Positions 1 to 64,000 of a stretch of DNA of 64,000 nt are shown here, piece after piece. Source of the DNA: an uncultured Candidatus Saccharibacteria bacterium (GTDB lineage Bacteria; Patescibacteriota; Doudnabacteria; UBA920); assembly GCA_964436545.1 (NCBI GenBank), contig CAYTCJ010000004.1, positions 59,368-123,367 on the forward strand, read 5' to 3'. Under the pieces are notes generated by a model that was given only the letters and a program-made list of their open reading frames with translations, searched no databases and was not told where the DNA came from. A program made the position numbers and the translations under genes. Every line of letters starts with the position of its first letter. The stretch's first letter is position 1.

Positions 1-273
1 GCAGATAATAGTAAGGCATCAAATTTTATTCTAAGAGCAATAAAAGATTTTGCTCAGCAGAAGCAAGAAAATGGGGGTTTGGAAAATGATGGGAATGATG
101 TAATTGCGATCACACAAATAAAGCAAGATTTGCAAACAGGTTATAGTATTGTTTTTACAAATGTGCCACGTGGTGCACTGTATGTAACAGTCTTACAAAA
201 AGGAGATAGTAAAAAACCATTTGTTCATGATCAAGAAATTGAATTATCTGATTTAACAAATTTAAGTGAGTAA
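1..273 (+). CDS. 3' end of a hypothetical protein that continues upstream of the window
   Basis: The reading frame is open from nt 1 with no stop until TAA at 271-273. The tracked ORF 79..273 is the same frame. No recognisable motif. Confidence 0.4.
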   Translation, partial: ADNSKASNFILRAIKDFAQQKQENGGLENDGNDVIAITQIKQDLQTGYSIVFTNVPRGALYVTVLQKGDSKKPFVHDQEIELSDLTNLSE

Positions 274-306
274 GTTTAATTAAATTTAATTTAAGGAGAA
301 TAAATT

Positions 307-2178
307 ATGCCAAAAATTATAGGAATAGATTTAGGAACCAGCAATAGCGCTGCCAGCGTTATGCAAGGCGGGTCGCCGGTAATGATTCCGGCAGCCGAAG
401 GCACCAGTTTGGGCGGGAAAGCTTTTCCGTCCTATGTGGCATTTACCAAAGAAGGTCAATTATTGGTGGGGGAACCGGCGCGAAGGCAAGCGGTTACCAA
501 CCCCGAAGGCACCATTTTTGAAGCTAAGCGCAAAATGGGCACCAAGGAAAAATTTAGTATTTTAGGCAAAGATTATACCCCGGAACAAATTTCCGCTTTC
601 ATTTTGCAAAAAATTAAAAAAGATGCGGAAAGTTTTTTGGGCGAGCCGGTCGCTAAAGCGGTAATTACCGTACCCGCGTATTTTGACGACAGCCAAAGAC
701 AAGCGACTAAAAATGCGGGTGAAATTGCGGGGTTAGAAGTGGTGCGCGTAATTAATGAGCCTACGGCCGCGGCTTTTGCGTATGGCTTGGACAAAACCGG
801 CAAAGACCAAAAGATTTTAGTGTTTGACTTGGGTGGCGGAACCTTAGATGTAACCATTATGGATTTTGGCGAGCACGATGGCCAAGCGACTTTTGAAGTT
901 TTATCTACCAGTGGCGATACCAAACTTGGCGGTAAAGATATGGATAAAGCGTTAATTGATTTTATCACCAATGATTTTAAGGCGAGTAATGGCGTGGATT
1001 TGCAAAACGATAAAATGGCTATGAACCGCGTGAGGGAAGCGGCGGAAAAAGCTAAAATTGAGTTATCTACCACTTTGGAAACCGATATCAACTTACCGTT
1101 TATTACCGCAGATGCCAGCGGACCTAAGCACTTGCAAGTAAAAATTACTCGGGCCAAATTGGAAGAGCTGATAAAACCCATTGTGGAAAGAATGCGTCAG
1201 CCGGTAAGCCAAGCTTTGAGCGATGCCAAATTGACTCCGCAAAATATTGAAAAAATTATTTTAATCGGCGGACCCACTCGGATGCCCGCTGTGCAAAAAT
1301 TTGTGGAAGAGTTTATTGGCAAACAGATTGAACGAGGCGTGGACCCTATGGAAGCCGTAGCCAAAGGCGCGGCAGTGCAAGCGGGGATTTTAGGCGGAGA
1401 TGTGCAAGGTAAAGAAATTTTACTCTTGGACGTAACTCCCTTAACTTTGGGTTTGGAAACCTTAGGGGGAGTGAGAACTCCGCTTATTGAACGCAATACC
1501 ACTATTCCGACTTCCAAAAGCCAGACTTTTTCCACGGCTGCCGATAACCAAACCAGTGTGGAGATTCATGTTTTGCAAGGGGAGAGGGAATTTGCCAAAG
1601 ATAACAAGTCCTTAGGGCACTTTGTGTTAGATGGCATTCCACCGGCCCCGAGGGGTGTGCCTCAAGTGGAAGTTACTTTTGATATTGATGCCAGCGGGAT
1701 TTTAACCGTAAAAGCCAAAGACAAGGCCACGGGCAAAGAAAATAAAATCACTATTCAGGGATCTTCTAATTTAAGCAAAGAAGAAATTGAGAGAATGAAA
1801 AAGGAAGCCGAAAGCCATGCAGCGGAAGATAGAAAGCGCAAAGAAACCGTAGATATGCGCAACCAAGCCGATACGTTAATTGCCGTTTCGGAAAAAACTT
1901 TAAAAGATGCCGGAGAAAAAGTAAAAGCCGAAGACAAGACCGCGGTGGAAGAAAAAATCAAAGCCTTAAAAGACGTTAAAGATAAAGATAATATAGACGA
2001 GATAAAAAAGGCTATGGATGCTTTAAGTGAAGCTATTCAAAAAGTGGGAGCTGGTATGTATGCGGAACAGAAGCCTGAAGCTGGAAGTATGAATCAAGAA
2101 TCAGGCAAAACTACTGATAATCCTCAGGCAGGATCAGGACCGGTAGATGCGGAGTATAAGGAAGTCCCGAAAGAATAG
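307..2178 (+). CDS. dnaK: Molecular chaperone DnaK (Hsp70)
   Basis: N-terminal [14 protein letters not shown] motif, DLGGGTLDV, Hsp70 signatures and acidic C-terminal tail. AAGGAG RBS 8 nt upstream. Confidence 0.96.
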
Positions 2179-2201
2179 TATTAATATAATTTACGTCTTT
2201 G

Positions 2202-2318
2202 CTGTCATCCCGACCGACCGAATGCTTCTGAGGGAGTGGAGGGATCCCTTAAGTCTTGAATATATAAGGGATTCCTCGGCTCGTCGTTTAGCTGGCGGAG
2301 ACTCGCTCGGAATGACAG
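2202..2318. mobile_element. MITE-like palindromic element (family A, 'GGAATGACA' type) in the dnaK-dnaJ spacer
   Basis: About 117 bp bounded by terminal inverted repeats CTGTCATCCCGACCGA ... TCGCTCGGAATGACAG. Internal palindrome GAGGGATCCCTTA...TAAGGGATTCCTC. Same termini as the elements at 16834, 32028, 49646 and 63746. Confidence 0.45.
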
Positions 2319-2523
2319 AGGGGGTGTTTTGCAAAGGCGGAAGTCTAAGTAAGGCAAATTTGCCAGCATCTGAAGTTATGGGATCAAAGCTTGCAGAAAT
2401 AAAATTTACAGCCTCAAAAAGTAGAAATTATGAGGTATGAATTATGAATTATGGAAAAAAGTATTATTTTCATTATTTCCTTTTTGCAAGGTTTTACTAG
2501 ACAGGTAATTCTTAATTCAGCTT

Positions 2524-3702
2524 ATGTCTAAAAATTATTACGAGATTTTAGGAGTTGGTAAATCTGCTTCGGCCGACGAAATCAAACGCGCCTTTCGAAA
2601 AAAAGCTCACGAATACCACCCAGACAAGGGCGGAGGTAATGCGGAAAAATTTAAAGAAGTGAATGAAGCTTACCAGGTTTTGGGTGACGAAGGTAAAAAG
2701 AAAAATTACGATACTTATGGCACGGCCGAAGGCCCCATGGGTGGTTTTGGTGGTGGAGGGGGTCCGTTTGGTGGTTTTTCCGGCGGAGCTGGACCAGGCC
2801 CTGCCTGGGATTTTAGCGGGTTTTCTAACCAAGGGGGTATGGAATTCGATTTGGGTGATATTTTTGGGGATTTATTCGGTGGGGGTGGAGGCAGGGGACA
2901 AACCGCTTCCAGAAGAAATAAAGGGATAGATTTAGAAATGCCCATGCAAGTGAGTTTTGAAGAAGCGGTTTTTGGCGTGGAAAAAATTGTGAGTTTGGAA
3001 AAACGTGATGAATGCAAAATGTGCAAAGGCACCGGAGCGGAAGCAGGTACTAAAATCAGCACGTGTAGCAAGTGCCATGGTCAAGGGCAAATTCGCACTC
3101 AAAGAAGAACCATTTTTGGCAATGTGGCTTCGGCAGTGGCGTGTGATAATTGTGAGGGCACGGGTAAAACTCCGGACAGTCCCTGCAAAACTTGCAAAGG
3201 GGTGGGAAGTTTTCGGCAGGATAAAAAATTAAATGTAAAAATTCCCGCGGGCATAGATGACGGGCAGTCAATTCGCATACCCGGAGAAGGCGAAGCCGGA
3301 TACAGAGGTTCCAAACCCGGAGATTTATATTTGCGTTTAAGTGTTAAACCGCATAAAGATTTTGTGCGCGACGGCATTAATTTGTATAAAGATTTGCCAA
3401 TTAGTTTTACGCAAGCCAGCTTAGGGGCAAAATTATTGGTAAAAACTTTAGATGGCGAGATAGAATTAAAAATTCCCAGTGGCACCCAAAACGGAGTGCA
3501 GTTTAGAATAAAAAATAAAGGTGTGCCTCAGATAGATAATCGAGACCATCGAGGTGATTTGTTGTTAACCGCCCGCGTGATTGTGCCGACAAAACTGAGT
3601 AAAAACGAAAAAGAAATATTAAAAGCTTTAGCCAAGGAACGGGGCGAAAGTGTGGAAGTGGACAGTAATTTGTGGGACGAAATTAAGCATTCTTTTAGTT
3701 AA
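2524..3702 (+). CDS. dnaJ: Co-chaperone DnaJ
   Basis: J-domain (YYEILGV ... HPDK), Gly-rich linker, four CxxCxGxG zinc-finger repeats and a C-terminal client-binding domain. Confidence 0.95.
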
Positions 3703-3818
3703 CCTTGGGGTATTAGCACGGAAAATTTTTTCCTCTAAAAGAGGAATTGTGGTATAATGGTTAAAGTAATATGTAGGATAAGCTGAGAAGCAGGGTTGTT
3801 GTGAAATAAAAAACAAAA

Positions 3819-4373
3819 ATGGATATTTCCACTTTTTCGCAAACTAAAGACTTAGTTCAAACTTTTAACTGGAACACGCCTTCTTGGGACTTGTTTATTT
3901 TTTTATTTTGGGCCTGTGCCAGTGTGTTTTACGCTTTTAGTGCCGGACGAGGACGCATTATCAACATTTTAATTTCCGTGTATATGGCAAAGCTGTTAAC
4001 TTTGGAAGCGCCGTTTTTAAGCCGAGCCATTGAGGGGAGTTTGCCGAGTAATTTGCTGGCGGTCCAACAGTTAGTGGTGTTTGTGTTATTATTTGTGATC
4101 TTATTTGTTTTACTCGGTCGGTATGCGTTTAAGACTTCGGCAGATCACAGAAAAATTACTTCCATAGTTTATGGTTTGATTTTTGCGATTTTACAAATTG
4201 GGTTATTAATCAATACTGTCTTAACTTTACTGCCTATGGGTGTACAAAATAGTTTTAGCCAACTCATTCAAAAACTTTTTATTTATAATCCGGCCAGTTT
4301 TGTGTGGTTGCTTTTGCCTTTAGGGTATTTGGTCCTGTTGGGCAGACATTTAAGCCATCATGATGAATTTTAA
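3819..4373 (+). CDS. Integral membrane protein (CvpA-like?)
   Basis: 184 aa with 4-5 predicted hydrophobic helices. No catalytic motif. Confidence 0.45.
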   Translation: MDISTFSQTKDLVQTFNWNTPSWDLFIFLFWACASVFYAFSAGRGRIINILISVYMAKLLTLEAPFLSRAIEGSLPSNLLAVQQLVVFVLLFVILFVLLGRYAFKTSADHRKITSIVYGLIFAILQIGLLINTVLTLLPMGVQNSFSQLIQKLFIYNPASFVWLLLPLGYLVLLGRHLSHHDEF

Positions 4374-4449
4374 TTTTTAGCATTTAGGGGGTAGCGTTTA
4401 GTAAGTAGCTAATTTTACTCATATTATTTACTATATAGGAATATCAAAG

Positions 4450-4854
4450 ATGCATAAACATATAGTGCTTTTAATTGATGATGACGCGTTAATCATCAAC
4501 ACGCTTAAGCAGAGGTTTGCCACAAGGGAAATTGAACTGTTTACCGCCGGTAGTCCGGAGGAAGCTAAAAGTATTTTAGAAAAAATTACTCCGCAAATTG
4601 TGGTTTTGGACTTATTGTTAACCAGAGAAGACGGCAGTAGCGGGGTGTTGGATAAATTAAAAAGCCAAGAACGATTAAAGCATATTCCGGTTTTAGTGTT
4701 AACTAATTTAGATAAACCGGAATTAAGAACAATGTTATTAGGGCAAGGGGTTAAAGAGTATTTAATTAAAGGCAGTTTAAGTCTAGATGAGTTATACGAA
4801 AAGGTGCTTAGTTATTTGGAACCTAAGGAAGAAACTCTAAATCCGAAAAACTAA
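4450..4854 (+). CDS. Stand-alone response-regulator receiver domain (CheY-like)
   Basis: LLIDDD acidic pocket, phospho-acceptor Asp in VVLDLLL, and a conserved Lys in KEYLIKGS. 134 aa with no output domain. Confidence 0.7.
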   Translation: MHKHIVLLIDDDALIINTLKQRFATREIELFTAGSPEEAKSILEKITPQIVVLDLLLTREDGSSGVLDKLKSQERLKHIPVLVLTNLDKPELRTMLLGQGVKEYLIKGSLSLDELYEKVLSYLEPKEETLNPKN

Positions 4855-4944
4855 ACCTCTAAACAAGACATAAATTTTAAATCCGAAAAAATTACTTTGG
4901 TTATTCTGTTTGGGTTTGGTATGTGTTTGTTTAGTATTTAGAAT

Positions 4945-5847
4945 TTAGATTTTCGAATTTTTACTCCAACGTGAAAAAATTCCTGTGGATATAAAGCGGG
5001 AATTTTTTTGTTGCAAACAGAGTTCGCCGAATTCAATGTTGCCACCTCGGCCCTTGGCCATATCTTCCAGTAAATTGTTTAAGGCTACAGCCGAAGAATT
5101 AGTCGCGTAGCCGTTGATAATTAAAAATTGCGCTTGGGGTGACAAAAGTTTTAAAGCATCGTTTAACAGTTCGGGTAAATTTTGGTTAAACTTCCAAGGT
5201 TTGCCGGTGGGCGAATGGCCAAAAGCGGGAGGGTCCATAATAATCCCGTCATATTTAGCCCCTCTTTTAATTTCTCGTTTAACAAATTTTACACAGTCAT
5301 CCAGTATCCACCTCACCGAATCTTTTGGTAATTGGTTAAGTTGCCAATTTTCATTAGCCCAAGTTATGGCGGGTTTGCTGGCATCTACATGAGTCACTAA
5401 ATATCCGGCTTTGGCTAAGACCATAGTCGCTCCACCCGTGTAAGCAAACAAGTTGAGAATTTTAGGTTTTTCATTTTGATTTTTGAGGTTTGATTTTTCA
5501 ATTTTTTCCACCATCCATTCCCAATTATAGGCTTGTTCCGCAAATAAGCCGGTATGTTTAAAAGGGGAGAGTTTTAATAAGAATTGGACATTTTGGAATT
5601 TTATTATCCAAGGGTTAGGCAGGGGTTTTTTGATTTCCCATTGCCCTTTGCTGTCTTCATTGCCGGATTTAAAAATCGCCCAAGCTTTATCCCATTCGGT
5701 TTGGGGTAAGTGGGGTTGCCAAATAATTTGGGGGTCGGGTCTGGCTAAAATTACTTCCGCCCATTGTTCCAAGCGGTAACCATTGCCACTGTCCAATAAT
5801 TTATAATCCCAATTTTGACTAAAAGTTTGGAGTTCCAAAGTGTGCAT
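4945..5847 (-). CDS. Class I SAM-dependent RNA methyltransferase (RlmI/YccW-like)
   Basis: Motif I LNLFAYTGGATMV and the DPPAFG (DPPxF) motif typical of rRNA m5C/m2G methyltransferases. Confidence 0.6.
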   Translation of the reverse strand: MHTLELQTFSQNWDYKLLDSGNGYRLEQWAEVILARPDPQIIWQPHLPQTEWDKAWAIFKSGNEDSKGQWEIKKPLPNPWIIKFQNVQFLLKLSPFKHTGLFAEQAYNWEWMVEKIEKSNLKNQNEKPKILNLFAYTGGATMVLAKAGYLVTHVDASKPAITWANENWQLNQLPKDSVRWILDDCVKFVKREIKRGAKYDGIIMDPPAFGHSPTGKPWKFNQNLPELLNDALKLLSPQAQFLIINGYATNSSAVALNNLLEDMAKGRGGNIEFGELCLQQKNSRFISTGIFSRWSKNSKI

Positions 5848-6189
5848 TTATTTGGCAAAAATATCAATTAAGGAAAAATTTTCTAACGTGCCGTTAATTT
5901 TAAGGACGACCGGGGTGTTTAAGAGTTTGCTGTAGTCTCTGGTGGTGAATAAATAAATAGTTTGCTCAGCAGTTTCTAACATTAAGTTACCCCTTTGGCT
6001 ATGGTTGCTAATTTTTAATACCCCAGTAAGTTCTTGGGTCGTGGGTTTGATAGTTTCCACTTGGGGATTGGTAGGGGCAGAGGTAGTTGAGGGTTGGTTC
6101 GGGCGGTCCTTTTTAATTAACCATAAACCCACTAGCACAATTACAATGCCCACAATTTGGTAAGCGTGTTTTTTTACAAAAGTATTCAT
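5848..6189 (-). CDS. Small membrane-anchored hypothetical protein
   Basis: N-terminal TM helix (IVGIVIVLVGLWLI). The stop/start abuts the upstream methyltransferase. Confidence 0.4.
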   Translation of the reverse strand: MNTFVKKHAYQIVGIVIVLVGLWLIKKDRPNQPSTTSAPTNPQVETIKPTTQELTGVLKISNHSQRGNLMLETAEQTIYLFTTRDYSKLLNTPVVLKINGTLENFSLIDIFAK

Positions 6190-6253
6190 AAATTTTTGGT
6201 GAGTTAATTAAGTACTTGAAGGTAGTTTACTTTTTAACCATTAAAAAGTCAAA

Positions 6254-6709
6254 ATGTGGTATAATTTGGGTATGAATAACGGGTTAATTACCAGTCATAT
6301 TAGAGCCTATTTAAGCCATCGGCCACGATGGTATGCCTTTATTGCCGGCAGTGGCATAATTATTTTTTGGCGGGGGATTTGGCATTCGGCCGACACTTTA
6401 CATAGTTATTTTGATTCGGTTGCCAGAGGCTCCAGTATCGATTTAACCGCCTATCAATGGTGGGATGGCCCTTTGTCCTTAATTGTGGGATTTGTGGTTT
6501 TAAATTTTACCGGCACCTTTATTTCCAGTTTTATTGGGAATGAAATTATTCTAGCCGGTTTAAGGGGCGAGAAGCAGTTAGCCAGAAAAACTGAATCTGA
6601 AGTCAAAACCGAGGTGGGAGCATTGGCGGAAATTAAAGAAGAGTTGTTTTTACTTTCCACCAAACTGGAAGAATTGGAAAATAAACTTAAAAAACAAAAT
6701 TTAAATTAA
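6254..6709 (+). CDS. Hypothetical membrane protein with C-terminal coiled coil
   Basis: Two hydrophobic segments followed by a K/E-rich heptad tail. Confidence 0.4.
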   Translation: MWYNLGMNNGLITSHIRAYLSHRPRWYAFIAGSGIIIFWRGIWHSADTLHSYFDSVARGSSIDLTAYQWWDGPLSLIVGFVVLNFTGTFISSFIGNEIILAGLRGEKQLARKTESEVKTEVGALAEIKEELFLLSTKLEELENKLKKQNLN

Positions 6710-6771
6710 AATCCACCTGAAGGTGGATTTTATGATGATTTCTAAAGTCTAATACTGTTTTTAAAATATTT

Positions 6772-6847
6772 TGGTGGGAACGGTGGGGATCGAACCCACG
6801 ACAAACGGCTTAAAAGGCCGCTGCTCTACCGACTGAGCTACGTTCCC
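6772..6847 (-). tRNA. tRNA-Lys (anticodon UUU)
   Basis: The reverse complement reads GGGAACGTAGCTCAGTCGGTAGAGCAGCGGCCTTTTAAGCCGTTTGTCGTGGGTTCGATCCCCACCGTTCCCACCA. It has a canonical D-loop, a CUUUUAA anticodon loop, a GGTTCGATCC T-arm and an encoded CCA. Confidence 0.85.
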
Positions 6848-6934
6848 TTGATAGGAATGTTGTATATTTGACTAATCAATTAAATTTGGCGTATACCGAT
6901 CCCGACGCTCCTTTGGAAGTCGGGACTCCGACTT

Positions 6935-7095
6935 TGACGTCGGAGCTGAGCTACGTTCCCCCTACTACGTTTCCACCGTCGCCAAGGCTATGGTGGACAA
7001 GAAAGCTTCGAAGGGTGAAGGGTATTTATTGGCAATGTTTATTTTTTGCTTGCCCTCCATAGCATTTTGCGAAGGAGGGAGCTACGTTCCCAATA
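6935..7095. repeat. Three spaced copies of the tRNA-Lys 5' acceptor/D-stem 13-mer (GAGCTACGTTCCC), each next to a short hairpin
   Basis: GAGCTACGTTCCC occurs at 6835-6847 (inside the tRNA), about 6948-6960 and about 7080-7092. Adjacent hairpins: GTCGGGACTCCGAC and CCCTCC...GGAGGG. Confidence 0.5.
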
Positions 7096-7221
7096 TATGG
7101 AAATCTTTGTTATTTTACACTACTTTTAGCCTTTTATCAAGGCTGGCTTATCCACTTTAATCTTTAAGTTGGTTATGTTAAAATATAGCTAAATTATCTG
7201 AGAACCTATTAAAAAATCTTT

Positions 7222-7770
7222 ATGAGAAACAAAAATCAAAAAGGCTTTACCTCCACACCAAATTTTGGTGTGAGCCTGCCAAGCAGGCGGGGGTTCACCC
7301 TCATAGAACTTCTAGTCGTAGTGGCAATTATTGCGTTGTTAACTTCCGTGGCCTTAATTGCTTTAGTATCTGCCAGACAAAAAGCGAGAAATGCCAAACG
7401 GGCAGCCGACATGGTCCAAATGCTGAATGCTTTGGAATTGTTCAAGGCACAGCATGCCGGTTACCCGAATGACACCACTCCTCAAGATGGTATACCCGAT
7501 GGTGTATCGCCAAGATTTGCTTCTACTATTCCGAAAGCTCCGACTCCCGCTGATTCGGTGATTTGTGAAGCGAATTTCAGTCCGTGTGGCGGAGCCGGCG
7601 AACCCGCTTGTGTAATTGCCAATACTTATTACTATGTTCCCAAGGGTACTTGCGAGATAGTTAACAGTGTGGAAGTCTGTTCCGATTACGAATATTATTT
7701 TTGTTTAGGAGATAAAACGGGGAGTATTCCGGCCGGGGTAAAAATCATGGGACCAAAAGGGATAAGGTAG
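7222..7770 (+). CDS. Type IV pilin / pseudopilin (prepilin-type N-terminal cleavage/methylation domain)
   Basis: GFTLIELLVVVAIIALL class-III signal-peptide motif. Cys-rich C-terminal domain. Confidence 0.8.
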   Translation: MRNKNQKGFTSTPNFGVSLPSRRGFTLIELLVVVAIIALLTSVALIALVSARQKARNAKRAADMVQMLNALELFKAQHAGYPNDTTPQDGIPDGVSPRFASTIPKAPTPADSVICEANFSPCGGAGEPACVIANTYYYVPKGTCEIVNSVEVCSDYEYYFCLGDKTGSIPAGVKIMGPKGIR

Positions 7771-7860
7771 AAAAAAGCAATCAGTTTGTTAGCCAATCAG
7801 TAGTCATTAAGTCAGTAATCTGCACATTAGGGATAGGTATAGATTAAGCAAATACTAATA

Positions 7861-7890
7861 AATTCTCCTCTGCAAAGAGGAGAATTTTTT
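7861..7890 (+). terminator. Rho-independent terminator hairpin
   Basis: AATTCTCCTCTGCAAAGAGGAGAATTTTTT. Confidence 0.5.
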
Positions 7891-7907
7891 GTTATAATAA
7901 ATGCCAA

Positions 7908-9272
7908 ATGACCACCTACTTAAGCCAGTTAGTAACTTTAGTTTTAAAACAGCCCAATACTTTAAGCCAAATCTATAAACAGTATGGGAATTTAAGTCTT
8001 TTTGATTATGTAAATTTTTGGTCAGTAAACCGAGGTAAAGTAGATTCAGCTCTTACCCACACACTCAGTAAAGTCATTAAGGAATATTATCCTCAAGATT
8101 ATCAATCAATCGTTGAAAGTTTGTTGGCCTGTCCTATGGTTTCCACCATAGATCATTATGGTATATTAAATCATCCGTTTTTTATTAATGCTAATTTAGT
8201 TTACAGCTTAAGGCGGAATGTAAAATATTTAATTTGTTTTCCTACTGCCGGAGTTTCTTTAAACAATTCTTCTTGGCCCGGAAGTCTAATGAGGTTTTGT
8301 CCGACTCAAGCAGTTCGGTGGTCATTTTTTCCTGAAAAACTTAAGCACTTACCGGTATTGTCTGCCCCCACGATTCATTCAAATAATAAAATTTATGCTA
8401 GCTTGCCTGAGCCGGTAAAAAAATTATTTAAAGAGAATCAGATATTTTCCGCCAGTACGTATTTAAAACAAGCTTCAAGTTTAAGCAGTCATTTATGGCG
8501 AACCATTTTCCCCGAAGCGCCGTTAATGGTGTATGTGCCTTTGGAAAAACTTATTAATCAAATTTTAGTGGAGATAATTCTTCCCAACCGCAGTCATCCT
8601 TTAAATTTTTTATTATTTACTCGGGCGGGTTGGGATTTGTTAAGTAAATATTTTTGGGAAGTTAAAGGCGCCTTTGGAAAAAATTTCGGGAGTTTTTTAT
8701 TTTGGGGGATAGGGGCAACGGGCGAGCGAGTGGCCTTGGTTCAACAACAAAATTGGTTAATTGGCCAACAATTAAAATTTTCACTGAATGAGAATCAGCT
8801 TACAACCGCAATTCATTCCGGACAGTTATACCCAACTTCTTTAGTGTGTTTTATTGTGTTAATGCATTATGGTTTAACCGCTCTCGGGGGCTTTAATCAA
8901 GTTAATTGGTTAACTGAAATTAAGGCAAATTTAATCCAGCTTTGGCAAGCAGTCGGTAAAGTCGATTTGGCCAATCAATTAATGCATGTAGTTACCGAAA
9001 ATTTTGCCGAAGGTAATTTATCTTTTTTATTTTATAACGAACAAGTTTACAAACCATCGGGCATTGATATTTTGCTTAAAGCGTCTCAGGATTTGTACCC
9101 ACAGTATGTGAAATTATCCAAAAAACTTACAGTCGCCGAAAGCATAGAAACCTTGTTACCGGAAATTTATAAAATCACCGTGCCTCAAGCCCAACGAGAA
9201 CCGGGCTTGGAAAAGTTAACCGATGCAGATATGATTAAGGCATTAAATCTGACAGAAAAGTTAAAATTTTAG
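7908..9272 (+). CDS. Hypothetical protein (454 aa)
   Basis: Long ORF with no recognisable motif. Confidence 0.5.
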   Translation: MTTYLSQLVTLVLKQPNTLSQIYKQYGNLSLFDYVNFWSVNRGKVDSALTHTLSKVIKEYYPQDYQSIVESLLACPMVSTIDHYGILNHPFFINANLVYSLRRNVKYLICFPTAGVSLNNSSWPGSLMRFCPTQAVRWSFFPEKLKHLPVLSAPTIHSNNKIYASLPEPVKKLFKENQIFSASTYLKQASSLSSHLWRTIFPEAPLMVYVPLEKLINQILVEIILPNRSHPLNFLLFTRAGWDLLSKYFWEVKGAFGKNFGSFLFWGIGATGERVALVQQQNWLIGQQLKFSLNENQLTTAIHSGQLYPTSLVCFIVLMHYGLTALGGFNQVNWLTEIKANLIQLWQAVGKVDLANQLMHVVTENFAEGNLSFLFYNEQVYKPSGIDILLKASQDLYPQYVKLSKKLTVAESIETLLPEIYKITVPQAQREPGLEKLTDADMIKALNLTEKLKF

Positions 9273-9339
9273 CTTGATTTTTTGGAGTAAATATGCTAAA
9301 ATATACAGGCGTTTTTAAAAATTAAAGGAATTAATTGTT

Positions 9340-10884
9340 ATGAGTTTTTTTATTCGAATGAAAGAGTGGTTTACCAAAAAGCGTTTAATTTGGACAGTCA
9401 TTATTGGGCTGGTAGTGGTGCCCATGGCGGTTAAAATTATTAAAGGAGAGAATCCGGCGGATAAAATTCAGACCACTAAAGTTGCCACTAAAGATTTAAA
9501 AGCTACAGTTTTGGCTACCGGACAAGTAGTCTCGGAAACAGATTTAAACTTAAGTTTCAAAACCAGCGGGATAGTGGAACAGGTATTGGTTAAAGAAGGT
9601 GCCGTGGTCAAGCCGGGGCAAGTTTTAGCTTTGCTTTCACAAAGGGATCAATTAGCCAGCCTCACTACTGCCCGCGGGGCTTTAGCTCAAGCGGAAGCGA
9701 ACTATAATAAAGTTTTAGCCGGTGCTTCCAATGAGGACATTACAGCCATGCAAGTGGCTTTGGAGAATGCCAAGGTAAGTTTAGCCAACACTAAAAAACA
9801 ACAAGACACAGTAGTGAGTAATGCTTACAGCACTTTGTTAAATACTCCGTTCCAAGCTTTGGCTTCCACGGCGAACGCAGGTTCGGCAAGCGTTACGCTT
9901 TCTGGCACTTATGTGGGAACCGAACAAGGGGTTTATAAACTTACAATATATAACACGGGTTCGGAACAAAGATTTCAAATCAGTGGTTTAGAAAATGGTG
10001 ATGGTTTGGTAAAAAGCATTCCGGTAGCTTTGGGCAGTAAAGGGTTGTATGTGCAATTTTCAGGGACTGCTTATAGCGGAGATGTCTGGACAGTGAGTAT
10101 CCCCAATACGTTATCCTCCAGTTATGTAACCAATTACAATGCTTACCAAGCCGCGGTTAAAGCAAAAGATTTGGCGATTTCCACTGCGGAGAGTGTGGTG
10201 GCTTCCGCGCAAGCCAGTTTGGATTTGAAAAAAGCTTCGGCCAGACCGGCAGATTTACAAGTTGCTCAGGCCAGCATTCTTTCGGCGCAAGGTCAGGTGC
10301 AGTCTGCTTTGGCCAGTTTAGAGAATCAAATTATCCGGGCGCCATCGGGCGGAACCATTACCAATGTAGACATAAAAATTGGCGAATTGGCCACTGCTTT
10401 AAAAACTGTGATTGTGCTCCAAGACGTAAATAGTTTGCACGTGGAAGCCAATGTGAGCGAATCGAGTATTGCCAATTTGAAAGTGGGACAAAAAGTTAAT
10501 TTAACTTTTGATGCTTTGGGGTTGGACCGAGTGTTTACCGGAGAAATTCAAACAATTAACCCTGGAGCCACTGTGGTTTCGGGCATCATTAATTATAAAA
10601 TTATCGCCGGATTAGATACGCAAGTCGAAGCCATAAAACCGGGGATGACGGCGAATATTATTGTGTTAATTAGCGAAAAACCTCAAGTGTTAGCGGTTCC
10701 CCTGAGAGCCATTGTTAAAACTGAAGGTAAAAATTTTGTGCGAGTCATTACTGACAGTAAAACCAAAAGTTTTGAGTTAACAGAAGTAAGTTTGGGTATT
10801 CAAGCCGACGGCGGTTGGGTGGAGGTGTTGTCCGGAGTTAAAGCTGACGAGGAAATTGTAGAGAGCATTAAAGACAAAAAATAA
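9340..10884 (+). CDS. Efflux ABC-transporter periplasmic adaptor (HlyD/MacA-type membrane-fusion protein)
   Basis: N-terminal TM anchor, lipoyl/beta-barrel MFP motifs (VKPGQVLALL ... IIRAPSGGTITNV). Unusually long insertion between the coiled-coil helices. Confidence 0.75.
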   Translation: MSFFIRMKEWFTKKRLIWTVIIGLVVVPMAVKIIKGENPADKIQTTKVATKDLKATVLATGQVVSETDLNLSFKTSGIVEQVLVKEGAVVKPGQVLALLSQRDQLASLTTARGALAQAEANYNKVLAGASNEDITAMQVALENAKVSLANTKKQQDTVVSNAYSTLLNTPFQALASTANAGSASVTLSGTYVGTEQGVYKLTIYNTGSEQRFQISGLENGDGLVKSIPVALGSKGLYVQFSGTAYSGDVWTVSIPNTLSSSYVTNYNAYQAAVKAKDLAISTAESVVASAQASLDLKKASARPADLQVAQASILSAQGQVQSALASLENQIIRAPSGGTITNVDIKIGELATALKTVIVLQDVNSLHVEANVSESSIANLKVGQKVNLTFDALGLDRVFTGEIQTINPGATVVSGIINYKIIAGLDTQVEAIKPGMTANIIVLISEKPQVLAVPLRAIVKTEGKNFVRVITDSKTKSFELTEVSLGIQADGGWVEVLSGVKADEEIVESIKDKK

Positions 10885-10893
10885 TTTTTCATC

Positions 10894-12237
10894 GTGCAAA
10901 ATTTAAAACCGCAAAATTTACCCTCAGGTTTTTTTTCACCTCACTTGCGATGGTGGCAGTTTTGGAATTGGCTTACTTCGGTGAAGGTGGGCTTCTTTTT
11001 GGCCATTCGGCAAATTAAAAGAACCAGTAAATGGACCACGGGGCTCATTGTGTTTATTATGATGCTCGCGTTTTTGAATTTGGTGGTGGTTTCCGGTTTA
11101 TTAGTAGGCTTAATTACCGGATCATTTAAACAGTTTAGAGAAAATTATTCCGGAGAAGTGATTATTACGGCTGCTGCGGGGCGTGACTATATAGAAAATT
11201 CTCCCGGATTACTCGCGTATTTGGCAAATCATCCCAAAGTCACCTCCTTTTCTCCCAGGTATGGTTTAAGCGCTCAAATTTTAGGCACTTTGAGCGAAAA
11301 CCCCAAACCCAAAGAAAGGGCCAACAAAATTGGCGCCAGGTTAGTGGGGCTGGATCCGGCCAAGGAAGAAGTTTTAACCGGTTTTTCCAGGTTTCTTATT
11401 AAAGGCGAAAATTTACGGGTAGGTGAATCGGGCTATATTTTACTCGGCTCCAATTTACTGAAAGAATACTCTTCGTTTGCCGATGCGAATATCCCAGGAC
11501 TGGATTTGCTGAAAGGTTTAGACGTGGGCTCAAAAGTTAGAGCCAGCATTACCAGCGCCAGCGGAGAAACTATTTCTCGCGATTTTATTGTCAAAGGGAT
11601 TTTAAAAAGTAAAGTCGATGAAATTTCCGCTCGGTTTTTTGTGTTAGACACCGATTTAAAAACTTTAATGCAAAACAATAAAGAACAAGTGCAGGAAATT
11701 GCCATTCGCACAGACTATACTTTTGCCCCGGACTTAGTGGCTGAGCTGAAAGCCTATATGGGCAATTTTTCGGCTCGGATTCAAACTACCGATGAAGCCA
11801 TTCCTTCTTTTTTACGTAACATCGAAACCACTTTTAAAGTTTTAGGCAACGCACTGTCTTCCATTGCTTTAATTGTGGCTTCGATAACCGTATTTATTGT
11901 AATTTTTATTAATGCGGTTACTAAACGAAAGTTTATTGGGATTATGAAGGGGATTGGTATTACTCCGACTGCCATTCAGTTTTCCTATATCTTTCAAGCA
12001 CTGTTTTATGGGATTATTGGTTCGGGGATTGGGCTGTTTTTAACTTTTGGCATTTTAAAACCGTTTTTTGATAATAATCCGATCGATTTTCCTTTTTCCG
12101 ATGGTATTTTGGTTGTCACGCCCATGGGGGCCTTAATTAGAGTTTTGATTTTATTGACCATTACTCTTTTGGCCGGTTATTTACCCGCTAAATTAATTAT
12201 CCGAAAAAATACCTTGGACGCGATTTTGGGCAGATAA
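10894..12237 (+). CDS. ABC-transporter permease (FtsX/MacB-type)
   Basis: N-terminal TM helix, large extracytoplasmic domain and a C-terminal 3-TM FtsX-like bundle. Confidence 0.75.
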   Translation: MQNLKPQNLPSGFFSPHLRWWQFWNWLTSVKVGFFLAIRQIKRTSKWTTGLIVFIMMLAFLNLVVVSGLLVGLITGSFKQFRENYSGEVIITAAAGRDYIENSPGLLAYLANHPKVTSFSPRYGLSAQILGTLSENPKPKERANKIGARLVGLDPAKEEVLTGFSRFLIKGENLRVGESGYILLGSNLLKEYSSFADANIPGLDLLKGLDVGSKVRASITSASGETISRDFIVKGILKSKVDEISARFFVLDTDLKTLMQNNKEQVQEIAIRTDYTFAPDLVAELKAYMGNFSARIQTTDEAIPSFLRNIETTFKVLGNALSSIALIVASITVFIVIFINAVTKRKFIGIMKGIGITPTAIQFSYIFQALFYGIIGSGIGLFLTFGILKPFFDNNPIDFPFSDGILVVTPMGALIRVLILLTITLLAGYLPAKLIIRKNTLDAILGR

Positions 12238-12335
12238 TTTTAATAAGCAAAAATAAAAAAAATAAAAATTGGTTGGGATTTTAAAAAGTAATTTATGTCA
12301 ATTTTGTCATTTATTTAATTTTTTTCAATATTTTT

Positions 12336-13028
12336 ATGATTAGAGCTGAAAAACTAACGAAAATTTTTGGAGAAGGGGAATTGTCTTTTACTGCGCTGAG
12401 TGAAGTGGATTTAACGATTGCGGAAAAAGAATTTGTGGCCATTATTGGACCTTCGGGAGCGGGTAAGTCCACTTTACTTTACCAGTTATCTTTATTAGAC
12501 GATCCGACTTCCGGAGAAATCTATTTGGATACTCTTGCCACTTCTAATTTAAGCCAAAGCGAAAAAACTTTAAAGCGTTTAAATGAACTGGGGTATATTT
12601 TTCAAGATTATGCCCTCCTCCCTGAACTGACGGCTTTAGAAAATGTGGCTTTACCTTTGTTAATGCAAGGCTTAACTCGCCCGGAAGCTAATTGGAAAGC
12701 TTTGGAAGGTTTGGCGCGGGTGGGTCTGAAAGAGAAGGCCAAAAATTTACCGAGTCAGCTTTCCGGCGGTCAACAACAACGGGTCTCCATTGCCCGCGCA
12801 ATTGCCCATAATCCCAAAATTATTTTTGCCGATGAACCCACGGCCAATTTAGACACCAAAACTTCCACGGAGGTGTTAAAAGTTTTTATGGATTTACATC
12901 AACAAGGTCAAACCATTATTATGGTGACTCACGAACAAGAATTTGCCGATGTCGCGGAAAGAATTATTGAAATGAAAGACGGAAAAATTTTGTCCGATAA
13001 GTCTAAATCTCGCTTGGTCAAAAGTTAA
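12336..13028 (+). CDS. ABC-transporter ATP-binding protein (MacB/LolD-like)
   Basis: Walker A GPSGAGKST, ABC signature LSGGQQQR and Walker B IIFADEPT. Confidence 0.93.
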   Translation: MIRAEKLTKIFGEGELSFTALSEVDLTIAEKEFVAIIGPSGAGKSTLLYQLSLLDDPTSGEIYLDTLATSNLSQSEKTLKRLNELGYIFQDYALLPELTALENVALPLLMQGLTRPEANWKALEGLARVGLKEKAKNLPSQLSGGQQQRVSIARAIAHNPKIIFADEPTANLDTKTSTEVLKVFMDLHQQGQTIIMVTHEQEFADVAERIIEMKDGKILSDKSKSRLVKS

Positions 13029-13043
13029 CCACAACAAAGTTTT

Positions 13044-14282
13044 ATGCGAACCAAAACCCGCATTGTCATTTTAGGAGCCGGTTTTAGTGGCTTAAGTTTA
13101 GCTTTAAAATTGGCTAAATTGGTGAAGGCCGGTTTAGCTTGGGAAATTATCTTAATCGATAAGCGACCCTATCATTTATTTGTGCCCAATTTGTATTCGG
13201 TAGCCACGGGAGCGGAAGAATTGGCCAGCCAGCAGGAACTAAAAAAAAGTGTAGCTTTGAATTTTGAGGAAATTTTAAAGACTCAGCCCATTACTTTTGA
13301 ATTAGGTGAAGTTACGGGCGTAGATGAAACTCAAAAAGTGGTGAAGTTGTCCAACAAACAAATTCAGTATGATTGGTTGGTTTTGGCTTTAGGCTCCAAG
13401 GCCAGTTATTTAAATGTGCCGGGAGCGGAAAATTATGCTTTGCCTTTAAAGACTTTGCCCGATGCTTTACGGATAAAAAATGCAGTGGAGTTTGCCATTC
13501 AAGCCAGGCAATACGAGAAGCAAAAAAATAAAATTGTCATTATGGTGGCTGGGGGAGGTTATGCCGGTACGGAAATTGCTTGTGAACTGGCATCGTTATT
13601 GGATTTTTTGGCTTGGAAATACCAAGTTGTCAGAAGCCAGGTGGAAGTGGTAATAATTGAATCGGGTAAAGCGTTAGTTACCGCCATGGGGAGCCGAAGT
13701 AGTCGGGCAGTGTCGCGACGGTTGTCTGAGCTGGGTGTGGGGGTTAAACTGAATAGTCGGATTCACACTGTTCGAGAAAAAAGTGTGGAATTGGAAAACG
13801 GTGAAATTTTAAATTTTGATGTATTAATTTGGACAGTCGGCATTGCCGGAGTGGCTTTACCTGCGGGGCTTGAAGTGCCACTCGATAAACAACAGCGCAT
13901 TTTAACCGATAGCTATTTAAGAGTGCAGGGTAAGCACGAAATATTTGTCATTGGCGATTTGGCTAAAATTATTTACTCTGCCGGCGAAGTCCCGGCAAGC
14001 GCTCAAGATGCGATTCATCAAGCCCAATATTTGAGTCGGGCGCTCATCAGTTTTTCTAAAAATCAATTACCCGCGGTTTATAAACCAAAAAACCATGGGT
14101 TTATTTTAGCCATGGGTAAAGGACAAGCGATTTTAAATATTTGGCCGATCTTTTGGCAAGGGCGGTTAGCTTACCTAGCCCACGAAGTGGCTCAAATGGG
14201 CTACTATGCTTCCATAATTGGTTGGTGGAAAGCTGGGAGATATTGTTGGTTTTCTCAGAATATTTGGAAAAGGAAAAATTAA
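13044..14282 (+). CDS. FAD/NAD(P)-dependent oxidoreductase, type-II NADH dehydrogenase-like
   Basis: Two Rossmann GxGxxG motifs (VILGAGFSG; VAGGGYAGTE) and the VIGDLA motif. Confidence 0.65.
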   Translation: MRTKTRIVILGAGFSGLSLALKLAKLVKAGLAWEIILIDKRPYHLFVPNLYSVATGAEELASQQELKKSVALNFEEILKTQPITFELGEVTGVDETQKVVKLSNKQIQYDWLVLALGSKASYLNVPGAENYALPLKTLPDALRIKNAVEFAIQARQYEKQKNKIVIMVAGGGYAGTEIACELASLLDFLAWKYQVVRSQVEVVIIESGKALVTAMGSRSSRAVSRRLSELGVGVKLNSRIHTVREKSVELENGEILNFDVLIWTVGIAGVALPAGLEVPLDKQQRILTDSYLRVQGKHEIFVIGDLAKIIYSAGEVPASAQDAIHQAQYLSRALISFSKNQLPAVYKPKNHGFILAMGKGQAILNIWPIFWQGRLAYLAHEVAQMGYYASIIGWWKAGRYCWFSQNIWKRKN

Positions 14283-14293
14283 AACCGAGTAAG

Positions 14294-16657
14294 TTACTCG
14301 GTTTTCTTTTTGTAAACTTTTTTAGGTTTGGGCGGATTGGCTAACCAGTGTTTGTAGGCTTCATCGAGCTGTGTTTGGCTTTCTGGTTTTACATTCATTA
14401 CAAAAGTGCAGTCGGGAAAACGCGTGCAAGCAAAGAAGGGTTTGCCCCGACCTCGGGATTTTTTTTCTACCACATCACCCGGTTTGTCTTTGCGAGCATC
14501 GGTCGCTAAACAATTGGGACACTTGTAGCCGGTTTTGTTCCAAATTTTGCTAATGCCTTTACATTTAGGATAGTCCACACAACCTAAGAAAAACCCAAAC
14601 CTGCCCCGCCTTACACCCATTTGTTTTCCGCAAATTGGGCACATTTCGCCTTTGGTCTTTTCTTCCAATTCCTTAATTTTTACTGCTTCTTCGGGCATAG
14701 GCTGGGTAATTTTACTTTCCGGATCCGGACAGGCGAGAAATTTGCCATTCCTCCCGTACTTAATAAGCATCATTTTTCCGCAGTGGGTACAAGGAGTTGT
14801 GGAGACCTCGATTTGTTTTTCTACGGTTTTTTCTTTCTCAATTAAGTGTTGTTTAAAGGGCCCATAAAATTCGTTCATCACTTCCACCCATTTGATTTTG
14901 CCTTCGGCGATCAAATCCAATTCCGCTTCAATGTGGGAGGTAAAATTTATATCTACAATTTCCGGAAAATTTTCCACTAACATATCGTTTACCAAAAAAC
15001 CCTCTTCAGTGGGGGAGTAGCGTTTATCGAGCTTATTGACATAGCCACGGTCTTGAATGGTGGAAAGGGTGGGGGCGTAGGTAGAAGGCCTGCCCACTCC
15101 ATGGGCTTCTAAGGCTTTAATTAAAGTGGCGTCGCTATAGCGAGCCGGAGGTTCTGTAAAATGCTGAAGGGGTAACAGTTCGTGGAGTTTTAATTTTTCA
15201 TCGACCGATAGTTCAGGCAACACCCCTTCGATTTCGTCTTCCGCTTTTTCGTCCGTATCTTCGGTATAGGCGCGAATGAAGCCGTCAAATTTAATAACTT
15301 GCCCATGAGCGCGAAAGAGAAACGCCCCCGGCTTCGCCACCCCCTCTTTGGCCAAAGAGGGGGGAGGGGGAGTTGCCTTTATATCCACGGCGGTTTGTTC
15401 CAAGGTGGCGGGTGTCATTTGGCAAGCAATAGTGCGTTTCCAAATGAGACTGTAAATTTTTTTCTGTCCCGCGTCTAAGTACTGGGCTAGGTCTTCGGGT
15501 TTTCTTAAAACGTCCGTGGGCCTTATGGCTTCGTGCGCTTCTTGGGCGCCTTTGGATTTGTTCGTAAAGTGCCGAGGTTCAGCTAAGGCATATGCTTTCC
15601 CAAAATGACTCTCAATAACTTGTTTTATGGTATCCAGTGCGGATTTAGCTAAGTTCAAACTATCCGTTCTCATGTAAGTAATCAGTCCGGTATGGCCTTC
15701 TTGGCCTAAATTTATGCCTTCGTATAATTGTTGGGCAATGACCATGGTTTGCTTTGCCGACATGCCAAATTTGCGCGCAGCTTCTTGCTGGAGGGTGGAA
15801 GTGGTAAATGGGGCTGATGGGTTGCGTTTCACTTCTTTTTGGGAAATCTCCACCACCTTGTACGTGGCTCCATCTAGGTCTTGAACAATTTTTTTTGCGT
15901 CAATCTCTTTGTTAATATCCATCTTGCCCACAGCTTTTTCGTCGATTTTGTGAAGCTTCGCAGTAAAAACTTTTTTATCATCGGCAGGGGATAATTGAGC
16001 TTCTATGCTCCAGTATTCCTCTTTAACAAATTTTTGAATTTCTCTTTCTCTTTCCACCACCAGTCTTACCGCCACCGATTGCACCCGACCTGCGCTTAAA
16101 CCATAGCGAATTTTTCGCCACAAAAACGGTGACAGTTCATAGCCCACTAACCGGTCGAGCACCCTTCGGGCTTGCTGGGCATCTACTAAATTTAAATCTA
16201 AATCTCGGGGATTTTTTAGCGCTTCGTCAATGGCAGTTTTGGTAATTTCGTGAAAAACAATGCGCTTTATGCGTTTGTCTTCCTTGCCTTTGGCAATTTC
16301 CGCTTCGTCGCCCAAACCTAAAGCTTGCACCAAATGCCAAGAAATGGCCTCGCCTTCGCGGTCTTCATCAGTCGCTAATATAATAGAGGGGGCGGTTTTG
16401 GCGTCCTTTTTTAGTTCCGTAATAATTTCTTTGGCTTTGGGCGGAATAATATAAGTGGGTTCAAAATCCTTTTTAACATCAATAGAAATTTTACTTTTGG
16501 GCAAATCCCGCACATGACCAAAACTGGCCTTGACTGTATATCCATTCCCTAAAAAACGCGAAATGGTTTTCGCTTTGGTGGGGGACTCAACAATAATTAA
16601 AGGTTTGGACATAGGTAAGTGAATAATGCTTAGTGAATAGAGATAAGGATAAAACAT
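14294..16657 (-). CDS. topA: DNA topoisomerase I
   Basis: TOPRIM (LIIVESPTKAK ... LATDEDREGE), catalytic Tyr region (LITYMRTDS) and C-terminal Zn ribbons. The conserved N-terminus starts at the ATG at 16609; the 16657 start adds 16 aa. Contains an in-frame family-B palindrome at about 15338-15378. Confidence 0.92.
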   Translation of the reverse strand: MFYPYLYSLSIIHLPMSKPLIIVESPTKAKTISRFLGNGYTVKASFGHVRDLPKSKISIDVKKDFEPTYIIPPKAKEIITELKKDAKTAPSIILATDEDREGEAISWHLVQALGLGDEAEIAKGKEDKRIKRIVFHEITKTAIDEALKNPRDLDLNLVDAQQARRVLDRLVGYELSPFLWRKIRYGLSAGRVQSVAVRLVVEREREIQKFVKEEYWSIEAQLSPADDKKVFTAKLHKIDEKAVGKMDINKEIDAKKIVQDLDGATYKVVEISQKEVKRNPSAPFTTSTLQQEAARKFGMSAKQTMVIAQQLYEGINLGQEGHTGLITYMRTDSLNLAKSALDTIKQVIESHFGKAYALAEPRHFTNKSKGAQEAHEAIRPTDVLRKPEDLAQYLDAGQKKIYSLIWKRTIACQMTPATLEQTAVDIKATPPPPSLAKEGVAKPGAFLFRAHGQVIKFDGFIRAYTEDTDEKAEDEIEGVLPELSVDEKLKLHELLPLQHFTEPPARYSDATLIKALEAHGVGRPSTYAPTLSTIQDRGYVNKLDKRYSPTEEGFLVNDMLVENFPEIVDINFTSHIEAELDLIAEGKIKWVEVMNEFYGPFKQHLIEKEKTVEKQIEVSTTPCTHCGKMMLIKYGRNGKFLACPDPESKITQPMPEEAVKIKELEEKTKGEMCPICGKQMGVRRGRFGFFLGCVDYPKCKGISKIWNKTGYKCPNCLATDARKDKPGDVVEKKSRGRGKPFFACTRFPDCTFVMNVKPESQTQLDEAYKHWLANPPKPKKVYKKKTE
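15338..15378. repeat. GC-rich palindromic element (family B) in-frame inside topA
   Basis: CCACCCCCTCTTTGGCCAAAGAGGGGGGAGGGGGAG encodes the inserted peptide PPPPSLAKEGV. Confidence 0.6.
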
Positions 16658-16833
16658 TTTGTCTTTGCCTATTCTCTTTTCACTGCTCTCTTGTCGCTAA
16701 TTACAAAAGTGAGTTTAACCATAAAAAAAATAATTGTCAAACAGTAGGGAAAGAAGTATGAATTAGGAATTATGAATTATGAATAGGAAAAAAATAATAT
16801 TGAGGCATTTTACTTTATCATTCGTGTTTTTTC

Positions 16834-16925
16834 TTGTCATTCCCGCGTAGGCGGGAATCCAGTGCTTGTTTGGAAATAGATCCCGGATATTGTTCGGATG
16901 CACTCACAATTCCGGGATGACAACA
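16834..16925. repeat. Family-A palindromic element (two hairpins)
   Basis: GTCATTCCCGCGTAGGCGGGAATCCAG plus ATCCCGGATATTGTTCGGATGCACTCACAATTCCGGGATGACAAC. Termini TGTCATTCCCG / CCGGGATGACA. Confidence 0.5.
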
Positions 16926-16977
16926 GGTTGTGCTTGATTTTTAAAGAGAGAGAGTAGTGTATGGGGGAAAGGAGGTG

Positions 16978-17082
16978 CTGTGAGAAAAGCCTTGAGCCTT
17001 CTCGGTGTTGTCGCTTTTGTTTTGGGCCTTATGGCCCTAGCGTACTACATCGAGATGCCAGCGGGACACCTGCACACTGGGT
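16978..17082 (+). CDS. Candidate small hydrophobic peptide (34 aa), GC-rich
   Basis: Strong SD AAAGGAGGTG 7 nt before a GTG start. Sequence VRKALSLLGVVAFVLGLMALAYYIEMPAGHLHTG, followed by a CCGACG...CGTCGG hairpin and T-run. Lies directly downstream of a family-A palindrome. Not in the ORF track because it is under 60 aa. Confidence 0.3.
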
Positions 17083-17130
17083 GATCCCGTAGACCGACGT
17101 CAGGGGGCCTTAACCCCTTTGGCGTCGGTT

Positions 17131-18426
17131 TTATTTTAAAATTTTTGTATTTATATTAATTTTCTCTAAAATCTTTTGGGTTTCGGTTTCATTGGCTAAA
17201 CGGGGCGTGGAAAAGTTTTCTATTATGACTGGCAAAAGTTCAATGGAGTCGAGTGTGACAGGGGTTTTAGTGCCTTGCAGTTCATTTTGATTTTTGATTT
17301 TTGATATTTGAATTTTCAGTGTCAGTCCCTCTGTGGTTTCTTGGCTCCAGTCTTGGTCAAAAATAAAGTTGCCCAGAGAATAGAAAATGTATTTACAGTC
17401 TTTGCCCCCCTCCCTACCCCTCCCCACGAGGGGGAGGGAACTGGAAGCATTAGCCTCCATCTTGGGGAGTAAATTTTTATTTTCCTCTCCCTTGATGGGA
17501 GGGGTTAGGGGAGGGTGATTGTTGCTATTGGGACAATATTTTTCAATTGTCTGTATCCAATGCGGGTGAGCGCCAATTACCATATCCGCTCCCAAATCAA
17601 TGGCCTTATGGGCAAAATCTATTTGCGCCTTGTTAGGTGTGTATGTATATTCGGTTCCGGCATGCATTGTAGCCACCGTATAATCACACAGGGTTTTTGA
17701 TGTAGTAATGGATAATTTTAAATTTTCCATATCTTCTATTCTCGCTACGTAATCATTATTGCTTTTCCCATTGTCATTGATCGAAGCGTAAGACGCGCCC
17801 ACAAAACAGATTTTTATGCCGTTAGTTTCCACCACTGCCGGTTGCCAAGCTTGACTGAGGTCCAAGCCGGCTCCCACTGTTAAAACATTATTTTGCGTGA
17901 GAAGTTGTTTGGTGAACAGCAGTCCGTCTCGGCCTTTATCTAACGCATGGTTATTGGCTAAGTTGAGAACTTTAAATTTATTTTCCATTAAACCGCTTAA
18001 ACTGGAAGTGGGGGAGGCGAAAATTAGAGCACTGCCCCCAATAATGGGTTTTTCTGAAAAAGGGGTTTCTAAATTCCCAAAATTAAAATCTGTGGAGTTT
18101 AAGAGTGGGGAGAGTCTGGAAAAAGGCAAAAGCGGATTGTTGGCTTGTTTAATTTTTAAAGCAACTTTGCGTGAGAGCATAATGTCGCCCACAGCCAGAA
18201 AGGTCGTTTGAGTTTTTTCTACGGGTTTGTCTTTAGCAAGCGTTTGGGCTTTATTATAAAAAGCCCAAAGTTCGTTTTCGGCTGTTTTGGATAGTGCTAC
18301 GGTTTTAACATTGGGATGATTGATGCTGTAAGTTTTTTCTTTACGTTGCATTAAGCCTAAAGCTATGGCCAAAGCAAACAGGAGAGGAAGAATAAATTTT
18401 AAATATTTAGAGGGTATAAATTTCAT
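17131..18426 (-). CDS. CapA-family metallophosphoesterase (poly-gamma-glutamate synthesis-type)
   Basis: LAVGDIMLSR, ADMVIGAHPHW and YSLGNFIFD motifs. Carries two in-frame family-B palindromes (17405-17440 and 17484-17515) giving an about 45-aa insertion. Confidence 0.72.
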   Translation of the reverse strand: MKFIPSKYLKFILPLLFALAIALGLMQRKEKTYSINHPNVKTVALSKTAENELWAFYNKAQTLAKDKPVEKTQTTFLAVGDIMLSRKVALKIKQANNPLLPFSRLSPLLNSTDFNFGNLETPFSEKPIIGGSALIFASPTSSLSGLMENKFKVLNLANNHALDKGRDGLLFTKQLLTQNNVLTVGAGLDLSQAWQPAVVETNGIKICFVGASYASINDNGKSNNDYVARIEDMENLKLSITTSKTLCDYTVATMHAGTEYTYTPNKAQIDFAHKAIDLGADMVIGAHPHWIQTIEKYCPNSNNHPPLTPPIKGEENKNLLPKMEANASSSLPLVGRGREGGKDCKYIFYSLGNFIFDQDWSQETTEGLTLKIQISKIKNQNELQGTKTPVTLDSIELLPVIIENFSTPRLANETETQKILEKININTKILK

Positions 18427-18480
18427 TTTGTAATTTAAATTGAAAATTATTTAAAAATTATAAAATTCAAAAATTAGAAA

Positions 18481-19587
18481 TTATCTGCTCAGCACATACT
18501 GTTGCCCGCCCAGATTCCGAATCTGGCCTTTCATTTCTAAAAAAGTCAAGGTAGAAGCTACTTCGCCGGGGCTCAGTTTGGATAATTTGATTATATCATT
18601 AATAAAGGTCGGGGTTTTGCTTAAGCAAGTTAAAATGGTTTGTTCGGTTGGGTTTGGGGAGAAGAGAGCTTGAGTTTGGAGTTCATCGGGTAAGGATTTT
18701 AAGTTAAGATCTTCTAAAATATCTTCGGCTGTAGTGACCAGTTTGGCGCCCATTTTAATTAAATTGTTAGGGCCTTGACTTTGCGAGGAGTAGATGGGTC
18801 CGGGTACGGCATAAATTTGCCGATTTTGTTCCAAGGCGTGGTTTGCGGTAATTAAGGAGCCGGAATTTAAATCGCATTCAATCACTAAAGTGCCGACTGA
18901 CAAACCGGCAATTATGCGGTTTCTGGCAATAAAGTGTTGTTTAAAATTGGGGGTGAGGGGCGGATACTCGGAAATTAAACAGCCACCCTTGTCCAAAATT
19001 TCTTGGGCTAATAACTGGTGCTGTTTGGGATAAATGGATTCGGTGTCTAAGCCACCGCCTAAGACCGCAATGGTTTTTTGATTTTGTTTTAAAGCCAGTT
19101 TGTGGGCTTCACCATCTACGCCAAAAGCCATACCCGAAACAATAATGGCTCCGGAGGCGATTATGGGGTCCAGTAAATCGGGCATTACGGTTAAGCCATA
19201 GGTGGTAATTTTCCGACTGCCCACTACGGAAAAACACACTGCGTCGCTGGGAGGTAGGTGTCCTTTAATGTAAAGTAAAGGTGGAAATTTAGAAATTTCT
19301 AATAATAATTTGGGGTAGGCGGGACTTAAAAAACTCAGAAGTTGAATGTGGTGATGTTCTAAAGTAGTCTGCTGTTGAGCTAGATTTAAATGAGTTTTCT
19401 TCTCTAACCAGAGTTGAATGATGTCCGCTTCCAAGCCTGCCAATTTTAAATCAGAGGCAGGTGCAGAAAAGGCTAGTTTAAAATCATTATGAAAATATTG
19501 GGCTAACCGCATGATTCGGGCGGGGCCAATTTGAGGTAATAAATTAAAAGCGTGTATATATAGAGCGTTAGAGTCTAACATTGACAA
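18481..19587 (-). CDS. dprA: DNA-processing protein DprA (Smf)
   Basis: DprA Rossmann core (VVGSRK ... SGMAFGVDGEAH ... VLGGGLD ... ARNRIIAG ... VPGPI). TTG at 19587 or ATG at 19581 as start. Confidence 0.8.
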   Translation of the reverse strand: MSMLDSNALYIHAFNLLPQIGPARIMRLAQYFHNDFKLAFSAPASDLKLAGLEADIIQLWLEKKTHLNLAQQQTTLEHHHIQLLSFLSPAYPKLLLEISKFPPLLYIKGHLPPSDAVCFSVVGSRKITTYGLTVMPDLLDPIIASGAIIVSGMAFGVDGEAHKLALKQNQKTIAVLGGGLDTESIYPKQHQLLAQEILDKGGCLISEYPPLTPNFKQHFIARNRIIAGLSVGTLVIECDLNSGSLITANHALEQNRQIYAVPGPIYSSQSQGPNNLIKMGAKLVTTAEDILEDLNLKSLPDELQTQALFSPNPTEQTILTCLSKTPTFINDIIKLSKLSPGEVASTLTFLEMKGQIRNLGGQQYVLSR

Positions 19588-19610
19588 ATAGTTTAAAATA
19601 AGCTATAATA
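19582..19610 (+). promoter_or_regulatory. Consensus sigma-70 promoter (TTGACA-17-TATAAT) pointing away from dprA
   Basis: TTGACAaatagtttaaaataagcTATAAT. About 200 nt downstream is a bidirectional terminator hairpin (19806-19838) with no ORF in between. Confidence 0.4.
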
Positions 19611-19805
19611 ATATCCCAATAATTCCCTATAAATTATTAGGCAAATTCTTAAATTTAGTGTATTCTATTGGCAACTTTGTATTTATTACCCTGTCTGTAG
19701 GTCGCGAAATCTGAAAGACATCCCTCCTAACTTTTAGATATTAGCATTAAGAAAGGGTTTGCAAACATCTGTTTACAACTCTTCACCTGCAGGTGGGGTA
19801 ATGAA

Positions 19806-19838
19806 TGCAAAAATCCGCCCCGATAAATCGGGACGGAT
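19806..19838. terminator. Bidirectional intrinsic terminator (for pth and the candidate sRNA)
   Basis: AAAAATCCGCCCCGATAAATCGGGACGGATTTTAATTTT. A-run 5' and T-run 3'. Confidence 0.55.
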
Positions 19839-19839
19839 T

Positions 19840-20451
19840 TTAATTTTGTAATTTTGTAATTTTGTAATTTTTAAAATCAAAAAATTGATTTATTTCAGTT
19901 TTTATTTGAGGAAAAATATCCGCTTGTAGTTTTTGCATTTCATCAGCTGTGAAATTTTGGAGCACAAAAGCTTCGGTGGGTAAATCAGTTTTGGCTTGTC
20001 TGGTTTCCACGCCAACTCGGATGCGGTGGAAATTTTGGGTACCTAAGTGGTCTATAATGTCAGCTACGCCATTATGCCCGGCGGAAGAAGCCGAGGCAGT
20101 GGTTTTCAGTTTGCCCAAAGGCAGGTCAATATCATCGTGAATGACCAATAAATCTGTTTGTGTATTAAGTTTATAAAAATCCGTAAGGGTTTTAACGGCT
20201 TGGCCGGAAAGATTCATAAAAGTTTGGGGTTTGGCAAAAAGGAAATAACTCCCCCCGTCCCCCTCTTTGGAAAAGAGGGGGAGTGAGGCGGAGTGAGGAA
20301 CCTCTAAAATTTCCGAAGCGAATTTTTTTTGCCACTTCCCATTTGTAAATCCTAAATCTGCCATTAACCAATCTAAAACCATCCAGCCTACATTGTGGCG
20401 GGTACTTTTATATTTTTCTCCCGGATTGCCCAGTCCAACAATTATTTTCAT
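19840..20451 (-). CDS. pth: Peptidyl-tRNA hydrolase
   Basis: MKIIVGLGNPG ... TRHNVGW ... FMNLSG ... GHNG motifs. Carries an in-frame family-B palindrome (20251-20298) encoding LPLFSKEGDGGSY. Confidence 0.9.
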   Translation of the reverse strand: MKIIVGLGNPGEKYKSTRHNVGWMVLDWLMADLGFTNGKWQKKFASEILEVPHSASLPLFSKEGDGGSYFLFAKPQTFMNLSGQAVKTLTDFYKLNTQTDLLVIHDDIDLPLGKLKTTASASSAGHNGVADIIDHLGTQNFHRIRVGVETRQAKTDLPTEAFVLQNFTADEMQKLQADIFPQIKTEINQFFDFKNYKITKLQN

Positions 20452-20466
20452 AGAGTTCGTTAAAAC

Positions 20467-20538
20467 ATTCTAACATTTTAACATACTAACATTTTAACAT
20501 TCTAACATGCTAACATCTTAACATTCTAACAATATTCA
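20467..20538. repeat. Tandem 8-bp repeat (NNTAACAT) x about 9 upstream of pth
   Basis: TAAAACAT TCTAACAT TTTAACAT ACTAACAT TTTAACAT TCTAACAT GCTAACAT CTTAACAT TCTAACAA. Confidence 0.8.
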
Positions 20539-20562
20539 TAATTCAACTTCATACCTCTATTC

Positions 20563-21969
20563 TTACGTGCCGGCTTTTCTCTTTAAGTGAATTTTAACAG
20601 GCGTACCGTAAAAATCCAAGTCGCGGATAATTGAGTTTTCCAAATAGTGTTTAAATTGGGAGGAAATGGCTGGTGGAAAATTGACCAAAAGTTCAAAAGT
20701 CGGGGGGTTAATTTCAATTTGACTTAAATTATAAACTTTAGGGGCTTTTTGGTCCCACATTCTTTTGGGCGGTTGGGCTTTTAATTTTTTGGTTAAGAAA
20801 GCGGTTAGCTCGGTCGGGGAAATTTGTTTGTGTCGGCGAGTATAAATCGGCTGAATCGCTGTAAGGGCTTCCGACAAACCTTCGCCGGTTTTAGCAGAGA
20901 CAAAAAATACCGGGCACATCCACAAAAACGGAAAATGGTGGCTAATGTAATCTTGCAAAGATTGGTAAGTATTGTCGCTCTGACCTTTTTTTAAAGTTTT
21001 GCGAGTGATTTTGGGTTTGGCTTCAGCTAAGTATTGGTCCACTTTATTGACTAAAATTATGCAACCTTTTTGCATACTTAAAATTTCTTGCGCAATTTTT
21101 TGGTCTTGGACGGTAATGGGTTCAAGAGCGTCTAAGACTAATAAGCACACATCACTTTTGCGAATGGATTTAAAAGTTTGGTAACCGCTAAAAATATCCG
21201 GCTGGCTCTGTTTGTGGTCTTTTTTCTTCAGCCCGGCTGTGTCTATGAACGTGTAGGCTTGTTGGTTAAGAGTGAGGTGTTCATCTATGGAAGTTCGGGT
21301 AGTGCCCGGAATATTGGAAACCACGACTCGGGGAGCGTTGAGGATTTTATTGAACAAAGAAGATTTGCCCACATTGGGTTTGCCCACTATGGCGACTTTA
21401 ATGCCTTCGGGGAGGGTGGTGGGTTCCGAGGAGGGTGGGGGTAAAAGATTAACCGCGGTTTCCAATAAATCGCCCACGCCCACGCCGGTGAGGGCGGAAA
21501 TGGGGCATACGGGTTTTATGCCAAGGCGGGAAAATTCACTGGCTTGTACAATGCGTTTTTGGTTAGAGTCCAGTTTATTGACCGCCAAAATTTTGGGCAA
21601 AGGATTTTTTCGAAATTTAATTAAGACTTGTCTGTCTATGGCGCTTAAGGGGGCTTTGCCATCTACTACAAAAATTAGCACATCTGCTGTGCGTAAAGCG
21701 GTTTCAATTTGGGTTTGGATATTTTTTTCCAGTTCCGCTGAGTCAGCGTTGCGAGCCGAGGTGGGATGGTTAAACATTAAACCGGCGGTATCGGCCAAAA
21801 TAAATTCTCTTCCGGCAAAAGCGGTTTTGACATATTGTCGATCTCGGGTAGTACCGGCAATGTCGCTGGTAACGGCTAAAGCTCCGCCAATGATTTTATT
21901 CATCAAAGTGGATTTACCGGCGTTGGGTGGTCCAACGAGGGCAATAATGGGTAAGTGAGAGGTTGTCAT
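20563..21969 (-). CDS. der: Ribosome-associated GTPase Der (EngA)
   Basis: Two tandem GTPase domains (GPPNAGKST ... DTAG; GKPNVGKSS ... DTAG) plus a KH-like C-terminus. Confidence 0.9.
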   Translation of the reverse strand: MTTSHLPIIALVGPPNAGKSTLMNKIIGGALAVTSDIAGTTRDRQYVKTAFAGREFILADTAGLMFNHPTSARNADSAELEKNIQTQIETALRTADVLIFVVDGKAPLSAIDRQVLIKFRKNPLPKILAVNKLDSNQKRIVQASEFSRLGIKPVCPISALTGVGVGDLLETAVNLLPPPSSEPTTLPEGIKVAIVGKPNVGKSSLFNKILNAPRVVVSNIPGTTRTSIDEHLTLNQQAYTFIDTAGLKKKDHKQSQPDIFSGYQTFKSIRKSDVCLLVLDALEPITVQDQKIAQEILSMQKGCIILVNKVDQYLAEAKPKITRKTLKKGQSDNTYQSLQDYISHHFPFLWMCPVFFVSAKTGEGLSEALTAIQPIYTRRHKQISPTELTAFLTKKLKAQPPKRMWDQKAPKVYNLSQIEINPPTFELLVNFPPAISSQFKHYLENSIIRDLDFYGTPVKIHLKRKAGT

Positions 21970-21995
21970 ATAAGTAAGATTCGGAAATAATTAGT

Positions 21996-23501
21996 TTAAT
22001 TACCTAGCACAATAATCAGATCAACTTTGTCCGCATCGAGCTTAACTCCCGGAGGAGGCAAGCTTACCTCTTTGGCCTGAAAAGTGTTTTTAATAAATTC
22101 CAAAGAGGCGGGCTTGGGGTTGACGGTAAATACAATGGTTTGCGAGAGAAAGTCCGGAGTATAATTTAGTTTCCAGACTGTAAAATTATTGGCTAATAAT
22201 TTTTGTTCCGCCTGTTGATATTTTTTTGCATCAGTGGTGGAATTGGCGAGCCAAACTCGACTACGTTCGGCATTAAGTTTACCGTATAAAAAAGTATTTT
22301 TGAAATAGTCTCTTAAATCATCTAAGGTTTTACCCGGACAGGGGATTAAAATGTAAGCTCCGGTTTCGGCTTGAATTTCGGGGCAGACTAAGCCGGTTTC
22401 CAAACCTAAGTTTAAAGATAAAAATTGTTGAATGTTTTGGTTTTTAACCAATTCGTATAAACGGTAAATCTCGCCGGGGTTTAAGTTAGTATGAAAGTGG
22501 TCGGATAAGATGCCTAATAAATTATTGAGTTTATTGGGACTGGCTAACAGGTTTTTGCTGAACACTTTACTCTTAAACGCCATAATAACTTTTTGTTGTC
22601 GGAGACTGCGAGCAAAATCACTGCCTTCGTTATTATTACCATGGCGGGAGCGGGCAAAAATCAGGGCCCTTTGGCCGTCCATATGCTCGGGACCTTGAGT
22701 AAAAGTTTGGGTGGGCAAAAAGCCTAATTTTTCATCGGGAAATTGGGCGTCGGAAAAACTGTTTTCTATGTTCACCGTAATGCCACCCACTTCATTAATG
22801 GCTTTTTCAAAGCCGGCAAAATCGATTACCGCAAAATAAGGAATAGTTAAACCCGAAAGTCTTTCTACGGCTTGTCTGGCCCATTTACCGGCGGTATCGT
22901 AACTTTTGGTTCTTGCCATACCTTCGGCAAATACGCTGTTAATTTTTCTATCGCCTAAGTTATTTGGGAGGGTGGTAAGCCAATCCCTAGGAATGGAGAC
23001 AAAAGCAACTTCGGAAGTTTGGGGTTTAATTTGTGCGAGGAGCATACTGTCGGTTAAGTAAGGACCTTCGTGGCCACTCCCGCCAATCCCTAAGAGTAAA
23101 ACATTAATTTGCCCTTTATTTTCACCTTGGAGTTTTAAATTGCCGGTTGCTCCTCTTAAGGCTTCCCAGACTTTGCCAAACACTGTGGTGGTTTGACCGG
23201 TAAAAATTTTAGCCGAGAGGGTATTGGCGCGATGGAATACCCAAACAGCCATTAAACCGCAAAGCACAAAAATTAAGAGCCACCAAAATTTTTTACCGGT
23301 GGGCACTTTGGGATTTAAGGCTAATAAATCTATAGTTTGGGGAGATGGTGAGGGCGTTGGAGTTTTAGCGGTTAACGGGACTCCCGGAGTAATTGAGGGA
23401 GGGGAAGGTAGCGAAGTTTTTGGGGGTTTAACTATAGGTGGCACAGCTGAAGTTTTGGACAAAATGGGTTTTTGTGATGCGGAGTCTAAAGATTTTTTCA
23501 T
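21996..23501 (-). CDS. LCP-family (LytR-CpsA-Psr) cell-envelope protein
   Basis: Pro/Thr-rich N-terminus, TM helix, and the LCP core (LLLGIGGSGHEGPYLTDSMLL ... VSIPRD). Confidence 0.75.
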   Translation of the reverse strand: MKKSLDSASQKPILSKTSAVPPIVKPPKTSLPSPPSITPGVPLTAKTPTPSPSPQTIDLLALNPKVPTGKKFWWLLIFVLCGLMAVWVFHRANTLSAKIFTGQTTTVFGKVWEALRGATGNLKLQGENKGQINVLLLGIGGSGHEGPYLTDSMLLAQIKPQTSEVAFVSIPRDWLTTLPNNLGDRKINSVFAEGMARTKSYDTAGKWARQAVERLSGLTIPYFAVIDFAGFEKAINEVGGITVNIENSFSDAQFPDEKLGFLPTQTFTQGPEHMDGQRALIFARSRHGNNNEGSDFARSLRQQKVIMAFKSKVFSKNLLASPNKLNNLLGILSDHFHTNLNPGEIYRLYELVKNQNIQQFLSLNLGLETGLVCPEIQAETGAYILIPCPGKTLDDLRDYFKNTFLYGKLNAERSRVWLANSTTDAKKYQQAEQKLLANNFTVWKLNYTPDFLSQTIVFTVNPKPASLEFIKNTFQAKEVSLPPPGVKLDADKVDLIIVLGN

Positions 23502-23744
23502 AACTTTACTATTATATCTAATATCATTAAAATAAGCTATACGGTATGACTTGCTTTATGAGGTTTAGAATGGTATTATTTTGACACACTGCAAAGATTT
23601 TAAAGTATAAAAATTGGATAAATTAGGGTGAGGCGAGACGTAAAATTAATATCAACTGGTTATCTGCCTCTACCAGTCGGTAGACAGGTGCCGGCAGGCA
23701 GGGAGCGTTGCATTTTCACCCCGTTAAATTATTTGGTCGTATAG

Positions 23745-23943
23745 CTCAGTCTTGCCCTGTTAGATTTTTTGGACAATTAGCTCAGCTGGTTAGAGCGTTG
23801 CATTCACATTGCAAAGGTCACTGGTTCGAATCCAGTATTGTCCACCAAATCTAACAGGGTGAAGTTACCTGCCTGCCGGCAGGCAGGGAGCGCGCCGTTC
23901 ACATCGGCGAGGCCTCTAGTTCGAGTCCAGATACGACCACCAT
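23745..23943 (+). pseudogene. Split tRNA-Val-like gene (outer copy) interrupted in the D-loop by an about 125-bp insert that contains tRNA-Val(CAC)
   Basis: The 5' part GGTCGTATAGCTCAGTC (23745-23761) and the 3' part GGGAGCGCGCCGTTCACATCGGCGAGGCCTCTAGTTCGAGTCCAGATACGACCACCA together give a complete cloverleaf with anticodon CAC. The insert is bounded by the inverted repeats CCCTGTTAGATT / AATCTAACAGGG. The whole unit is flanked by CCCCGTTAAATT / AATTTAACGGGG. Confidence 0.4.
23771..23847 (+). tRNA. tRNA-Val (anticodon CAC)
   Basis: GGACAATTAGCTCAGCTGGTTAGAGCGTTGCATTCACATTGCAAAGGTCACTGGTTCGAATCCAGTATTGTCCACCA. Canonical cloverleaf with CCA encoded. Confidence 0.8.
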
Positions 23944-24156
23944 AATCACGACTAAATTTAACGGGGCAAGCATTGCAAAGGTACTGGCTTGCCCTGTTAA
24001 ATTCGCAAAGCGAATATTTAACAGGGTAAAAATCCAGTATTTTCTATCATTCTAAAAGTTTATCTACCTACCGTTTTTTTTGCTCTTGACCGAATTGGAA
24101 AAATCATTACAATTACACTACTGCTCACTCAATTAGAAAACTATTAAAAAAGTTTT

Positions 24157-24747
24157 ATGGAAACCCAAAATCTGCAAAATCAAAATGACAATTCGAGTTC
24201 AGTTAAAAGTTTTGTTTGGGATTTGGTAAAAATTATTACCATTTCTTTGGCGATTATTATTCCGTTTCGATTAATTATTGCCGAGCCGTTTGTGGTGAGC
24301 GGTTCTTCCATGTTGCCCAATTTCCACGACCGGGATTATTTAATTGTGAATCGGTTAACCTATCGCGAACACTTACCCAAGCGGGGAGATGTAATTGTAA
24401 TGAAGTATCCTAAAGATAACCGACAGTATTTTATTAAACGCATTATTGGGCTACCGGGCGAATCGGTAAGTTTGGTTAACGGTAAAGTTAAAATCAGTAA
24501 TGCCAACAATCCGGCGGGCTTTGTGCTGGAAGAAAGTTATTTACCCGCTGAGACACCGACTTTGGGTAAGCCCGGGCCCACCACTTTGGGCAGTGAAGAA
24601 TATTTTGTGTTGGGTGACAACCGCACCGCTTCCTCAGATTCGCGCGTGTGGGGAATTTTGCCTAAAAGTGATATTGTCGGTAAGGCTTGGCTCAGAGTGT
24701 TTCCTTTTAAAACTTTTGGGTTTATTCCTTCTGCCAGTTATTGGTAA
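24157..24747 (+). CDS. lepB: Signal peptidase I
   Basis: SGSSMLP (catalytic Ser), IKRIIGLPGE, and GDNRTASSDSR (catalytic Lys region). Confidence 0.9.
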   Translation: METQNLQNQNDNSSSVKSFVWDLVKIITISLAIIIPFRLIIAEPFVVSGSSMLPNFHDRDYLIVNRLTYREHLPKRGDVIVMKYPKDNRQYFIKRIIGLPGESVSLVNGKVKISNANNPAGFVLEESYLPAETPTLGKPGPTTLGSEEYFVLGDNRTASSDSRVWGILPKSDIVGKAWLRVFPFKTFGFIPSASYW

Positions 24748-24819
24748 GAGTTATATTTGCTCAGTAGCTGATGATACTTTTTACTTTATCAACTTTCAAA
24801 CTTTATAACTGTTTACAAT

Positions 24820-26118
24820 ATGGGTCGACCGAAAAAAAATCCTACAATTTCTGCTGTGCCTCAAGCAAAAAAATTGAATGCTTTGCCCGGGTGTTTTGAT
24901 GTCCACACAGGTTTAGATATGGCTTGGAATGTTTTACTTAAAAACTTTTTAAAAACTTGTCGGATGTATGGGTTTGCCAAGGCCGAGGCCCCACTGTTAG
25001 AAGATGCTAGGCTGTATAGTTTATTTTATGAACAAGAAACTCCGCCGGCTCGGTTATTAACCTGGCCCATGGGCAATTTAACCACGGCTTTTCGGCCCAC
25101 CCAACTGCCGGGATTAATTCGGAGCTTTGTGGAAAAAAAATTATACGATCAACCGGGTTTGCAAAAGTGGTACTATACCGGACCGGTGGTGGAACAAACC
25201 GCCCAGCATCAATTAGTGAGCGATTACGAATTCGGTGCCGAAATTTTAGGCCAATTTAATCATTTAAACGAAGCGCAGGTAATTGCACTCGCTTGGACCT
25301 TTTTTAATTCTCTAGGGTTAGAGGAAGTGAGTTTGGAAGTGAATAATTTAGGCAGTGTGGAAAGTAAAAAATTATATACCGAAACGCTTACCGAGGCGAT
25401 CTTGCCCAAAAAATACGATTTATGCGATGACTGTGAAGGCTGGTTGGAGCTTAACCCCCTCCAGATGTTTCGCTGTTCCAATTTAGATTGCCAAACTATT
25501 TTAGCCGATAGCGGACCCAGCGTTTTAGATTTCTTAGATGAAACCGCTAACCAAAATTTTACTTTGGTTCTGGAATCTTTAGAAGAGATGAATATTCCTT
25601 ACCAACTTAACCCTTTTTATACCGGTAAGCCCGGGGCGACTAAAAGTATTTTTGTGTTTAAGTTTAAAAGTAAAGAACAAACTTTAATTTTAGCCGAAGG
25701 TGGACATAGGCAAAGTTTTGCGGAAAAATTATCGGGTAAGCCCATTGGCGCGTTTGGTTTTAACGGGAGTTTTGTGGAGCTTAAAAATAAGTTGGCTGAA
25801 CTGACGCCTTTGGAAGCCGGTCGCATAAATAGTGAAGTGTGTTTGGTGCCTCTGGGAGACTTGGCCGCTAAACGCAGTTTGCGTTTGTTTAAAGATTTAA
25901 CCGAACAGAAAATTACGGTTTATGACCATTTTGGTCAAAGCGGGGTGAAAAACCAATTAAAAGTGGCCCAGACTCACGAAGTGCCGATTGCTTTAATTAT
26001 GGGACAGAAAGAAGCCATTGATGAAATGGTAATTTTAAGGGATGTAAAGTCCGGTATGCAAGAAATTATTTCTTATGATAAGATTATTGATGAAGTCAAG
26101 AAACGATTGGGGCGTTAA
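24820..26118 (+). CDS. Histidyl-tRNA synthetase-like class-II aaRS paralogue (motif 2 degenerate)
   Basis: HisRS-like core (WYYTGPV ... in place of YYxGPxFRYERPQ, with catalytic Arg/Glu absent) and a class-II anticodon-binding domain (LVPLGD ... IALIMGQKE). Could be a divergent HisS or a HisZ-like regulator. Confidence 0.5.
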   Translation: MGRPKKNPTISAVPQAKKLNALPGCFDVHTGLDMAWNVLLKNFLKTCRMYGFAKAEAPLLEDARLYSLFYEQETPPARLLTWPMGNLTTAFRPTQLPGLIRSFVEKKLYDQPGLQKWYYTGPVVEQTAQHQLVSDYEFGAEILGQFNHLNEAQVIALAWTFFNSLGLEEVSLEVNNLGSVESKKLYTETLTEAILPKKYDLCDDCEGWLELNPLQMFRCSNLDCQTILADSGPSVLDFLDETANQNFTLVLESLEEMNIPYQLNPFYTGKPGATKSIFVFKFKSKEQTLILAEGGHRQSFAEKLSGKPIGAFGFNGSFVELKNKLAELTPLEAGRINSEVCLVPLGDLAAKRSLRLFKDLTEQKITVYDHFGQSGVKNQLKVAQTHEVPIALIMGQKEAIDEMVILRDVKSGMQEIISYDKIIDEVKKRLGR

Positions 26119-26265
26119 AAGTTGTAAGTAGTAAGTTGTAGGTTGTAGGTAACTTACTACTTATTTACTTACAACTTACAACTAATTTTATGGACCCCGT
26201 TAGAAGTTTAAACAATTATTAAAGCAACTTGATTAACTTAAAATAAATTATTACAATTTTTACTT

Positions 26266-26619
26266 ATGATTACTTCTAACGGGGTGGACGATTGTGTATT
26301 TTGTAACATTATTAATAAAACCATTGAGGCTACCGTAGAAATGGAAGACGCTGAGGTGCTGGTAATTCGGGATATTTTGCCCAAAGCGCCGGTGCACTTG
26401 TTAATTTTGCCCAAAATTCATTTGGTCTCGGTTAATGAATTAACTCAGGAACACAGCGCTTTGGTGGCCAAGTTGGTTTTGACAGCTAAAGCCATGGCGG
26501 AAAAGTTTGGCATAAACCAGACGGGTTATAAGTTAATTTTTAACGTGGGGAGAGACGGCGGTATGGTAATTCCCCATTTGCATTTACATTTGTTGGGTGG
26601 TAAAAATTTGGGGGAATAG
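26266..26619 (+). CDS. HIT-family (histidine triad) hydrolase
   Basis: HLHLHLL histidine-triad motif. Confidence 0.88.
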   Translation: MITSNGVDDCVFCNIINKTIEATVEMEDAEVLVIRDILPKAPVHLLILPKIHLVSVNELTQEHSALVAKLVLTAKAMAEKFGINQTGYKLIFNVGRDGGMVIPHLHLHLLGGKNLGE

Positions 26620-26766
26620 TCCCGTTAGAAGTAAGATACCAGAAGTATCTGCAGTTGTGCCTAAGGCACAACTGACTTCTAACGGGATTTTGTTTGACTA
26701 AAAATGTTAAATTCAGTATACTTAGCTAAGTATTAAATCTAAAATTGAAAGGATAGGTGAATTTAA

Positions 26767-27006
26767 GTGGTTGAAGTAAAAAAGAAAGACGGAGAAAGTT
26801 TTGACTCTTTGTTCCGCAGATTTTCCAGAAAAATCCAACAAAGTGGCGTGCTTATTCGTGCCCGCCGAACCCGTTTTTATACTCGGGAAAAAAGTCGCAA
26901 TTTGCAAAAAGTGGCTGCCAGAAGAAGAGCTAAAAATCGAGAAGAGCGAGAAGAGCTGAAAAAATTAGGCAAGCCAATGCCAGTAAGAAAATATGGACGA
27001 AGATAA
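26767..27006 (+). CDS. rpsU: 30S ribosomal protein S21
   Basis: GTG start. FRRFSRK ... GVLIRARRTRFYTREKSR and a basic tail. Confidence 0.82.
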   Translation: MVEVKKKDGESFDSLFRRFSRKIQQSGVLIRARRTRFYTREKSRNLQKVAARRRAKNREEREELKKLGKPMPVRKYGRR

Positions 27007-27108
27007 ACTAAATGGCAAAAATTAAAAAATGACAAAATTGACAAAAATAACCGCAGTTTAATTTTTTGTTCACTTCCGTCGTTTTTGTCATTTTTATTTA
27101 CTTACAAA

Positions 27109-27546
27109 ATGAATTTACAAGAAATAGAAACTCAATTAAAAGATGCCATGAAAGCCAAAGACACGGTAGCCGTGGGAGTTTTACGTGGGTTAAAAACTCG
27201 GGTGCAAAACGAGCAAATCGCCAAACAAAAAACTTTGGAAGCCGAAGAAATTTTTGCCCTGATTCGCAGTGAAATTAAAAAGCGCAAAGAAGCTTCCGAG
27301 AGTTACACCACCGGGGGCAGGTTGGATTTGGCGGAAAAAGAAAGTCAAGAAGCGGAAATGCTAACCAAGTTTTTACCCGCTCAAATGCCCGAAGCCGAAG
27401 TTTTAACTCACATTGAGCAAGTGTTGGCTGGGCAGAGTTTTACTGCCAGCGATTTTGGGAAAGCGATGGGTGCGGTAAAAGCCAAGCTCGGCAATAATGT
27501 AGATAACGCTTTGGTTGCCAAATTATTGAAACAGAAACTAAAATAA
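27109..27546 (+). CDS. GatB/YqeY-domain protein
   Basis: YqeY-like helical protein (LKDAMKAKD ... LRGLKT ... ). Start taken at MNLQ; the tracked ORF starts 24 nt earlier at 27085, inside an upstream TGTCA motif. Confidence 0.75.
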   Translation: MNLQEIETQLKDAMKAKDTVAVGVLRGLKTRVQNEQIAKQKTLEAEEIFALIRSEIKKRKEASESYTTGGRLDLAEKESQEAEMLTKFLPAQMPEAEVLTHIEQVLAGQSFTASDFGKAMGAVKAKLGNNVDNALVAKLLKQKLK

Positions 27547-27643
27547 TCTCGATCCGAATGCTCCAAATTAAATCCGAATGAACCTAATGTTCTTGAAGCA
27601 TAATTCGGATAATTCGGATGTATTCGTTGATTAGGATCGCCTT

Positions 27644-28900
27644 ATGAGTAAAGAACAATACATCACCGGCTTAGATATAGGCACGTCGGCCATTCGGGCG
27701 GTGCAAGGGCGCATTAATCCGGAAGACGGAGTTTTAAATGTGATTGGCGTTTCGGAAAGTGAAAGTTTTGGAATTCGTAAAGGTGTCCTAGTGGACATTG
27801 AAGAAGCTGTTTCCGGGATTTCCAGTGTGCTGGAGAAAGTGGAGCGCATGACCGGTGTGCCCATTGCGAGCGCTTATGTTTCCGTTTCCGGCAGTCATAT
27901 TTCTACTTTGCAAAGTCACGGAGTAATTGCCGTGTCTCGGGCCGATGGGGAAATTAGCGAAGCCGATGTAGTGAGGTGTGTAGATGCCAGCCAAGCGATT
28001 TCGGTTCCGCAAAACCGAGAAATTTTACACGTGTTTCCGAAAAGCTTCACCCTAGACGGCCAAACAGGCATTCGGGATCCGCTCGGAATGAGCGGGGTGC
28101 GTTTGGAAGTGGATACTTTAATTGTGCAGGCAGGCTTGCCGTTTATTCGGAATTTAAGTCGCACTGTGGTGCAGGCCGGTTTGGAAATTAACGATTTAGT
28201 CTTAGCGCCTTTGGCTACTGCCGAATGCGTATTAACCAAACGACAAAAAGATTTAGGCGTAGCAGTGGTGGATTTGGGTGGTGGCACTACCAGTGTGGCG
28301 GTGTTTGAAGAAGGGGATTTGCTCCACGCTTCGGTGTTGCCCATTGGACAACAACATTTAACTAACGATTTAGCCATTGGCCTAAGAAGCAGTATTGAAA
28401 CAGCGGAAAAAGTTAAACTGCTCTATGGTCATACCGACCCTAAGGTGGTAAATAAATTAGAGGAAATTGATTTGTCCAAAATTGACGAGCAGGAAAAGGA
28501 AAGTGTGGAAAGGGGCTATGTGGCGGAAATTATGGAAGCTAGACTGGAAGAAATTTTGGCCATGGTGGCTAAGGAACTTAAAAATATTGGCCGAGATGGC
28601 AAACTGCCTTCCGGCATAGTGCTTACCGGCGGAGGCGCCAAACTGCCGGGCATTGTGGAATTGGCTAAAAAACATTTGCGTTTGCCGTGTATTTTAGGCA
28701 AACCGCAAAATATTACTACGGTGATAGATAAAATTGACGATCCCAGTTTTGCGACTGTGGTGGGGTTATTGCTGTGGGGACAAAAATTTGGACAAGCGAG
28801 CAGTTTTAGCTCAGGCACCATGTTGGCTTCGGTCAAAAGCGCTTTTTCCCGCCCGGGCGCGGAAAAGGTAAAAAAGTGGTTGAGATCATTTCTTCCTTAA
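27644..28900 (+). CDS. ftsA: Cell-division protein FtsA
   Basis: Actin-fold ATPase motifs (GLDIGTSAIRAV; VVDLGGGTTSVAVF; GIVLTGGGAKL). Confidence 0.9.
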   Translation: MSKEQYITGLDIGTSAIRAVQGRINPEDGVLNVIGVSESESFGIRKGVLVDIEEAVSGISSVLEKVERMTGVPIASAYVSVSGSHISTLQSHGVIAVSRADGEISEADVVRCVDASQAISVPQNREILHVFPKSFTLDGQTGIRDPLGMSGVRLEVDTLIVQAGLPFIRNLSRTVVQAGLEINDLVLAPLATAECVLTKRQKDLGVAVVDLGGGTTSVAVFEEGDLLHASVLPIGQQHLTNDLAIGLRSSIETAEKVKLLYGHTDPKVVNKLEEIDLSKIDEQEKESVERGYVAEIMEARLEEILAMVAKELKNIGRDGKLPSGIVLTGGGAKLPGIVELAKKHLRLPCILGKPQNITTVIDKIDDPSFATVVGLLLWGQKFGQASSFSSGTMLASVKSAFSRPGAEKVKKWLRSFLP

Positions 28901-29142
28901 TATAGACGAAACCCTAGATCTGTCCTTTGAAGTCCACGAGAGATGGACGAAGGAGGAAGCCTTGGCGAAGTAGGGCTCAAGTCCTTTCTGCCCTAGATGA
29001 AATCTTGCGTATGATTCGGTTTTTTAGTAATTTTTTTTGTAAGGTAAAGGATTATATGGATAGTTTTTAATATAATATCCGGCTTTAATAAGCCGGATAT
29101 TATATTTTTAAACTTATTTAAGATGAAAAATAAGCCAAAACC

Positions 29143-29171
29143 TTGACATAAAGTAAAAAATGTTATATAAT
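29143..29171 (+). promoter_or_regulatory. Consensus sigma-70 promoter (TTGACA-17-TATAAT) with no downstream ORF
   Basis: cTTGACAtaaagtaaaaaatgttaTATAATg. The next about 290 nt are non-coding with several hairpins before the repeat/GC-island region. Confidence 0.4.
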
Positions 29172-29466
29172 GCGAAGTTATATTATTATTCCTAACTTTC
29201 CAGTTTGGGAAGATCATATAACACAGCTCTTTAAATTATCCCTTAAGGAGGGATTAGACCCTAGTTAAATAGTGCCAATTTGGTTTGGAAATTTAACAGG
29301 GTAGAGTGTTACTTTTTAACCGCGGATTTGTGGCTGAGTTTAAAGTCAGTTGCAAATTAATTGCGGATGGTTTGGGTCTGCCAAGTGGCAGAAGTTGATG
29401 GCGAACGAATGCATAAAGGGCATTTGTCCCATGCGATAGAGATTTCATTTTATTTCACAGATGTTA

Positions 29467-29505
29467 GCGATGCGAATATACGAATGCATGCTAATGATAC
29501 GAATG
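29467..29505. repeat. 39-bp direct repeat, copy 1 of 4, bounding the GC-rich cassettes
   Basis: GCGATGCGAATATACGAATGCATGCTAATGATACGAATG. Other copies at 31079-31117, 31200-31238 and 34444-34480. Confidence 0.75.
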
Positions 29506-29635
29506 AATACGGATAGGGGAATCATAACTCCCCCTACCCCCTCTTTGGAAAAGAGGGGGGAAGAGAGGAATAAAAATGGAATAGCTATTGCATGGGGCAA
29601 ACAGACAAGCCCCCAATGCAGAAAGGAGCACAAAA

Positions 29636-30769
29636 ATGTGCTCATCAATCACGCGTCTTATCCTCGCCGTGGGTCTCGCGACCCTCGGCACAACCGTGTC
29701 CGCACAGTACGCCCCGACGCCCGACCCGGGCGAGCGAGCGCTCCGGCAGCAGCAGGCGCCACCCCCGCCGGCTCCGAAGCCCGAGGCTCCGAAGCCCGAG
29801 GCTCCGAAGCCCGAGGCTCCGAAGCCCGACCCGTTTTTTGATGGTAGCTGGGGAGGATGGAGGGCTTGGCTCGGAGGGATCGCCCTCCTGATCGCCGCCG
29901 GCATCGGGGTGGTGGTTTGGCGTCGCCGGCGGAACAACCGCCCCGCACACGACGATCATGGCAACGACCCCCAGCCCCCCGCGAACCCGAACCCGAACCC
30001 GAACGCGCCGCCGCCCCCCACGCCTGTCAACCACATGATAGCGTTGATGCTCGTCGGTGGTGCGCTCGCACTCGCAACCCTCGGTGCCCCGTCCGTGTCC
30101 GCCGCCCCTATGGAGGGGTGTGTGGTGACGGCTGTCAACGGGATGGTCGGCGACGCTGAAATGCCAGTGTTGGTGTCCGGCGCGGACAATTTCGTTTCGT
30201 GCCACGCCCCCGGCGTGTCGGAAGTGAAGCTCACGGATGGGAAGGGGCAGGTTGTTCCCGTCAAGAAGCTGGTAAAGACCAGCGATGGGTTCAATTTCTC
30301 GTACACGCCCCCGGCCGGAACCGCTGCGGAGTTGCATGTGCAAGCTGGTAGTCGCAAGGTTGCCTCGCTTTACACTAACAGCGCCTTCGGCGCCTGGACT
30401 GCCTACACGGCGGTTCAGAGCGTCCGGCCGGAGATCCGCGCCGCGGCCACGGACGCCAGCGCCGCGCTCACCGCCGCCAAGTCCGCGGCCGAGGCGGTGA
30501 CGAAGCTCACCGGCGTGGTGGCCGACCACGGCACCCGCATCACCGCGCTGGAGTCTCGGCCCGCCCCGACGGTCGACCTCTCGGCCTACGACCGCCGGCT
30601 TCGCGAGCTCGACGGCGAGCTCGCGAAGGTTAAGGCCGCACAGGTCGCCACCGACGCCCAGGTAGCCAAAAACGCCGAGGGGCTGGAAGCCCTCGGCAAT
30701 CGCCGAGTCGGCAAGGGCGGAATTTTCGGCAGGTCGGGCAGGCTCGCCGACCTGCCCGAGGCCAAGTAG
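29636..30769 (+). CDS. GC-rich (about 68%) secreted/anchored Pro-rich repeat protein with a coiled-coil C-terminus (possibly two fused cistrons)
   Basis: RBS AAAGGAG then ATG; signal peptide MCSSITRLILAVGLATLGTTVSA; (PKPEA)x4 encoded by a 15-bp tandem DNA repeat at 29762-29821; TM helix plus RRRR; second signal-like segment at 30037. Codon usage is foreign to the host. Confidence 0.55.
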   Translation: MCSSITRLILAVGLATLGTTVSAQYAPTPDPGERALRQQQAPPPPAPKPEAPKPEAPKPEAPKPDPFFDGSWGGWRAWLGGIALLIAAGIGVVVWRRRRNNRPAHDDHGNDPQPPANPNPNPNAPPPPTPVNHMIALMLVGGALALATLGAPSVSAAPMEGCVVTAVNGMVGDAEMPVLVSGADNFVSCHAPGVSEVKLTDGKGQVVPVKKLVKTSDGFNFSYTPPAGTAAELHVQAGSRKVASLYTNSAFGAWTAYTAVQSVRPEIRAAATDASAALTAAKSAAEAVTKLTGVVADHGTRITALESRPAPTVDLSAYDRRLRELDGELAKVKAAQVATDAQVAKNAEGLEALGNRRVGKGGIFGRSGRLADLPEAK

Positions 30770-31078
30770 CCGGCGGCCAAGAAGGCGCCGGCGAAAAAAG
30801 AAAAAGAAGAAGAAAAGGAGGAAGAAGGAGAGGTCTAACCTTTCCCCCTACGCATAGCCAGTGCAGGCTATGAGTAGGGTAACAACCAAGCATGGGGGAT
30901 TTGTGCACTCAAATCCCTCCAGTTCTTTCTTTCTGTTTTGGGTAGTTTTTACCCCCTCCCTTAACCCTCCCCACAAGGGGGAGGGAAAAAGCAGGGTGAA
31001 TACCACCCCCTCCGATTAACATTGGAGAACATCTCCTATTTTAGGAGGAGAAGAGAAAGAGGGAAATGGAGAAAAATC

Positions 31079-31117
31079 GCGATGCAAATATACGAATACA
31101 TGCTAATGATGCGAATT
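31079..31117. repeat. 39-bp direct repeat copy 2
   Basis: GCGATGCAAATATACGAATACATGCTAATGATGCGAATT. Confidence 0.7.
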
Positions 31118-31199
31118 TACGGATTCTACAGATATCTACAGATGAAGACAAAAGACACAAATATTGGTCCACAGATCACACGGATACACAGATATTAGT

Positions 31200-31238
31200 G
31201 CGATGCGAATATACGAATGCACGCGAATGATGCGAATG
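31200..31238. repeat. 39-bp direct repeat copy 3
   Basis: GCGATGCGAATATACGAATGCACGCGAATGATGCGAATG. Confidence 0.7.
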
Positions 31239-31353
31239 TATATAAATAGTTAATAATAGTTGTAAGTTGTAAGTTGGTAAGTAAAACAGAAATCAGCAAA
31301 GCAGTAAGCACATTAAAAAATCCCGCCAGTAGGGCGGGTGAGAATAAGAAAAA

Positions 31354-31611
31354 TTAAAAAGGAATAGGTATACCGGTTTTAGCTGATACTTGTTTTGCCC
31401 AATCTTCTAGTCTTTCTATTCGGTGGCGATTGACTATCATTTCCTGTTCAAAGCCTTTTACGGTTTTACAAAGATAATCCAGAGTGGAGGTTATGGAGTC
31501 AACTTTTTGTTCTAATTTGTTAAAGCGAGTGTCAATATCCGCCTTCATTTCATCTAAATATTCAAATAAGGGCTGAAAGTTTGTGGTTGTCGTGGGAGTT
31601 TTTTTAGGCAT
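31354..31611 (-). CDS. Small hypothetical coiled-coil protein (85 aa)
   Basis: AT-rich ORF inside the island. No motif. Confidence 0.35.
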   Translation of the reverse strand: MPKKTPTTTTNFQPLFEYLDEMKADIDTRFNKLEQKVDSITSTLDYLCKTVKGFEQEMIVNRHRIERLEDWAKQVSAKTGIPIPF

Positions 31612-31864
31612 AAGGATAGAAAAAATTATGTTTATTATATTATATCAAGTTATTGAATTTTTGGAAATATACAGCTAAAATATAATGCGGTTTTTTGGTG
31701 GGTAGCTTTTTTTACCCCCTCCTTCCGATGTGTATCGGAAGACTCCCCCTATGTTAGGGGGAGAGGGGAGAAGAGAGGTACCCGGCAAGAAAACGCGGTA
31801 CAAGTGTCCCTTGCCGGGATGCGAAAAATTTTGAGGAGGAAAAATATCAATTGCAAGATGATAG

Positions 31865-31913
31865 TTTACGGATGTTACAGATACCTACAGATGGGGACAA
31901 AAAGGCACGGATG
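31865..31913. repeat. 45-49-bp ACRGAT-phased repeat unit (copy U1)
   Basis: TTTACGGATGTTACAGATACCTACAGATGGGGACAAAAAGGCACGGATGG. Related units at 33048-33096, 34303-34351 and 34361-34407. Confidence 0.65.
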
Positions 31914-32027
31914 GAAAATCATAACCCCCTCCTAACCTCCCCTTCCGCCAGAGGCGGACAGGTATCTTAAGGGGAGGAAGAAGAGAGAAAAACCGGATGA
32001 GCAAGAAAGGACATTTTTTGTCATTCC

Positions 32028-32111
32028 GAATCCTGATATTCATCAGGACAAGTTTAATTTGGAATCCAGAAAATGGATTCCCGTTTTCACGGGAATGACA
32101 GCAAATAAGCA
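32028..32111. repeat. Family-A palindromic element immediately upstream of the 32234 cassette gene
   Basis: TGTCATTCCGAATCCTGATATTCATCAGGACAAG ... GGATTCCCGTTTTCACGGGAATGACAG. Confidence 0.55.
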
Positions 32112-32233
32112 ATTTTATTATTGCTATAAGCTGATCACTGGGCACTTACCACTGATCACTAATTTGTGTTTTTTCTTGCTCGTCCGGTGCCTTTGGGCAA
32201 ACCAATCCGGACAGGCGAGAAAGGAGAATTCGC

Positions 32234-32968
32234 ATGAGTTTACTCATTGTGATTGGTCTCCTGATTTTCGCCCCATGGTGCGCCCAGGGGCAAACTCGGC
32301 TGCTGGTCCCGCGGGCGGACTCGGCTACCGCCATGGTGCGGTGCGGGGCCAATCTGGAAAGCGTAAAGGCGGAGAATCAATTGACCCGTCAGTACGTTTT
32401 TACAGGGGAGGAGACTCTGACGGGGATGCAATACTGTGTTGAGAGTCGCCACGCTCTCGTGGATGACCGCAACCGGTACCGTGTTCCGGCAGGGACCATT
32501 GGCTGGTTGTCTTCGGACGGCCAGTCGGTGGTTCTGGAGCAGTGCGTCAATATGGCGCACTGCGAGGGTTGTCCTCCCGCCCCACCTCCTCCGCCCCCGC
32601 CCCCGCCGGCGCCGAAGCCGGAACCCAAGCCGGAACCGCCCCCACCGGCACCCGAGCCCCCGGCGCCAAAGCCGGAACCCACCCCCGAGCCGGTGGTTGT
32701 CCGGCCCGAGCCACCCCCGCGGGTGGTTTTGCCCAAGCCCGAGCCACTGGCGCCGGCGCCGAGGCCCGCTCCCGTGGTCAAGAGGGGCGGGCACGGGAAG
32801 CTTATCGGGGGGTTGGTTGGGGCGGGGGTCGCGGGGGCAGTGGCGTATTTCGCCACTCGCGACCGCCACGACGCGTCCGCCCCGCCGGCCCCGGGCGTAA
32901 AGCCGGGGGTGCCGGTAGTTTCCCCGGCCTCACGGCCGGGGGGAGCCGGATTCGCCATCCGGTTCTGA
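32234..32968 (+). CDS. GC-rich (about 70%) secreted Pro-rich surface protein with a C-terminal TM anchor
   Basis: RBS AAAGGAGAATTCGC then ATG; signal peptide MSLLIVIGLLIFAPWCAQG; Cys-containing domain; PPAPPPPPPPPPAPKPEPKPEP linker; LIGGLVGAGVAGAVAYFA TM. Confidence 0.55.
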   Translation: MSLLIVIGLLIFAPWCAQGQTRLLVPRADSATAMVRCGANLESVKAENQLTRQYVFTGEETLTGMQYCVESRHALVDDRNRYRVPAGTIGWLSSDGQSVVLEQCVNMAHCEGCPPAPPPPPPPPPAPKPEPKPEPPPPAPEPPAPKPEPTPEPVVVRPEPPPRVVLPKPEPLAPAPRPAPVVKRGGHGKLIGGLVGAGVAGAVAYFATRDRHDASAPPAPGVKPGVPVVSPASRPGGAGFAIRF

Positions 32969-33047
32969 CATCTTGCCCCAAGCGGTAATGGGCGAATTTT
33001 ACCGCAAAGACAGGAACTTCGTGTGTCCTGTCTTTTTTCGTTTACAG

Positions 33048-33096
33048 TTTACGGATGCTACAGATAACTACAGATGGGGACAAAATATACGGATGC
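33048..33096. repeat. ACRGAT-phased repeat unit (copy U2)
   Basis: TTTACGGATGCTACAGATAACTACAGATGGGGACAAAATATACGGATGC. Confidence 0.65.
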
Positions 33097-33270
33097 AGAG
33101 TTTTATACGACGTATAGGACTCCGCCAGCTGGCGGATAAGTAGTATAAGACCTATACAAATATAGTAAGGAATTTTAACTTATTCTAAAGATTGACAAAA
33201 ATAGCAAAATGTGTTAAAATTGAATGTCCCAAAATTTTGGGGATTTTTGTGAGGTGGTATTTTTAGAACT

Positions 33271-33300
33271 GGATTCCGGCTCAAGGCCGGAATGACAAAA
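33271..33300. repeat. Family-A palindrome upstream of the protease cassette
   Basis: GGATTCCGGCTCAAGGCCGGAATGACAAAA. Confidence 0.55.
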
Positions 33301-33367
33301 ATCGGGATCACAGTCAAGGATAAGCCTTAGAAATATCACTTTCCAAAAATTCCATAGGAGGTGGGCG

Positions 33368-34144
33368 ATGGCCCAAGAAAATCCTCGTCGCTGGAGCGAC
33401 GAGGATCTGCTGCTTTTAATAGTGGCTCTCTTGTGCCTGTCAGCAGGTTTGTTGCTGATAGGAGATGAGAGTGGGGAAACGGTTCCCCACGGGCCAGTTG
33501 CCCCGCCCCAGCAACAATACCAAACCCCCCGCCCGAGGGAAGAGTATCGGGCGCCCCGCCGGTGGGAAGAACCGGCACCTCGACAGGAGGCACCTGCCCC
33601 GGCCCCTCAGCGAACCACACCCGCCCCTGGGGTGTGGGAGGACATTCGGTCGAGGAATGTCCTTGTCCGGCAAGGGGCTGGACAGGGAAGCGGGGTCCTC
33701 ATTGGCCACGGGCTGGTCCTGACGGACTTTCACGTGGTTGATGGGGGATGGGGGGCGGTGATTGACGGTCACGGGACCGCAATCGTGCAAGCTTGGGACG
33801 AGGGTAATGACCTCGCAATCCTTAAGCTTGTGGGATATGACCCCACACCCCGTCTGGACTTCGCGTTTGACCCGGACTTGCTCCGTCCGGGCACACGTCT
33901 GGTTACCGTGGGTAACCCTAGAGGGGTCACGGTGTCTCAGACTGGGTGGGTGGAAGCCGGGTCAGGTCAAGGCTTCTGGGCCAGGATGGACACCTGGTCC
34001 GGGCCCGGGGCGAGTGGGAGCTTAGTATACTCGCTGGATGGTGCCCCGGTGGGCATTGTCCAGCAGTGGGACGGAACCGGCATTCGGGTGAAGTGCCGAG
34101 ATCTCCGTCCCATTGTCCGACTCCTCAACTATATTGGGCGCTAA
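33368..34144 (+). CDS. GC-rich trypsin-like (S1 family) serine protease with N-terminal membrane anchor and Pro-rich linker
   Basis: RBS TAGGAGGTG. Catalytic triad contexts: VLTDFHVV (His), NDLAILKL (Asp) and GPGASGSLVY (Ser). Confidence 0.68.
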   Translation: MAQENPRRWSDEDLLLLIVALLCLSAGLLLIGDESGETVPHGPVAPPQQQYQTPRPREEYRAPRRWEEPAPRQEAPAPAPQRTTPAPGVWEDIRSRNVLVRQGAGQGSGVLIGHGLVLTDFHVVDGGWGAVIDGHGTAIVQAWDEGNDLAILKLVGYDPTPRLDFAFDPDLLRPGTRLVTVGNPRGVTVSQTGWVEAGSGQGFWARMDTWSGPGASGSLVYSLDGAPVGIVQQWDGTGIRVKCRDLRPIVRLLNYIGR

Positions 34145-34302
34145 TTGCGCCTACCTTTCCAGAGGCAGGGTTCAAGTCCTCTGGCGCGTGCTTAGACAAC
34201 ACGCGAAAGGTTTTTTACGAACAAGGCGGGTTAAACCGACCTTAAGTAGAAAAATCACTTAATTGTCTCCGCTCAGAGCTTTGTGCTTCTGGGCGGTTTT
34301 TT

Positions 34303-34407
34303 TGTTTACAGATGCTACGGATGTCTACAGATGGGGACAAAAAGACACGGATAAATACAGCTTACAGATGCTACGGATGTCTACAGATGGGGACAAAAGA
34401 CACGGAT
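34303..34407. repeat. Two tandem ACRGAT-phased units (U3, U4; 58-bp period)
   Basis: TTACAGATGCTACGGATGTCTACAGATGGGGACAAAA(A)GACACGGAT twice. Confidence 0.7.
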
Positions 34408-34443
34408 ATTGGTTCACAGATCATGGATTTACACAGATGTTAT

Positions 34444-34480
34444 GCGATGCGAATATACGAATGCATACGAATGATACTAA
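34444..34480. repeat. 39-bp direct repeat copy 4
   Basis: GCGATGCGAATATACGAATGCATACGAATGATACTAAT. Confidence 0.65.
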
Positions 34481-34602
34481 TAAAAACAGATTGCAGATAA
34501 TTTATATGACATATTAGACCTATAAGTCGCATTATCTTTATCATTTGACACAGAAAAAAAACAGTGTCATAGTAATTAAAAATAAGCGAATGAAATAAAA
34601 AT

Positions 34603-34932
34603 ATGCCAACTCATAACATAAATATCGCAGAACAAAAATTAAGAGACTTTGCCTTAAAGCTGTTAGAAGAAAAACAGTTAGACATTGGTGATGAAGAATT
34701 AAAAGCCCAATTAGCCGAAGATTTATACGAGCGTTTGGAGGAACGGGTGAATGCGGAAATTTTAGCCGGGTTGCCCCCGGAAAAACTGGAAGAGTTTGAT
34801 AAACTGTTAACCAGTGGAAGCAATGAGCAATTAAGCGAGTTTTGTTTAAAAAATATTCCCCATTTACAAGAACTCTTAAATACCACTTTAACCCAATTTA
34901 GAGTAAGGTATTTAGGTTTGGAACAAAAATAA
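34603..34932 (+). CDS. Small acidic hypothetical protein (109 aa)
   Basis: ORF directly upstream of the giant gene. Helical and E/L-rich. Confidence 0.45.
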   Translation: MPTHNINIAEQKLRDFALKLLEEKQLDIGDEELKAQLAEDLYERLEERVNAEILAGLPPEKLEEFDKLLTSGSNEQLSEFCLKNIPHLQELLNTTLTQFRVRYLGLEQK

Positions 34933-34952
34933 GTATAGTCAAATAAATTATA

Positions 34953-34980
34953 GATTCCGCATCAAGTGCGGAATGACAAA
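34953..34980. repeat. Family-A palindrome overlapping the start of the giant ORF
   Basis: GATTCCGCATCAAGTGCGGAATGACAAA. Confidence 0.55.
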
Positions 34981-34983
34981 CCC

Positions 34984-37900
34984 ATGAGTGAATACGGTCG
35001 CTTTTTGTCACCAGAAGCTCGGCACGAAGCGGAAAAACCAAAATTTGTTTTTACAGATATTAGCGACATTCAAGAAGGAATGGCGCAAGATGCTTCGTTG
35101 GCGCAATTTAACGAAAAACCTGAAGCGCTGGAAGAGAATAATGTTTCTTGGTGGAAGAAACCTTTTAAAAAGGCTTTTTGGAAAAATGTAGGGAAGCGAG
35201 GAACCAGTTTAGGCCGAAGTATTTGGAAACAAAATTTAGCTCGGGATTATTACGAAGTTTCGGGAAAAAAACAAGCCGAGGCCAAAATGCAGGCAAGTGG
35301 CAGTTTGTTTGCAGTGGAAAAAAAGTTTGACCCCAATGAGCCGGGCATAAGCGAAGCCGAAAAACAAAACCGACTTAAAGCGCAAAAAACCGCGCATGAT
35401 GAATATGTAAGTGCCATTACCCGAAGGTTTGCGGGAGCTACGGGTGAACTGGCAGGTGATTTTGTCCATAAAGAACACGGCGGTGAAGCGGTGGAAACTT
35501 TAGGCAGGACTGAGGCGGAAGTCCAGATTAAGCGAAAATTAGAAGAAACGGTTAGGGCTTTTGCCGGCGGGGAGATTAGCGAAGAACAGGTTCTGGAAAA
35601 AGAAAAGGCCATTTGGGCAGAAATTAAAGGGGTTAAACCGGAAGTGGTTAAAAAGGGGAAAATGTATGCGAGTAATTTGTTAGAAATGGCCAAATGGGCA
35701 AAGGAAGAAGTAGAAAAACAAGTGAGACAGAATATTGACCACAACTTGGCTGTGAGAAATTTACAGTTAGATTTTGATGTGGTAGTAGGTAGGGCAAAAA
35801 GTGGCGCAAAAACCGAGGCGCAATTTAATGCTGTGGAAAACGCGGTAGATAAAATTATGGCTAAAACCCGAGGTTTGCCTAGCATTATTTTTAACGAAGC
35901 CACAATTACTGCTGCGGTTACCGCTGCCTATTTTGTAGAAAAGAGTTTATTTACCAAGGGGCTTTATAGTGTTGCTGGTTTAGTAGGATTTGGAGTGGGG
36001 GCAGGTGCGACAGCGGCTTTTAAAGAAGGTAAGACTTTAGAAAAAGAAAGAATGCAACATGCCCGGGAAATGGCGCAAGGTAGAAAGTTTGAGGAAAGTA
36101 GTGCAACTCGGCGGAAGGAGTTGGAAAAATTCCGTTTAAAGTTTCAGACAGCCGAAGAATTGGAACAGAATTTAGACGCCAAGTTGTTTAATTTTTTGGA
36201 AAGTGGAACAGATTTACGAACACTAAGTCCGGAAGGGTATAAACAAGCTTTAGAAGCCGTGGCCGAAATTGACGCGCGCATTTTGGAAGGCGAGAGGGGA
36301 GTAGTGGTAAAGAAAAGAAAATGGTTAAAGTTTTGGAAAAAAGAGTATAAAGAAGAAAGACATAGTGCCGACTTAATTGGTTATTCCGATCCTACGCAAA
36401 TTGCCAAAGAAGAAGGTCAGTTAGATATGGCTCGGGCTGCCGCCAAAATCGCCTTAAAAAAGTGGTGTTTGGCCAATGGTAAAACCGAAGCTCAGTTTAA
36501 AGCAGATTTGCAAGCGAGTGTAGAAGCCAAGATTCATGGGTTTTATGCAGGTGAGGAAGGGATAGACAAACAGAACGAAAGATTTAAGGAATTTAAAAAG
36601 AAAAAAATGTGGCAGGCGGGGAAAAAGGCTGCGGTATGGGGGACAATTTTTGGCACGGCTATTCAAGAAGCCAGTGCCTTTAAGCAGGACCACACTTACG
36701 GACTTGCAGAACATGCTTGGGATGCCTTTAGGGGGAACGAGCATCATTTGGCTCCAGAGGAAACCGCTACAGCCCTAGAGAATGCTTTTGCCTATGGGCA
36801 AAAAAATATCAACGAAGGTTTGGATTATTTATTTCCTACAGCGCACGCAGCCGGTCCGAATATAGAAGTACAGATTGGTGGGAGTAAATACAGTCTGCCC
36901 GATGGTTTTAGATTAGAAGACAATCCGGCTACGGCTAATCCGAACGATAAAGTTTTAATTGATAGCAAAGGTGTTTCGCATACGTTAGAGTTTAAAGCCG
37001 ACGGCACGCCCACGGCTGATAGCAAAAAGTGGTTGTTAGATAATGGTTATAAACTTGATGAAATAATTTCGCCCGCCGGTCCCAAAGGGATTCATAGTTT
37101 GGATGTAGACGCTACCAAAAAACAATTTCCTGACCTCGCGCATCATACGCGTATAGACTGGCACGATGAACCGGGTAAGTTTAAAAGCGCAATTCATAAT
37201 ATGTGGCTGGAGTTTGAAGGTAAACAGCAAATGGGTTATTTGGTAACTCGAGGAGACAAAGTATATTTAGACTGCAGTAAAGTGATTCAAAATTTTGTGA
37301 AAGAGGTATCTGAAAGAATTAACGATCCGAGTTTTGGCCAAGTGGAAGGGTATACTAATGCAGACGGCAGTCCGTTTGTGGACAGTAAAATGATGCACTT
37401 AAAGGACCAAATTCAGCAGGCCATTAATAATGGCGACATTAATAGATATTTTCAAGCTGTGGTGATTCCCACCGAAGGGGCGAATAGCGCAGGTTTGAGC
37501 GATTTAGTGCAAGGTGCAGACAGTAGTGGTTTAATTGAGCTGAACGGCAAGTATGATTGGTCTAAAATGTTTATTGATCCGGCTACGGGCCATGTAGACC
37601 CTAAAATGCTACACGATGGGCATTTGCCGTTTCGGTTTTTGGAAATGCGGTTTGATGGCCACGTAATGAACACGGCCCAAGGAGCCGGAGAAGCCGGACC
37701 TATGCCTTTCTTTAAACTAACGCCACCGCTAGATGAATTGCCACCGACTACTTTCCCGCCCCTAACTTATGTGGGGAGAAGAAAAGGTTTGGAGGAAACT
37801 AACTGGACACCACCCCCTCAGCGTCCAAAACGAGAACCTTTGCCAGAAATACCATATTATGGATATTATAATAGTCCAGAACGAAGTGAATATTATCGTC

Positions 37901-40311
37901 AGAGAATATCTCCAACGTTAAGAGAAAATCCAGATGCTATTTTAGATTTTAATAGAGAGATGGATTGGTACATTTCTAATCTTGAAAATCAAAACCCAGA
38001 ATACGCAGATGAATTAAGAGAGTTAATGCAACAGCCTGATATGTTAATTCCAATGTCTAATGAATGTAAGGCTGTTGCTTGCATTCCAGTTTATGCTTTA
38101 GGTGAGGGAAAAGGTATAGAACACACTCTTGAACAGTATAGGAAACAAATTATAAATGGTTCGGTAAAATCTGATGAATTTGAGTTATTGTTATTCTTGA
38201 ACCATCCACAAGATAGACTTAAAGGTATGACTATTTTATCTGGGGCAGAAGAAAGAGTTAGAAATGGGAATCCGGAAGCGTATGACACAGCTGAGGTGAT
38301 TAGGCAGTATAAACTCAAGCATCCTGAATTAAAAATTAGAGTACTAGAAAAAGAATACGAAACCAGACCAAAGTGGGGAGTAATAATTAAATCAGTTTAT
38401 GATGTTGCTTGTTTAAGGGCTAAGTCGCGTTCCAATCCAGTAAGTAAGGATATAGTTTTACTTACAAATGATGCGGATGTGAGAGATATGTCCGATACGT
38501 ATTTAAGATTAGTCATTGATGAGTTTGATAAAAGTGATGGTAGTAAACAGATTGATGGGTTAGCTACTAGAATGGATGATGACCCCAATGTTTATAGAAA
38601 ATGGCCAAATTTCTTTTTGGCAAATCGTTTTCGTCAATTTCTTGAAGCTCAAACCAGAGCAGGCATAAGTGGTTCTGGGGAAATAAATTCATTACCTTAT
38701 AATTTCTCATCCCGTGGTTCAAAAGAAAAGTATATTAATACTTGGGGCGCCAGTACGGCTTTGAGAGGTAGTACGTATTGTGGGATAGGCGGGGCAGATT
38801 TGAGTGTAGATGCAGGGGCCGATTCTGAGTTAGGGAGAGTAATTACCAATTCCAGAAGAGGTGGTAAGAGAAAATTAGATAATGCAAATTTTCCCATAAA
38901 GTTTTTGAATTCCGCATGGCTTGAGACAGACCCTAGAAGGCCGTTGGGGATTTATAAGAAAGGTAAGCCATTAGTAGCTACTTGGAGCGAATGGGATGAA
39001 ATGAATGTTTATGGAGAGACTCTTGCAGATCAGAATGAAGGCGATTCAGAAGCTTTAGATCCGGTAAGACTTTCCAAAGAAATAAACGTCATGATGAAGT
39101 CATGGTGGGGTTTGGATGCTGATTCAATGGTTGTTAAAAAAGCATTAGGCTGGTTAGGATTAAAAGAAGGTGATTATGATATCGTGGATATTGGATATAC
39201 AGATAGGGTAGGTGTTCAAAAAACTTACAGAGGAATCAAAATTAATAATATTTCGAATTTAAAGACTGGAGTAGATGCTTGGAAAACCAAGCGGGAAAGA
39301 CTTGATGAGGCGAAAGCAAATCGTTTGAAAAAAGCTCAAGCGGTGAAAAGTATTGGACAAGCATCAACCCCTTCAAACCCAGATAATGGCAAAATATGGG
39401 ATGAAGAAACTTTTAGATTTATTGAACCTCAGCCGGAAGCGCCAATTAATCAAACCACAGAAGATGATGATTTGTGGGATGATGAAGGTAATAGGCCTGT
39501 GCCCAAAAATTTAAAATCGGGTAAGCTTCCTTCTGTGGCTAGTGAGCCTAGCAGACTGCCAGAAAGCGGTGGAAATACTAAACCGGTTGAGTCAGGGCCT
39601 GGCAGGGGAGCAAACGAGCCAGTACAATCAGCTCAAAGAGAAGCTCCGGCACCCAAAGCTGAACAAGGTAATGTGAGAGAAAGAGAATCTAGGGAAACCA
39701 AAATGATTGAGCTATTAAATGCTTTTGATGCCAATCCTTATGAATTTATTTATGACAAAGGATTAGCAAGAGTTAGCGAAGCCGGGTTTAGCACCAATAG
39801 GTTTTTAAAAGAATTAAGACTTCAACATGGTATCAGTAATGCCGATTTGGCAACCATAAAACAAAGAACTAGAGTTATGAGTCCCAAAGGTCCAATAATG
39901 GGGAAAGGCAGAGAAGTGGCGCAATATGCAAGGATGATTTTAGCCACTAAACCCGAGATGCGTGCACAATGGATAGGATTGGATGACGGAAGGTATAATA
40001 AATTTTCTAAGGAGTTGATTGTTGCGGAAGTAAAAAAAGATATTAGCCAAAAAACTTTTAATCCAGATAAGATTGTAGAGTTAGAAAGGGAATTCGCACA
40101 AGGGCCGATTTTTGTGCTGGACAGTGTTTTGTCGGCTAATCCGGCTGTGTTAAGAAAAGCTAATGAGGCTTTTAAACAGGCAATAAACAATGGCGAAGCG
40201 CAAGATAATTCAGATGATAAAGCTAGAGTTTTTAAAACTACCTTAGACGCATACCAACAAGGTTCATTAAAGCTTACCAAGCAACGAGGCAGAAAAAGCC
40301 AGAAAAAATAG
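34984..40311 (+). CDS. Giant (1776-aa) membrane-anchored protein of unknown function; possible GT-A-like central domain
   Basis: Continuous ORF. K/E-rich coiled-coil N-terminal third; two TM helices around aa 300-350 (TAAVTAAYFV ... GLVGFGVGAGATAAF). Central segment with IPVYALGEG ... LLTNDADV, reminiscent of nucleotide-sugar transferase IPVYN/DxD motifs (weak). Alternative GTG start at 34966. Confidence 0.7.
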   Translation: MSEYGRFLSPEARHEAEKPKFVFTDISDIQEGMAQDASLAQFNEKPEALEENNVSWWKKPFKKAFWKNVGKRGTSLGRSIWKQNLARDYYEVSGKKQAEAKMQASGSLFAVEKKFDPNEPGISEAEKQNRLKAQKTAHDEYVSAITRRFAGATGELAGDFVHKEHGGEAVETLGRTEAEVQIKRKLEETVRAFAGGEISEEQVLEKEKAIWAEIKGVKPEVVKKGKMYASNLLEMAKWAKEEVEKQVRQNIDHNLAVRNLQLDFDVVVGRAKSGAKTEAQFNAVENAVDKIMAKTRGLPSIIFNEATITAAVTAAYFVEKSLFTKGLYSVAGLVGFGVGAGATAAFKEGKTLEKERMQHAREMAQGRKFEESSATRRKELEKFRLKFQTAEELEQNLDAKLFNFLESGTDLRTLSPEGYKQALEAVAEIDARILEGERGVVVKKRKWLKFWKKEYKEERHSADLIGYSDPTQIAKEEGQLDMARAAAKIALKKWCLANGKTEAQFKADLQASVEAKIHGFYAGEEGIDKQNERFKEFKKKKMWQAGKKAAVWGTIFGTAIQEASAFKQDHTYGLAEHAWDAFRGNEHHLAPEETATALENAFAYGQKNINEGLDYLFPTAHAAGPNIEVQIGGSKYSLPDGFRLEDNPATANPNDKVLIDSKGVSHTLEFKADGTPTADSKKWLLDNGYKLDEIISPAGPKGIHSLDVDATKKQFPDLAHHTRIDWHDEPGKFKSAIHNMWLEFEGKQQMGYLVTRGDKVYLDCSKVIQNFVKEVSERINDPSFGQVEGYTNADGSPFVDSKMMHLKDQIQQAINNGDINRYFQAVVIPTEGANSAGLSDLVQGADSSGLIELNGKYDWSKMFIDPATGHVDPKMLHDGHLPFRFLEMRFDGHVMNTAQGAGEAGPMPFFKLTPPLDELPPTTFPPLTYVGRRKGLEETNWTPPPQRPKREPLPEIPYYGYYNSPERSEYYRQRISPTLRENPDAILDFNREMDWYISNLENQNPEYADELRELMQQPDMLIPMSNECKAVACIPVYALGEGKGIEHTLEQYRKQIINGSVKSDEFELLLFLNHPQDRLKGMTILSGAEERVRNGNPEAYDTAEVIRQYKLKHPELKIRVLEKEYETRPKWGVIIKSVYDVACLRAKSRSNPVSKDIVLLTNDADVRDMSDTYLRLVIDEFDKSDGSKQIDGLATRMDDDPNVYRKWPNFFLANRFRQFLEAQTRAGISGSGEINSLPYNFSSRGSKEKYINTWGASTALRGSTYCGIGGADLSVDAGADSELGRVITNSRRGGKRKLDNANFPIKFLNSAWLETDPRRPLGIYKKGKPLVATWSEWDEMNVYGETLADQNEGDSEALDPVRLSKEINVMMKSWWGLDADSMVVKKALGWLGLKEGDYDIVDIGYTDRVGVQKTYRGIKINNISNLKTGVDAWKTKRERLDEAKANRLKKAQAVKSIGQASTPSNPDNGKIWDEETFRFIEPQPEAPINQTTEDDDLWDDEGNRPVPKNLKSGKLPSVASEPSRLPESGGNTKPVESGPGRGANEPVQSAQREAPAPKAEQGNVRERESRETKMIELLNAFDANPYEFIYDKGLARVSEAGFSTNRFLKELRLQHGISNADLATIKQRTRVMSPKGPIMGKGREVAQYARMILATKPEMRAQWIGLDDGRYNKFSKELIVAEVKKDISQKTFNPDKIVELEREFAQGPIFVLDSVLSANPAVLRKANEAFKQAINNGEAQDNSDDKARVFKTTLDAYQQGSLKLTKQRGRKSQKK

Positions 40312-40340
40312 GAAATAAGGGAATTAATATGTTCGGTTCC

Positions 40341-40367
40341 AAACCCCCCGATATTCTCGGGGGGTTT
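40341..40367 (+). terminator. Intrinsic terminator after the giant ORF
   Basis: AAACCCCCCGATATTCTCGGGGGGTTT plus a T-run. Confidence 0.55.
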
Positions 40368-40418
40368 GGGTTTAAATTTGGCATTTTTTACTTTTGTGCT
40401 ATACTGATTTTATATAAA

Positions 40419-40586
40419 GGGTCTGTTTCCAAATGTCATTTTGTCTGCAACTGTAAAATTTTGGCTACTTGTCACAAAAAATTTTTCCGCTTATCCTACG
40501 GATAAGCATCAAAATTTATTTGTGCCAATTTGCTCTAATTTAATAGTTTCGTCTTAAAAGCACATTCGGAAACAGACCCAAAACAA
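40419..40586. repeat. About 168-bp element bounded by 18-bp inverted repeats upstream of ftsZ
   Basis: GGGTCTGTTTCCAAATGT ... ACATTCGGAAACAGACCC. Internal CTTATCC-TAC-GGATAAG hairpin. Confidence 0.4.
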
Positions 40587-40685
40587 ATATCAAAATAAAA
40601 AATCAATCGTTTGTATTTTAAGGTTAACCTTTCAACACGTTTGATTTTTTGTTTGATTTAATTTATTCTGAAATTATCAACTAAA

Positions 40686-41912
40686 ATGAAATCACAAAAT
40701 CGTATGGGAGAAGTTAAACCAAAAGTTCAAAGTTTTGCCAGAATTAAAGTTTTAGGCGTGGGCGGGAGTGGCACCAGCGCTGTTAACCGTATGAGCGAAC
40801 TCGGCATTAAAGGCGTAGAATTTATTGCCATTAATACCGATGCGCAGGCTCTGCATAATAATAATGCAGATGTAAAAGTGCATATTGGGAAAAATATTAC
40901 CAAAGGTCTAGGCAGTGGCATGAATCCGGATTTAGGTCGGCAAGCGGCGGAAGAAAGCATTGAGGAGCTGGAGGAAGTGGTAGACAATGCCGATATGGTG
41001 TTTATCACTTGCGGGCTAGGGGGCGGAACCGGCACCGGAGCTTCGCCCATTGTCGCGGAGCTCGCTAAGAATAAAGGCGTCTTAACCGTTGCAGTCGTGA
41101 CCCGTCCGTTTACTTTTGAAGGCAGTAAAAGAAAAGAAGTGGCCGATGCTGGCTATGATAATTTAAAAGATAAAGTCGATGCCATTATTGCCATCCATAA
41201 CGATAGGATCCTGCAAATTATAGACAAGAAAACTTCACTCATAGATTCGTTTAAAACCGTAGACGAAGTTTTAAGGCAAGGCATTTCCGGTATTTCGGAT
41301 TTAATTACCACACATGGTTTGGTGAATGCTGACTTTGCCGACGTGCGTGCCATTATGCAAGACGCGGGCACAGCCATGATGGGGATTGGGCGAGCGAGTG
41401 GCGAGAACCGTGCGAGCGAAGCTGCGAAGCTCGCGGTAAATTCTCCGCTGTTAGATATGTCCTTAGACGGCGCAAAAGGAGTACTCTTTAATATTACCGG
41501 CGGAAAAGATTTGGGTATGTTTGAAATTGACGAAGCCGCGAAAGTGATTACCAAAAATATTGACTCCGATGCCAAAGTTAAGTTTGGCGCGGTGATAGAT
41601 GAAAACTTAACCGATGAAATTAAGATCACGGTCATTGCCACGGGCTTTGATGGCAACAATCGTTTAAGTGGTATGTCGCCCATAAGTTTTGATGAACCCA
41701 AAAAAGGTTTTTTGGGCACAGGCAATTTTAGCGCTCAACCCCAGAGCCCTCCGCAAACTGCGGTGGAATTAAGACGACCACTTTTTAACCCTAAACCAAT
41801 TGAACCTAAACAACCCCCAGTCATTCAAACTACTCAACCGACAGAAAATTTAAATGCAGATAACGAAGACGAATTGGAAATCCCGGCGTTCATTAGAAAG
41901 AAAATGAAGTGA
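40686..41912 (+). CDS. ftsZ: Cell-division GTPase FtsZ
   Basis: Tubulin signature GGGTGTG (GLGGGTGTGASPIVAE), T7 loop, and a variable C-terminal linker with conserved tail. Confidence 0.95.
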   Translation: MKSQNRMGEVKPKVQSFARIKVLGVGGSGTSAVNRMSELGIKGVEFIAINTDAQALHNNNADVKVHIGKNITKGLGSGMNPDLGRQAAEESIEELEEVVDNADMVFITCGLGGGTGTGASPIVAELAKNKGVLTVAVVTRPFTFEGSKRKEVADAGYDNLKDKVDAIIAIHNDRILQIIDKKTSLIDSFKTVDEVLRQGISGISDLITTHGLVNADFADVRAIMQDAGTAMMGIGRASGENRASEAAKLAVNSPLLDMSLDGAKGVLFNITGGKDLGMFEIDEAAKVITKNIDSDAKVKFGAVIDENLTDEIKITVIATGFDGNNRLSGMSPISFDEPKKGFLGTGNFSAQPQSPPQTAVELRRPLFNPKPIEPKQPPVIQTTQPTENLNADNEDELEIPAFIRKKMK

Positions 41913-41980
41913 GGCGGAGAAAGTTGTAAGTTGGTAAGTGAGTAAGTTGTAAGTAGTAGAGTTCTAAGTAAACAAAGAAT

Positions 41981-42337
41981 ATGATAATTAAGTCATTTAC
42001 AGAAATTATTGCTTGGCAAAAATCTCACCAATTAGTTTTAGATGTTTATATTTTAACATCAGAGTATCCAAAACACGAGATGTTTGGTTTAGTCAGTCAG
42101 AGTCGTAGGTGTGCGGTATCTATTCCTTCTAATATTGCGGAAGGTTTTAAGAGAAAATCGCTTAACGATTCATTGCATTTTTATAATATCGCGGAAGCGT
42201 CATTAGAAGAGCTAAAGTATCAACTTTTACTCGCTAAAGATTTAAAATACGTTTCAGAATTTAAATATCAAAAAGTTTTTGAACTATGTGAGGAGGTTGG
42301 AAAGTTAATTTATGGTTGGATAAAAATTCAAAAATAA
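41981..42337 (+). CDS. Four-helix-bundle protein (TIGR02436 / '23S rRNA IVS protein' family)
   Basis: IPSNIAEGFKRKS hallmark motif. The gene is bracketed by inverted GTAAGTTG-word arrays (41915-41960 and 42340-42375). Confidence 0.7.
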   Translation: MIIKSFTEIIAWQKSHQLVLDVYILTSEYPKHEMFGLVSQSRRCAVSIPSNIAEGFKRKSLNDSLHFYNIAEASLEELKYQLLLAKDLKYVSEFKYQKVFELCEEVGKLIYGWIKIQK

Positions 42338-42728
42338 CTTACAACTTATTTACTTACAACTTACTACATTACAAATCCGCTCTTGCGGATTTTTAAAATA
42401 TGTGCTATAATATATAAAAGTGATATAAAAAGGTCGAGCGTTGATTTCGCAAACATAACGAAACAGCGAATATCCTTAGGCTAAATAACCCTTTAAATAA
42501 CAATTTGTTTAAGGGGTGAAGGAAACACAAATAAAATTAAAATTTAGATTTTAACAACAAAATTTTGTTAAAATCATAGGTGAGTAAATTGGCTTTTTTG
42601 AATTCAAAAGCGAATTTTACCCCATACCCCAAAAACTTTATTTTTTTTTGGAAGTTTGGGACCTATGTCAATCAAATACTCAGCATTAAAACTTAAGAGT
42701 TTTGGTGAGTGGGTAAACTTATAAATTT

Positions 42729-43166
42729 ATGCAAGAGTTTTTAACCGAAGAAACGCCGGGCAAGGTAATGGCTTTATTAGGAGGTACATTATTTTCTCTC
42801 GCGTTGTTATTTGCTGTGAATGTAAGCGGAGCCAGTTTAGGTGGCAGTACGGAATATGCTTTGCCCGATCCGTTTGCGCCAGCTAAAGTTGTTAAGGCCA
42901 TAGATAATTTTTCCGCTTGGTATAGTAGCGGACTGGTGGCTTTTGCCGAGCCAGCCACAGAAGCAGTGAAGGCTCATACCGAAGCCATGGCTTGGGCTAT
43001 GGACGAAGCCAGTGTGCCTTTAGTGAGAGTTTTGGGTCTGGAGAGTTTGACTGAATATGAGAGTCAACCTCAAGTAGCCGGAGTTAGCACTAAAGCAAAT
43101 TTTGGTTTTTTAGGTTTTGGGAGTTTAAGTGTGGATCATTTATATAGTTTAATGTTAGGGGAGTAG
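42729..43166 (+). CDS. Hypothetical exported protein
   Basis: N-terminal hydrophobic segment. Followed by the hairpin AAACGCCC...GGGCGTTTTT at about 43258-43300. Confidence 0.45.
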   Translation: MQEFLTEETPGKVMALLGGTLFSLALLFAVNVSGASLGGSTEYALPDPFAPAKVVKAIDNFSAWYSSGLVAFAEPATEAVKAHTEAMAWAMDEASVPLVRVLGLESLTEYESQPQVAGVSTKANFGFLGFGSLSVDHLYSLMLGE

Positions 43167-43332
43167 TTATATATTCCACAGATCACTGATCCGCCAGCTG
43201 GCGGACACGGATACACAGATATTAGTGCGATGTGAATTGGTTATTAGAAAAAAATAAATAGCAATGAAAAACGCCCTTAGAGTTCTGGTTGAACCTTTGG
43301 GCGTTTTTGCTTTTGCGGGGAATGAACTCTGG

Positions 43333-44220
43333 TTAGAGTTCGCTACCCGTGATGAGGCGGTACGCCTCACGATACTTCTCGCTGGTGCGCGCGACCACGT
43401 CGTCCGGCAGCCCCGGCGCCGGCGGTTGCTTGTTCCACCGAATCTCTTCCAAATAATCGCGAACGAACTGCTTGTCGTAGGAGGGTTGTGGACCGCCTGG
43501 CCGGTACGAATCGGCGGGCCAGAAGCGCGACGAATCGGGCGTGAGCACCTCGTCGGCGAGCACGAGTTCATCGCCCACGAATCCGAACTCGAATTTGGTG
43601 TCGGCTAGCAGAATGCCGCGCGAAGCGGCGTACTCGGAGGCTTTGCCGTAGATCCGGAGCGTGAGATCCCGCAGACGGGCTGCAGTTTCGGCGCCCGTGA
43701 TCCGCTCCACCTGCTCGAAGGGAATGTTCTCGTCGTGACCGCTTTGCGCCTTGGTGGCGGGTGTGAAGAGCGGTTGCGGGAGACGGTCGCTTTCGACCAG
43801 ACCGGCGGGGAGCGGAATCCCGCAGACCGAACCTTGGGCCTTGTACTCCTTCCAGCCGGAGCCCGCCAGATTGCCGCGCGCCACGCATTCCACGTCGATC
43901 ATCTTGGCGCGGCGGACCAGCATGGAGCGGCCCTCGAGCTGATCGCGGAACGGCTGGAGTTCCACCGGATATTCATCGACGTTCGCGGTGAGGAAGTGGT
44001 TCGGGACGACGTCGCGGAGGAAGTTGAACCAGAACATCGAGATCCGCGTCAGCACGCTGCCCTTGTCCGGGATGCCGGTCGGCAGGATGTAGTCGAACGC
44101 GGAGATGCGGTCGGTCGCGACGATGAGCAGGTCTGCGCCGACGGCGTAGTTGTCGCGGACCTTACCACGCCCGATCAAATCAATTCCGGGCAGACTTGTT
44201 TCTAAAAGGACATTACTCAT
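43333..44220 (-). CDS. purC: Phosphoribosylaminoimidazole-succinocarboxamide synthase (SAICAR synthetase), GC-rich, apparently acquired
   Basis: GKVRDNY, LLIVATDRISAFD and LADTKFEFG motifs. True start is MSNVLL with RBS AAGGAGG. About 62% GC versus about 40% host. The tracked ORF's N-terminal extension into AT-rich DNA is rejected. Confidence 0.85.
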   Translation of the reverse strand: MSNVLLETSLPGIDLIGRGKVRDNYAVGADLLIVATDRISAFDYILPTGIPDKGSVLTRISMFWFNFLRDVVPNHFLTANVDEYPVELQPFRDQLEGRSMLVRRAKMIDVECVARGNLAGSGWKEYKAQGSVCGIPLPAGLVESDRLPQPLFTPATKAQSGHDENIPFEQVERITGAETAARLRDLTLRIYGKASEYAASRGILLADTKFEFGFVGDELVLADEVLTPDSSRFWPADSYRPGGPQPSYDKQFVRDYLEEIRWNKQPPAPGLPDDVVARTSEKYREAYRLITGSEL

Positions 44221-44428
44221 TTGTAATGTCCTCCTTTCTTTTTGATTTCTCCTCCGTAGGAGATGACTTAGGATAACAAAGTAAGGGGGGATTGTAAAGG
44301 CAGAAAAGTTAATAAGTTTATAAGTAGTAAGTTGTAAGTAAAAAGCAATCAGTAAATAATTCAATTTTGTTTGGGGATAAGTGGGCGGGGGTTTTTAAAA
44401 AATTTAGGTTTTCGCGGGTTTGCACGTA

Positions 44429-44446
44429 AATACTATATGTAGTATT
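44429..44446. promoter_or_regulatory. Putative NrdR box upstream of nrdR-nrdJ
   Basis: The near-palindrome AATACTATATGTAGTATT resembles the NrdR operator consensus (acaCwAtATaTwGtgt-like). Confidence 0.4.
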
Positions 44447-44569
44447 ATCATAAAGCTTAAATCTACTATAGGTTGAATTAGGAGTTATGAGTCAAGAGTT
44501 AAGAAAATACAGATTTTTGCTAAGATTTTATTCTTAATTCATAACTCATACTTCTTAACTCTATCAAAA

Positions 44570-45016
44570 ATGCGTTGTCCTAAATGCCAATTTGCAGATA
44601 CTAAAGTTTTAGACTCCCGACCAGTGGAAGAGGGCGAGGCAATTCGGCGTCGGCGGGAATGCGAAAAATGCGGATTTAGGTTTTCTACCTATGAAGAAAT
44701 AGAAATCTTAGATTTAAACATTTTAAAAAAGGACGGTCGGAAGGAATTGTTTAGTAAGGAAAAATTAGAGCGGGCCATACGGTTGCCTTTAGCTAAACGT
44801 CCGCATACTGACGAAACCTTTAGGAAATTGCTGTCATCAATTGAGATTGAAATTCAGCAAAAGGCTAATAACGGGGAAATAAAAAGTTCGGAAATTGGGG
44901 AAATTGTAATGAAGAAATTAAAAAAGGCCGATAAGGTCGCGTATGTGCGGTTTGCAGCCGTGTATAGACAATTTGAAGATGTAGAGGAGTTTAAGGAAGA
45001 ACTCAAAAAGTTGTAA
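44570..45016 (+). CDS. nrdR: Transcriptional repressor NrdR
   Basis: MRCPKCQ ... CEKCGFRF zinc ribbon plus ATP-cone. Confidence 0.93.
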   Translation: MRCPKCQFADTKVLDSRPVEEGEAIRRRRECEKCGFRFSTYEEIEILDLNILKKDGRKELFSKEKLERAIRLPLAKRPHTDETFRKLLSSIEIEIQQKANNGEIKSSEIGEIVMKKLKKADKVAYVRFAAVYRQFEDVEEFKEELKKL

Positions 45017-45292
45017 GTTGGTAAGTTGCCTGCCTGACGGCAAGGCAGGTAAGTAGTAAGTTGGTAAGTTGTAAGTCAATCAGTAGACAGCTCATCAGCA
45101 AAGAATAAAGCAAACAGCGATTAGGTATTAGTTGTAGAAACCGGTCGGGTGTTAAGTAAGTGGTGGTAAGTCATTTAAAATCAATAAACTTATGACTATT
45201 TTCTATACCGGATTCTATAATTTTAAACTTATAACAAAACTGAATTTAAATTTATTTAAAAATTAAAAATTTGTAATTAAAAATTTTATTCT

Positions 45293-47968
45293 ATGCAAAT
45301 TAAAGAAAATCTTCAAACTAGAACTCAGAACGCACTTTCCGAATTAGGCGAAAAAATATTTTTAGATCGCTATGCGGTGAAAGATGTAAAAAGGGAAAGT
45401 TTAGCCGTGGGGGACACTGTGGTGGTATTGGTAAATCCCAAAACCGGCCAGAGAGAAATTGGGATTGTGCAAAGTTTAAATTTGGCAGAAAAGTCCGCGG
45501 AAATTATGTTGAGAAACGGGGAAGTGGAAATGCGCGCTATTGAACATTTAGACAAACCGCTGGAAACCGTGCCGGAACAAATGTTTGAACGCATTGCCAA
45601 GCATATTGCCAGTGTGGAAACTACAACCGAAAAACAAGCCGAATGGCAAACCAAGTTTCGAGAGTTAATGGATGATTGGAAATACGTGCCAGCGGGGAGA
45701 ATTTTTACCGGCGCGGGTACCGGCCAAAATTTAACTTTTTATAATTGTTATGTTATTCCGCACCCGAAAGACAGTCGGCAAGGGATTTTTGAAACTCTAT
45801 CGCAAATGGCGGAAATTATGAGCCGAGGCGGCGGAGTGGGAATTAACGTGTCTTCTTTGCGTCCGCGTTATGCTTATGTGAAAGGTGTGAACGGCCGAAG
45901 CAGTGGGGCGGTATCGTGGGCTTCTTTATATTCTTTTGTGACAGGTTTAATTGAACAAGGTGGGAGTAGGCGGGGAGCGTTGATGCTCATTTTAAATTGC
46001 TGGCATCCCGATGTGATTGATTTTATTAATGCCAAAAAAGAAGCGGGCAAAATTACCAATGCTAACATTAGCGTGGGCATAACGGATGATTTTATGGAAG
46101 CCGTGAAGCAAGATAAGCCATGGGATTTGGTGTTTCCGGATACGAATGATCCGCTATATTCCACCAAGTGGGATGGTAATTTAGCGAGATGGAAGTCGAT
46201 TGGCGGAAAAGTGGTAAAACACAAAACCGTTAGAGCTCTGGATATTTGGGATAATATTATTACTTCGGCTTGGAGTAGCGCGGAGCCGGGTATGTATTTT
46301 ATTGACCGCGCCAATTATTTTTCCAATTCTTACTATTTTGCCGATTTACCATGCACGAATCCTTGCGGGGAACAACCTTTGCCGGCTTGGGGAGTATGTA
46401 ATTTGGGGCATGTGAATTTAGCCAAACACATTAACAAAGATACGGGTGAGGTCTTGTGGGATAAATTAAAACAAACCGTGCAATATGCCGTCCGGTTTCA
46501 GGATAATGTAATAGATGCCACCCCTTACTTTTTTGAAGAAAATAAACATCAGCAATTAGGGGAGAGACGCGTGGGGATGGGCACCATTGGTTTGGCGGAA
46601 ATGTTAATTTATAAAGGTTTAAGGTATGGCAGTGCCGAGGGAGTAAAGTTTATAGATAAGCTGTATCAGTTTATTGCTTTAACCGCTTACGAAGAGAGCG
46701 TGGAGCTGGCCCGCGAAAAAGGCGCGTTTAAAAATTTTGTAGCGGAAAAATATTTGCAAAGCGGGTTTATGAAAAATATGCCCGAGTACATTCGAGATTT
46801 GGTGAAAGAGTATGGAATAAGAAATGTGACTATTTTAACCCAAGCACCCACGGGCACAGTGGGTACTATGGTGGGGACTTCCACGGGGATTGAGCCATTT
46901 TTCTCTTGGACTTATTTTCGTAAATCTCGTCTGGGCGTGCACGAAGAAAAAATTAAATTGGCGCAAGATTGGTTAGATAAGCACCCAGGACAAGAATTGC
47001 CTGAATATTTTGCTACGGCTATGGATTTAGCTCCCGAAGAACACGTCAAAGTCCAAGCAGCGGTGCAAAAGTGGACTGATTCCGCCATTAGTAAAACCGT
47101 TAACGCACCTCAAAATTACACTATTGAACAAACGAAGCAATTATACACTTTAATGTATGACTTAGGCTGTAAGGGTGGCACGATTTACCGTGATGGAAGC
47201 CGAGATGAGCAAATTTTAGCCACGGATCATAAAAAATTAGGGAAAGACGCGTCGGAACAAGTCGAGGCCAAACTGGTAGAGGCGGGCGGATCCGCTTCTG
47301 ACGTTGGGGTCGGGATTTCGCCGGTAAGACCGACTCAAGAAGTTATGTCTATTTCGGGGGATAATGTACAAATTAAAATTGCACCAAGAGAAAGACCGAA
47401 TGCCATGAATGGCGTGACGTATAAAATGAACACGGCCTATGGGAATTTATATGTTACGGTTAACGAAGACGAGCATGGTCCGTTTGAGGTTTTTGCGCAA
47501 ATGGGTAAAGCGGGTGGGTTCTTTTCCGCTCAGACCGAAGCCATTACTCGGCTCATTTCTTTATCTTTACGTTCCAATATTGCGATTGAAGAAATTATTG
47601 CTCAGCTTAAAGGTATTCGGGGACCTGACGTGTCTTTCTCCGAAGAAGGGATGGTGTTTTCTTTGCCCGATGCAGTAGCTAAAGTTTTGGAAAAACATAT
47701 TAAACGGGGAGTAAAACAGTTAGCTATGGATTTACCCCAGAAGAATGCTTTAATTGCCAAAGCTTCGGAGCCTATGCAATTAACGCAAATGGAAACTGTG
47801 GTCGAAGAAAAAATTGCGGTGAATGGCACCATGGCTTATAAAACTTCGCAAAAAATTTCCATTGCCAATTTGGGTAATGCGCCAGTGTGTCCGTCTTGCA
47901 GTAATATGATGATTTTTGCCGAAGGTTGTATGAAGTGTGAGGCTTGTGGGTATAGTAAGTGTGGCTAG
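45293..47968 (+). CDS. nrdJ: Class II (adenosylcobalamin-dependent) ribonucleotide reductase
   Basis: Active-site region PCTNPCGEQPL with the CNLG thiyl-radical loop; about 890 aa; C-terminal CxxC...CxxC redox tail. Confidence 0.88.
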   Translation: MQIKENLQTRTQNALSELGEKIFLDRYAVKDVKRESLAVGDTVVVLVNPKTGQREIGIVQSLNLAEKSAEIMLRNGEVEMRAIEHLDKPLETVPEQMFERIAKHIASVETTTEKQAEWQTKFRELMDDWKYVPAGRIFTGAGTGQNLTFYNCYVIPHPKDSRQGIFETLSQMAEIMSRGGGVGINVSSLRPRYAYVKGVNGRSSGAVSWASLYSFVTGLIEQGGSRRGALMLILNCWHPDVIDFINAKKEAGKITNANISVGITDDFMEAVKQDKPWDLVFPDTNDPLYSTKWDGNLARWKSIGGKVVKHKTVRALDIWDNIITSAWSSAEPGMYFIDRANYFSNSYYFADLPCTNPCGEQPLPAWGVCNLGHVNLAKHINKDTGEVLWDKLKQTVQYAVRFQDNVIDATPYFFEENKHQQLGERRVGMGTIGLAEMLIYKGLRYGSAEGVKFIDKLYQFIALTAYEESVELAREKGAFKNFVAEKYLQSGFMKNMPEYIRDLVKEYGIRNVTILTQAPTGTVGTMVGTSTGIEPFFSWTYFRKSRLGVHEEKIKLAQDWLDKHPGQELPEYFATAMDLAPEEHVKVQAAVQKWTDSAISKTVNAPQNYTIEQTKQLYTLMYDLGCKGGTIYRDGSRDEQILATDHKKLGKDASEQVEAKLVEAGGSASDVGVGISPVRPTQEVMSISGDNVQIKIAPRERPNAMNGVTYKMNTAYGNLYVTVNEDEHGPFEVFAQMGKAGGFFSAQTEAITRLISLSLRSNIAIEEIIAQLKGIRGPDVSFSEEGMVFSLPDAVAKVLEKHIKRGVKQLAMDLPQKNALIAKASEPMQLTQMETVVEEKIAVNGTMAYKTSQKISIANLGNAPVCPSCSNMMIFAEGCMKCEACGYSKCG

Positions 47969-48053
47969 AGCGTAGCACTATATTATTCTCCCCTGGCGAG
48001 GGGAGATGTCCTGAAGGGACAGAGAGGTGGTTGGTCATCAAGTTATAAAATAA

Positions 48054-48086
48054 GGCGTCCCGACGGCCGTCGGGACGCCTTTAAAA
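48054..48086 (+). terminator. Intrinsic terminator after nrdJ
   Basis: GGCGTCCCGACGGCCGTCGGGACGCCTTT. Preceded by a family-B-like hairpin TCTCCCCTGGCGAGGGGAGA at about 47987-48006. Confidence 0.5.
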
Positions 48087-48090
48087 AAAT

Positions 48091-48750
48091 ATGAGAAGAA
48101 AAAAGATAACCATACCGCAGGAGTTTAGTAGTGAACCTAGGGGTTTAGTGATTGCCTATTTAGGCGCCGGCAAAGGGAAGACCACAGCTGCTATGGGTAT
48201 GGCCATAAGAGCTTCGGGAGCTGGGATGAATGTCTATATTTTGCAGTTTGTAAAAGCCAAAGGCGCATCAGTAGATAAAATAAAAGACGGGGAATGGCCG
48301 GTAAGTAGTGAAATAGATTTTTTTAATGCAATGGGCTCATATCACCCCCCAGCCCCCTCTTACTTTAAGAGGGGGGAGGGCCAAATTGGCAAAATTGAAA
48401 ATGAACAATTGGGTTTGGGTTTTGTTGGGATTTTGGGGGATAAAAAACAAAAGGCTATTCATATTAAAGCCGCAATCGATGGTTTATCCCGCGCCAGAGA
48501 AATTATCACTTCCGGTGAATATCAAGTAATTATTTTAGATGAAATCATTTCAGCTTTGGAAAGTCAGCTAATAGAAGAGCGGGATATTATTGATTTAATT
48601 CAACTCAAGTCGCCACTTCAGCATTTAGTCTTGACTGGGCATAATAAATATCCTAAGCTGTTAAAATATTGCGATTTAGTGACGGAAATGAAAATGGTTA
48701 AGCATCCTTACTATAAGGGAATTTTGGCACAGAGGGGGATAGACTATTAA
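48091..48750 (+). CDS. Cob(I)alamin adenosyltransferase (CobO/BtuR-type)
   Basis: P-loop GAGKGKTTAA ... QFVK and C-terminal LDEI ... VLTGHN ... DLVTEM ... KHPY. Carries an in-frame family-B palindrome at 48345-48380. Confidence 0.8.
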   Translation: MRRKKITIPQEFSSEPRGLVIAYLGAGKGKTTAAMGMAIRASGAGMNVYILQFVKAKGASVDKIKDGEWPVSSEIDFFNAMGSYHPPAPSYFKRGEGQIGKIENEQLGLGFVGILGDKKQKAIHIKAAIDGLSRAREIITSGEYQVIILDEIISALESQLIEERDIIDLIQLKSPLQHLVLTGHNKYPKLLKYCDLVTEMKMVKHPYYKGILAQRGIDY

Positions 48751-49221
48751 TTGACAAAAATGACAAAATTTAAAAAATTGACAAAAATTATTTTGCCGAT
48801 TTTGATTGTAGTGTTTTTGGCTGTGGGGTGTCAGAAGACAAGCAGTCAGCAGTCAGCCAGACAGCCAATCAGCCAGACGGTGAATCAGCAAACAGCTAAT
48901 CAGATAATTAGCAATCAGCAATCAGTAAAGCAAGAAATAAAATTTACTCATTTAGTTGTTGGAGTAGATAATGAGGCAAAGGAGTTCACAACAGTAGATA
49001 AAACCACGGCTTTACAGTTTTTAAAAAGTAAGCTTAAGGTAGAGACTAAAACTTTTTCCGGCGTGGGGGAATATGTGGTAGCCATAAATGGTCTAACGGA
49101 AACCACTGGAAAAAACTTTTGGGCGTTTTATGTAAATGGCAAACAGGCGAAAGTGGGAGCAGGAGATTATGTTTTACAAGCGGGCGATAAAGTAGAGTGG
49201 AAATTGGAGGAGATTCGTTAG
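48751..49221 (+). CDS. Lipoprotein with DUF4430-like (transcobalamin-like, putative B12-binding) domain
   Basis: Lipobox LAVGC, Q-rich linker, and C-terminal GEYVVAINGL ... WAFYVNGK ... GDYVLQAGDKVEW. Confidence 0.5.
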   Translation: MTKMTKFKKLTKIILPILIVVFLAVGCQKTSSQQSARQPISQTVNQQTANQIISNQQSVKQEIKFTHLVVGVDNEAKEFTTVDKTTALQFLKSKLKVETKTFSGVGEYVVAINGLTETTGKNFWAFYVNGKQAKVGAGDYVLQAGDKVEWKLEEIR

Positions 49222-49388
49222 TAGTAAGCAGTAAGTTGATAAGTTGTAAGTAGAAATCAAATTTTCTGATGAGTTAAGAATTAAGAGTTATGAATTATGA
49301 GTATATACAAAAGAAAGCGAACCATTTGCAATCAGCTGGTCGGTAATCGGATAACTCAATAAGTTGTAAATAACTAAGTAATAAAACT

Positions 49389-49991
49389 ATGATTTTATAT
49401 TTAATAATAATTACAGCAGTGGTAAGTAGGTTTGTGCCTCATCCGGTCAATTTTGCTCCCATTACAGCCATTGCCATATTTGGCGCTTATCACTTGGGCT
49501 GGAAACAAGCTGTGGGTTTAACTTTAGTTATTCGGTTAGTGAGCGACTTATTTTTAGGATTGGTCGCCTGGCCCATGATGGTGGCAATTTACGCCTCGCA
49601 TTTGGTGGGGGTGTTGTTGGGGGTCTGGATTCGAAACTCAAAGAATGTCATTCCGGAAACCCGCCTTGGCGGGGTATCCGGAATCCAGAAACAAACAATG
49701 GATCCTGGCTCACAGGCCGGGATGACACTAGGAAAATGGGTAAGAATAATTATTGCTTCTTTAGGTGCCTCTGTAATTTTCTTTTTAGTTACTAATTTTG
49801 CTTTTTTGTATTCTAATTATTCTCACAACTTATCAGGCATTATAGAAAGTTATATTAACGGACTGCCTTTTTTGCGAGGCACTCTAATGGGCGATCTGGT
49901 TTATTCCGTGGTTTTATTTGGCGGGTTGGCGTTAGTGGAAAAATATGAAATATTAAAATTTAAATCTCCAAATTTTAAACATCAAATATAA
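49389..49991 (+). CDS. Multi-pass membrane protein (possible ECF-type substrate-binding S component); contains an in-frame family-A palindromic element
   Basis: 5-6 TM helices. The element at 49646-49727 encodes the loop NVIPETRLGGVSGIQKQTMDPGSQAGM. Confidence 0.45.
   Translation: MILYLIIITAVVSRFVPHPVNFAPITAIAIFGAYHLGWKQAVGLTLVIRLVSDLFLGLVAWPMMVAIYASHLVGVLLGVWIRNSKNVIPETRLGGVSGIQKQTMDPGSQAGMTLGKWVRIIIASLGASVIFFLVTNFAFLYSNYSHNLSGIIESYINGLPFLRGTLMGDLVYSVVLFGGLALVEKYEILKFKSPNFKHQI
49646..49727. repeat. Family-A palindromic element inserted in-frame in a membrane-protein gene
   Basis: TGTCATTCCGGAAACCCGCCTTGGCGGGGTATCCGGAATCCAG ... GGATCCTGGCTCACAGGCCGGGATGACA. Confidence 0.55.
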
Positions 49992-49998
49992 AACAGGT

Positions 49999-50871
49999 AT
50001 GCAAAAAGGTGTAGATTTTACAGGAGAAAGGCCAATAGCTAGTGAGGCTTCATTGTCCGCGGAAATTATTGAACATCAAGAAATTGCCGAATTAGCAGAG
50101 CCTGTCAGTAGAATTTTAGAAGCCTTAAGATTGGAATTGGAACGCGGAACTTATTCTTTAATTATTGGCATAGATGACTCCGGTCGGATTCCGGCTTTAT
50201 TAATGGCAGAGACCATAACTCATATTTATAAAAAACGGGGAATACCTAAACCCCAAATTTTATTTTTTCCCAGTTATGGCACTTTGCCAAAGGCGGAGCA
50301 GGTAAGCATTGGGCAATTACAAGCAGAAAAATTACAACAGTTTTTAGCACGAAGAAACGTAGTTTTAACAGATAAAAAGGCACTAATAGTAGACGATGCT
50401 ATAAAGACGGGAAAAAGCATCACCCAAATTGTTTTGGAGTTAGATAAAATGGGTGTGAATATGGATATTACGGTGATAGGGTTAATTCGGCAAGAGAATC
50501 AGGTTTTAATGGACACAGTTATGGATTCAGCCTCCCAAGCTTCGGAAATAAGAGTGGTGTTTGGTCAAAGTGGTAATTCAGGATTATATAGACAAAAACA
50601 ACTTGGTGGTACTAGAAAAACTAAAGAAATTTGGTCTAGAGGGTTAGTGGCTACTTTAAAGCAAGGGGTAAAAAAATTAGAAGATGATGCACAGAGAGGT
50701 TGGAAGCATAAGAGAAGATTTAAAACCTGGCAAAGGAAGTTTGGAGATGTTAATGTGTTAGGGGAAAAATTAAATACTGAAGGTATAGGACGAGCTAGAC
50801 AAGATATAAAAATTTTAGCTGGTCGGTTAGCCGAAACTTTTGAAAATAAACATTCTTTACCAAAAAATTAA
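49999..50871 (+). CDS. Phosphoribosyltransferase-domain protein (type I PRTase fold)
   Basis: PRPP-binding motif ALIVDDAIKTGKSI. Shares a 41-bp 5' end (including the first 9 codons) with the next gene. Confidence 0.55.
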   Translation: MQKGVDFTGERPIASEASLSAEIIEHQEIAELAEPVSRILEALRLELERGTYSLIIGIDDSGRIPALLMAETITHIYKKRGIPKPQILFFPSYGTLPKAEQVSIGQLQAEKLQQFLARRNVVLTDKKALIVDDAIKTGKSITQIVLELDKMGVNMDITVIGLIRQENQVLMDTVMDSASQASEIRVVFGQSGNSGLYRQKQLGGTRKTKEIWSRGLVATLKQGVKKLEDDAQRGWKHKRRFKTWQRKFGDVNVLGEKLNTEGIGRARQDIKILAGRLAETFENKHSLPKN

Positions 50872-50891
50872 TAAGCAAATATAAAACAGGT

Positions 50892-51329
50892 ATGCAAAAA
50901 GGTGTAGATTTTACAGGGATATGTGTGGTGTTTGTGTGTCATGACGGCGCGGGTAATATTTTAATGCAAAAACGAGGAAAAAATACTCGGGATGAACAGG
51001 GAAAATGGGATGTGGGTGCGGGAGGTATGGAATTTGGCGATAGTGCAGAAGATACTTTAAAAAAAGAACTTTTAGAAGAATATTGTTGCCAAATTATTGA
51101 GCATGAATTTTTAGGTTTTCGGGAAATTCATAGAGAACATAACGGCCAAAAGACGCATTGGATAAGTTTGGATTTTAAAGTTTTGGTTGATCCTAAGCAA
51201 GTAAAAAATGGCGAACCTCATAAATTTGAAGAGATTGGTTGGTTTCGTTTGCCCGATTTTCCCAATCATGAGAAATTACATTCTCAATTACCATTTTTTT
51301 TAAAGAAATATGCCAGTAAATTAAAATAA
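50892..51329 (+). CDS. NUDIX hydrolase
   Basis: Nudix box GGMEFGDSAEDTLKKELLEE. Confidence 0.8.
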   Translation: MQKGVDFTGICVVFVCHDGAGNILMQKRGKNTRDEQGKWDVGAGGMEFGDSAEDTLKKELLEEYCCQIIEHEFLGFREIHREHNGQKTHWISLDFKVLVDPKQVKNGEPHKFEEIGWFRLPDFPNHEKLHSQLPFFLKKYASKLK

Positions 51330-51369
51330 TCCCCCTCTTGTGAGAGGGGGATTATTTTAAAATTTTAGT

Positions 51370-52125
51370 TTAATTGAGTCGCCAATCAGACATCTCCATA
51401 ACCGAAATTCTGGGTAGCTGGGTATCGGCTTGGTTCATGGACACTACCAGTTGGGTCTTACCCCCGTTATTCGTAAAGATTTCCATGGTGGTAATGGGCA
51501 TAAGACCTAATTCGGTTACCAAATAAATTTGTTTGCCTTGTTTTACCCAGCTTCCCCAAGGATGCCAGTCGGTGGCTTTTTCTATCATATAACCGGAATT
51601 AGGAATATGTGCCAAACTGCCAATATAACTAATTTGATTAAGTTTATAACCTAAGCCGGTAAAGGCCGGGTAATTGGTAAAGGGAGTTTTGGTGTGTTTA
51701 TAAATTATGTAAACCGTACTGCCATCTAAAGCTAATTGACCATTTTTTAGCATTGGTGCGTCGGCAGTGTAGCTTTCTGGATCGGTTACTGTAATTAACA
51801 AAGTAATGCACTCAGTAGTATAATCATTACAGACCCGAGAAGCGGACAGACCTTTACTTAAAGCGGTAAAGGCCACTAGATCTTTTTCTACAAAATCCAT
51901 TTCTACCACATTTGGGTTGGTGTTGTCAGCCGGATACCAGCCGGGAATTTCCGAAAGTTGTAATACAGCTTCGGTTTGGGGTTTTAAAATTTTAGTAAAA
52001 GTTCCTAGTTTGGTTTCGCTATTAACTTTGCTGTTGGAAATTTCGTAATAACCCAAGCTAAATTTGGGCCAAACCACAGTAGTGGTTAAAAAAATAGCTG
52101 TCCAGAGTAGAAGTTTTTTGTTCAT
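51370..52125 (-). CDS. Secreted hypothetical protein
   Basis: Signal peptide MNKKLLLWTAIFLTTTVVW. No motif. Confidence 0.5.
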   Translation of the reverse strand: MNKKLLLWTAIFLTTTVVWPKFSLGYYEISNSKVNSETKLGTFTKILKPQTEAVLQLSEIPGWYPADNTNPNVVEMDFVEKDLVAFTALSKGLSASRVCNDYTTECITLLITVTDPESYTADAPMLKNGQLALDGSTVYIIYKHTKTPFTNYPAFTGLGYKLNQISYIGSLAHIPNSGYMIEKATDWHPWGSWVKQGKQIYLVTELGLMPITTMEIFTNNGGKTQLVVSMNQADTQLPRISVMEMSDWRLN

Positions 52126-52188
52126 TTAAATTAATTTAATACTTAAATTGACTATTTATTATATAGAAAGTAAGACTTTTGTCAAGAT

Positions 52189-53661
52189 ATGTCCGGTTTA
52201 GCTATTACTAAATCTCAGGTTTTTATTGGGTTTTGCATAGTTTTTGCCATGGGTATATTTTTAGCTTCCAAAGTTTCTATTTCCAATGTGTGGGTGTATA
52301 GTATGTGGTTCTGTTTAAGCTTAATTTGGTTAATTCGCTTGGTTAATCAACACCCTTACGGTATTATCAGTTTTGTGATTTTAGGTTTTTGGGTGATGAC
52401 TTTAGGCATGTGGCGTTTGAATATTGCAGACCAAGTAAATATTTTTGAACCTGTATTTAATACCTCGCAAAGTCTGGAAGGGGTTATTACGGAAGATATA
52501 GATATAAGAGAGAATAAACAATTAATTCGGTTTCAGCCTAATTACGTTCCGCAACAAATTTTAATTACCACCAATAAAACCCAAGAATTTTTTTACGGGG
52601 ATTATTTATTGGTTATGGGCCAAATTAAGTCAGCCAAAAATTTTGACGATTTTGATTATCAGGCTTATTTGGAACGGTATAATATTTATGGGGTAATGGC
52701 GTACCCAAAAATTTTAATTTTAAAAACTAATCGGGCGAGTAAAGTAAAATTTTGGTTATTAAAAATTAAACAAAGTTTTACGAATCGTTTGGGGAAATTT
52801 TTACCCGAACCGCAAAATAGTCTCGCGTTAGGTGTGTTAATTGGTGCTAAGCGGGGATTACCTTCCGGAATTTTGGAAAATTTTAATCGTTCCGGTACTT
52901 CACACATTGTGGCCGTGTCGGGTTATAATATTGCAATAATTGTAAGTGCTTTAAGTATCTTAGCTTGGGTTTTGGGCCGAAAACTTAGTTTTTGGGTTTC
53001 TTTATTGTTTATCTGTAGTTTTGTGATTATTGCCGGAGCCTCGCCGTCGGTAGTCCGAGCTGGGGTGATGGGGATGTTGTTATTGCTAGGTTTTAAAATT
53101 GGTCGGTTATATTCAGTGATCCCCGCTTTAATGTTAGCTGGTGTTTTGATGTTATGGATGAACCCAAAAATTTTACTTGCCGATATTGGCTTCCAATTAT
53201 CTTTTTGCGCTACGCTGGGTATTATTTTATTTATGCCCTTGTGGGAAGAACTGGCGAAAAATTGGCCTAAGTTGGCTGGTTTAAAAAGTATTTTTTTTGT
53301 TTCCGTTTCCGCTATTTTGGCGACTTTGCCTATTACTTTACCCACTTTTTCCCAACTGAGTTTAGTCGCGTTGCCGGCAAATTTATTGGTTTTGCCGGCT
53401 GTGCCCTTGGCTATGTTATTTGGATTTTTAACGGTTTTGCCTGTGGTGGCGCCGGGTTTTGCTTTTTTGGCCAATGGATTTTTAACTTATATTTTGTTAG
53501 TGGTGGAAAAATTAGGTCAATTACCTATGGCAGTTTTAAATTTTCAAGTTGGGAAGTCCGGACAATTTATGCTTTGGTTAGTTTTAGCTTTAATGTATTG
53601 GGGGTTAAAGTATTGGGTTTTGAAAAAAAATCAAAAGAGTGTTAAGATTAGCTGTAAGTAA
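52189..53661 (+). CDS. comEC: ComEC/Rec2-family competence membrane protein (N-terminal plus competence domains, no beta-lactamase domain)
   Basis: DUF4131-like N-terminus, then GTSHIVAVSGYNIAII competence motif, with more than 10 TM helices. Confidence 0.72.
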   Translation: MSGLAITKSQVFIGFCIVFAMGIFLASKVSISNVWVYSMWFCLSLIWLIRLVNQHPYGIISFVILGFWVMTLGMWRLNIADQVNIFEPVFNTSQSLEGVITEDIDIRENKQLIRFQPNYVPQQILITTNKTQEFFYGDYLLVMGQIKSAKNFDDFDYQAYLERYNIYGVMAYPKILILKTNRASKVKFWLLKIKQSFTNRLGKFLPEPQNSLALGVLIGAKRGLPSGILENFNRSGTSHIVAVSGYNIAIIVSALSILAWVLGRKLSFWVSLLFICSFVIIAGASPSVVRAGVMGMLLLLGFKIGRLYSVIPALMLAGVLMLWMNPKILLADIGFQLSFCATLGIILFMPLWEELAKNWPKLAGLKSIFFVSVSAILATLPITLPTFSQLSLVALPANLLVLPAVPLAMLFGFLTVLPVVAPGFAFLANGFLTYILLVVEKLGQLPMAVLNFQVGKSGQFMLWLVLALMYWGLKYWVLKKNQKSVKISCK

Positions 53662-53672
53662 AAAAATTAATC

Positions 53673-54425
53673 TTGAGAGAAAATATGAATAATAAGACAT
53701 TAGCCTATTTAATTTTGGCTGTGGTAGTTATTTGTTCCGGTATATTCGCGCTGGTGAGATTACGAGGGGATAGTTCACAGCAGTTGGGAAATATGACTAA
53801 GGAACAAGCTAATCCGCCCAGCGCTGAAATCAAACCAATAGAAACCCCACCGATGGCCAAAACTGAACCGAAAAAAGAAATTATTAATGGATGTGAAAAA
53901 ATGTTTGATCAAACTAAAATGCAAGAACAAATTAATTTAGCTAATAATAAAGTGGAAGTAAATGTTAAGGGCTACGGTAAATTTACTGTCGTGCTAGATA
54001 CCAAAGAGGCTCCAAAAACTTCTGAAAACTTTTTAAAATTAGTTAATGCCGGGTTTTATGACTGTTTAACTTTTCATCGGTTAGCTAAGGGTTTTGTGGT
54101 CCAAGGTGGAGATCCGGCTGGAAACGGTACGGGGGGTCCGGGTTATACGGTGCCGGCGGAAATTGGGCTTAAGCATAAGAAGGGGAGTATTGCCATGGCT
54201 CGTTTAGGTGATCAGGTTAACCCTAATAAAGAATCATCGGGCAGTCAGTTCTATATTGCTTTGCAAGATTTGCCTCAGTTAGATGGTGAATATACGGTGT
54301 TTGGAAATGTGGTTTCGGGCTTAGAGGTAATAGAAAAAATCGCTTCGGCTAAAGTAGTCGGCAATGCCCCAGATGGCCCGCCGGTAACACCAATTGTTAT
54401 GGAAAAATTAATTATTATTAAATAA
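53673..54425 (+). CDS. Cyclophilin-type peptidyl-prolyl cis-trans isomerase, membrane-anchored
   Basis: FHRLAKGFVVQGGDP ... GSQFYI cyclophilin signature. N-terminal TM. Confidence 0.88.
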   Translation: MRENMNNKTLAYLILAVVVICSGIFALVRLRGDSSQQLGNMTKEQANPPSAEIKPIETPPMAKTEPKKEIINGCEKMFDQTKMQEQINLANNKVEVNVKGYGKFTVVLDTKEAPKTSENFLKLVNAGFYDCLTFHRLAKGFVVQGGDPAGNGTGGPGYTVPAEIGLKHKKGSIAMARLGDQVNPNKESSGSQFYIALQDLPQLDGEYTVFGNVVSGLEVIEKIASAKVVGNAPDGPPVTPIVMEKLIIIK

Positions 54426-54511
54426 ATGATATAAATTAAATAAATGGTAAAAGTTTAGCTAGTAATTTTTGTCATTTTTGTTCAATTTTGTCATTCTTGT
54501 CAATTTAATTT

Positions 54512-55102
54512 ATGCAACATTTAAAACAACAGAAAACTTTGGCTTTGGTAAAACCCGATGGAGTTAAGCGCGGGTTAATTGGGGAAGTGATTAAGCGGAT
54601 AGAGAGACGAGGTTTAAAAGTTATTGCTTTAAAAATGGTTTGGGCGGGTAAGGAGCATATCCATTCGCATTTGCCTAAAAGCGAAGAGTGGGTGGAAAGA
54701 CTGGGTAATAAAACTTTAAAAACTTTTGCCGAATACGGGATTGATCCGGCCACGGCTCAAGGCACGAGTGACCCCAAAGAGATTGGGAAAATGGTTAAAG
54801 CTTCTTTAATTGAGTATTTAACCAGTGGTCCGGTGGTGGCCATGGTGATTCAAGGTATTCATGCTATTGATATGGTGAGAAAATTAGCCGGGCATACTTT
54901 ACCGGTGTTTGCGGAAATGGGCACGGTGAGAGGAGATTTTAGTGTCGATAGTCCCAGTGTCGCCAATATTGAAAAACGGGCAATTCATAATATTATGCAT
55001 GCGAGTGAAACGCCGGAAGAAGCCGAGAATGAAATTGGTTTGTGGTTTTCTCCAGCGGAGATTCATGAGTATAAGCGAGTGGAAGAAGATATTATGTTTT
55101 AA
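54512..55102 (+). CDS. ndk: Nucleoside-diphosphate kinase
   Basis: TLALVKPDGV ... NIMHASE (NxxH active-site His) ... with a lineage-specific insertion. Confidence 0.88.
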   Translation: MQHLKQQKTLALVKPDGVKRGLIGEVIKRIERRGLKVIALKMVWAGKEHIHSHLPKSEEWVERLGNKTLKTFAEYGIDPATAQGTSDPKEIGKMVKASLIEYLTSGPVVAMVIQGIHAIDMVRKLAGHTLPVFAEMGTVRGDFSVDSPSVANIEKRAIHNIMHASETPEEAENEIGLWFSPAEIHEYKRVEEDIMF

Positions 55103-55249
55103 TCCCACAGATACACAGACTGCACGGATAACACAAATCCTAATAAAACCTGCTCTTAATTTTTTAAGAGCAGGTTTTAAAATTCAGTGGGACTGGTGCA
55201 TAAACTCGTTGGCGGATAATACATTTAAGTTTTAAATAAAGGATTTTAT

Positions 55250-55816
55250 CTAAATTTTGGTTTTATCTTCAGGCTTAACAGCTATATGCAGGGCTTGAAT
55301 GGTAGTTTCTTCAATTAAATTAATTTCCCCTTGCTGGTCTTGTTGAGTTAAAATTGTCATTAAGTTTTGATAGGCTGTAGGTGCATGAGTTTTTAGCCAT
55401 TGAATGCCAATATCAAAGGCTCCCAGTTTTGTGTGGGTGCTATTTTTTACTGCTGGGTAGCCTTGCCGGATTAATTCTGCTTGGTATTGGGTGGTTCGGG
55501 CTAAAGAAGTTATAACTAAAAATAAATCTTTTTGGTCAGCTGGCAGTCCAGCATGCCACTTAGAACTAATTTCTTGTAATTTGGCCAAAGCCTGTGGGCT
55601 TAAAAATTTAAATTCTGTTTTTACAGTGGTAGCTAATTTATAGCCCTCGCCGGTTTCGGGAACTGCCAAAGCTTGTCCTGTTTCCTGAGCCTGTTGAATA
55701 TCTGCCAGTAATTCCATAGCCGGATAAGTCTGATACCAGTCAGCTTCTCTTTGCTGAGTTTTAATAATAGTTTCCATTTCTTCAGGTGGAGTGGTGGAGA
55801 TTTCGGCTTGAGACAT
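55250..55816 (-). CDS. Hypothetical protein, possibly M15-family (VanY-like) zinc D,D-carboxypeptidase
   Basis: STHTKLGAFDIG resembles the SxHxxGxAxD zinc-ligand motif, with a second His in ALHIAV. Weak. Confidence 0.4.
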   Translation of the reverse strand: MSQAEISTTPPEEMETIIKTQQREADWYQTYPAMELLADIQQAQETGQALAVPETGEGYKLATTVKTEFKFLSPQALAKLQEISSKWHAGLPADQKDLFLVITSLARTTQYQAELIRQGYPAVKNSTHTKLGAFDIGIQWLKTHAPTAYQNLMTILTQQDQQGEINLIEETTIQALHIAVKPEDKTKI

Positions 55817-55817
55817 A

Positions 55818-57335
55818 TTATTTTCTCCTTAAAAATCTTTTAATAGAGAGATCTTCCAATTTTAATTCTTTAATTCTGGCAATTAAACCCGGGTCATGTT
55901 CGGTTAAGTAATGCCGGATTTTATTTCTAGCATTGTGAGTTTTGGCGGACTTGAGCCAGTCGCGAGAGATTTTAGCCGGTTGTTTGGTTTTGAGAATTTC
56001 AATTACGTCACCTTTACTAAGTTCGTCGTAAATGCTGGCCATTTTATTATTGATTTTGGCTCCCATCATGTGTAGGCCTAAGTCGGTATGCACAGCAAAA
56101 GCAAAATCAATGACCGTGGCGCCTTTGGGTAAATCTTTAATGTCGCCTTTGGGGGTGTAAACAAAAATTCGATCCGAGAAAAAATCAATTTTTAAGTTTT
56201 CTAAGAATTCTTCGGGGTTGTCGGTTTCTTCTTGCCAAGCCCTTAGTTCTTTGAGCCAATCGTTTTGTAAACCCAAAAGTTGATTTTTAGCATCTTTATG
56301 CTCGGAATAAAACCAGTGGGCTGCTACCCCTCTTTCCGCTGCTTCATCCATTAAATCTGTCCTGATTTGAATTTCAAAAATCATGTCATTTTTACAAAAC
56401 ACCGTGGTATGCAAACTTTGGTAACCATTGGGTTTAGGAGAGGAAATATAATCTTTAATTCTGCCGGGCACCGGTTTATAGTGTTCGTGAATGGCTCCTA
56501 AAGCTGAATAGCAATCGGCGGTGGAACGGGTAATTATTCTCAAAGCAACAATGTCGTAAATTTTGGCAATTTCACCCTGGTACTTTTGGATTTTTTTAAA
56601 GAGGGAGTAAGGGCGTTTGACCCGACCCTTAACTTCTAAAAATTTTATACTTTGTTGTTTTAAAGTTTGGGCCAAACTTTTTTCCATAATTTTTAAGTTT
56701 TCTTGACGTTTTTCCAGCTCAGCTTTAAGTAAATTCTGCATTAGCTTATAATTGTCTGAGTCAACAATTTTAAAAGCCAAGTCTTCCAGTTCGTCTTTCC
56801 ATGTCCCTATGCCCAGACGACCGGCAATGGGCGCATAAATTTCCAAAGTTTCTTTGGCAATTTTTATTTGTTTCTCTGGCGGAATAAATTCCAAAGTGCG
56901 CATATTATGCAAACGATCGGCTAGTTTGATTAAAATCACCCGAACGTCTTTGCTGGTGGCTAAAAAGAGTTTTCTTAAATTTTCCACGTAAAATTTATCT
57001 TGACTGTTTTTCATTCTCACATGCCCAAGTTGAGTTACACCATCTACTAAGTGGCTGATTTCTTCTCCAAATTCGGCTTTAATAGTTTCTAAAGACACCG
57101 AGGTATCTTCGGGCACATCGTGCATGAGGGTGGCAGATAGAGTGGGGGGGTCGGGAAAAATTTGGCCTAAGATGATGGAAGCTTGTTTGCAATGTTCAAA
57201 ATAATCTTCCCCGCTTTTACGTTTTTGACCTTTATGGGCGTTATGTGCCAAATCAAAAGCACGCATAATCAAATCTTCTTGGGCTGGGGTAAACTTATGC
57301 GGTATGGCTTTGATATAGGTTTTAAATTGGTTCAT
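55818..57335 (-). CDS. rel: RelA/SpoT-family (p)ppGpp synthetase/hydrolase (short, lacking TGS/ACT)
   Basis: HD-domain His/Asp motifs plus the synthetase motif YQSLHTTV. Confidence 0.88.
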   Translation of the reverse strand: MNQFKTYIKAIPHKFTPAQEDLIMRAFDLAHNAHKGQKRKSGEDYFEHCKQASIILGQIFPDPPTLSATLMHDVPEDTSVSLETIKAEFGEEISHLVDGVTQLGHVRMKNSQDKFYVENLRKLFLATSKDVRVILIKLADRLHNMRTLEFIPPEKQIKIAKETLEIYAPIAGRLGIGTWKDELEDLAFKIVDSDNYKLMQNLLKAELEKRQENLKIMEKSLAQTLKQQSIKFLEVKGRVKRPYSLFKKIQKYQGEIAKIYDIVALRIITRSTADCYSALGAIHEHYKPVPGRIKDYISSPKPNGYQSLHTTVFCKNDMIFEIQIRTDLMDEAAERGVAAHWFYSEHKDAKNQLLGLQNDWLKELRAWQEETDNPEEFLENLKIDFFSDRIFVYTPKGDIKDLPKGATVIDFAFAVHTDLGLHMMGAKINNKMASIYDELSKGDVIEILKTKQPAKISRDWLKSAKTHNARNKIRHYLTEHDPGLIARIKELKLEDLSIKRFLRRK

Positions 57336-57466
57336 ATGGGTATTATATCAGGCAATAATGTAGGCGAAAAGATGTTATAATGTGAATATTAAAAATAAAA
57401 ATGACAAAAGCGACGAAAATAATTTTTTTCATTTATGTCAATTTTGTCATTTTTGATCATTGAGTT

Positions 57467-58393
57467 ATGCCCGAATTACCCGAAGTAGAAACCGTGGCCA
57501 GAGAATTGCACAAAAAATTAAAAAACCGAGTGATTCAGTCGGTCTGGGTTAGGGCGCCTAAAATGGTGAGTGTGGGTCCGGCTACTTTACCACCTAAGCG
57601 GATAAGTAGCGGTTTCCAGGTAACAAAATTTGTTCAAGCTCTTCAAGGTAAAAATATTTTACAAGTTAAACGGAGAGCTAAGGTATTAATTTTTAAATTA
57701 TCTGACGGTTTATTTTTGCTTGTACATTTAAAAATGACCGGTCAATTTATTTTTGAAGATAAACAGCTTCGGGCACAAACGCAAGGCAAGTATCGGTTGT
57801 TGAATAAAGCCAATGCTCCGTTGGTAAGTTTGCCGAGTAAACATACACACGTGATTTTTAATTTTCCAGATGCCTCCACATTATTTTTTAACGATGTTAG
57901 AAAATTTGGGTATTTAAAGTTAGTTAACCGGTACGAATTTGCTCAAGTTAAAGAATTAAACATATTTGGGCCAGAGCCTTTAGAACCAAATTTTACAGCC
58001 TTGAAGTTTTTGCAAATTCTCAAGCGGTATCCACGGAGAAAAATCAAAGAGGTTTTGGTAGATCCCACTGTCGTGGCGGGGATTGGGAATATTTATAGTG
58101 ACGAGATCTTGTTTTTAGCCGGAATTAGACCGGCTAGGCGGGTATTAAGTATAAAGGTTAATGAATTAAAGCAAATCTATAAGTATATAAAAGTAGTTTT
58201 AAAACAAGGGATTAGAGCAAAAGGTTCCAGTGTGGGGGAATACGTTAGAACCGATGGTTCTTGGGGTCAAATGGGTAAATTTCACTTCGTTTATGGCCGA
58301 AAGGGGCAGAAATGCAAAAAATGTGGTAGCATAATAGCAAGCCTCAAGTTAGGTGGCCGAACCGGCAGTTTTTGTCCTAAATGCCAGAGATAG
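57467..58393 (+). CDS. mutM: Formamidopyrimidine-DNA glycosylase
   Basis: MPELPEVE N-terminus (catalytic Pro2, Glu3), H2TH, and C-terminal CxxC-N16-CxxC zinc finger. Confidence 0.93.
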   Translation: MPELPEVETVARELHKKLKNRVIQSVWVRAPKMVSVGPATLPPKRISSGFQVTKFVQALQGKNILQVKRRAKVLIFKLSDGLFLLVHLKMTGQFIFEDKQLRAQTQGKYRLLNKANAPLVSLPSKHTHVIFNFPDASTLFFNDVRKFGYLKLVNRYEFAQVKELNIFGPEPLEPNFTALKFLQILKRYPRRKIKEVLVDPTVVAGIGNIYSDEILFLAGIRPARRVLSIKVNELKQIYKYIKVVLKQGIRAKGSSVGEYVRTDGSWGQMGKFHFVYGRKGQKCKKCGSIIASLKLGGRTGSFCPKCQR

Positions 58394-58452
58394 TGAGAAA
58401 AGTATGAATTTGGAATTAAGAATTATGAATAAAAATTAAAAAAATAAATTCT

Positions 58453-58647
58453 ATGGAAAATCAAAATATATCTGCCGATGAAGTGTTAAGACAAATTTTA
58501 GAGAATACGCAAAAGACCAAAAAATATATGCAATGGCAATTTTATGTAACTATTGTATTGGTGGTGTTGCCCATTCTGGCCATGGTATTTATTTTGCCGT
58601 CGATTTTAAGTAATTTAGGGAGTGTGTATGGCGGAGCGTTGCAGTAA
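58453..58647 (+). CDS. Small single-TM protein
   Basis: 64 aa, one hydrophobic helix. Confidence 0.4.
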   Translation: MENQNISADEVLRQILENTQKTKKYMQWQFYVTIVLVVLPILAMVFILPSILSNLGSVYGGALQ

Positions 58648-58717
58648 ACATTCTAACCTGTTAACAGATAACAATTGTTAGAATGATAGGATGTTAAAAT
58701 GATAAAATGTTAAATCT

Positions 58718-59065
58718 ATGACCAATGAAAAATGGGAACAATTAGTGGAAATGATTAAACAAAATTTTACTCAGGTAAGAGAGTGGCAAGAGGATATTAT
58801 TTTAGAAACCGAAGATGGTCGGGAAAAGCTGGGTGTGAAGGAAATTGTGGAATTTCTTCATCCAACCAGAATTAATTATCGGTTAGTAAGAGAGAGTCGT
58901 CCGTTGGTGCTGGAAAAAAAAGAACATTTTTCTCATCGAATGGGGGATACTGCCCGAGTGGAGTATAAACATTCCCAAACGGAATTTACCCATAAGCTAA
59001 AAGTGTATAAAGAAAGTAATTTTGACGAGTGGGAGGAGATAACTTTAGATCGGTTAGGTTTATAG
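58718..59065 (+). CDS. Hypothetical protein (115 aa)
   Basis: Stop TAG overlaps/abuts the ATG of the downstream NTase gene (translational coupling). Confidence 0.45.
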   Translation: MTNEKWEQLVEMIKQNFTQVREWQEDIILETEDGREKLGVKEIVEFLHPTRINYRLVRESRPLVLEKKEHFSHRMGDTARVEYKHSQTEFTHKLKVYKESNFDEWEEITLDRLGL

Positions 59066-60001
59066 ATGAATCAATTTATGCTTAAAGCTAGAATTCTATC
59101 TACCCTGCGTTTTTTTGATTTGCAAGAGATTCCTTTAACCTGGTTGGAACTTCACCGGTTTTTATTGGCGGATTGGGCTTCAATGCATGCCCATCAAAAT
59201 GAAGAGTATGAATTTGTGGCTGGGGAGAATATGGTTAATTCAGGCGCGCTAGTTGAGCCGGCTGAGATTTTAGCATGTATTGAGACCGAGTGCCAAACAG
59301 AATTGGCTTACGTTTTAGGTTATTATTGTTTGGCAGGCAGGGAAGATTTGTGTATTCGGCGTTGGAAAAATTATCCTTACGGTGTGTTTAGAGAAAGAAG
59401 AATTAGTAAGTTTGTTCCGTGGTTAAAACATTTTCCATTTATTCGGGCTGTGGCTTTGGGGGGGAGCCAAGCTTTAGGTCAACCGAAAAGATCTTCGGAT
59501 ATTGATTTGTTAATTGTGGTTAAACCCGGGTTTTTGTGGTTGGTGAGGACAATGGTAAGTTTGTATTTCCAAATTTTAGGTTTACGTCGGCATGGTAAAA
59601 AAATTGCCAATCGCTTTTGTTTAAATCATTATATTGCCGAACAGAAAGTAGTGGACCGAGAAAGAAATTTATACAAGGCCATGGAATATATTAGGCTTAG
59701 ACCTTTGGTTTATCCGCAAGGGTTAAGGGAGTTTTTAAAGCCGAATGAATTTTGGCTCAGGGCTTTTTTGCCCAATTGGCGCATGGATACGGGGTGTGAG
59801 TTGCCGAGTAAGTGGCAAAAATTTTTAGAGTGGGCGTTAGATAATGTTGTGGGCAGAAGTTTGAATTATGGCTTGGGTGTTGGACAAAAATTAAAAATCA
59901 GACAAGATGAATTTACTTTTGTCTTGTCCGATGAATTATCGTTTCATCCTCAGAGCCAGCATAAAACTTTATTGCACAATTTTTTTAAATCGGTTAACTA
60001 A
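59066..60001 (+). CDS. Nucleotidyltransferase-domain protein (Pol-beta superfamily)
   Basis: GGSQALGQPKRSSDIDLLIV matches the GS-x(9-13)-DxD NTase motif. Confidence 0.55.
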   Translation: MNQFMLKARILSTLRFFDLQEIPLTWLELHRFLLADWASMHAHQNEEYEFVAGENMVNSGALVEPAEILACIETECQTELAYVLGYYCLAGREDLCIRRWKNYPYGVFRERRISKFVPWLKHFPFIRAVALGGSQALGQPKRSSDIDLLIVVKPGFLWLVRTMVSLYFQILGLRRHGKKIANRFCLNHYIAEQKVVDRERNLYKAMEYIRLRPLVYPQGLREFLKPNEFWLRAFLPNWRMDTGCELPSKWQKFLEWALDNVVGRSLNYGLGVGQKLKIRQDEFTFVLSDELSFHPQSQHKTLLHNFFKSVN

Positions 60002-60732
60002 CGAGTAAACTCCATTAAAATAAAGATTGGGAATTGATTTAATCGAAAAGCTAAATTGTAAGTAGCGGTTTTTTCTTTTACATAAATATCTTGTATGTGA
60101 GAGAGTTTAAATCCGGCTGAGGTAAATGTATTAATCTGCTCAGGGAGAGTGTAAAAATAAGAGGTTAGGTGGTTATTTGCCCATCTAAATTCTCGGTTGG
60201 ACTTAGTGGCCCAAGGTACATAGGGTGTAAGGGTTAATTGTGGTGGGCGCTTAAAAAGTTTACTCCAAAAGGTGTGTTTCCATTCGCCGACGGGAAAACC
60301 ATAGTAAGGGTTTACAGCCATGAGGAGTAGTCGTTTATCTAAAATGCGATACATTTCTTGAGCTAACTGATGGAGATTTTTTATATCTAACACTGAGACA
60401 TTAAAAATGCCGGTTTCAAATTGGTGTGGGGTAAAAGGTAGGGGAGAATTTAAATCCACTGTTTGAAACTGAATATGCGGATAGTTTTGGTTAGCAAGTT
60501 TTATTAGTTCTTTAGAAATATCACAGCCCATTACTGAATAGCCGTGCGAGGTAAGTAAATTACTTAGCCAGCCATTGCCACAACCCGCGTCTAAAATAGT
60601 GGAAGTGGGCTGAGTGTTTAAGCGAGCTAAAATTTGGTTAGAGAGGGTTGACTGAAAAATTTGCCCGTCCGGAGACTTAATAAAGTCTAAGTAACTTTGA
60701 ATACCTTGTGGAGTTTGGTAAGTAGAATTCAT
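59998..60732 (-). CDS. Class I SAM-dependent methyltransferase
   Basis: Motif I ILDAGCGNGWLS. Confidence 0.8.
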   Translation of the reverse strand: MNSTYQTPQGIQSYLDFIKSPDGQIFQSTLSNQILARLNTQPTSTILDAGCGNGWLSNLLTSHGYSVMGCDISKELIKLANQNYPHIQFQTVDLNSPLPFTPHQFETGIFNVSVLDIKNLHQLAQEMYRILDKRLLLMAVNPYYGFPVGEWKHTFWSKLFKRPPQLTLTPYVPWATKSNREFRWANNHLTSYFYTLPEQINTFTSAGFKLSHIQDIYVKEKTATYNLAFRLNQFPIFILMEFTR

Positions 60733-60888
60733 AAGACAATTATAGCACCAATTTTCTTAAGCAAATAGCATTATCACTCCTCTTGACAGAGTGATAAGAT
60801 TGTATATAATGCATAAGCAATCATTAATTAACGGACCTAAATTTACGAATACACCTGTTCGAATTATTTGGGTCATAGGGACTAGAAT

Positions 60889-61194
60889 ATGAAAATCAAA
60901 CCAATGGGTAACCGAGTCTTGGTAAAACAAGAGAGTCAAGAAGAAGTTACCAAATCGGGTATAGTTTTACCCGATACCGCAGACAAAGAAAAAAAAGCCA
61001 TTGGCGTAATTGTCGCTTTGGGGACTGGGGCGGAAATTAGCCAGTTGGGTTTAAAAATTGGCGATAAAGTGGTGTTTGGTAAATATGCCGGCGATGAAGT
61101 AGAAGTAGATGAAGAGGGTAAAAAACAAGAATATAAAGTTTTAAATGTGGGTAAAGAAAAAGACGATAGCGATGTCTTGGCAATAATAGAATAA
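60889..61194 (+). CDS. groES: Co-chaperonin GroES
   Basis: IKPMGNRVLVK ... GIVLPD mobile loop. Confidence 0.95.
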   Translation: MKIKPMGNRVLVKQESQEEVTKSGIVLPDTADKEKKAIGVIVALGTGAEISQLGLKIGDKVVFGKYAGDEVEVDEEGKKQEYKVLNVGKEKDDSDVLAIIE

Positions 61195-61306
61195 TCATTA
61201 ACACGGATCTACGGATTTAACACGGATCTACGGATTCCTACGGATTGAATTTATATCAGTAGGCATCGGTAAATCAGTAAGTTATCGGTAGATCAGAATT
61301 ATATTT

Positions 61307-62977
61307 ATGTCAAAAATTATCAAATACGGCTTTGAAGCCAAACAGGCCATTGCAAATGGCGTAAATAAAGCAGCGAATGCCATTAAGGTGACTTTGGGTC
61401 CCACGGGTAAAGCTGTCATTTTACATAAAACTTTTGGGAGCCCCACCATTACTGACGATGGCGTCACCGTGGCCAAAGATATTGAATTGGAAGACAAGTT
61501 TGAGAATATCGGCGCTTCTTTAATTCAAGAAGTGGCGAATAAAACCAACGAAGAAGCCGGTGATGGCACTACCACCGCTACCGTGTTAGCTCAAAAAATG
61601 ATTGAAACGGCTTTTGAAGCTGCGGCTTTGGCCAGCACTCAGGCTAATGAAATTAAAAAAGGCATGGACAGCGCAGTAAAATTTGTGGTGGAAAATTTAC
61701 GCAAAGTTAAAAAAGAAGTTAAAACCAAGGAAGAAGTTCAGCAAGTGGCCACCATTGCTTCGTTAGATAGCGAAGTCGGAAAATTAATTGCCGAAGCTAT
61801 GGAAGAAGTGGGTCACGATGGCGTAATTACCGTGGAAGAAGGTCAGACCACGGGACTGGAAAAAGAAGTGGTTAAAGGGATGCGCTTTGATAAGGGTTAT
61901 GTGAATCCGTATATGGTGACGAATGCGGAAAGGATGGAAGCGGTGTGGGAAAATCCTTACATTTTAATTACCGATAAAAAAGTGGCAAGTGTGCAAGAGG
62001 TCTTGCCGGTTTTAGAAAAGGTGGCGCAAAGCGGAAAAAAAGAATTGGTGATTATTGCGGACGAAGTGGAAGGCGAAGCTTTGGCAACTTTTGTGGTCAA
62101 CAAACTGCGTGGCACTTTTAGCGTTTTGGCGGTTAAGGCTCCGGGCTTTGGCGATAGACGCAAAGAAATGCTTCAGGATATTGCCGTATTAACCGGCGGA
62201 CAAGTAATTACGGAGGAAATGGGACTTAAGTTAGACGCAACTTCGTTAAACCAATTGGGTAAAGCGAGGAAAGTGATTGCCACCAAAGAGCATACCACCA
62301 TTGTCGATGGTCAGGGCGATAAAAAGAACATTGAAGATAGAGTCAATCAAATTAAGAATGAATTTAAAAATTCTACTTCCGATTACGACAAGGAAAAATT
62401 GCAAGAACGTTTGGCGCGCTTAGCCGGTGGGGTAGGGGTAATTAAAGTGGGTGCTTTTACGGAAACCGAAATGAAAGCCAAAAAATTTAAAATTGAAGAT
62501 GCGCTGAATGCCACTAAGGCTGCGGTAGAAGAAGGAATTGTGGCCGGAGGTGGTTCGGCGTTAGTGAAAATTGCCCCAACTTTAGATGCGGAAATGGCTA
62601 AAATTTCCGGAGCCCAAAGAACGGGTTATAAAATTGTAAAGAAAGCTTTGGAAGCGCCTTTAAGACAAATTGCGGAAAATTCCGGTGTGGAACCTACCGG
62701 CATTATTAGCTATATCCAAAAAGCTTCCGGACAGGCTGGGTATGATTTTACCAAATACGAAGAGTCTAATTGGGAACAGGGGAAAGTGGAAGATATGATG
62801 AAAGCCGGCATTGTGGATCCGCTGAAAGTTACTCGCTTGGCTTTAGAGCATGCGGTGTCCATTGCTTCCACTTTAGTCACTACCGAAGCCATTGTGGCAG
62901 ATAAACCTGAATCTAAGACTCCGGCTCCAGCTATGGGTGGCGGTATGCCTGGTGGAATGGGTGGAATGGATTACTAG
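61307..62977 (+). CDS. groEL: Chaperonin GroEL
   Basis: ATP-binding motifs ([10 protein letters not shown]; GGGSALV) and a GGM-repeat C-terminus. Confidence 0.96.
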
Positions 62978-63034
62978 AAACGCGGAATTGACGCTGAATA
63001 AAGAAACGCTGAATATACGCGGAAAATTATATAG

Positions 63035-63068
63035 AAACCCCTCGGACTTTTAAAAGTCCGAGGGGTTT
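63035..63068 (+). terminator. Intrinsic terminator after groEL
   Basis: AAACCCCTCGGACTTTTAAAAGTCCGAGGGGTTT. Confidence 0.6.
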
Positions 63069-63082
63069 GGTATTATGGGCAT

Positions 63083-63403
63083 ATGTCATATAAGCCAAGA
63101 AGATTACAAGGTCAACCTGAACCAAAAGACTTACCTAATGTAGAAGCGTCTTTAGATTTGTCTAATCCAGATTCTGAATTAAGGAGAAAACTTGTTAGTA
63201 AAACACTAGAATTAGCAAATAATTTAGTTACAGCCACAGCAGAAAGTGAAAGTCGTTTAATTACTAATTTTCAAGCTTATTTTGATAGCTTGAATTCAAA
63301 TACCGCAGTTTTAATGCACATAATTGATGAAGAAATTAGTAAAAATCCAAATTTAGCTCAACAATTAAAGCAAATCAAACTAAGTTACAATAAACCTGAT
63401 TAA
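63083..63403 (+). CDS. Hypothetical protein (106 aa)
   Basis: ORF only. Confidence 0.4.
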   Translation: MSYKPRRLQGQPEPKDLPNVEASLDLSNPDSELRRKLVSKTLELANNLVTATAESESRLITNFQAYFDSLNSNTAVLMHIIDEEISKNPNLAQQLKQIKLSYNKPD

Positions 63404-63745
63404 ATAATTTTCTTTTAAATAAGCCAGATTCTAACCGCCTTTAATGCTTGACAAATGGGCGGTTTTAGTTTACAATGTTTGGTCGTGTTAAAAAGCGCAC
63501 ATTTTTATGGTTCTGGTTATTTGTTGTAAATTATCAGTTATTAGTTATTAGTAAAAACCTATGCTCCTAATTTCGCCTAAATCGGATTGGGGGCGCTAAA
63601 TAGCCGTGAACAAGAACAATATTACTTTGGTTCTCCTGTCCACGGTTTTTTTGCGCCTTTTTTGGTTTTTATGCTAGTATGGGTTTTAAATATAGTCGCT
63701 TGCCAAATTTATTTGTTTAGAATTAGTATCTTATAAATAAGATAT

Positions 63746-63772
63746 GGATTCCCGCTTTCGCGGGAATGACAG
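63746..63772. repeat. Family-A palindrome directly upstream of a GC-rich small ORF
   Basis: GGATTCCCGCTTTCGCGGGAATGACAG. Confidence 0.55.
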
Positions 63773-63796
63773 AAGAGCAAATTTGGGAGGTGACTA

Positions 63797-63943
63797 TGGT
63801 CACAGCTTTGTACATTTTTGGTTTTCTCGCGGGACTATGTGTCGCGAGCGTGTTGTGCGTCTTGGTCGTCGCCGGCGTTTACGCATGGCGGCGACGCAAG
63901 GTCCCTTGGCGGATTGACATCCGTCTTGGGTCGGGCAACTAGC
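63797..63943 (+). CDS. Candidate GC-rich small membrane peptide (48 aa), followed by a second GC-rich gene start at 63975
   Basis: RBS TGGGAGGTGACT then ATG. MVTALYIFGFLAGLCVASVLCVLVVAGVYAWRRRK ... then AAAGGAGGTGAAAA-ATG at 63975 running off the window. About 60% GC. Confidence 0.35.
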
Positions 63944-64000
63944 CCCATCTTGGGGCAGAAAGGAGGTGAAAAATGGACATCGGTTTTTTTGCCGGCGTGG

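Follow-up and report, generated by a model that had tools for sequence, protein, structure and literature searches.

Why does a single GC-rich purine-biosynthesis gene lie, against the direction of its neighbours, among the low-GC genes of an uncultured Doudnabacteria-like CPR (Patescibacteria) bacterium, and how did it get there? We addressed this question in a 64-kb stretch of a metagenome-assembled genome (here called the window). A first-pass annotation had described a complete GC-rich SAICAR synthetase gene between two low-GC host genes, on the opposite strand and with no other purine-biosynthesis gene in 64 kb, and had proposed either salvage repurposing in a probably auxotrophic small genome or a recently captured cassette, flanked by repeats. 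The gene, its setting and its recent capture were borne out by our analysis; the repeat-flanked cassette was not.

The purC gene and its setting

The ORF at 43333–44220 (minus strand) is a full-length SAICAR synthetase gene, purC, of 62.6% GC, and its product has 295 aa. The protein scored above the cutoffs of Pfam SAICAR_synt PF01259 (E=4e-75; 252.9 bits, cutoff 20), the NCBIfam equivalog NF010568 (428.8 bits, cutoff 251) and TIGR00081 (229.3 bits, cutoff 189.9). Judged by the trusted cutoffs of these curated models, it belongs to the SAICAR synthetases (EC 6.3.2.6), which convert CAIR, aspartate and ATP to SAICAR. The best-matching solved structures were yeast Ade1 and Mycobacterium PurC (E ~1e-80). 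In full-length match and domain extent the protein resembles this long-form (yeast/Mycobacterium-type) PurC (PF01259, NF010568; PDB 1A48 and 3R9R).

We aligned the window protein with 33 homologs. The alignment of 34 sequences had 130 invariant columns, and all columns invariant in the 33 homologs were retained in the window protein, as expected of a long-form PurC. It differs from the long-form enzymes in the RGY(L/I)xGS motif, where residue 117 is Asn instead of the Tyr of 33/33 aligned homologs and of the yeast and Mycobacterium structures; this change (Y117N) could alter PurC activity. The dN/dS of purC was 0.11 (compared with L001, one of the closest matches), which mostly reflects evolution within the donor lineage. 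A relative-rate count (15 versus 13) gave no acceleration. On these grounds the enzyme looks intact.

The gene lies between hyp145 (42729–43166, plus strand), which encodes a 145-aa protein with no Pfam family and is conserved across the clade, and nrdR (44570–45016, plus strand), with a class II ribonucleotide reductase (RNR) gene after it (45293–47968). Both bordering host genes are low-GC, and nearly all other genes between 24 and 51 kb are also on the plus strand. Besides nrdR and RNR, the nucleotide-metabolism genes near purC are cobA, NDK, NUDIX and a PRT-like gene. Elsewhere the window carries housekeeping chromosomal genes (dnaK, topA, ftsA/Z, groEL) and the competence genes comEC (52189–53661) and dprA (18481–19587). 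A Pfam scan of the ~50 other ORFs in the 64-kb window detected no other purine-synthesis gene, that is, none of purE, K, B, H, D, F, L, M or N that would make up an operon or de novo pathway with purC. In this setting without the rest of the pathway, at least within 64 kb, the window gene differs from long-form purC.

Composition and homologs of purC

After horizontal gene transfer (HGT), a gene would be expected to differ from its recipient in composition, to group within a foreign clade and to be missing from the conserved syntenic site in close relatives. In composition, purC is unlike its recipient: its GC3 is 0.79, with a window mean GC of 41.5% and a host-gene GC3 of 0.24–0.46. The 200-nt GC profile rose from 0.48 to 0.62–0.66 and fell to 0.335, with steps exactly at the purC ends. 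The nearest homologs have a GC3 of 0.77, equal to that of purC, which indicates that no amelioration has taken place. We also considered the low-GC first 20 codons as an ameliorated or host-derived patch and rejected this, because the GC-rich homologs share the low-GC stretch cccggaattgatttgatcg.

In the protein search, 8000 proteins scored E≤1e-30. We examined the best 120, most of which carry no source name; they were 72–85% identical to PurC. All those with a source name among these 120 were Acidobacteriota (72–76%), labelled Solibacterales, Bryobacteraceae, Bryobacterales or Thermoanaerobaculia, and no named Patescibacteria PurC was among them. The closest matches examined (L001–L003) were 85% identical at the amino acid level and 81% at the nucleotide level, the latter within the CDS only, with a dS of ~0.9. 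Their contigs have 62–63% GC and neighbours of a free-living type (cvpA, panBC, a TPP enzyme and ompA). In a neighbour-joining tree the window PurC fell inside a clade of GC-rich non-CPR homologs; clustering with close relatives, which the annotation had named as grounds for giving up the capture, was not found. The tree thus places PurC in a foreign clade. An exact PurC look-up in the contig index gave no match. P0002, which had the second-best HMM score, was rejected as a close relative; this 418-aa call is tandemly duplicated and only 62–64% identical.

The donor was most likely an Acidobacteriota-like bacterium of ~62–63% GC, as judged from these homologs. Because the nearest homolog sampled reaches no more than 85% identity, at a dS of ~0.9, the true donor itself appears to be unsampled. 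Donor-type sequence ends within ~15 nt of each end of the purC CDS, and the flanks are low-GC. Had a random piece of donor DNA simply integrated, such abrupt ends would not be predicted; they hint that the segment was trimmed later or passed through an intermediate stage.

The purC site in relatives

At least ten contigs of relatives without purC keep the gene order ftsZ-(IVP)-hyp145-nrdR-RNR (L004/L168, L167, L169, L170, L171, L172, L175, L177, L178 and L085). In nrdR or RNR, L171, L172 and L176 shared 96–98% identity with the window. None of 160 nrdR loci of relatives had purC nearby (in the DNA around nrdR, up to 10 kb and often less). At this conserved syntenic site, purC is thus absent from close relatives. 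Its recent capture is borne out by these syntenic contigs, the unameliorated foreign codons and the GC-rich non-CPR homologs.

Homology to the relatives is strong up to 43263 and again from 44353, with weak resemblance back to ~44275. In place of the purC segment, the relatives have a spacer of ~100 nt that includes a terminator (~100–170 nt of unique sequence). Our best estimate of the segment inserted or replaced is 43264–44274 (~1.0 kb), comprising a terminator, purC and a 54-nt 5' UTR. To its left lies the native 3' spacer of hyp145 (43167–43263, plus strand), outside the insertion; to its right lies a low-GC spacer 5' of purC (44275–44352) with GTAAGT-type host words (families D2 and D16); this spacer corresponds to the ancestral one but has diverged.

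Two Logan contigs were 100% identical to the window and run from host sequence into purC: L165 (SRR11567520; 41109–43546) and L166 (SRR11567528; 42454–43542). The hyp145–purC junction is thus reproduced in two single-run assemblies, which argues against mis-assembly. Second-assembly support for the insertion covers the left (hyp145) junction only, not the stretch from the purC 5' end to nrdR.

In relatives, the hyp145–nrdR slot holds reverse transcriptase genes, type-IV-secretion-like genes or purB, and we infer that it is a tolerated insertion site. The purB gene was found in two more distant relatives (L030 and L098) and is native: its product scored 347 bits with TIGR00928, its GC3 is host-like and its homologs are of the Patescibacteria type. 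A bAvd-like gene at 41981–42337 and the reverse transcriptase genes in L008, L011 and L014 prompted us to consider a diversity-generating retroelement in the slot. This was rejected; no TR/VR pair was found in the window, and the mismatches in the 162-nt L008 repeat were not A-biased.

We conclude that purC was very probably acquired in a recent, lineage-specific HGT from a GC-rich donor. Foreign DNA may have been taken up by the competence machinery (comEC, dprA), and illegitimate recombination would then have replaced ~100 nt of the hyp145–nrdR spacer by ~1 kb made up essentially of the bare CDS, the 54-nt leader and the terminator.

Expression signals around purC

A Shine–Dalgarno site (AAAGGAGG, 44230–44237, minus strand), read directly from the sequence, lies 9 nt 5' of the purC ATG and is as strong as the first-pass annotation had stated. 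The hairpin that had been described in the 5' flank is likewise present, as a small CTCCT-CCGT-AGGAG structure in the 5' UTR (CTCCTCCGTAGGAG, 44249–44262, minus strand), but it is not island-specific: hairpins of this type also occur at 31033 and, next to an ordinary host gene, at 7865. The type is therefore not specific to the insertion or to islands. The fold of the whole purC 5' UTR was no better than that of shuffled sequence (z=−0.18). A promoter-like site, TTTACA-17-TATCCT with an extended TG (44270–44298, minus strand), is a consensus match only and straddles the inferred right insertion edge; three promoter-like sites were found in the region versus 1.5 expected.

Between the convergent hyp145 and purC genes lies a hairpin terminator (AAAAACGCCC...GGGCGTTTTT, 43267–43308), with a folding energy of −22.5 kcal/mol (z=−4.4) that none of 200 shuffles equalled. 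It has U/A runs on each side and could therefore act in both directions, and it takes the place of a different terminator in the purC-less relatives. Reading it as an attC-like (integron) site was rejected, as it lacks an R' core and no integrase accompanies it. An Rfam E-value scan of 42300–44600 detected no purine or ZTP riboswitch in the purC leader. With the promoter-like site at the junction, the strong Shine–Dalgarno site, the intact ORF and the terminator, purC appears to be an expression-ready single-gene unit, and this unit should yield a normal SAICAR synthetase.

Function of purC in the cell

As to what the gene does, we favour, at about even confidence, the view that purC was acquired not long ago and is neutral or of only marginal use. 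A tentative alternative is that purC is kept by selection as a functional patch of the pathway, with PurC and the native Patescibacteria-type PurB leading from CAIR through SAICAR to AICAR. With PurH or PurE encoded elsewhere in the genome, a late purine intermediate from the host or the environment could possibly be converted to AICAR or IMP. The two readings share the same HGT origin and differ on function only. Selection would be consistent with the intact ORF, in which all conserved columns are kept and no rate acceleration was found, with the complete set of predicted expression signals, with the nucleotide-metabolism neighbourhood and with the occurrence of the next pathway enzyme, PurB, in exactly this slot in L030 and L098. 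Against it stand the lack of a further pur gene in the 64-kb window, the Y117N change, the presence of purC in only one sampled lineage and the negative riboswitch scan. Moreover, CAIR is a phosphorylated intermediate for which no import route is known.

Three further GC-rich single-gene islands lie 10–14 kb upstream of purC, all on the plus strand. The first encodes a secreted Pro/Ala-rich protein (29636–30769; GC 0.69, GC3 0.81), the second a Pro-rich protein with a signal peptide (32234–32968; GC 0.69, GC3 0.75) and the third an orphan trypsin-like peptidase (33368–34144; GC 0.62, GC3 0.64) with only one other match, at 29% identity. The Logan contig L084 equals 32922–34335 of the window at 100% and confirms the junction of the second island with the low-GC spacer. 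Exact-protein look-ups for relatives covering these ftsA–ftsZ islands returned same-sample contigs only or nothing.

It is conceivable, though in our judgement improbable, that all four GC-rich, unameliorated inserts are whole genes scavenged by competence from a GC-rich, Acidobacteria-like host of this symbiont, and that purC, together with the native PurB, enables the cell to complete purine synthesis with late intermediates taken from the host. In that case the inserts would identify the host of this uncultured soil Doudnabacterium and show how CPR cells recover parts of lost pathways.

Alternative origins of the purC segment

Could purC instead be ancestral to the species group and have been deleted in all sampled sister lineages? 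In its favour, both flanks of purC appear host-like, and the ~100–170 nt of unique sequence at the relatives' site indicates a replacement instead of a clean insertion. However, the two purC-less spacer types (L167-like and L171-like) share a terminator and a C-rich hairpin, and more distant relatives (L085, L005–L037 and L087–L110) also lack purC. Many independent losses would be needed, and the GC3 is completely unameliorated. We consider this origin very unlikely.

Still less credit is due to an assembly or binning chimera, in which a GC-rich kilobase of an Acidobacteria-like genome was spliced into a CPR contig. The GC steps are sharp, the source is a short-read MAG, and both Logan contigs end inside purC (43542–43546), with independent reproduction confined to the left junction, all of which a splice would explain. 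However, that junction is spanned at 100% by single-run assemblies from two different runs, and syntenic host sequence extends beyond the insert in both directions. Exactly one whole gene makes up the insert, along with a low-GC leader and terminator, whereas donor-type contigs run on into cvpA without such flanks. The second and third islands show the same pattern in the independent contig L084.

The annotation had seen purC as flanked by ACAGAT words and a 14-bp palindrome. These repeats are present, at 43178–43215, but on one side of purC only, in the spacer 3' of hyp145, the upstream host gene. The palindrome CCGCCAGCTGGCGG occurs exactly twice in the window (33122 and 43191, the latter copy at 43191–43204); 0.07 occurrences are expected by chance, and none of the shuffles contained as many as two. 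Clusters of AC[AG]GAT words, including ACAGAT and ACGGAT in the hyp145 spacer, lie at 31119–31188, 31868–31907, 33051–33089, 34308–34433, 43178–43215 and 61203–61240, the last adjoining groEL. In the purC-less contigs L167 and L170, ACAGAT words and the palindrome are found at the same position, directly behind the stop codon of hyp145. L169 and L004 also have the words there but not the palindrome, whose position in L004 falls under an N-run. Relative to these contigs, the window spacer has a ~60-nt deletion between word repeats. Because the repeats occupy the same site in relatives without purC, they predate the insertion; they are native spacer and took no part in gene capture, and the apparent signal of a repeat-flanked cassette is the ordinary spacer architecture of this genome.

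That the repeats instead mark the ends of, or serve as recombination sites in, a capture system that also acted at the ftsA–ftsZ islands is highly improbable: although five of the six AC[AG]GAT clusters adjoin GC-rich genes, the palindrome lies only beside the second island and purC, and repeat units shift position between strains, the same words and palindrome stand at the site in purC-less relatives, the repeats lie on one side of purC and outside the replaced segment, the sixth cluster is beside groEL, and neither a recombinase, integrase or transposase (Pfam scan of ~50 window ORFs) nor a tRNA remnant, attC-like site or flanking direct repeat near purC was found.

Motifs resembling GGTTCAAGTCC near 28.97 and 34.17 kb were considered as tRNA-derived attachment sites and rejected, as the only tRNAs detected by ARAGORN and Rfam were tRNA-Lys (at 6.8 kb) and tRNA-Val (at 23.8 kb), with no further match at E≤1. 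A phage or plasmid origin gave only weak matches, the best phage or plasmid DNA being 66–74% identical over part of the gene, and purC did not qualify as a phage auxiliary metabolic gene or as plasmid-borne.

Comparison with known systems

The purC segment is a clean, well-bounded case in which an ultra-small CPR bacterium has gained a gene very recently. Filled and empty sites occur within one species group, the range of possible donor lineages can be reduced, and the gene encodes an isolated step of a pathway generally thought to be missing in these organisms. Such a case may be of use for calibrating HGT detection in MAGs, for testing whether CPR cells take up host DNA, with donor identity pointing to the host, and for testing whether isolated pathway genes serve the cell or are transient.

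With classical genomic islands and integron cassettes, the purC segment shares atypical composition, discrete intergenic insertion and strain-specific presence. Unlike them, it lacks a tRNA target, an attC-like site and flanking direct repeats; the ORFs scanned include neither an integrase nor a transposase, and the repeats nearby are native spacer. By these features it would be neither a mobile genomic island nor an integron cassette.

HGT into Patescibacteria is already known, nucleotide-metabolism genes included, with competence proposed as a route; groundwater Patescibacteria have acquired thyA and other nucleotide genes (PMC12455944). The cyo operon was transferred into soil Doudnabacteria and Saccharibacteria, and those Doudnabacteria lack most nucleotide synthesis (PMC8407418). 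The purC case is an ordinary transfer of this kind and reveals no new mechanism. It resembles the metabolic genes described in these studies (PMC8407418, PMC12455944) in its reduced-genome recipient, non-CPR bacterial donor, phylogenetic incongruence, patchy presence and proposed route through competence. It differs in being a lone mid-pathway gene without partners, in its fully unameliorated GC3, in a presence or absence that varies among near-identical strains, and in being one of four single-gene GC-rich inserts within 15 kb.

A foreign purC in a Doudnabacteria chromosome

The window (41.5% GC over 64 kb) carries housekeeping genes (dnaK/dnaJ, topA, der, pth, hisS, ftsA, ftsZ, nrdR, class II ribonucleotide reductase, relA/spoT and groEL) together with type-IV-pilin-like genes and the competence genes comEC and dprA. 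The relatives of its NrdR come from MAGs labelled Candidatus Doudnabacteria, Patescibacteria or, loosely, Saccharibacteria. From this gene content and these labels we conclude that the window comes from the chromosome of a CPR bacterium in the Doudnabacteria group.

The purC gene (43333-44220, minus strand) encodes a 295-aa protein with a full-length match to SAICAR synthetase models above curated cutoffs, as expected from the first-pass annotation, which had described a complete GC-rich gene with an SD site. Among solved structures, yeast Ade1 and Mycobacterium PurC match best. By every sequence test applied the protein belongs to the SAICAR synthetase family: all columns invariant across 33 aligned homologs are retained, and there is no rate acceleration. 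One notable change is Asn117, which replaces the Tyr of the RGY(L/I)xGS motif by a single-base change (TAC to AAC; codon at 43870-43872). All 33 of 33 close homologs have this Tyr, as do the yeast and Mycobacterium structures. The gene is indeed solitary, as had been proposed: a Pfam scan of the 64-kb window found no purine-biosynthesis gene among the ~50 other ORFs.

With 62.6% GC and a GC3 of 0.79, purC stands apart from the host genes of the window (GC3 0.24-0.46), and the GC steps fall at the gene ends. We searched 5.8 billion proteins for PurC homologs. Identity was 72-85% among the 120 top matches listed; those with a named source were all Acidobacteriota (Solibacterales, Bryobacteraceae, Bryobacterales, Thermoanaerobaculia), and none was a named Patescibacteria sequence. 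The closest homologs listed (85% aa identity) lie on contigs of 62-63% GC with neighbours of the free-living type (cvpA directly 3' of purC, panB/panC, a TPP enzyme, ompA and proC). At the nucleotide level, 81% similarity to these contigs is limited to the purC coding sequence and ends within ~15 nt of either side. The PurC phylogeny bears out the proposed capture, as the protein is nested within the GC-rich homolog clade of an NJ tree. Compared with the nearest homolog, dS was ~0.9 (dN/dS 0.11), so the direct donor is not among the sampled homologs. GC3 is close to that of the homologs (0.79 vs 0.77); therefore, purC has not yet drifted towards host composition. Composition and homologs together mark purC as a foreign gene.

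Assembly of the locus

Two contigs from Logan single-run assemblies match the window at 100% identity, L165 (SRR11567520) at 41109-43546 and L166 (SRR11567528) at 42454-43542. They run from ftsZ, the 23S-rRNA-IVP/bAvd-like gene and hyp145 (a hypothetical gene of 145 aa, 42729-43166, plus strand) across the spacer and enter purC in its 3' part, and this second-assembly support covers the left junction only. The contig L084 is likewise continuous over two further GC-rich genes (islands 2 and 3, below) and their low-GC spacer. The purC locus is not an assembly artefact, with a small residual doubt because its right junction is seen in one assembly only. L165 and L166 both end inside a conserved part of purC (43542-43546), within 5 nt of each other; other purC genes in the samples may have caused this shared stop through a branch in the de Bruijn graph.

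Empty sites in relatives

The gene order ftsZ-(IVP/bAvd-like)-hyp145-nrdR-RNR (nrdR, 44570-45016; RNR, class II ribonucleotide reductase) is kept across the clade. At least 10 relative contigs have this order without purC (L004, which equals L168 and GCA_964522815.1, and L167, L169, L170, L171, L172, L175, L177, L178 and L085). L171, L172 and L176 share 96-98% identity with the window in nrdR or RNR. In all purC-less contigs, homology to the window stops at 43263 and restarts at 44353, with weak resemblance back to ~44275. The relatives have ~100-170 nt here, with another terminator and a C-rich hairpin, vs 1.0-1.1 kb in the window; hence, the event exchanged ~100 nt of spacer for ~1 kb. Near nrdR, purC was found in 0 of 160 relative loci (fetched DNA of up to 10 kb, often less). 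The acquisition is recent and lineage-specific, and the earlier description as recently captured thus stands on foreign composition, the GC-rich homolog clade and purC-less syntenic relatives.

The IVP/bAvd-like gene (41981-42337), between ftsZ and hyp145, is present in only some relatives. We found neither a reverse transcriptase nor a DGR template/variable repeat pair in the window.

Flanking repeats

The first-pass annotation had linked the capture to a repeat family. The ACAGAT word clusters, the palindrome and the CTCCT...AGGAG hairpin are all where it had placed them, but the repeats occupy the same place in the purC-less L167 and L170. The palindrome CCGCCAGCTGGCGG has exactly two copies in the window (33122 and 43191; expected 0.07). 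In L167 and L170, the hyp145 stop is directly followed by CCACAGATCACAGAT-CCGCCAGCTGGCGG-ACAC...TACAGATAGCTACAGATGGGG...CCACAGATCACAGATAACACGGATACACAGATATTAGTGAGATGCGAAT, with the same words and palindrome as in the window, whose sole difference is a ~60-nt deletion between two word repeats. The replaced segment does not include the repeats, which are found on one side of purC only. A second purC-less spacer type (L171, L172, L175) has none of the words, and several relatives carry the GCGAAT/ACAGAT unit 3' of nrdR instead; the units were therefore reshuffled among strains independently of purC. The CTCCT-N-AGGAG hairpin type also occurs at 7865, next to an ordinary gene. We conclude that the repeats are native and no part of the capture machinery, a role contradicted by their presence in L167 and L170. 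In L004, the closest GTDB relative, a 99-nt N-run (2887-2985) covers the hyp145 end and the palindrome position, so L167 and L170 provide the palindrome in purC-less genomes.

The window spacers are unusually dense in strand-biased short words (ACAGAT/ACGGAT, GCGAAT, GTAAGT, ATGAAT, TGACAAAA and AACATTYT), and small GC-rich hairpins are likewise abundant. The arrays differ from spacer to spacer (e.g. 20456-20541, 31078-31257, 34300-34501, 45007-45112 and 48747-48791). ACAGAT occurs 30 times on the plus and 6 times on the minus strand. A composite unit (~80-180 nt) is repeated at 31.1, 34.3-34.5 and 43.2 kb, and its location 3' of nrdR in relatives indicates that units shift between spacers among strains. 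Elsewhere, adjacent PRT-like and NUDIX genes share a 55-nt start including the SD region (49970-50024 and 50863-50917, 91% identity); both proteins begin MQKGVDFTG.

Expression unit

On the purC strand, a promoter-like site with an extended TG (TTTACA-17-TATCCT, 44298-44270; a consensus match only) spans the inferred right edge of the insert. It is followed by a 54-nt leader containing a small hairpin and by the SD site AAAGGAGG, read from the sequence 9 nt 5' of the ATG. A hairpin terminator (43267-43308; -22.5 kcal/mol, z = -4.4) has U/A runs on both sides, and the convergent hyp145 could therefore be terminated there too. Because of these signals, the intact ORF and the conserved columns, the unit should yield SAICAR synthetase. 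An Rfam scan around the locus found no riboswitch for purC. AT-rich palindromic motifs (ACTATATGTAGT and TCTACTATAGG, 44425-44470) lie 5' of nrdR, are kept in relatives and resemble NrdR boxes; the insertion is divergent, about 150-200 nt upstream of them.

GC-rich islands and route of entry

Three islands between ftsA and ftsZ (29636-30769, 32234-32968 and 33368-34144; GC3 0.81, 0.75 and 0.64) encode two secreted Pro/Ala-rich proteins with signal peptides and one trypsin-like peptidase. All three come with an SD site and a terminator of their own in low-GC spacer. Among 5.8 billion proteins, no homolog of the peptidase exceeded 29% identity. The donor of the peptidase is thus missing from the sampled sequences, and no link to the purC donor can be drawn. 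Only 3 of 34 GC-profiled relative loci (L013, L018, L019) had any GC-rich segment, each of them small. A low-GC ORF between islands 1 and 2 (31360-31611; 83 aa, coiled-coil-like) is the only minus-strand gene besides purC in the 24-51 kb block.

No integrase or transposase was present among the window ORFs scanned with Pfam, and searches for a tRNA remnant, an attC-like site, or a phage or plasmid relative were likewise negative. Tests for integron/island mobility, phage AMG and riboswitch control were all negative for purC. Horizontal transfer is well supported as the outcome; the gene would have entered by DNA uptake, with comEC and dprA in the window, followed by illegitimate recombination. 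The foreign composition of all four inserts stops almost exactly at the gene ends, which random integration of donor fragments does not predict.

The variable slot and the role of purC

In the hyp145-nrdR slot there is a reverse-transcriptase gene (RVT_1) in L008 (1738-2496), L011 (1175-2137) and L014 (7784-8611), and a 7-kb block with type-IV-secretion/ClpB-like and TraG/TrwB-like genes in L026 (3654-9736). Two more distant relatives carry plus-strand purB there (L030, 8458-9774; L098, 610-1896), with host-like GC3 and Patescibacteria-type homologs. These varied contents show that the slot is variable and insertion-tolerant. In L008, a 162-nt repeat (106-267 and 1098-1259, 87% identical) flanks the hyp145 homolog; its inverted termini (GGTTCTATTGGCAAAT...ATTTGCCAATAGAACC) give it a MITE-like look. 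We rejected it as a DGR TR/VR pair, since the mismatches are not adenine-biased.

Most nucleotide biosynthesis is generally missing from CPR bacteria, soil Doudnabacteria among them (PMC8407418, PMC12455944). PurB (adenylosuccinate lyase), which acts in the step after PurC, is native to Patescibacteria, and the slot adjoins a nucleotide-metabolism cluster. A functioning late-purine patch seems to us slightly less likely than a passenger that is neutral or young.

Horizontal gene acquisition by Patescibacteria has already been documented (PMC8407418, PMC12455944), and the purC case is the same phenomenon. What distinguishes it is the strain-level presence/absence polymorphism of a lone mid-pathway gene.
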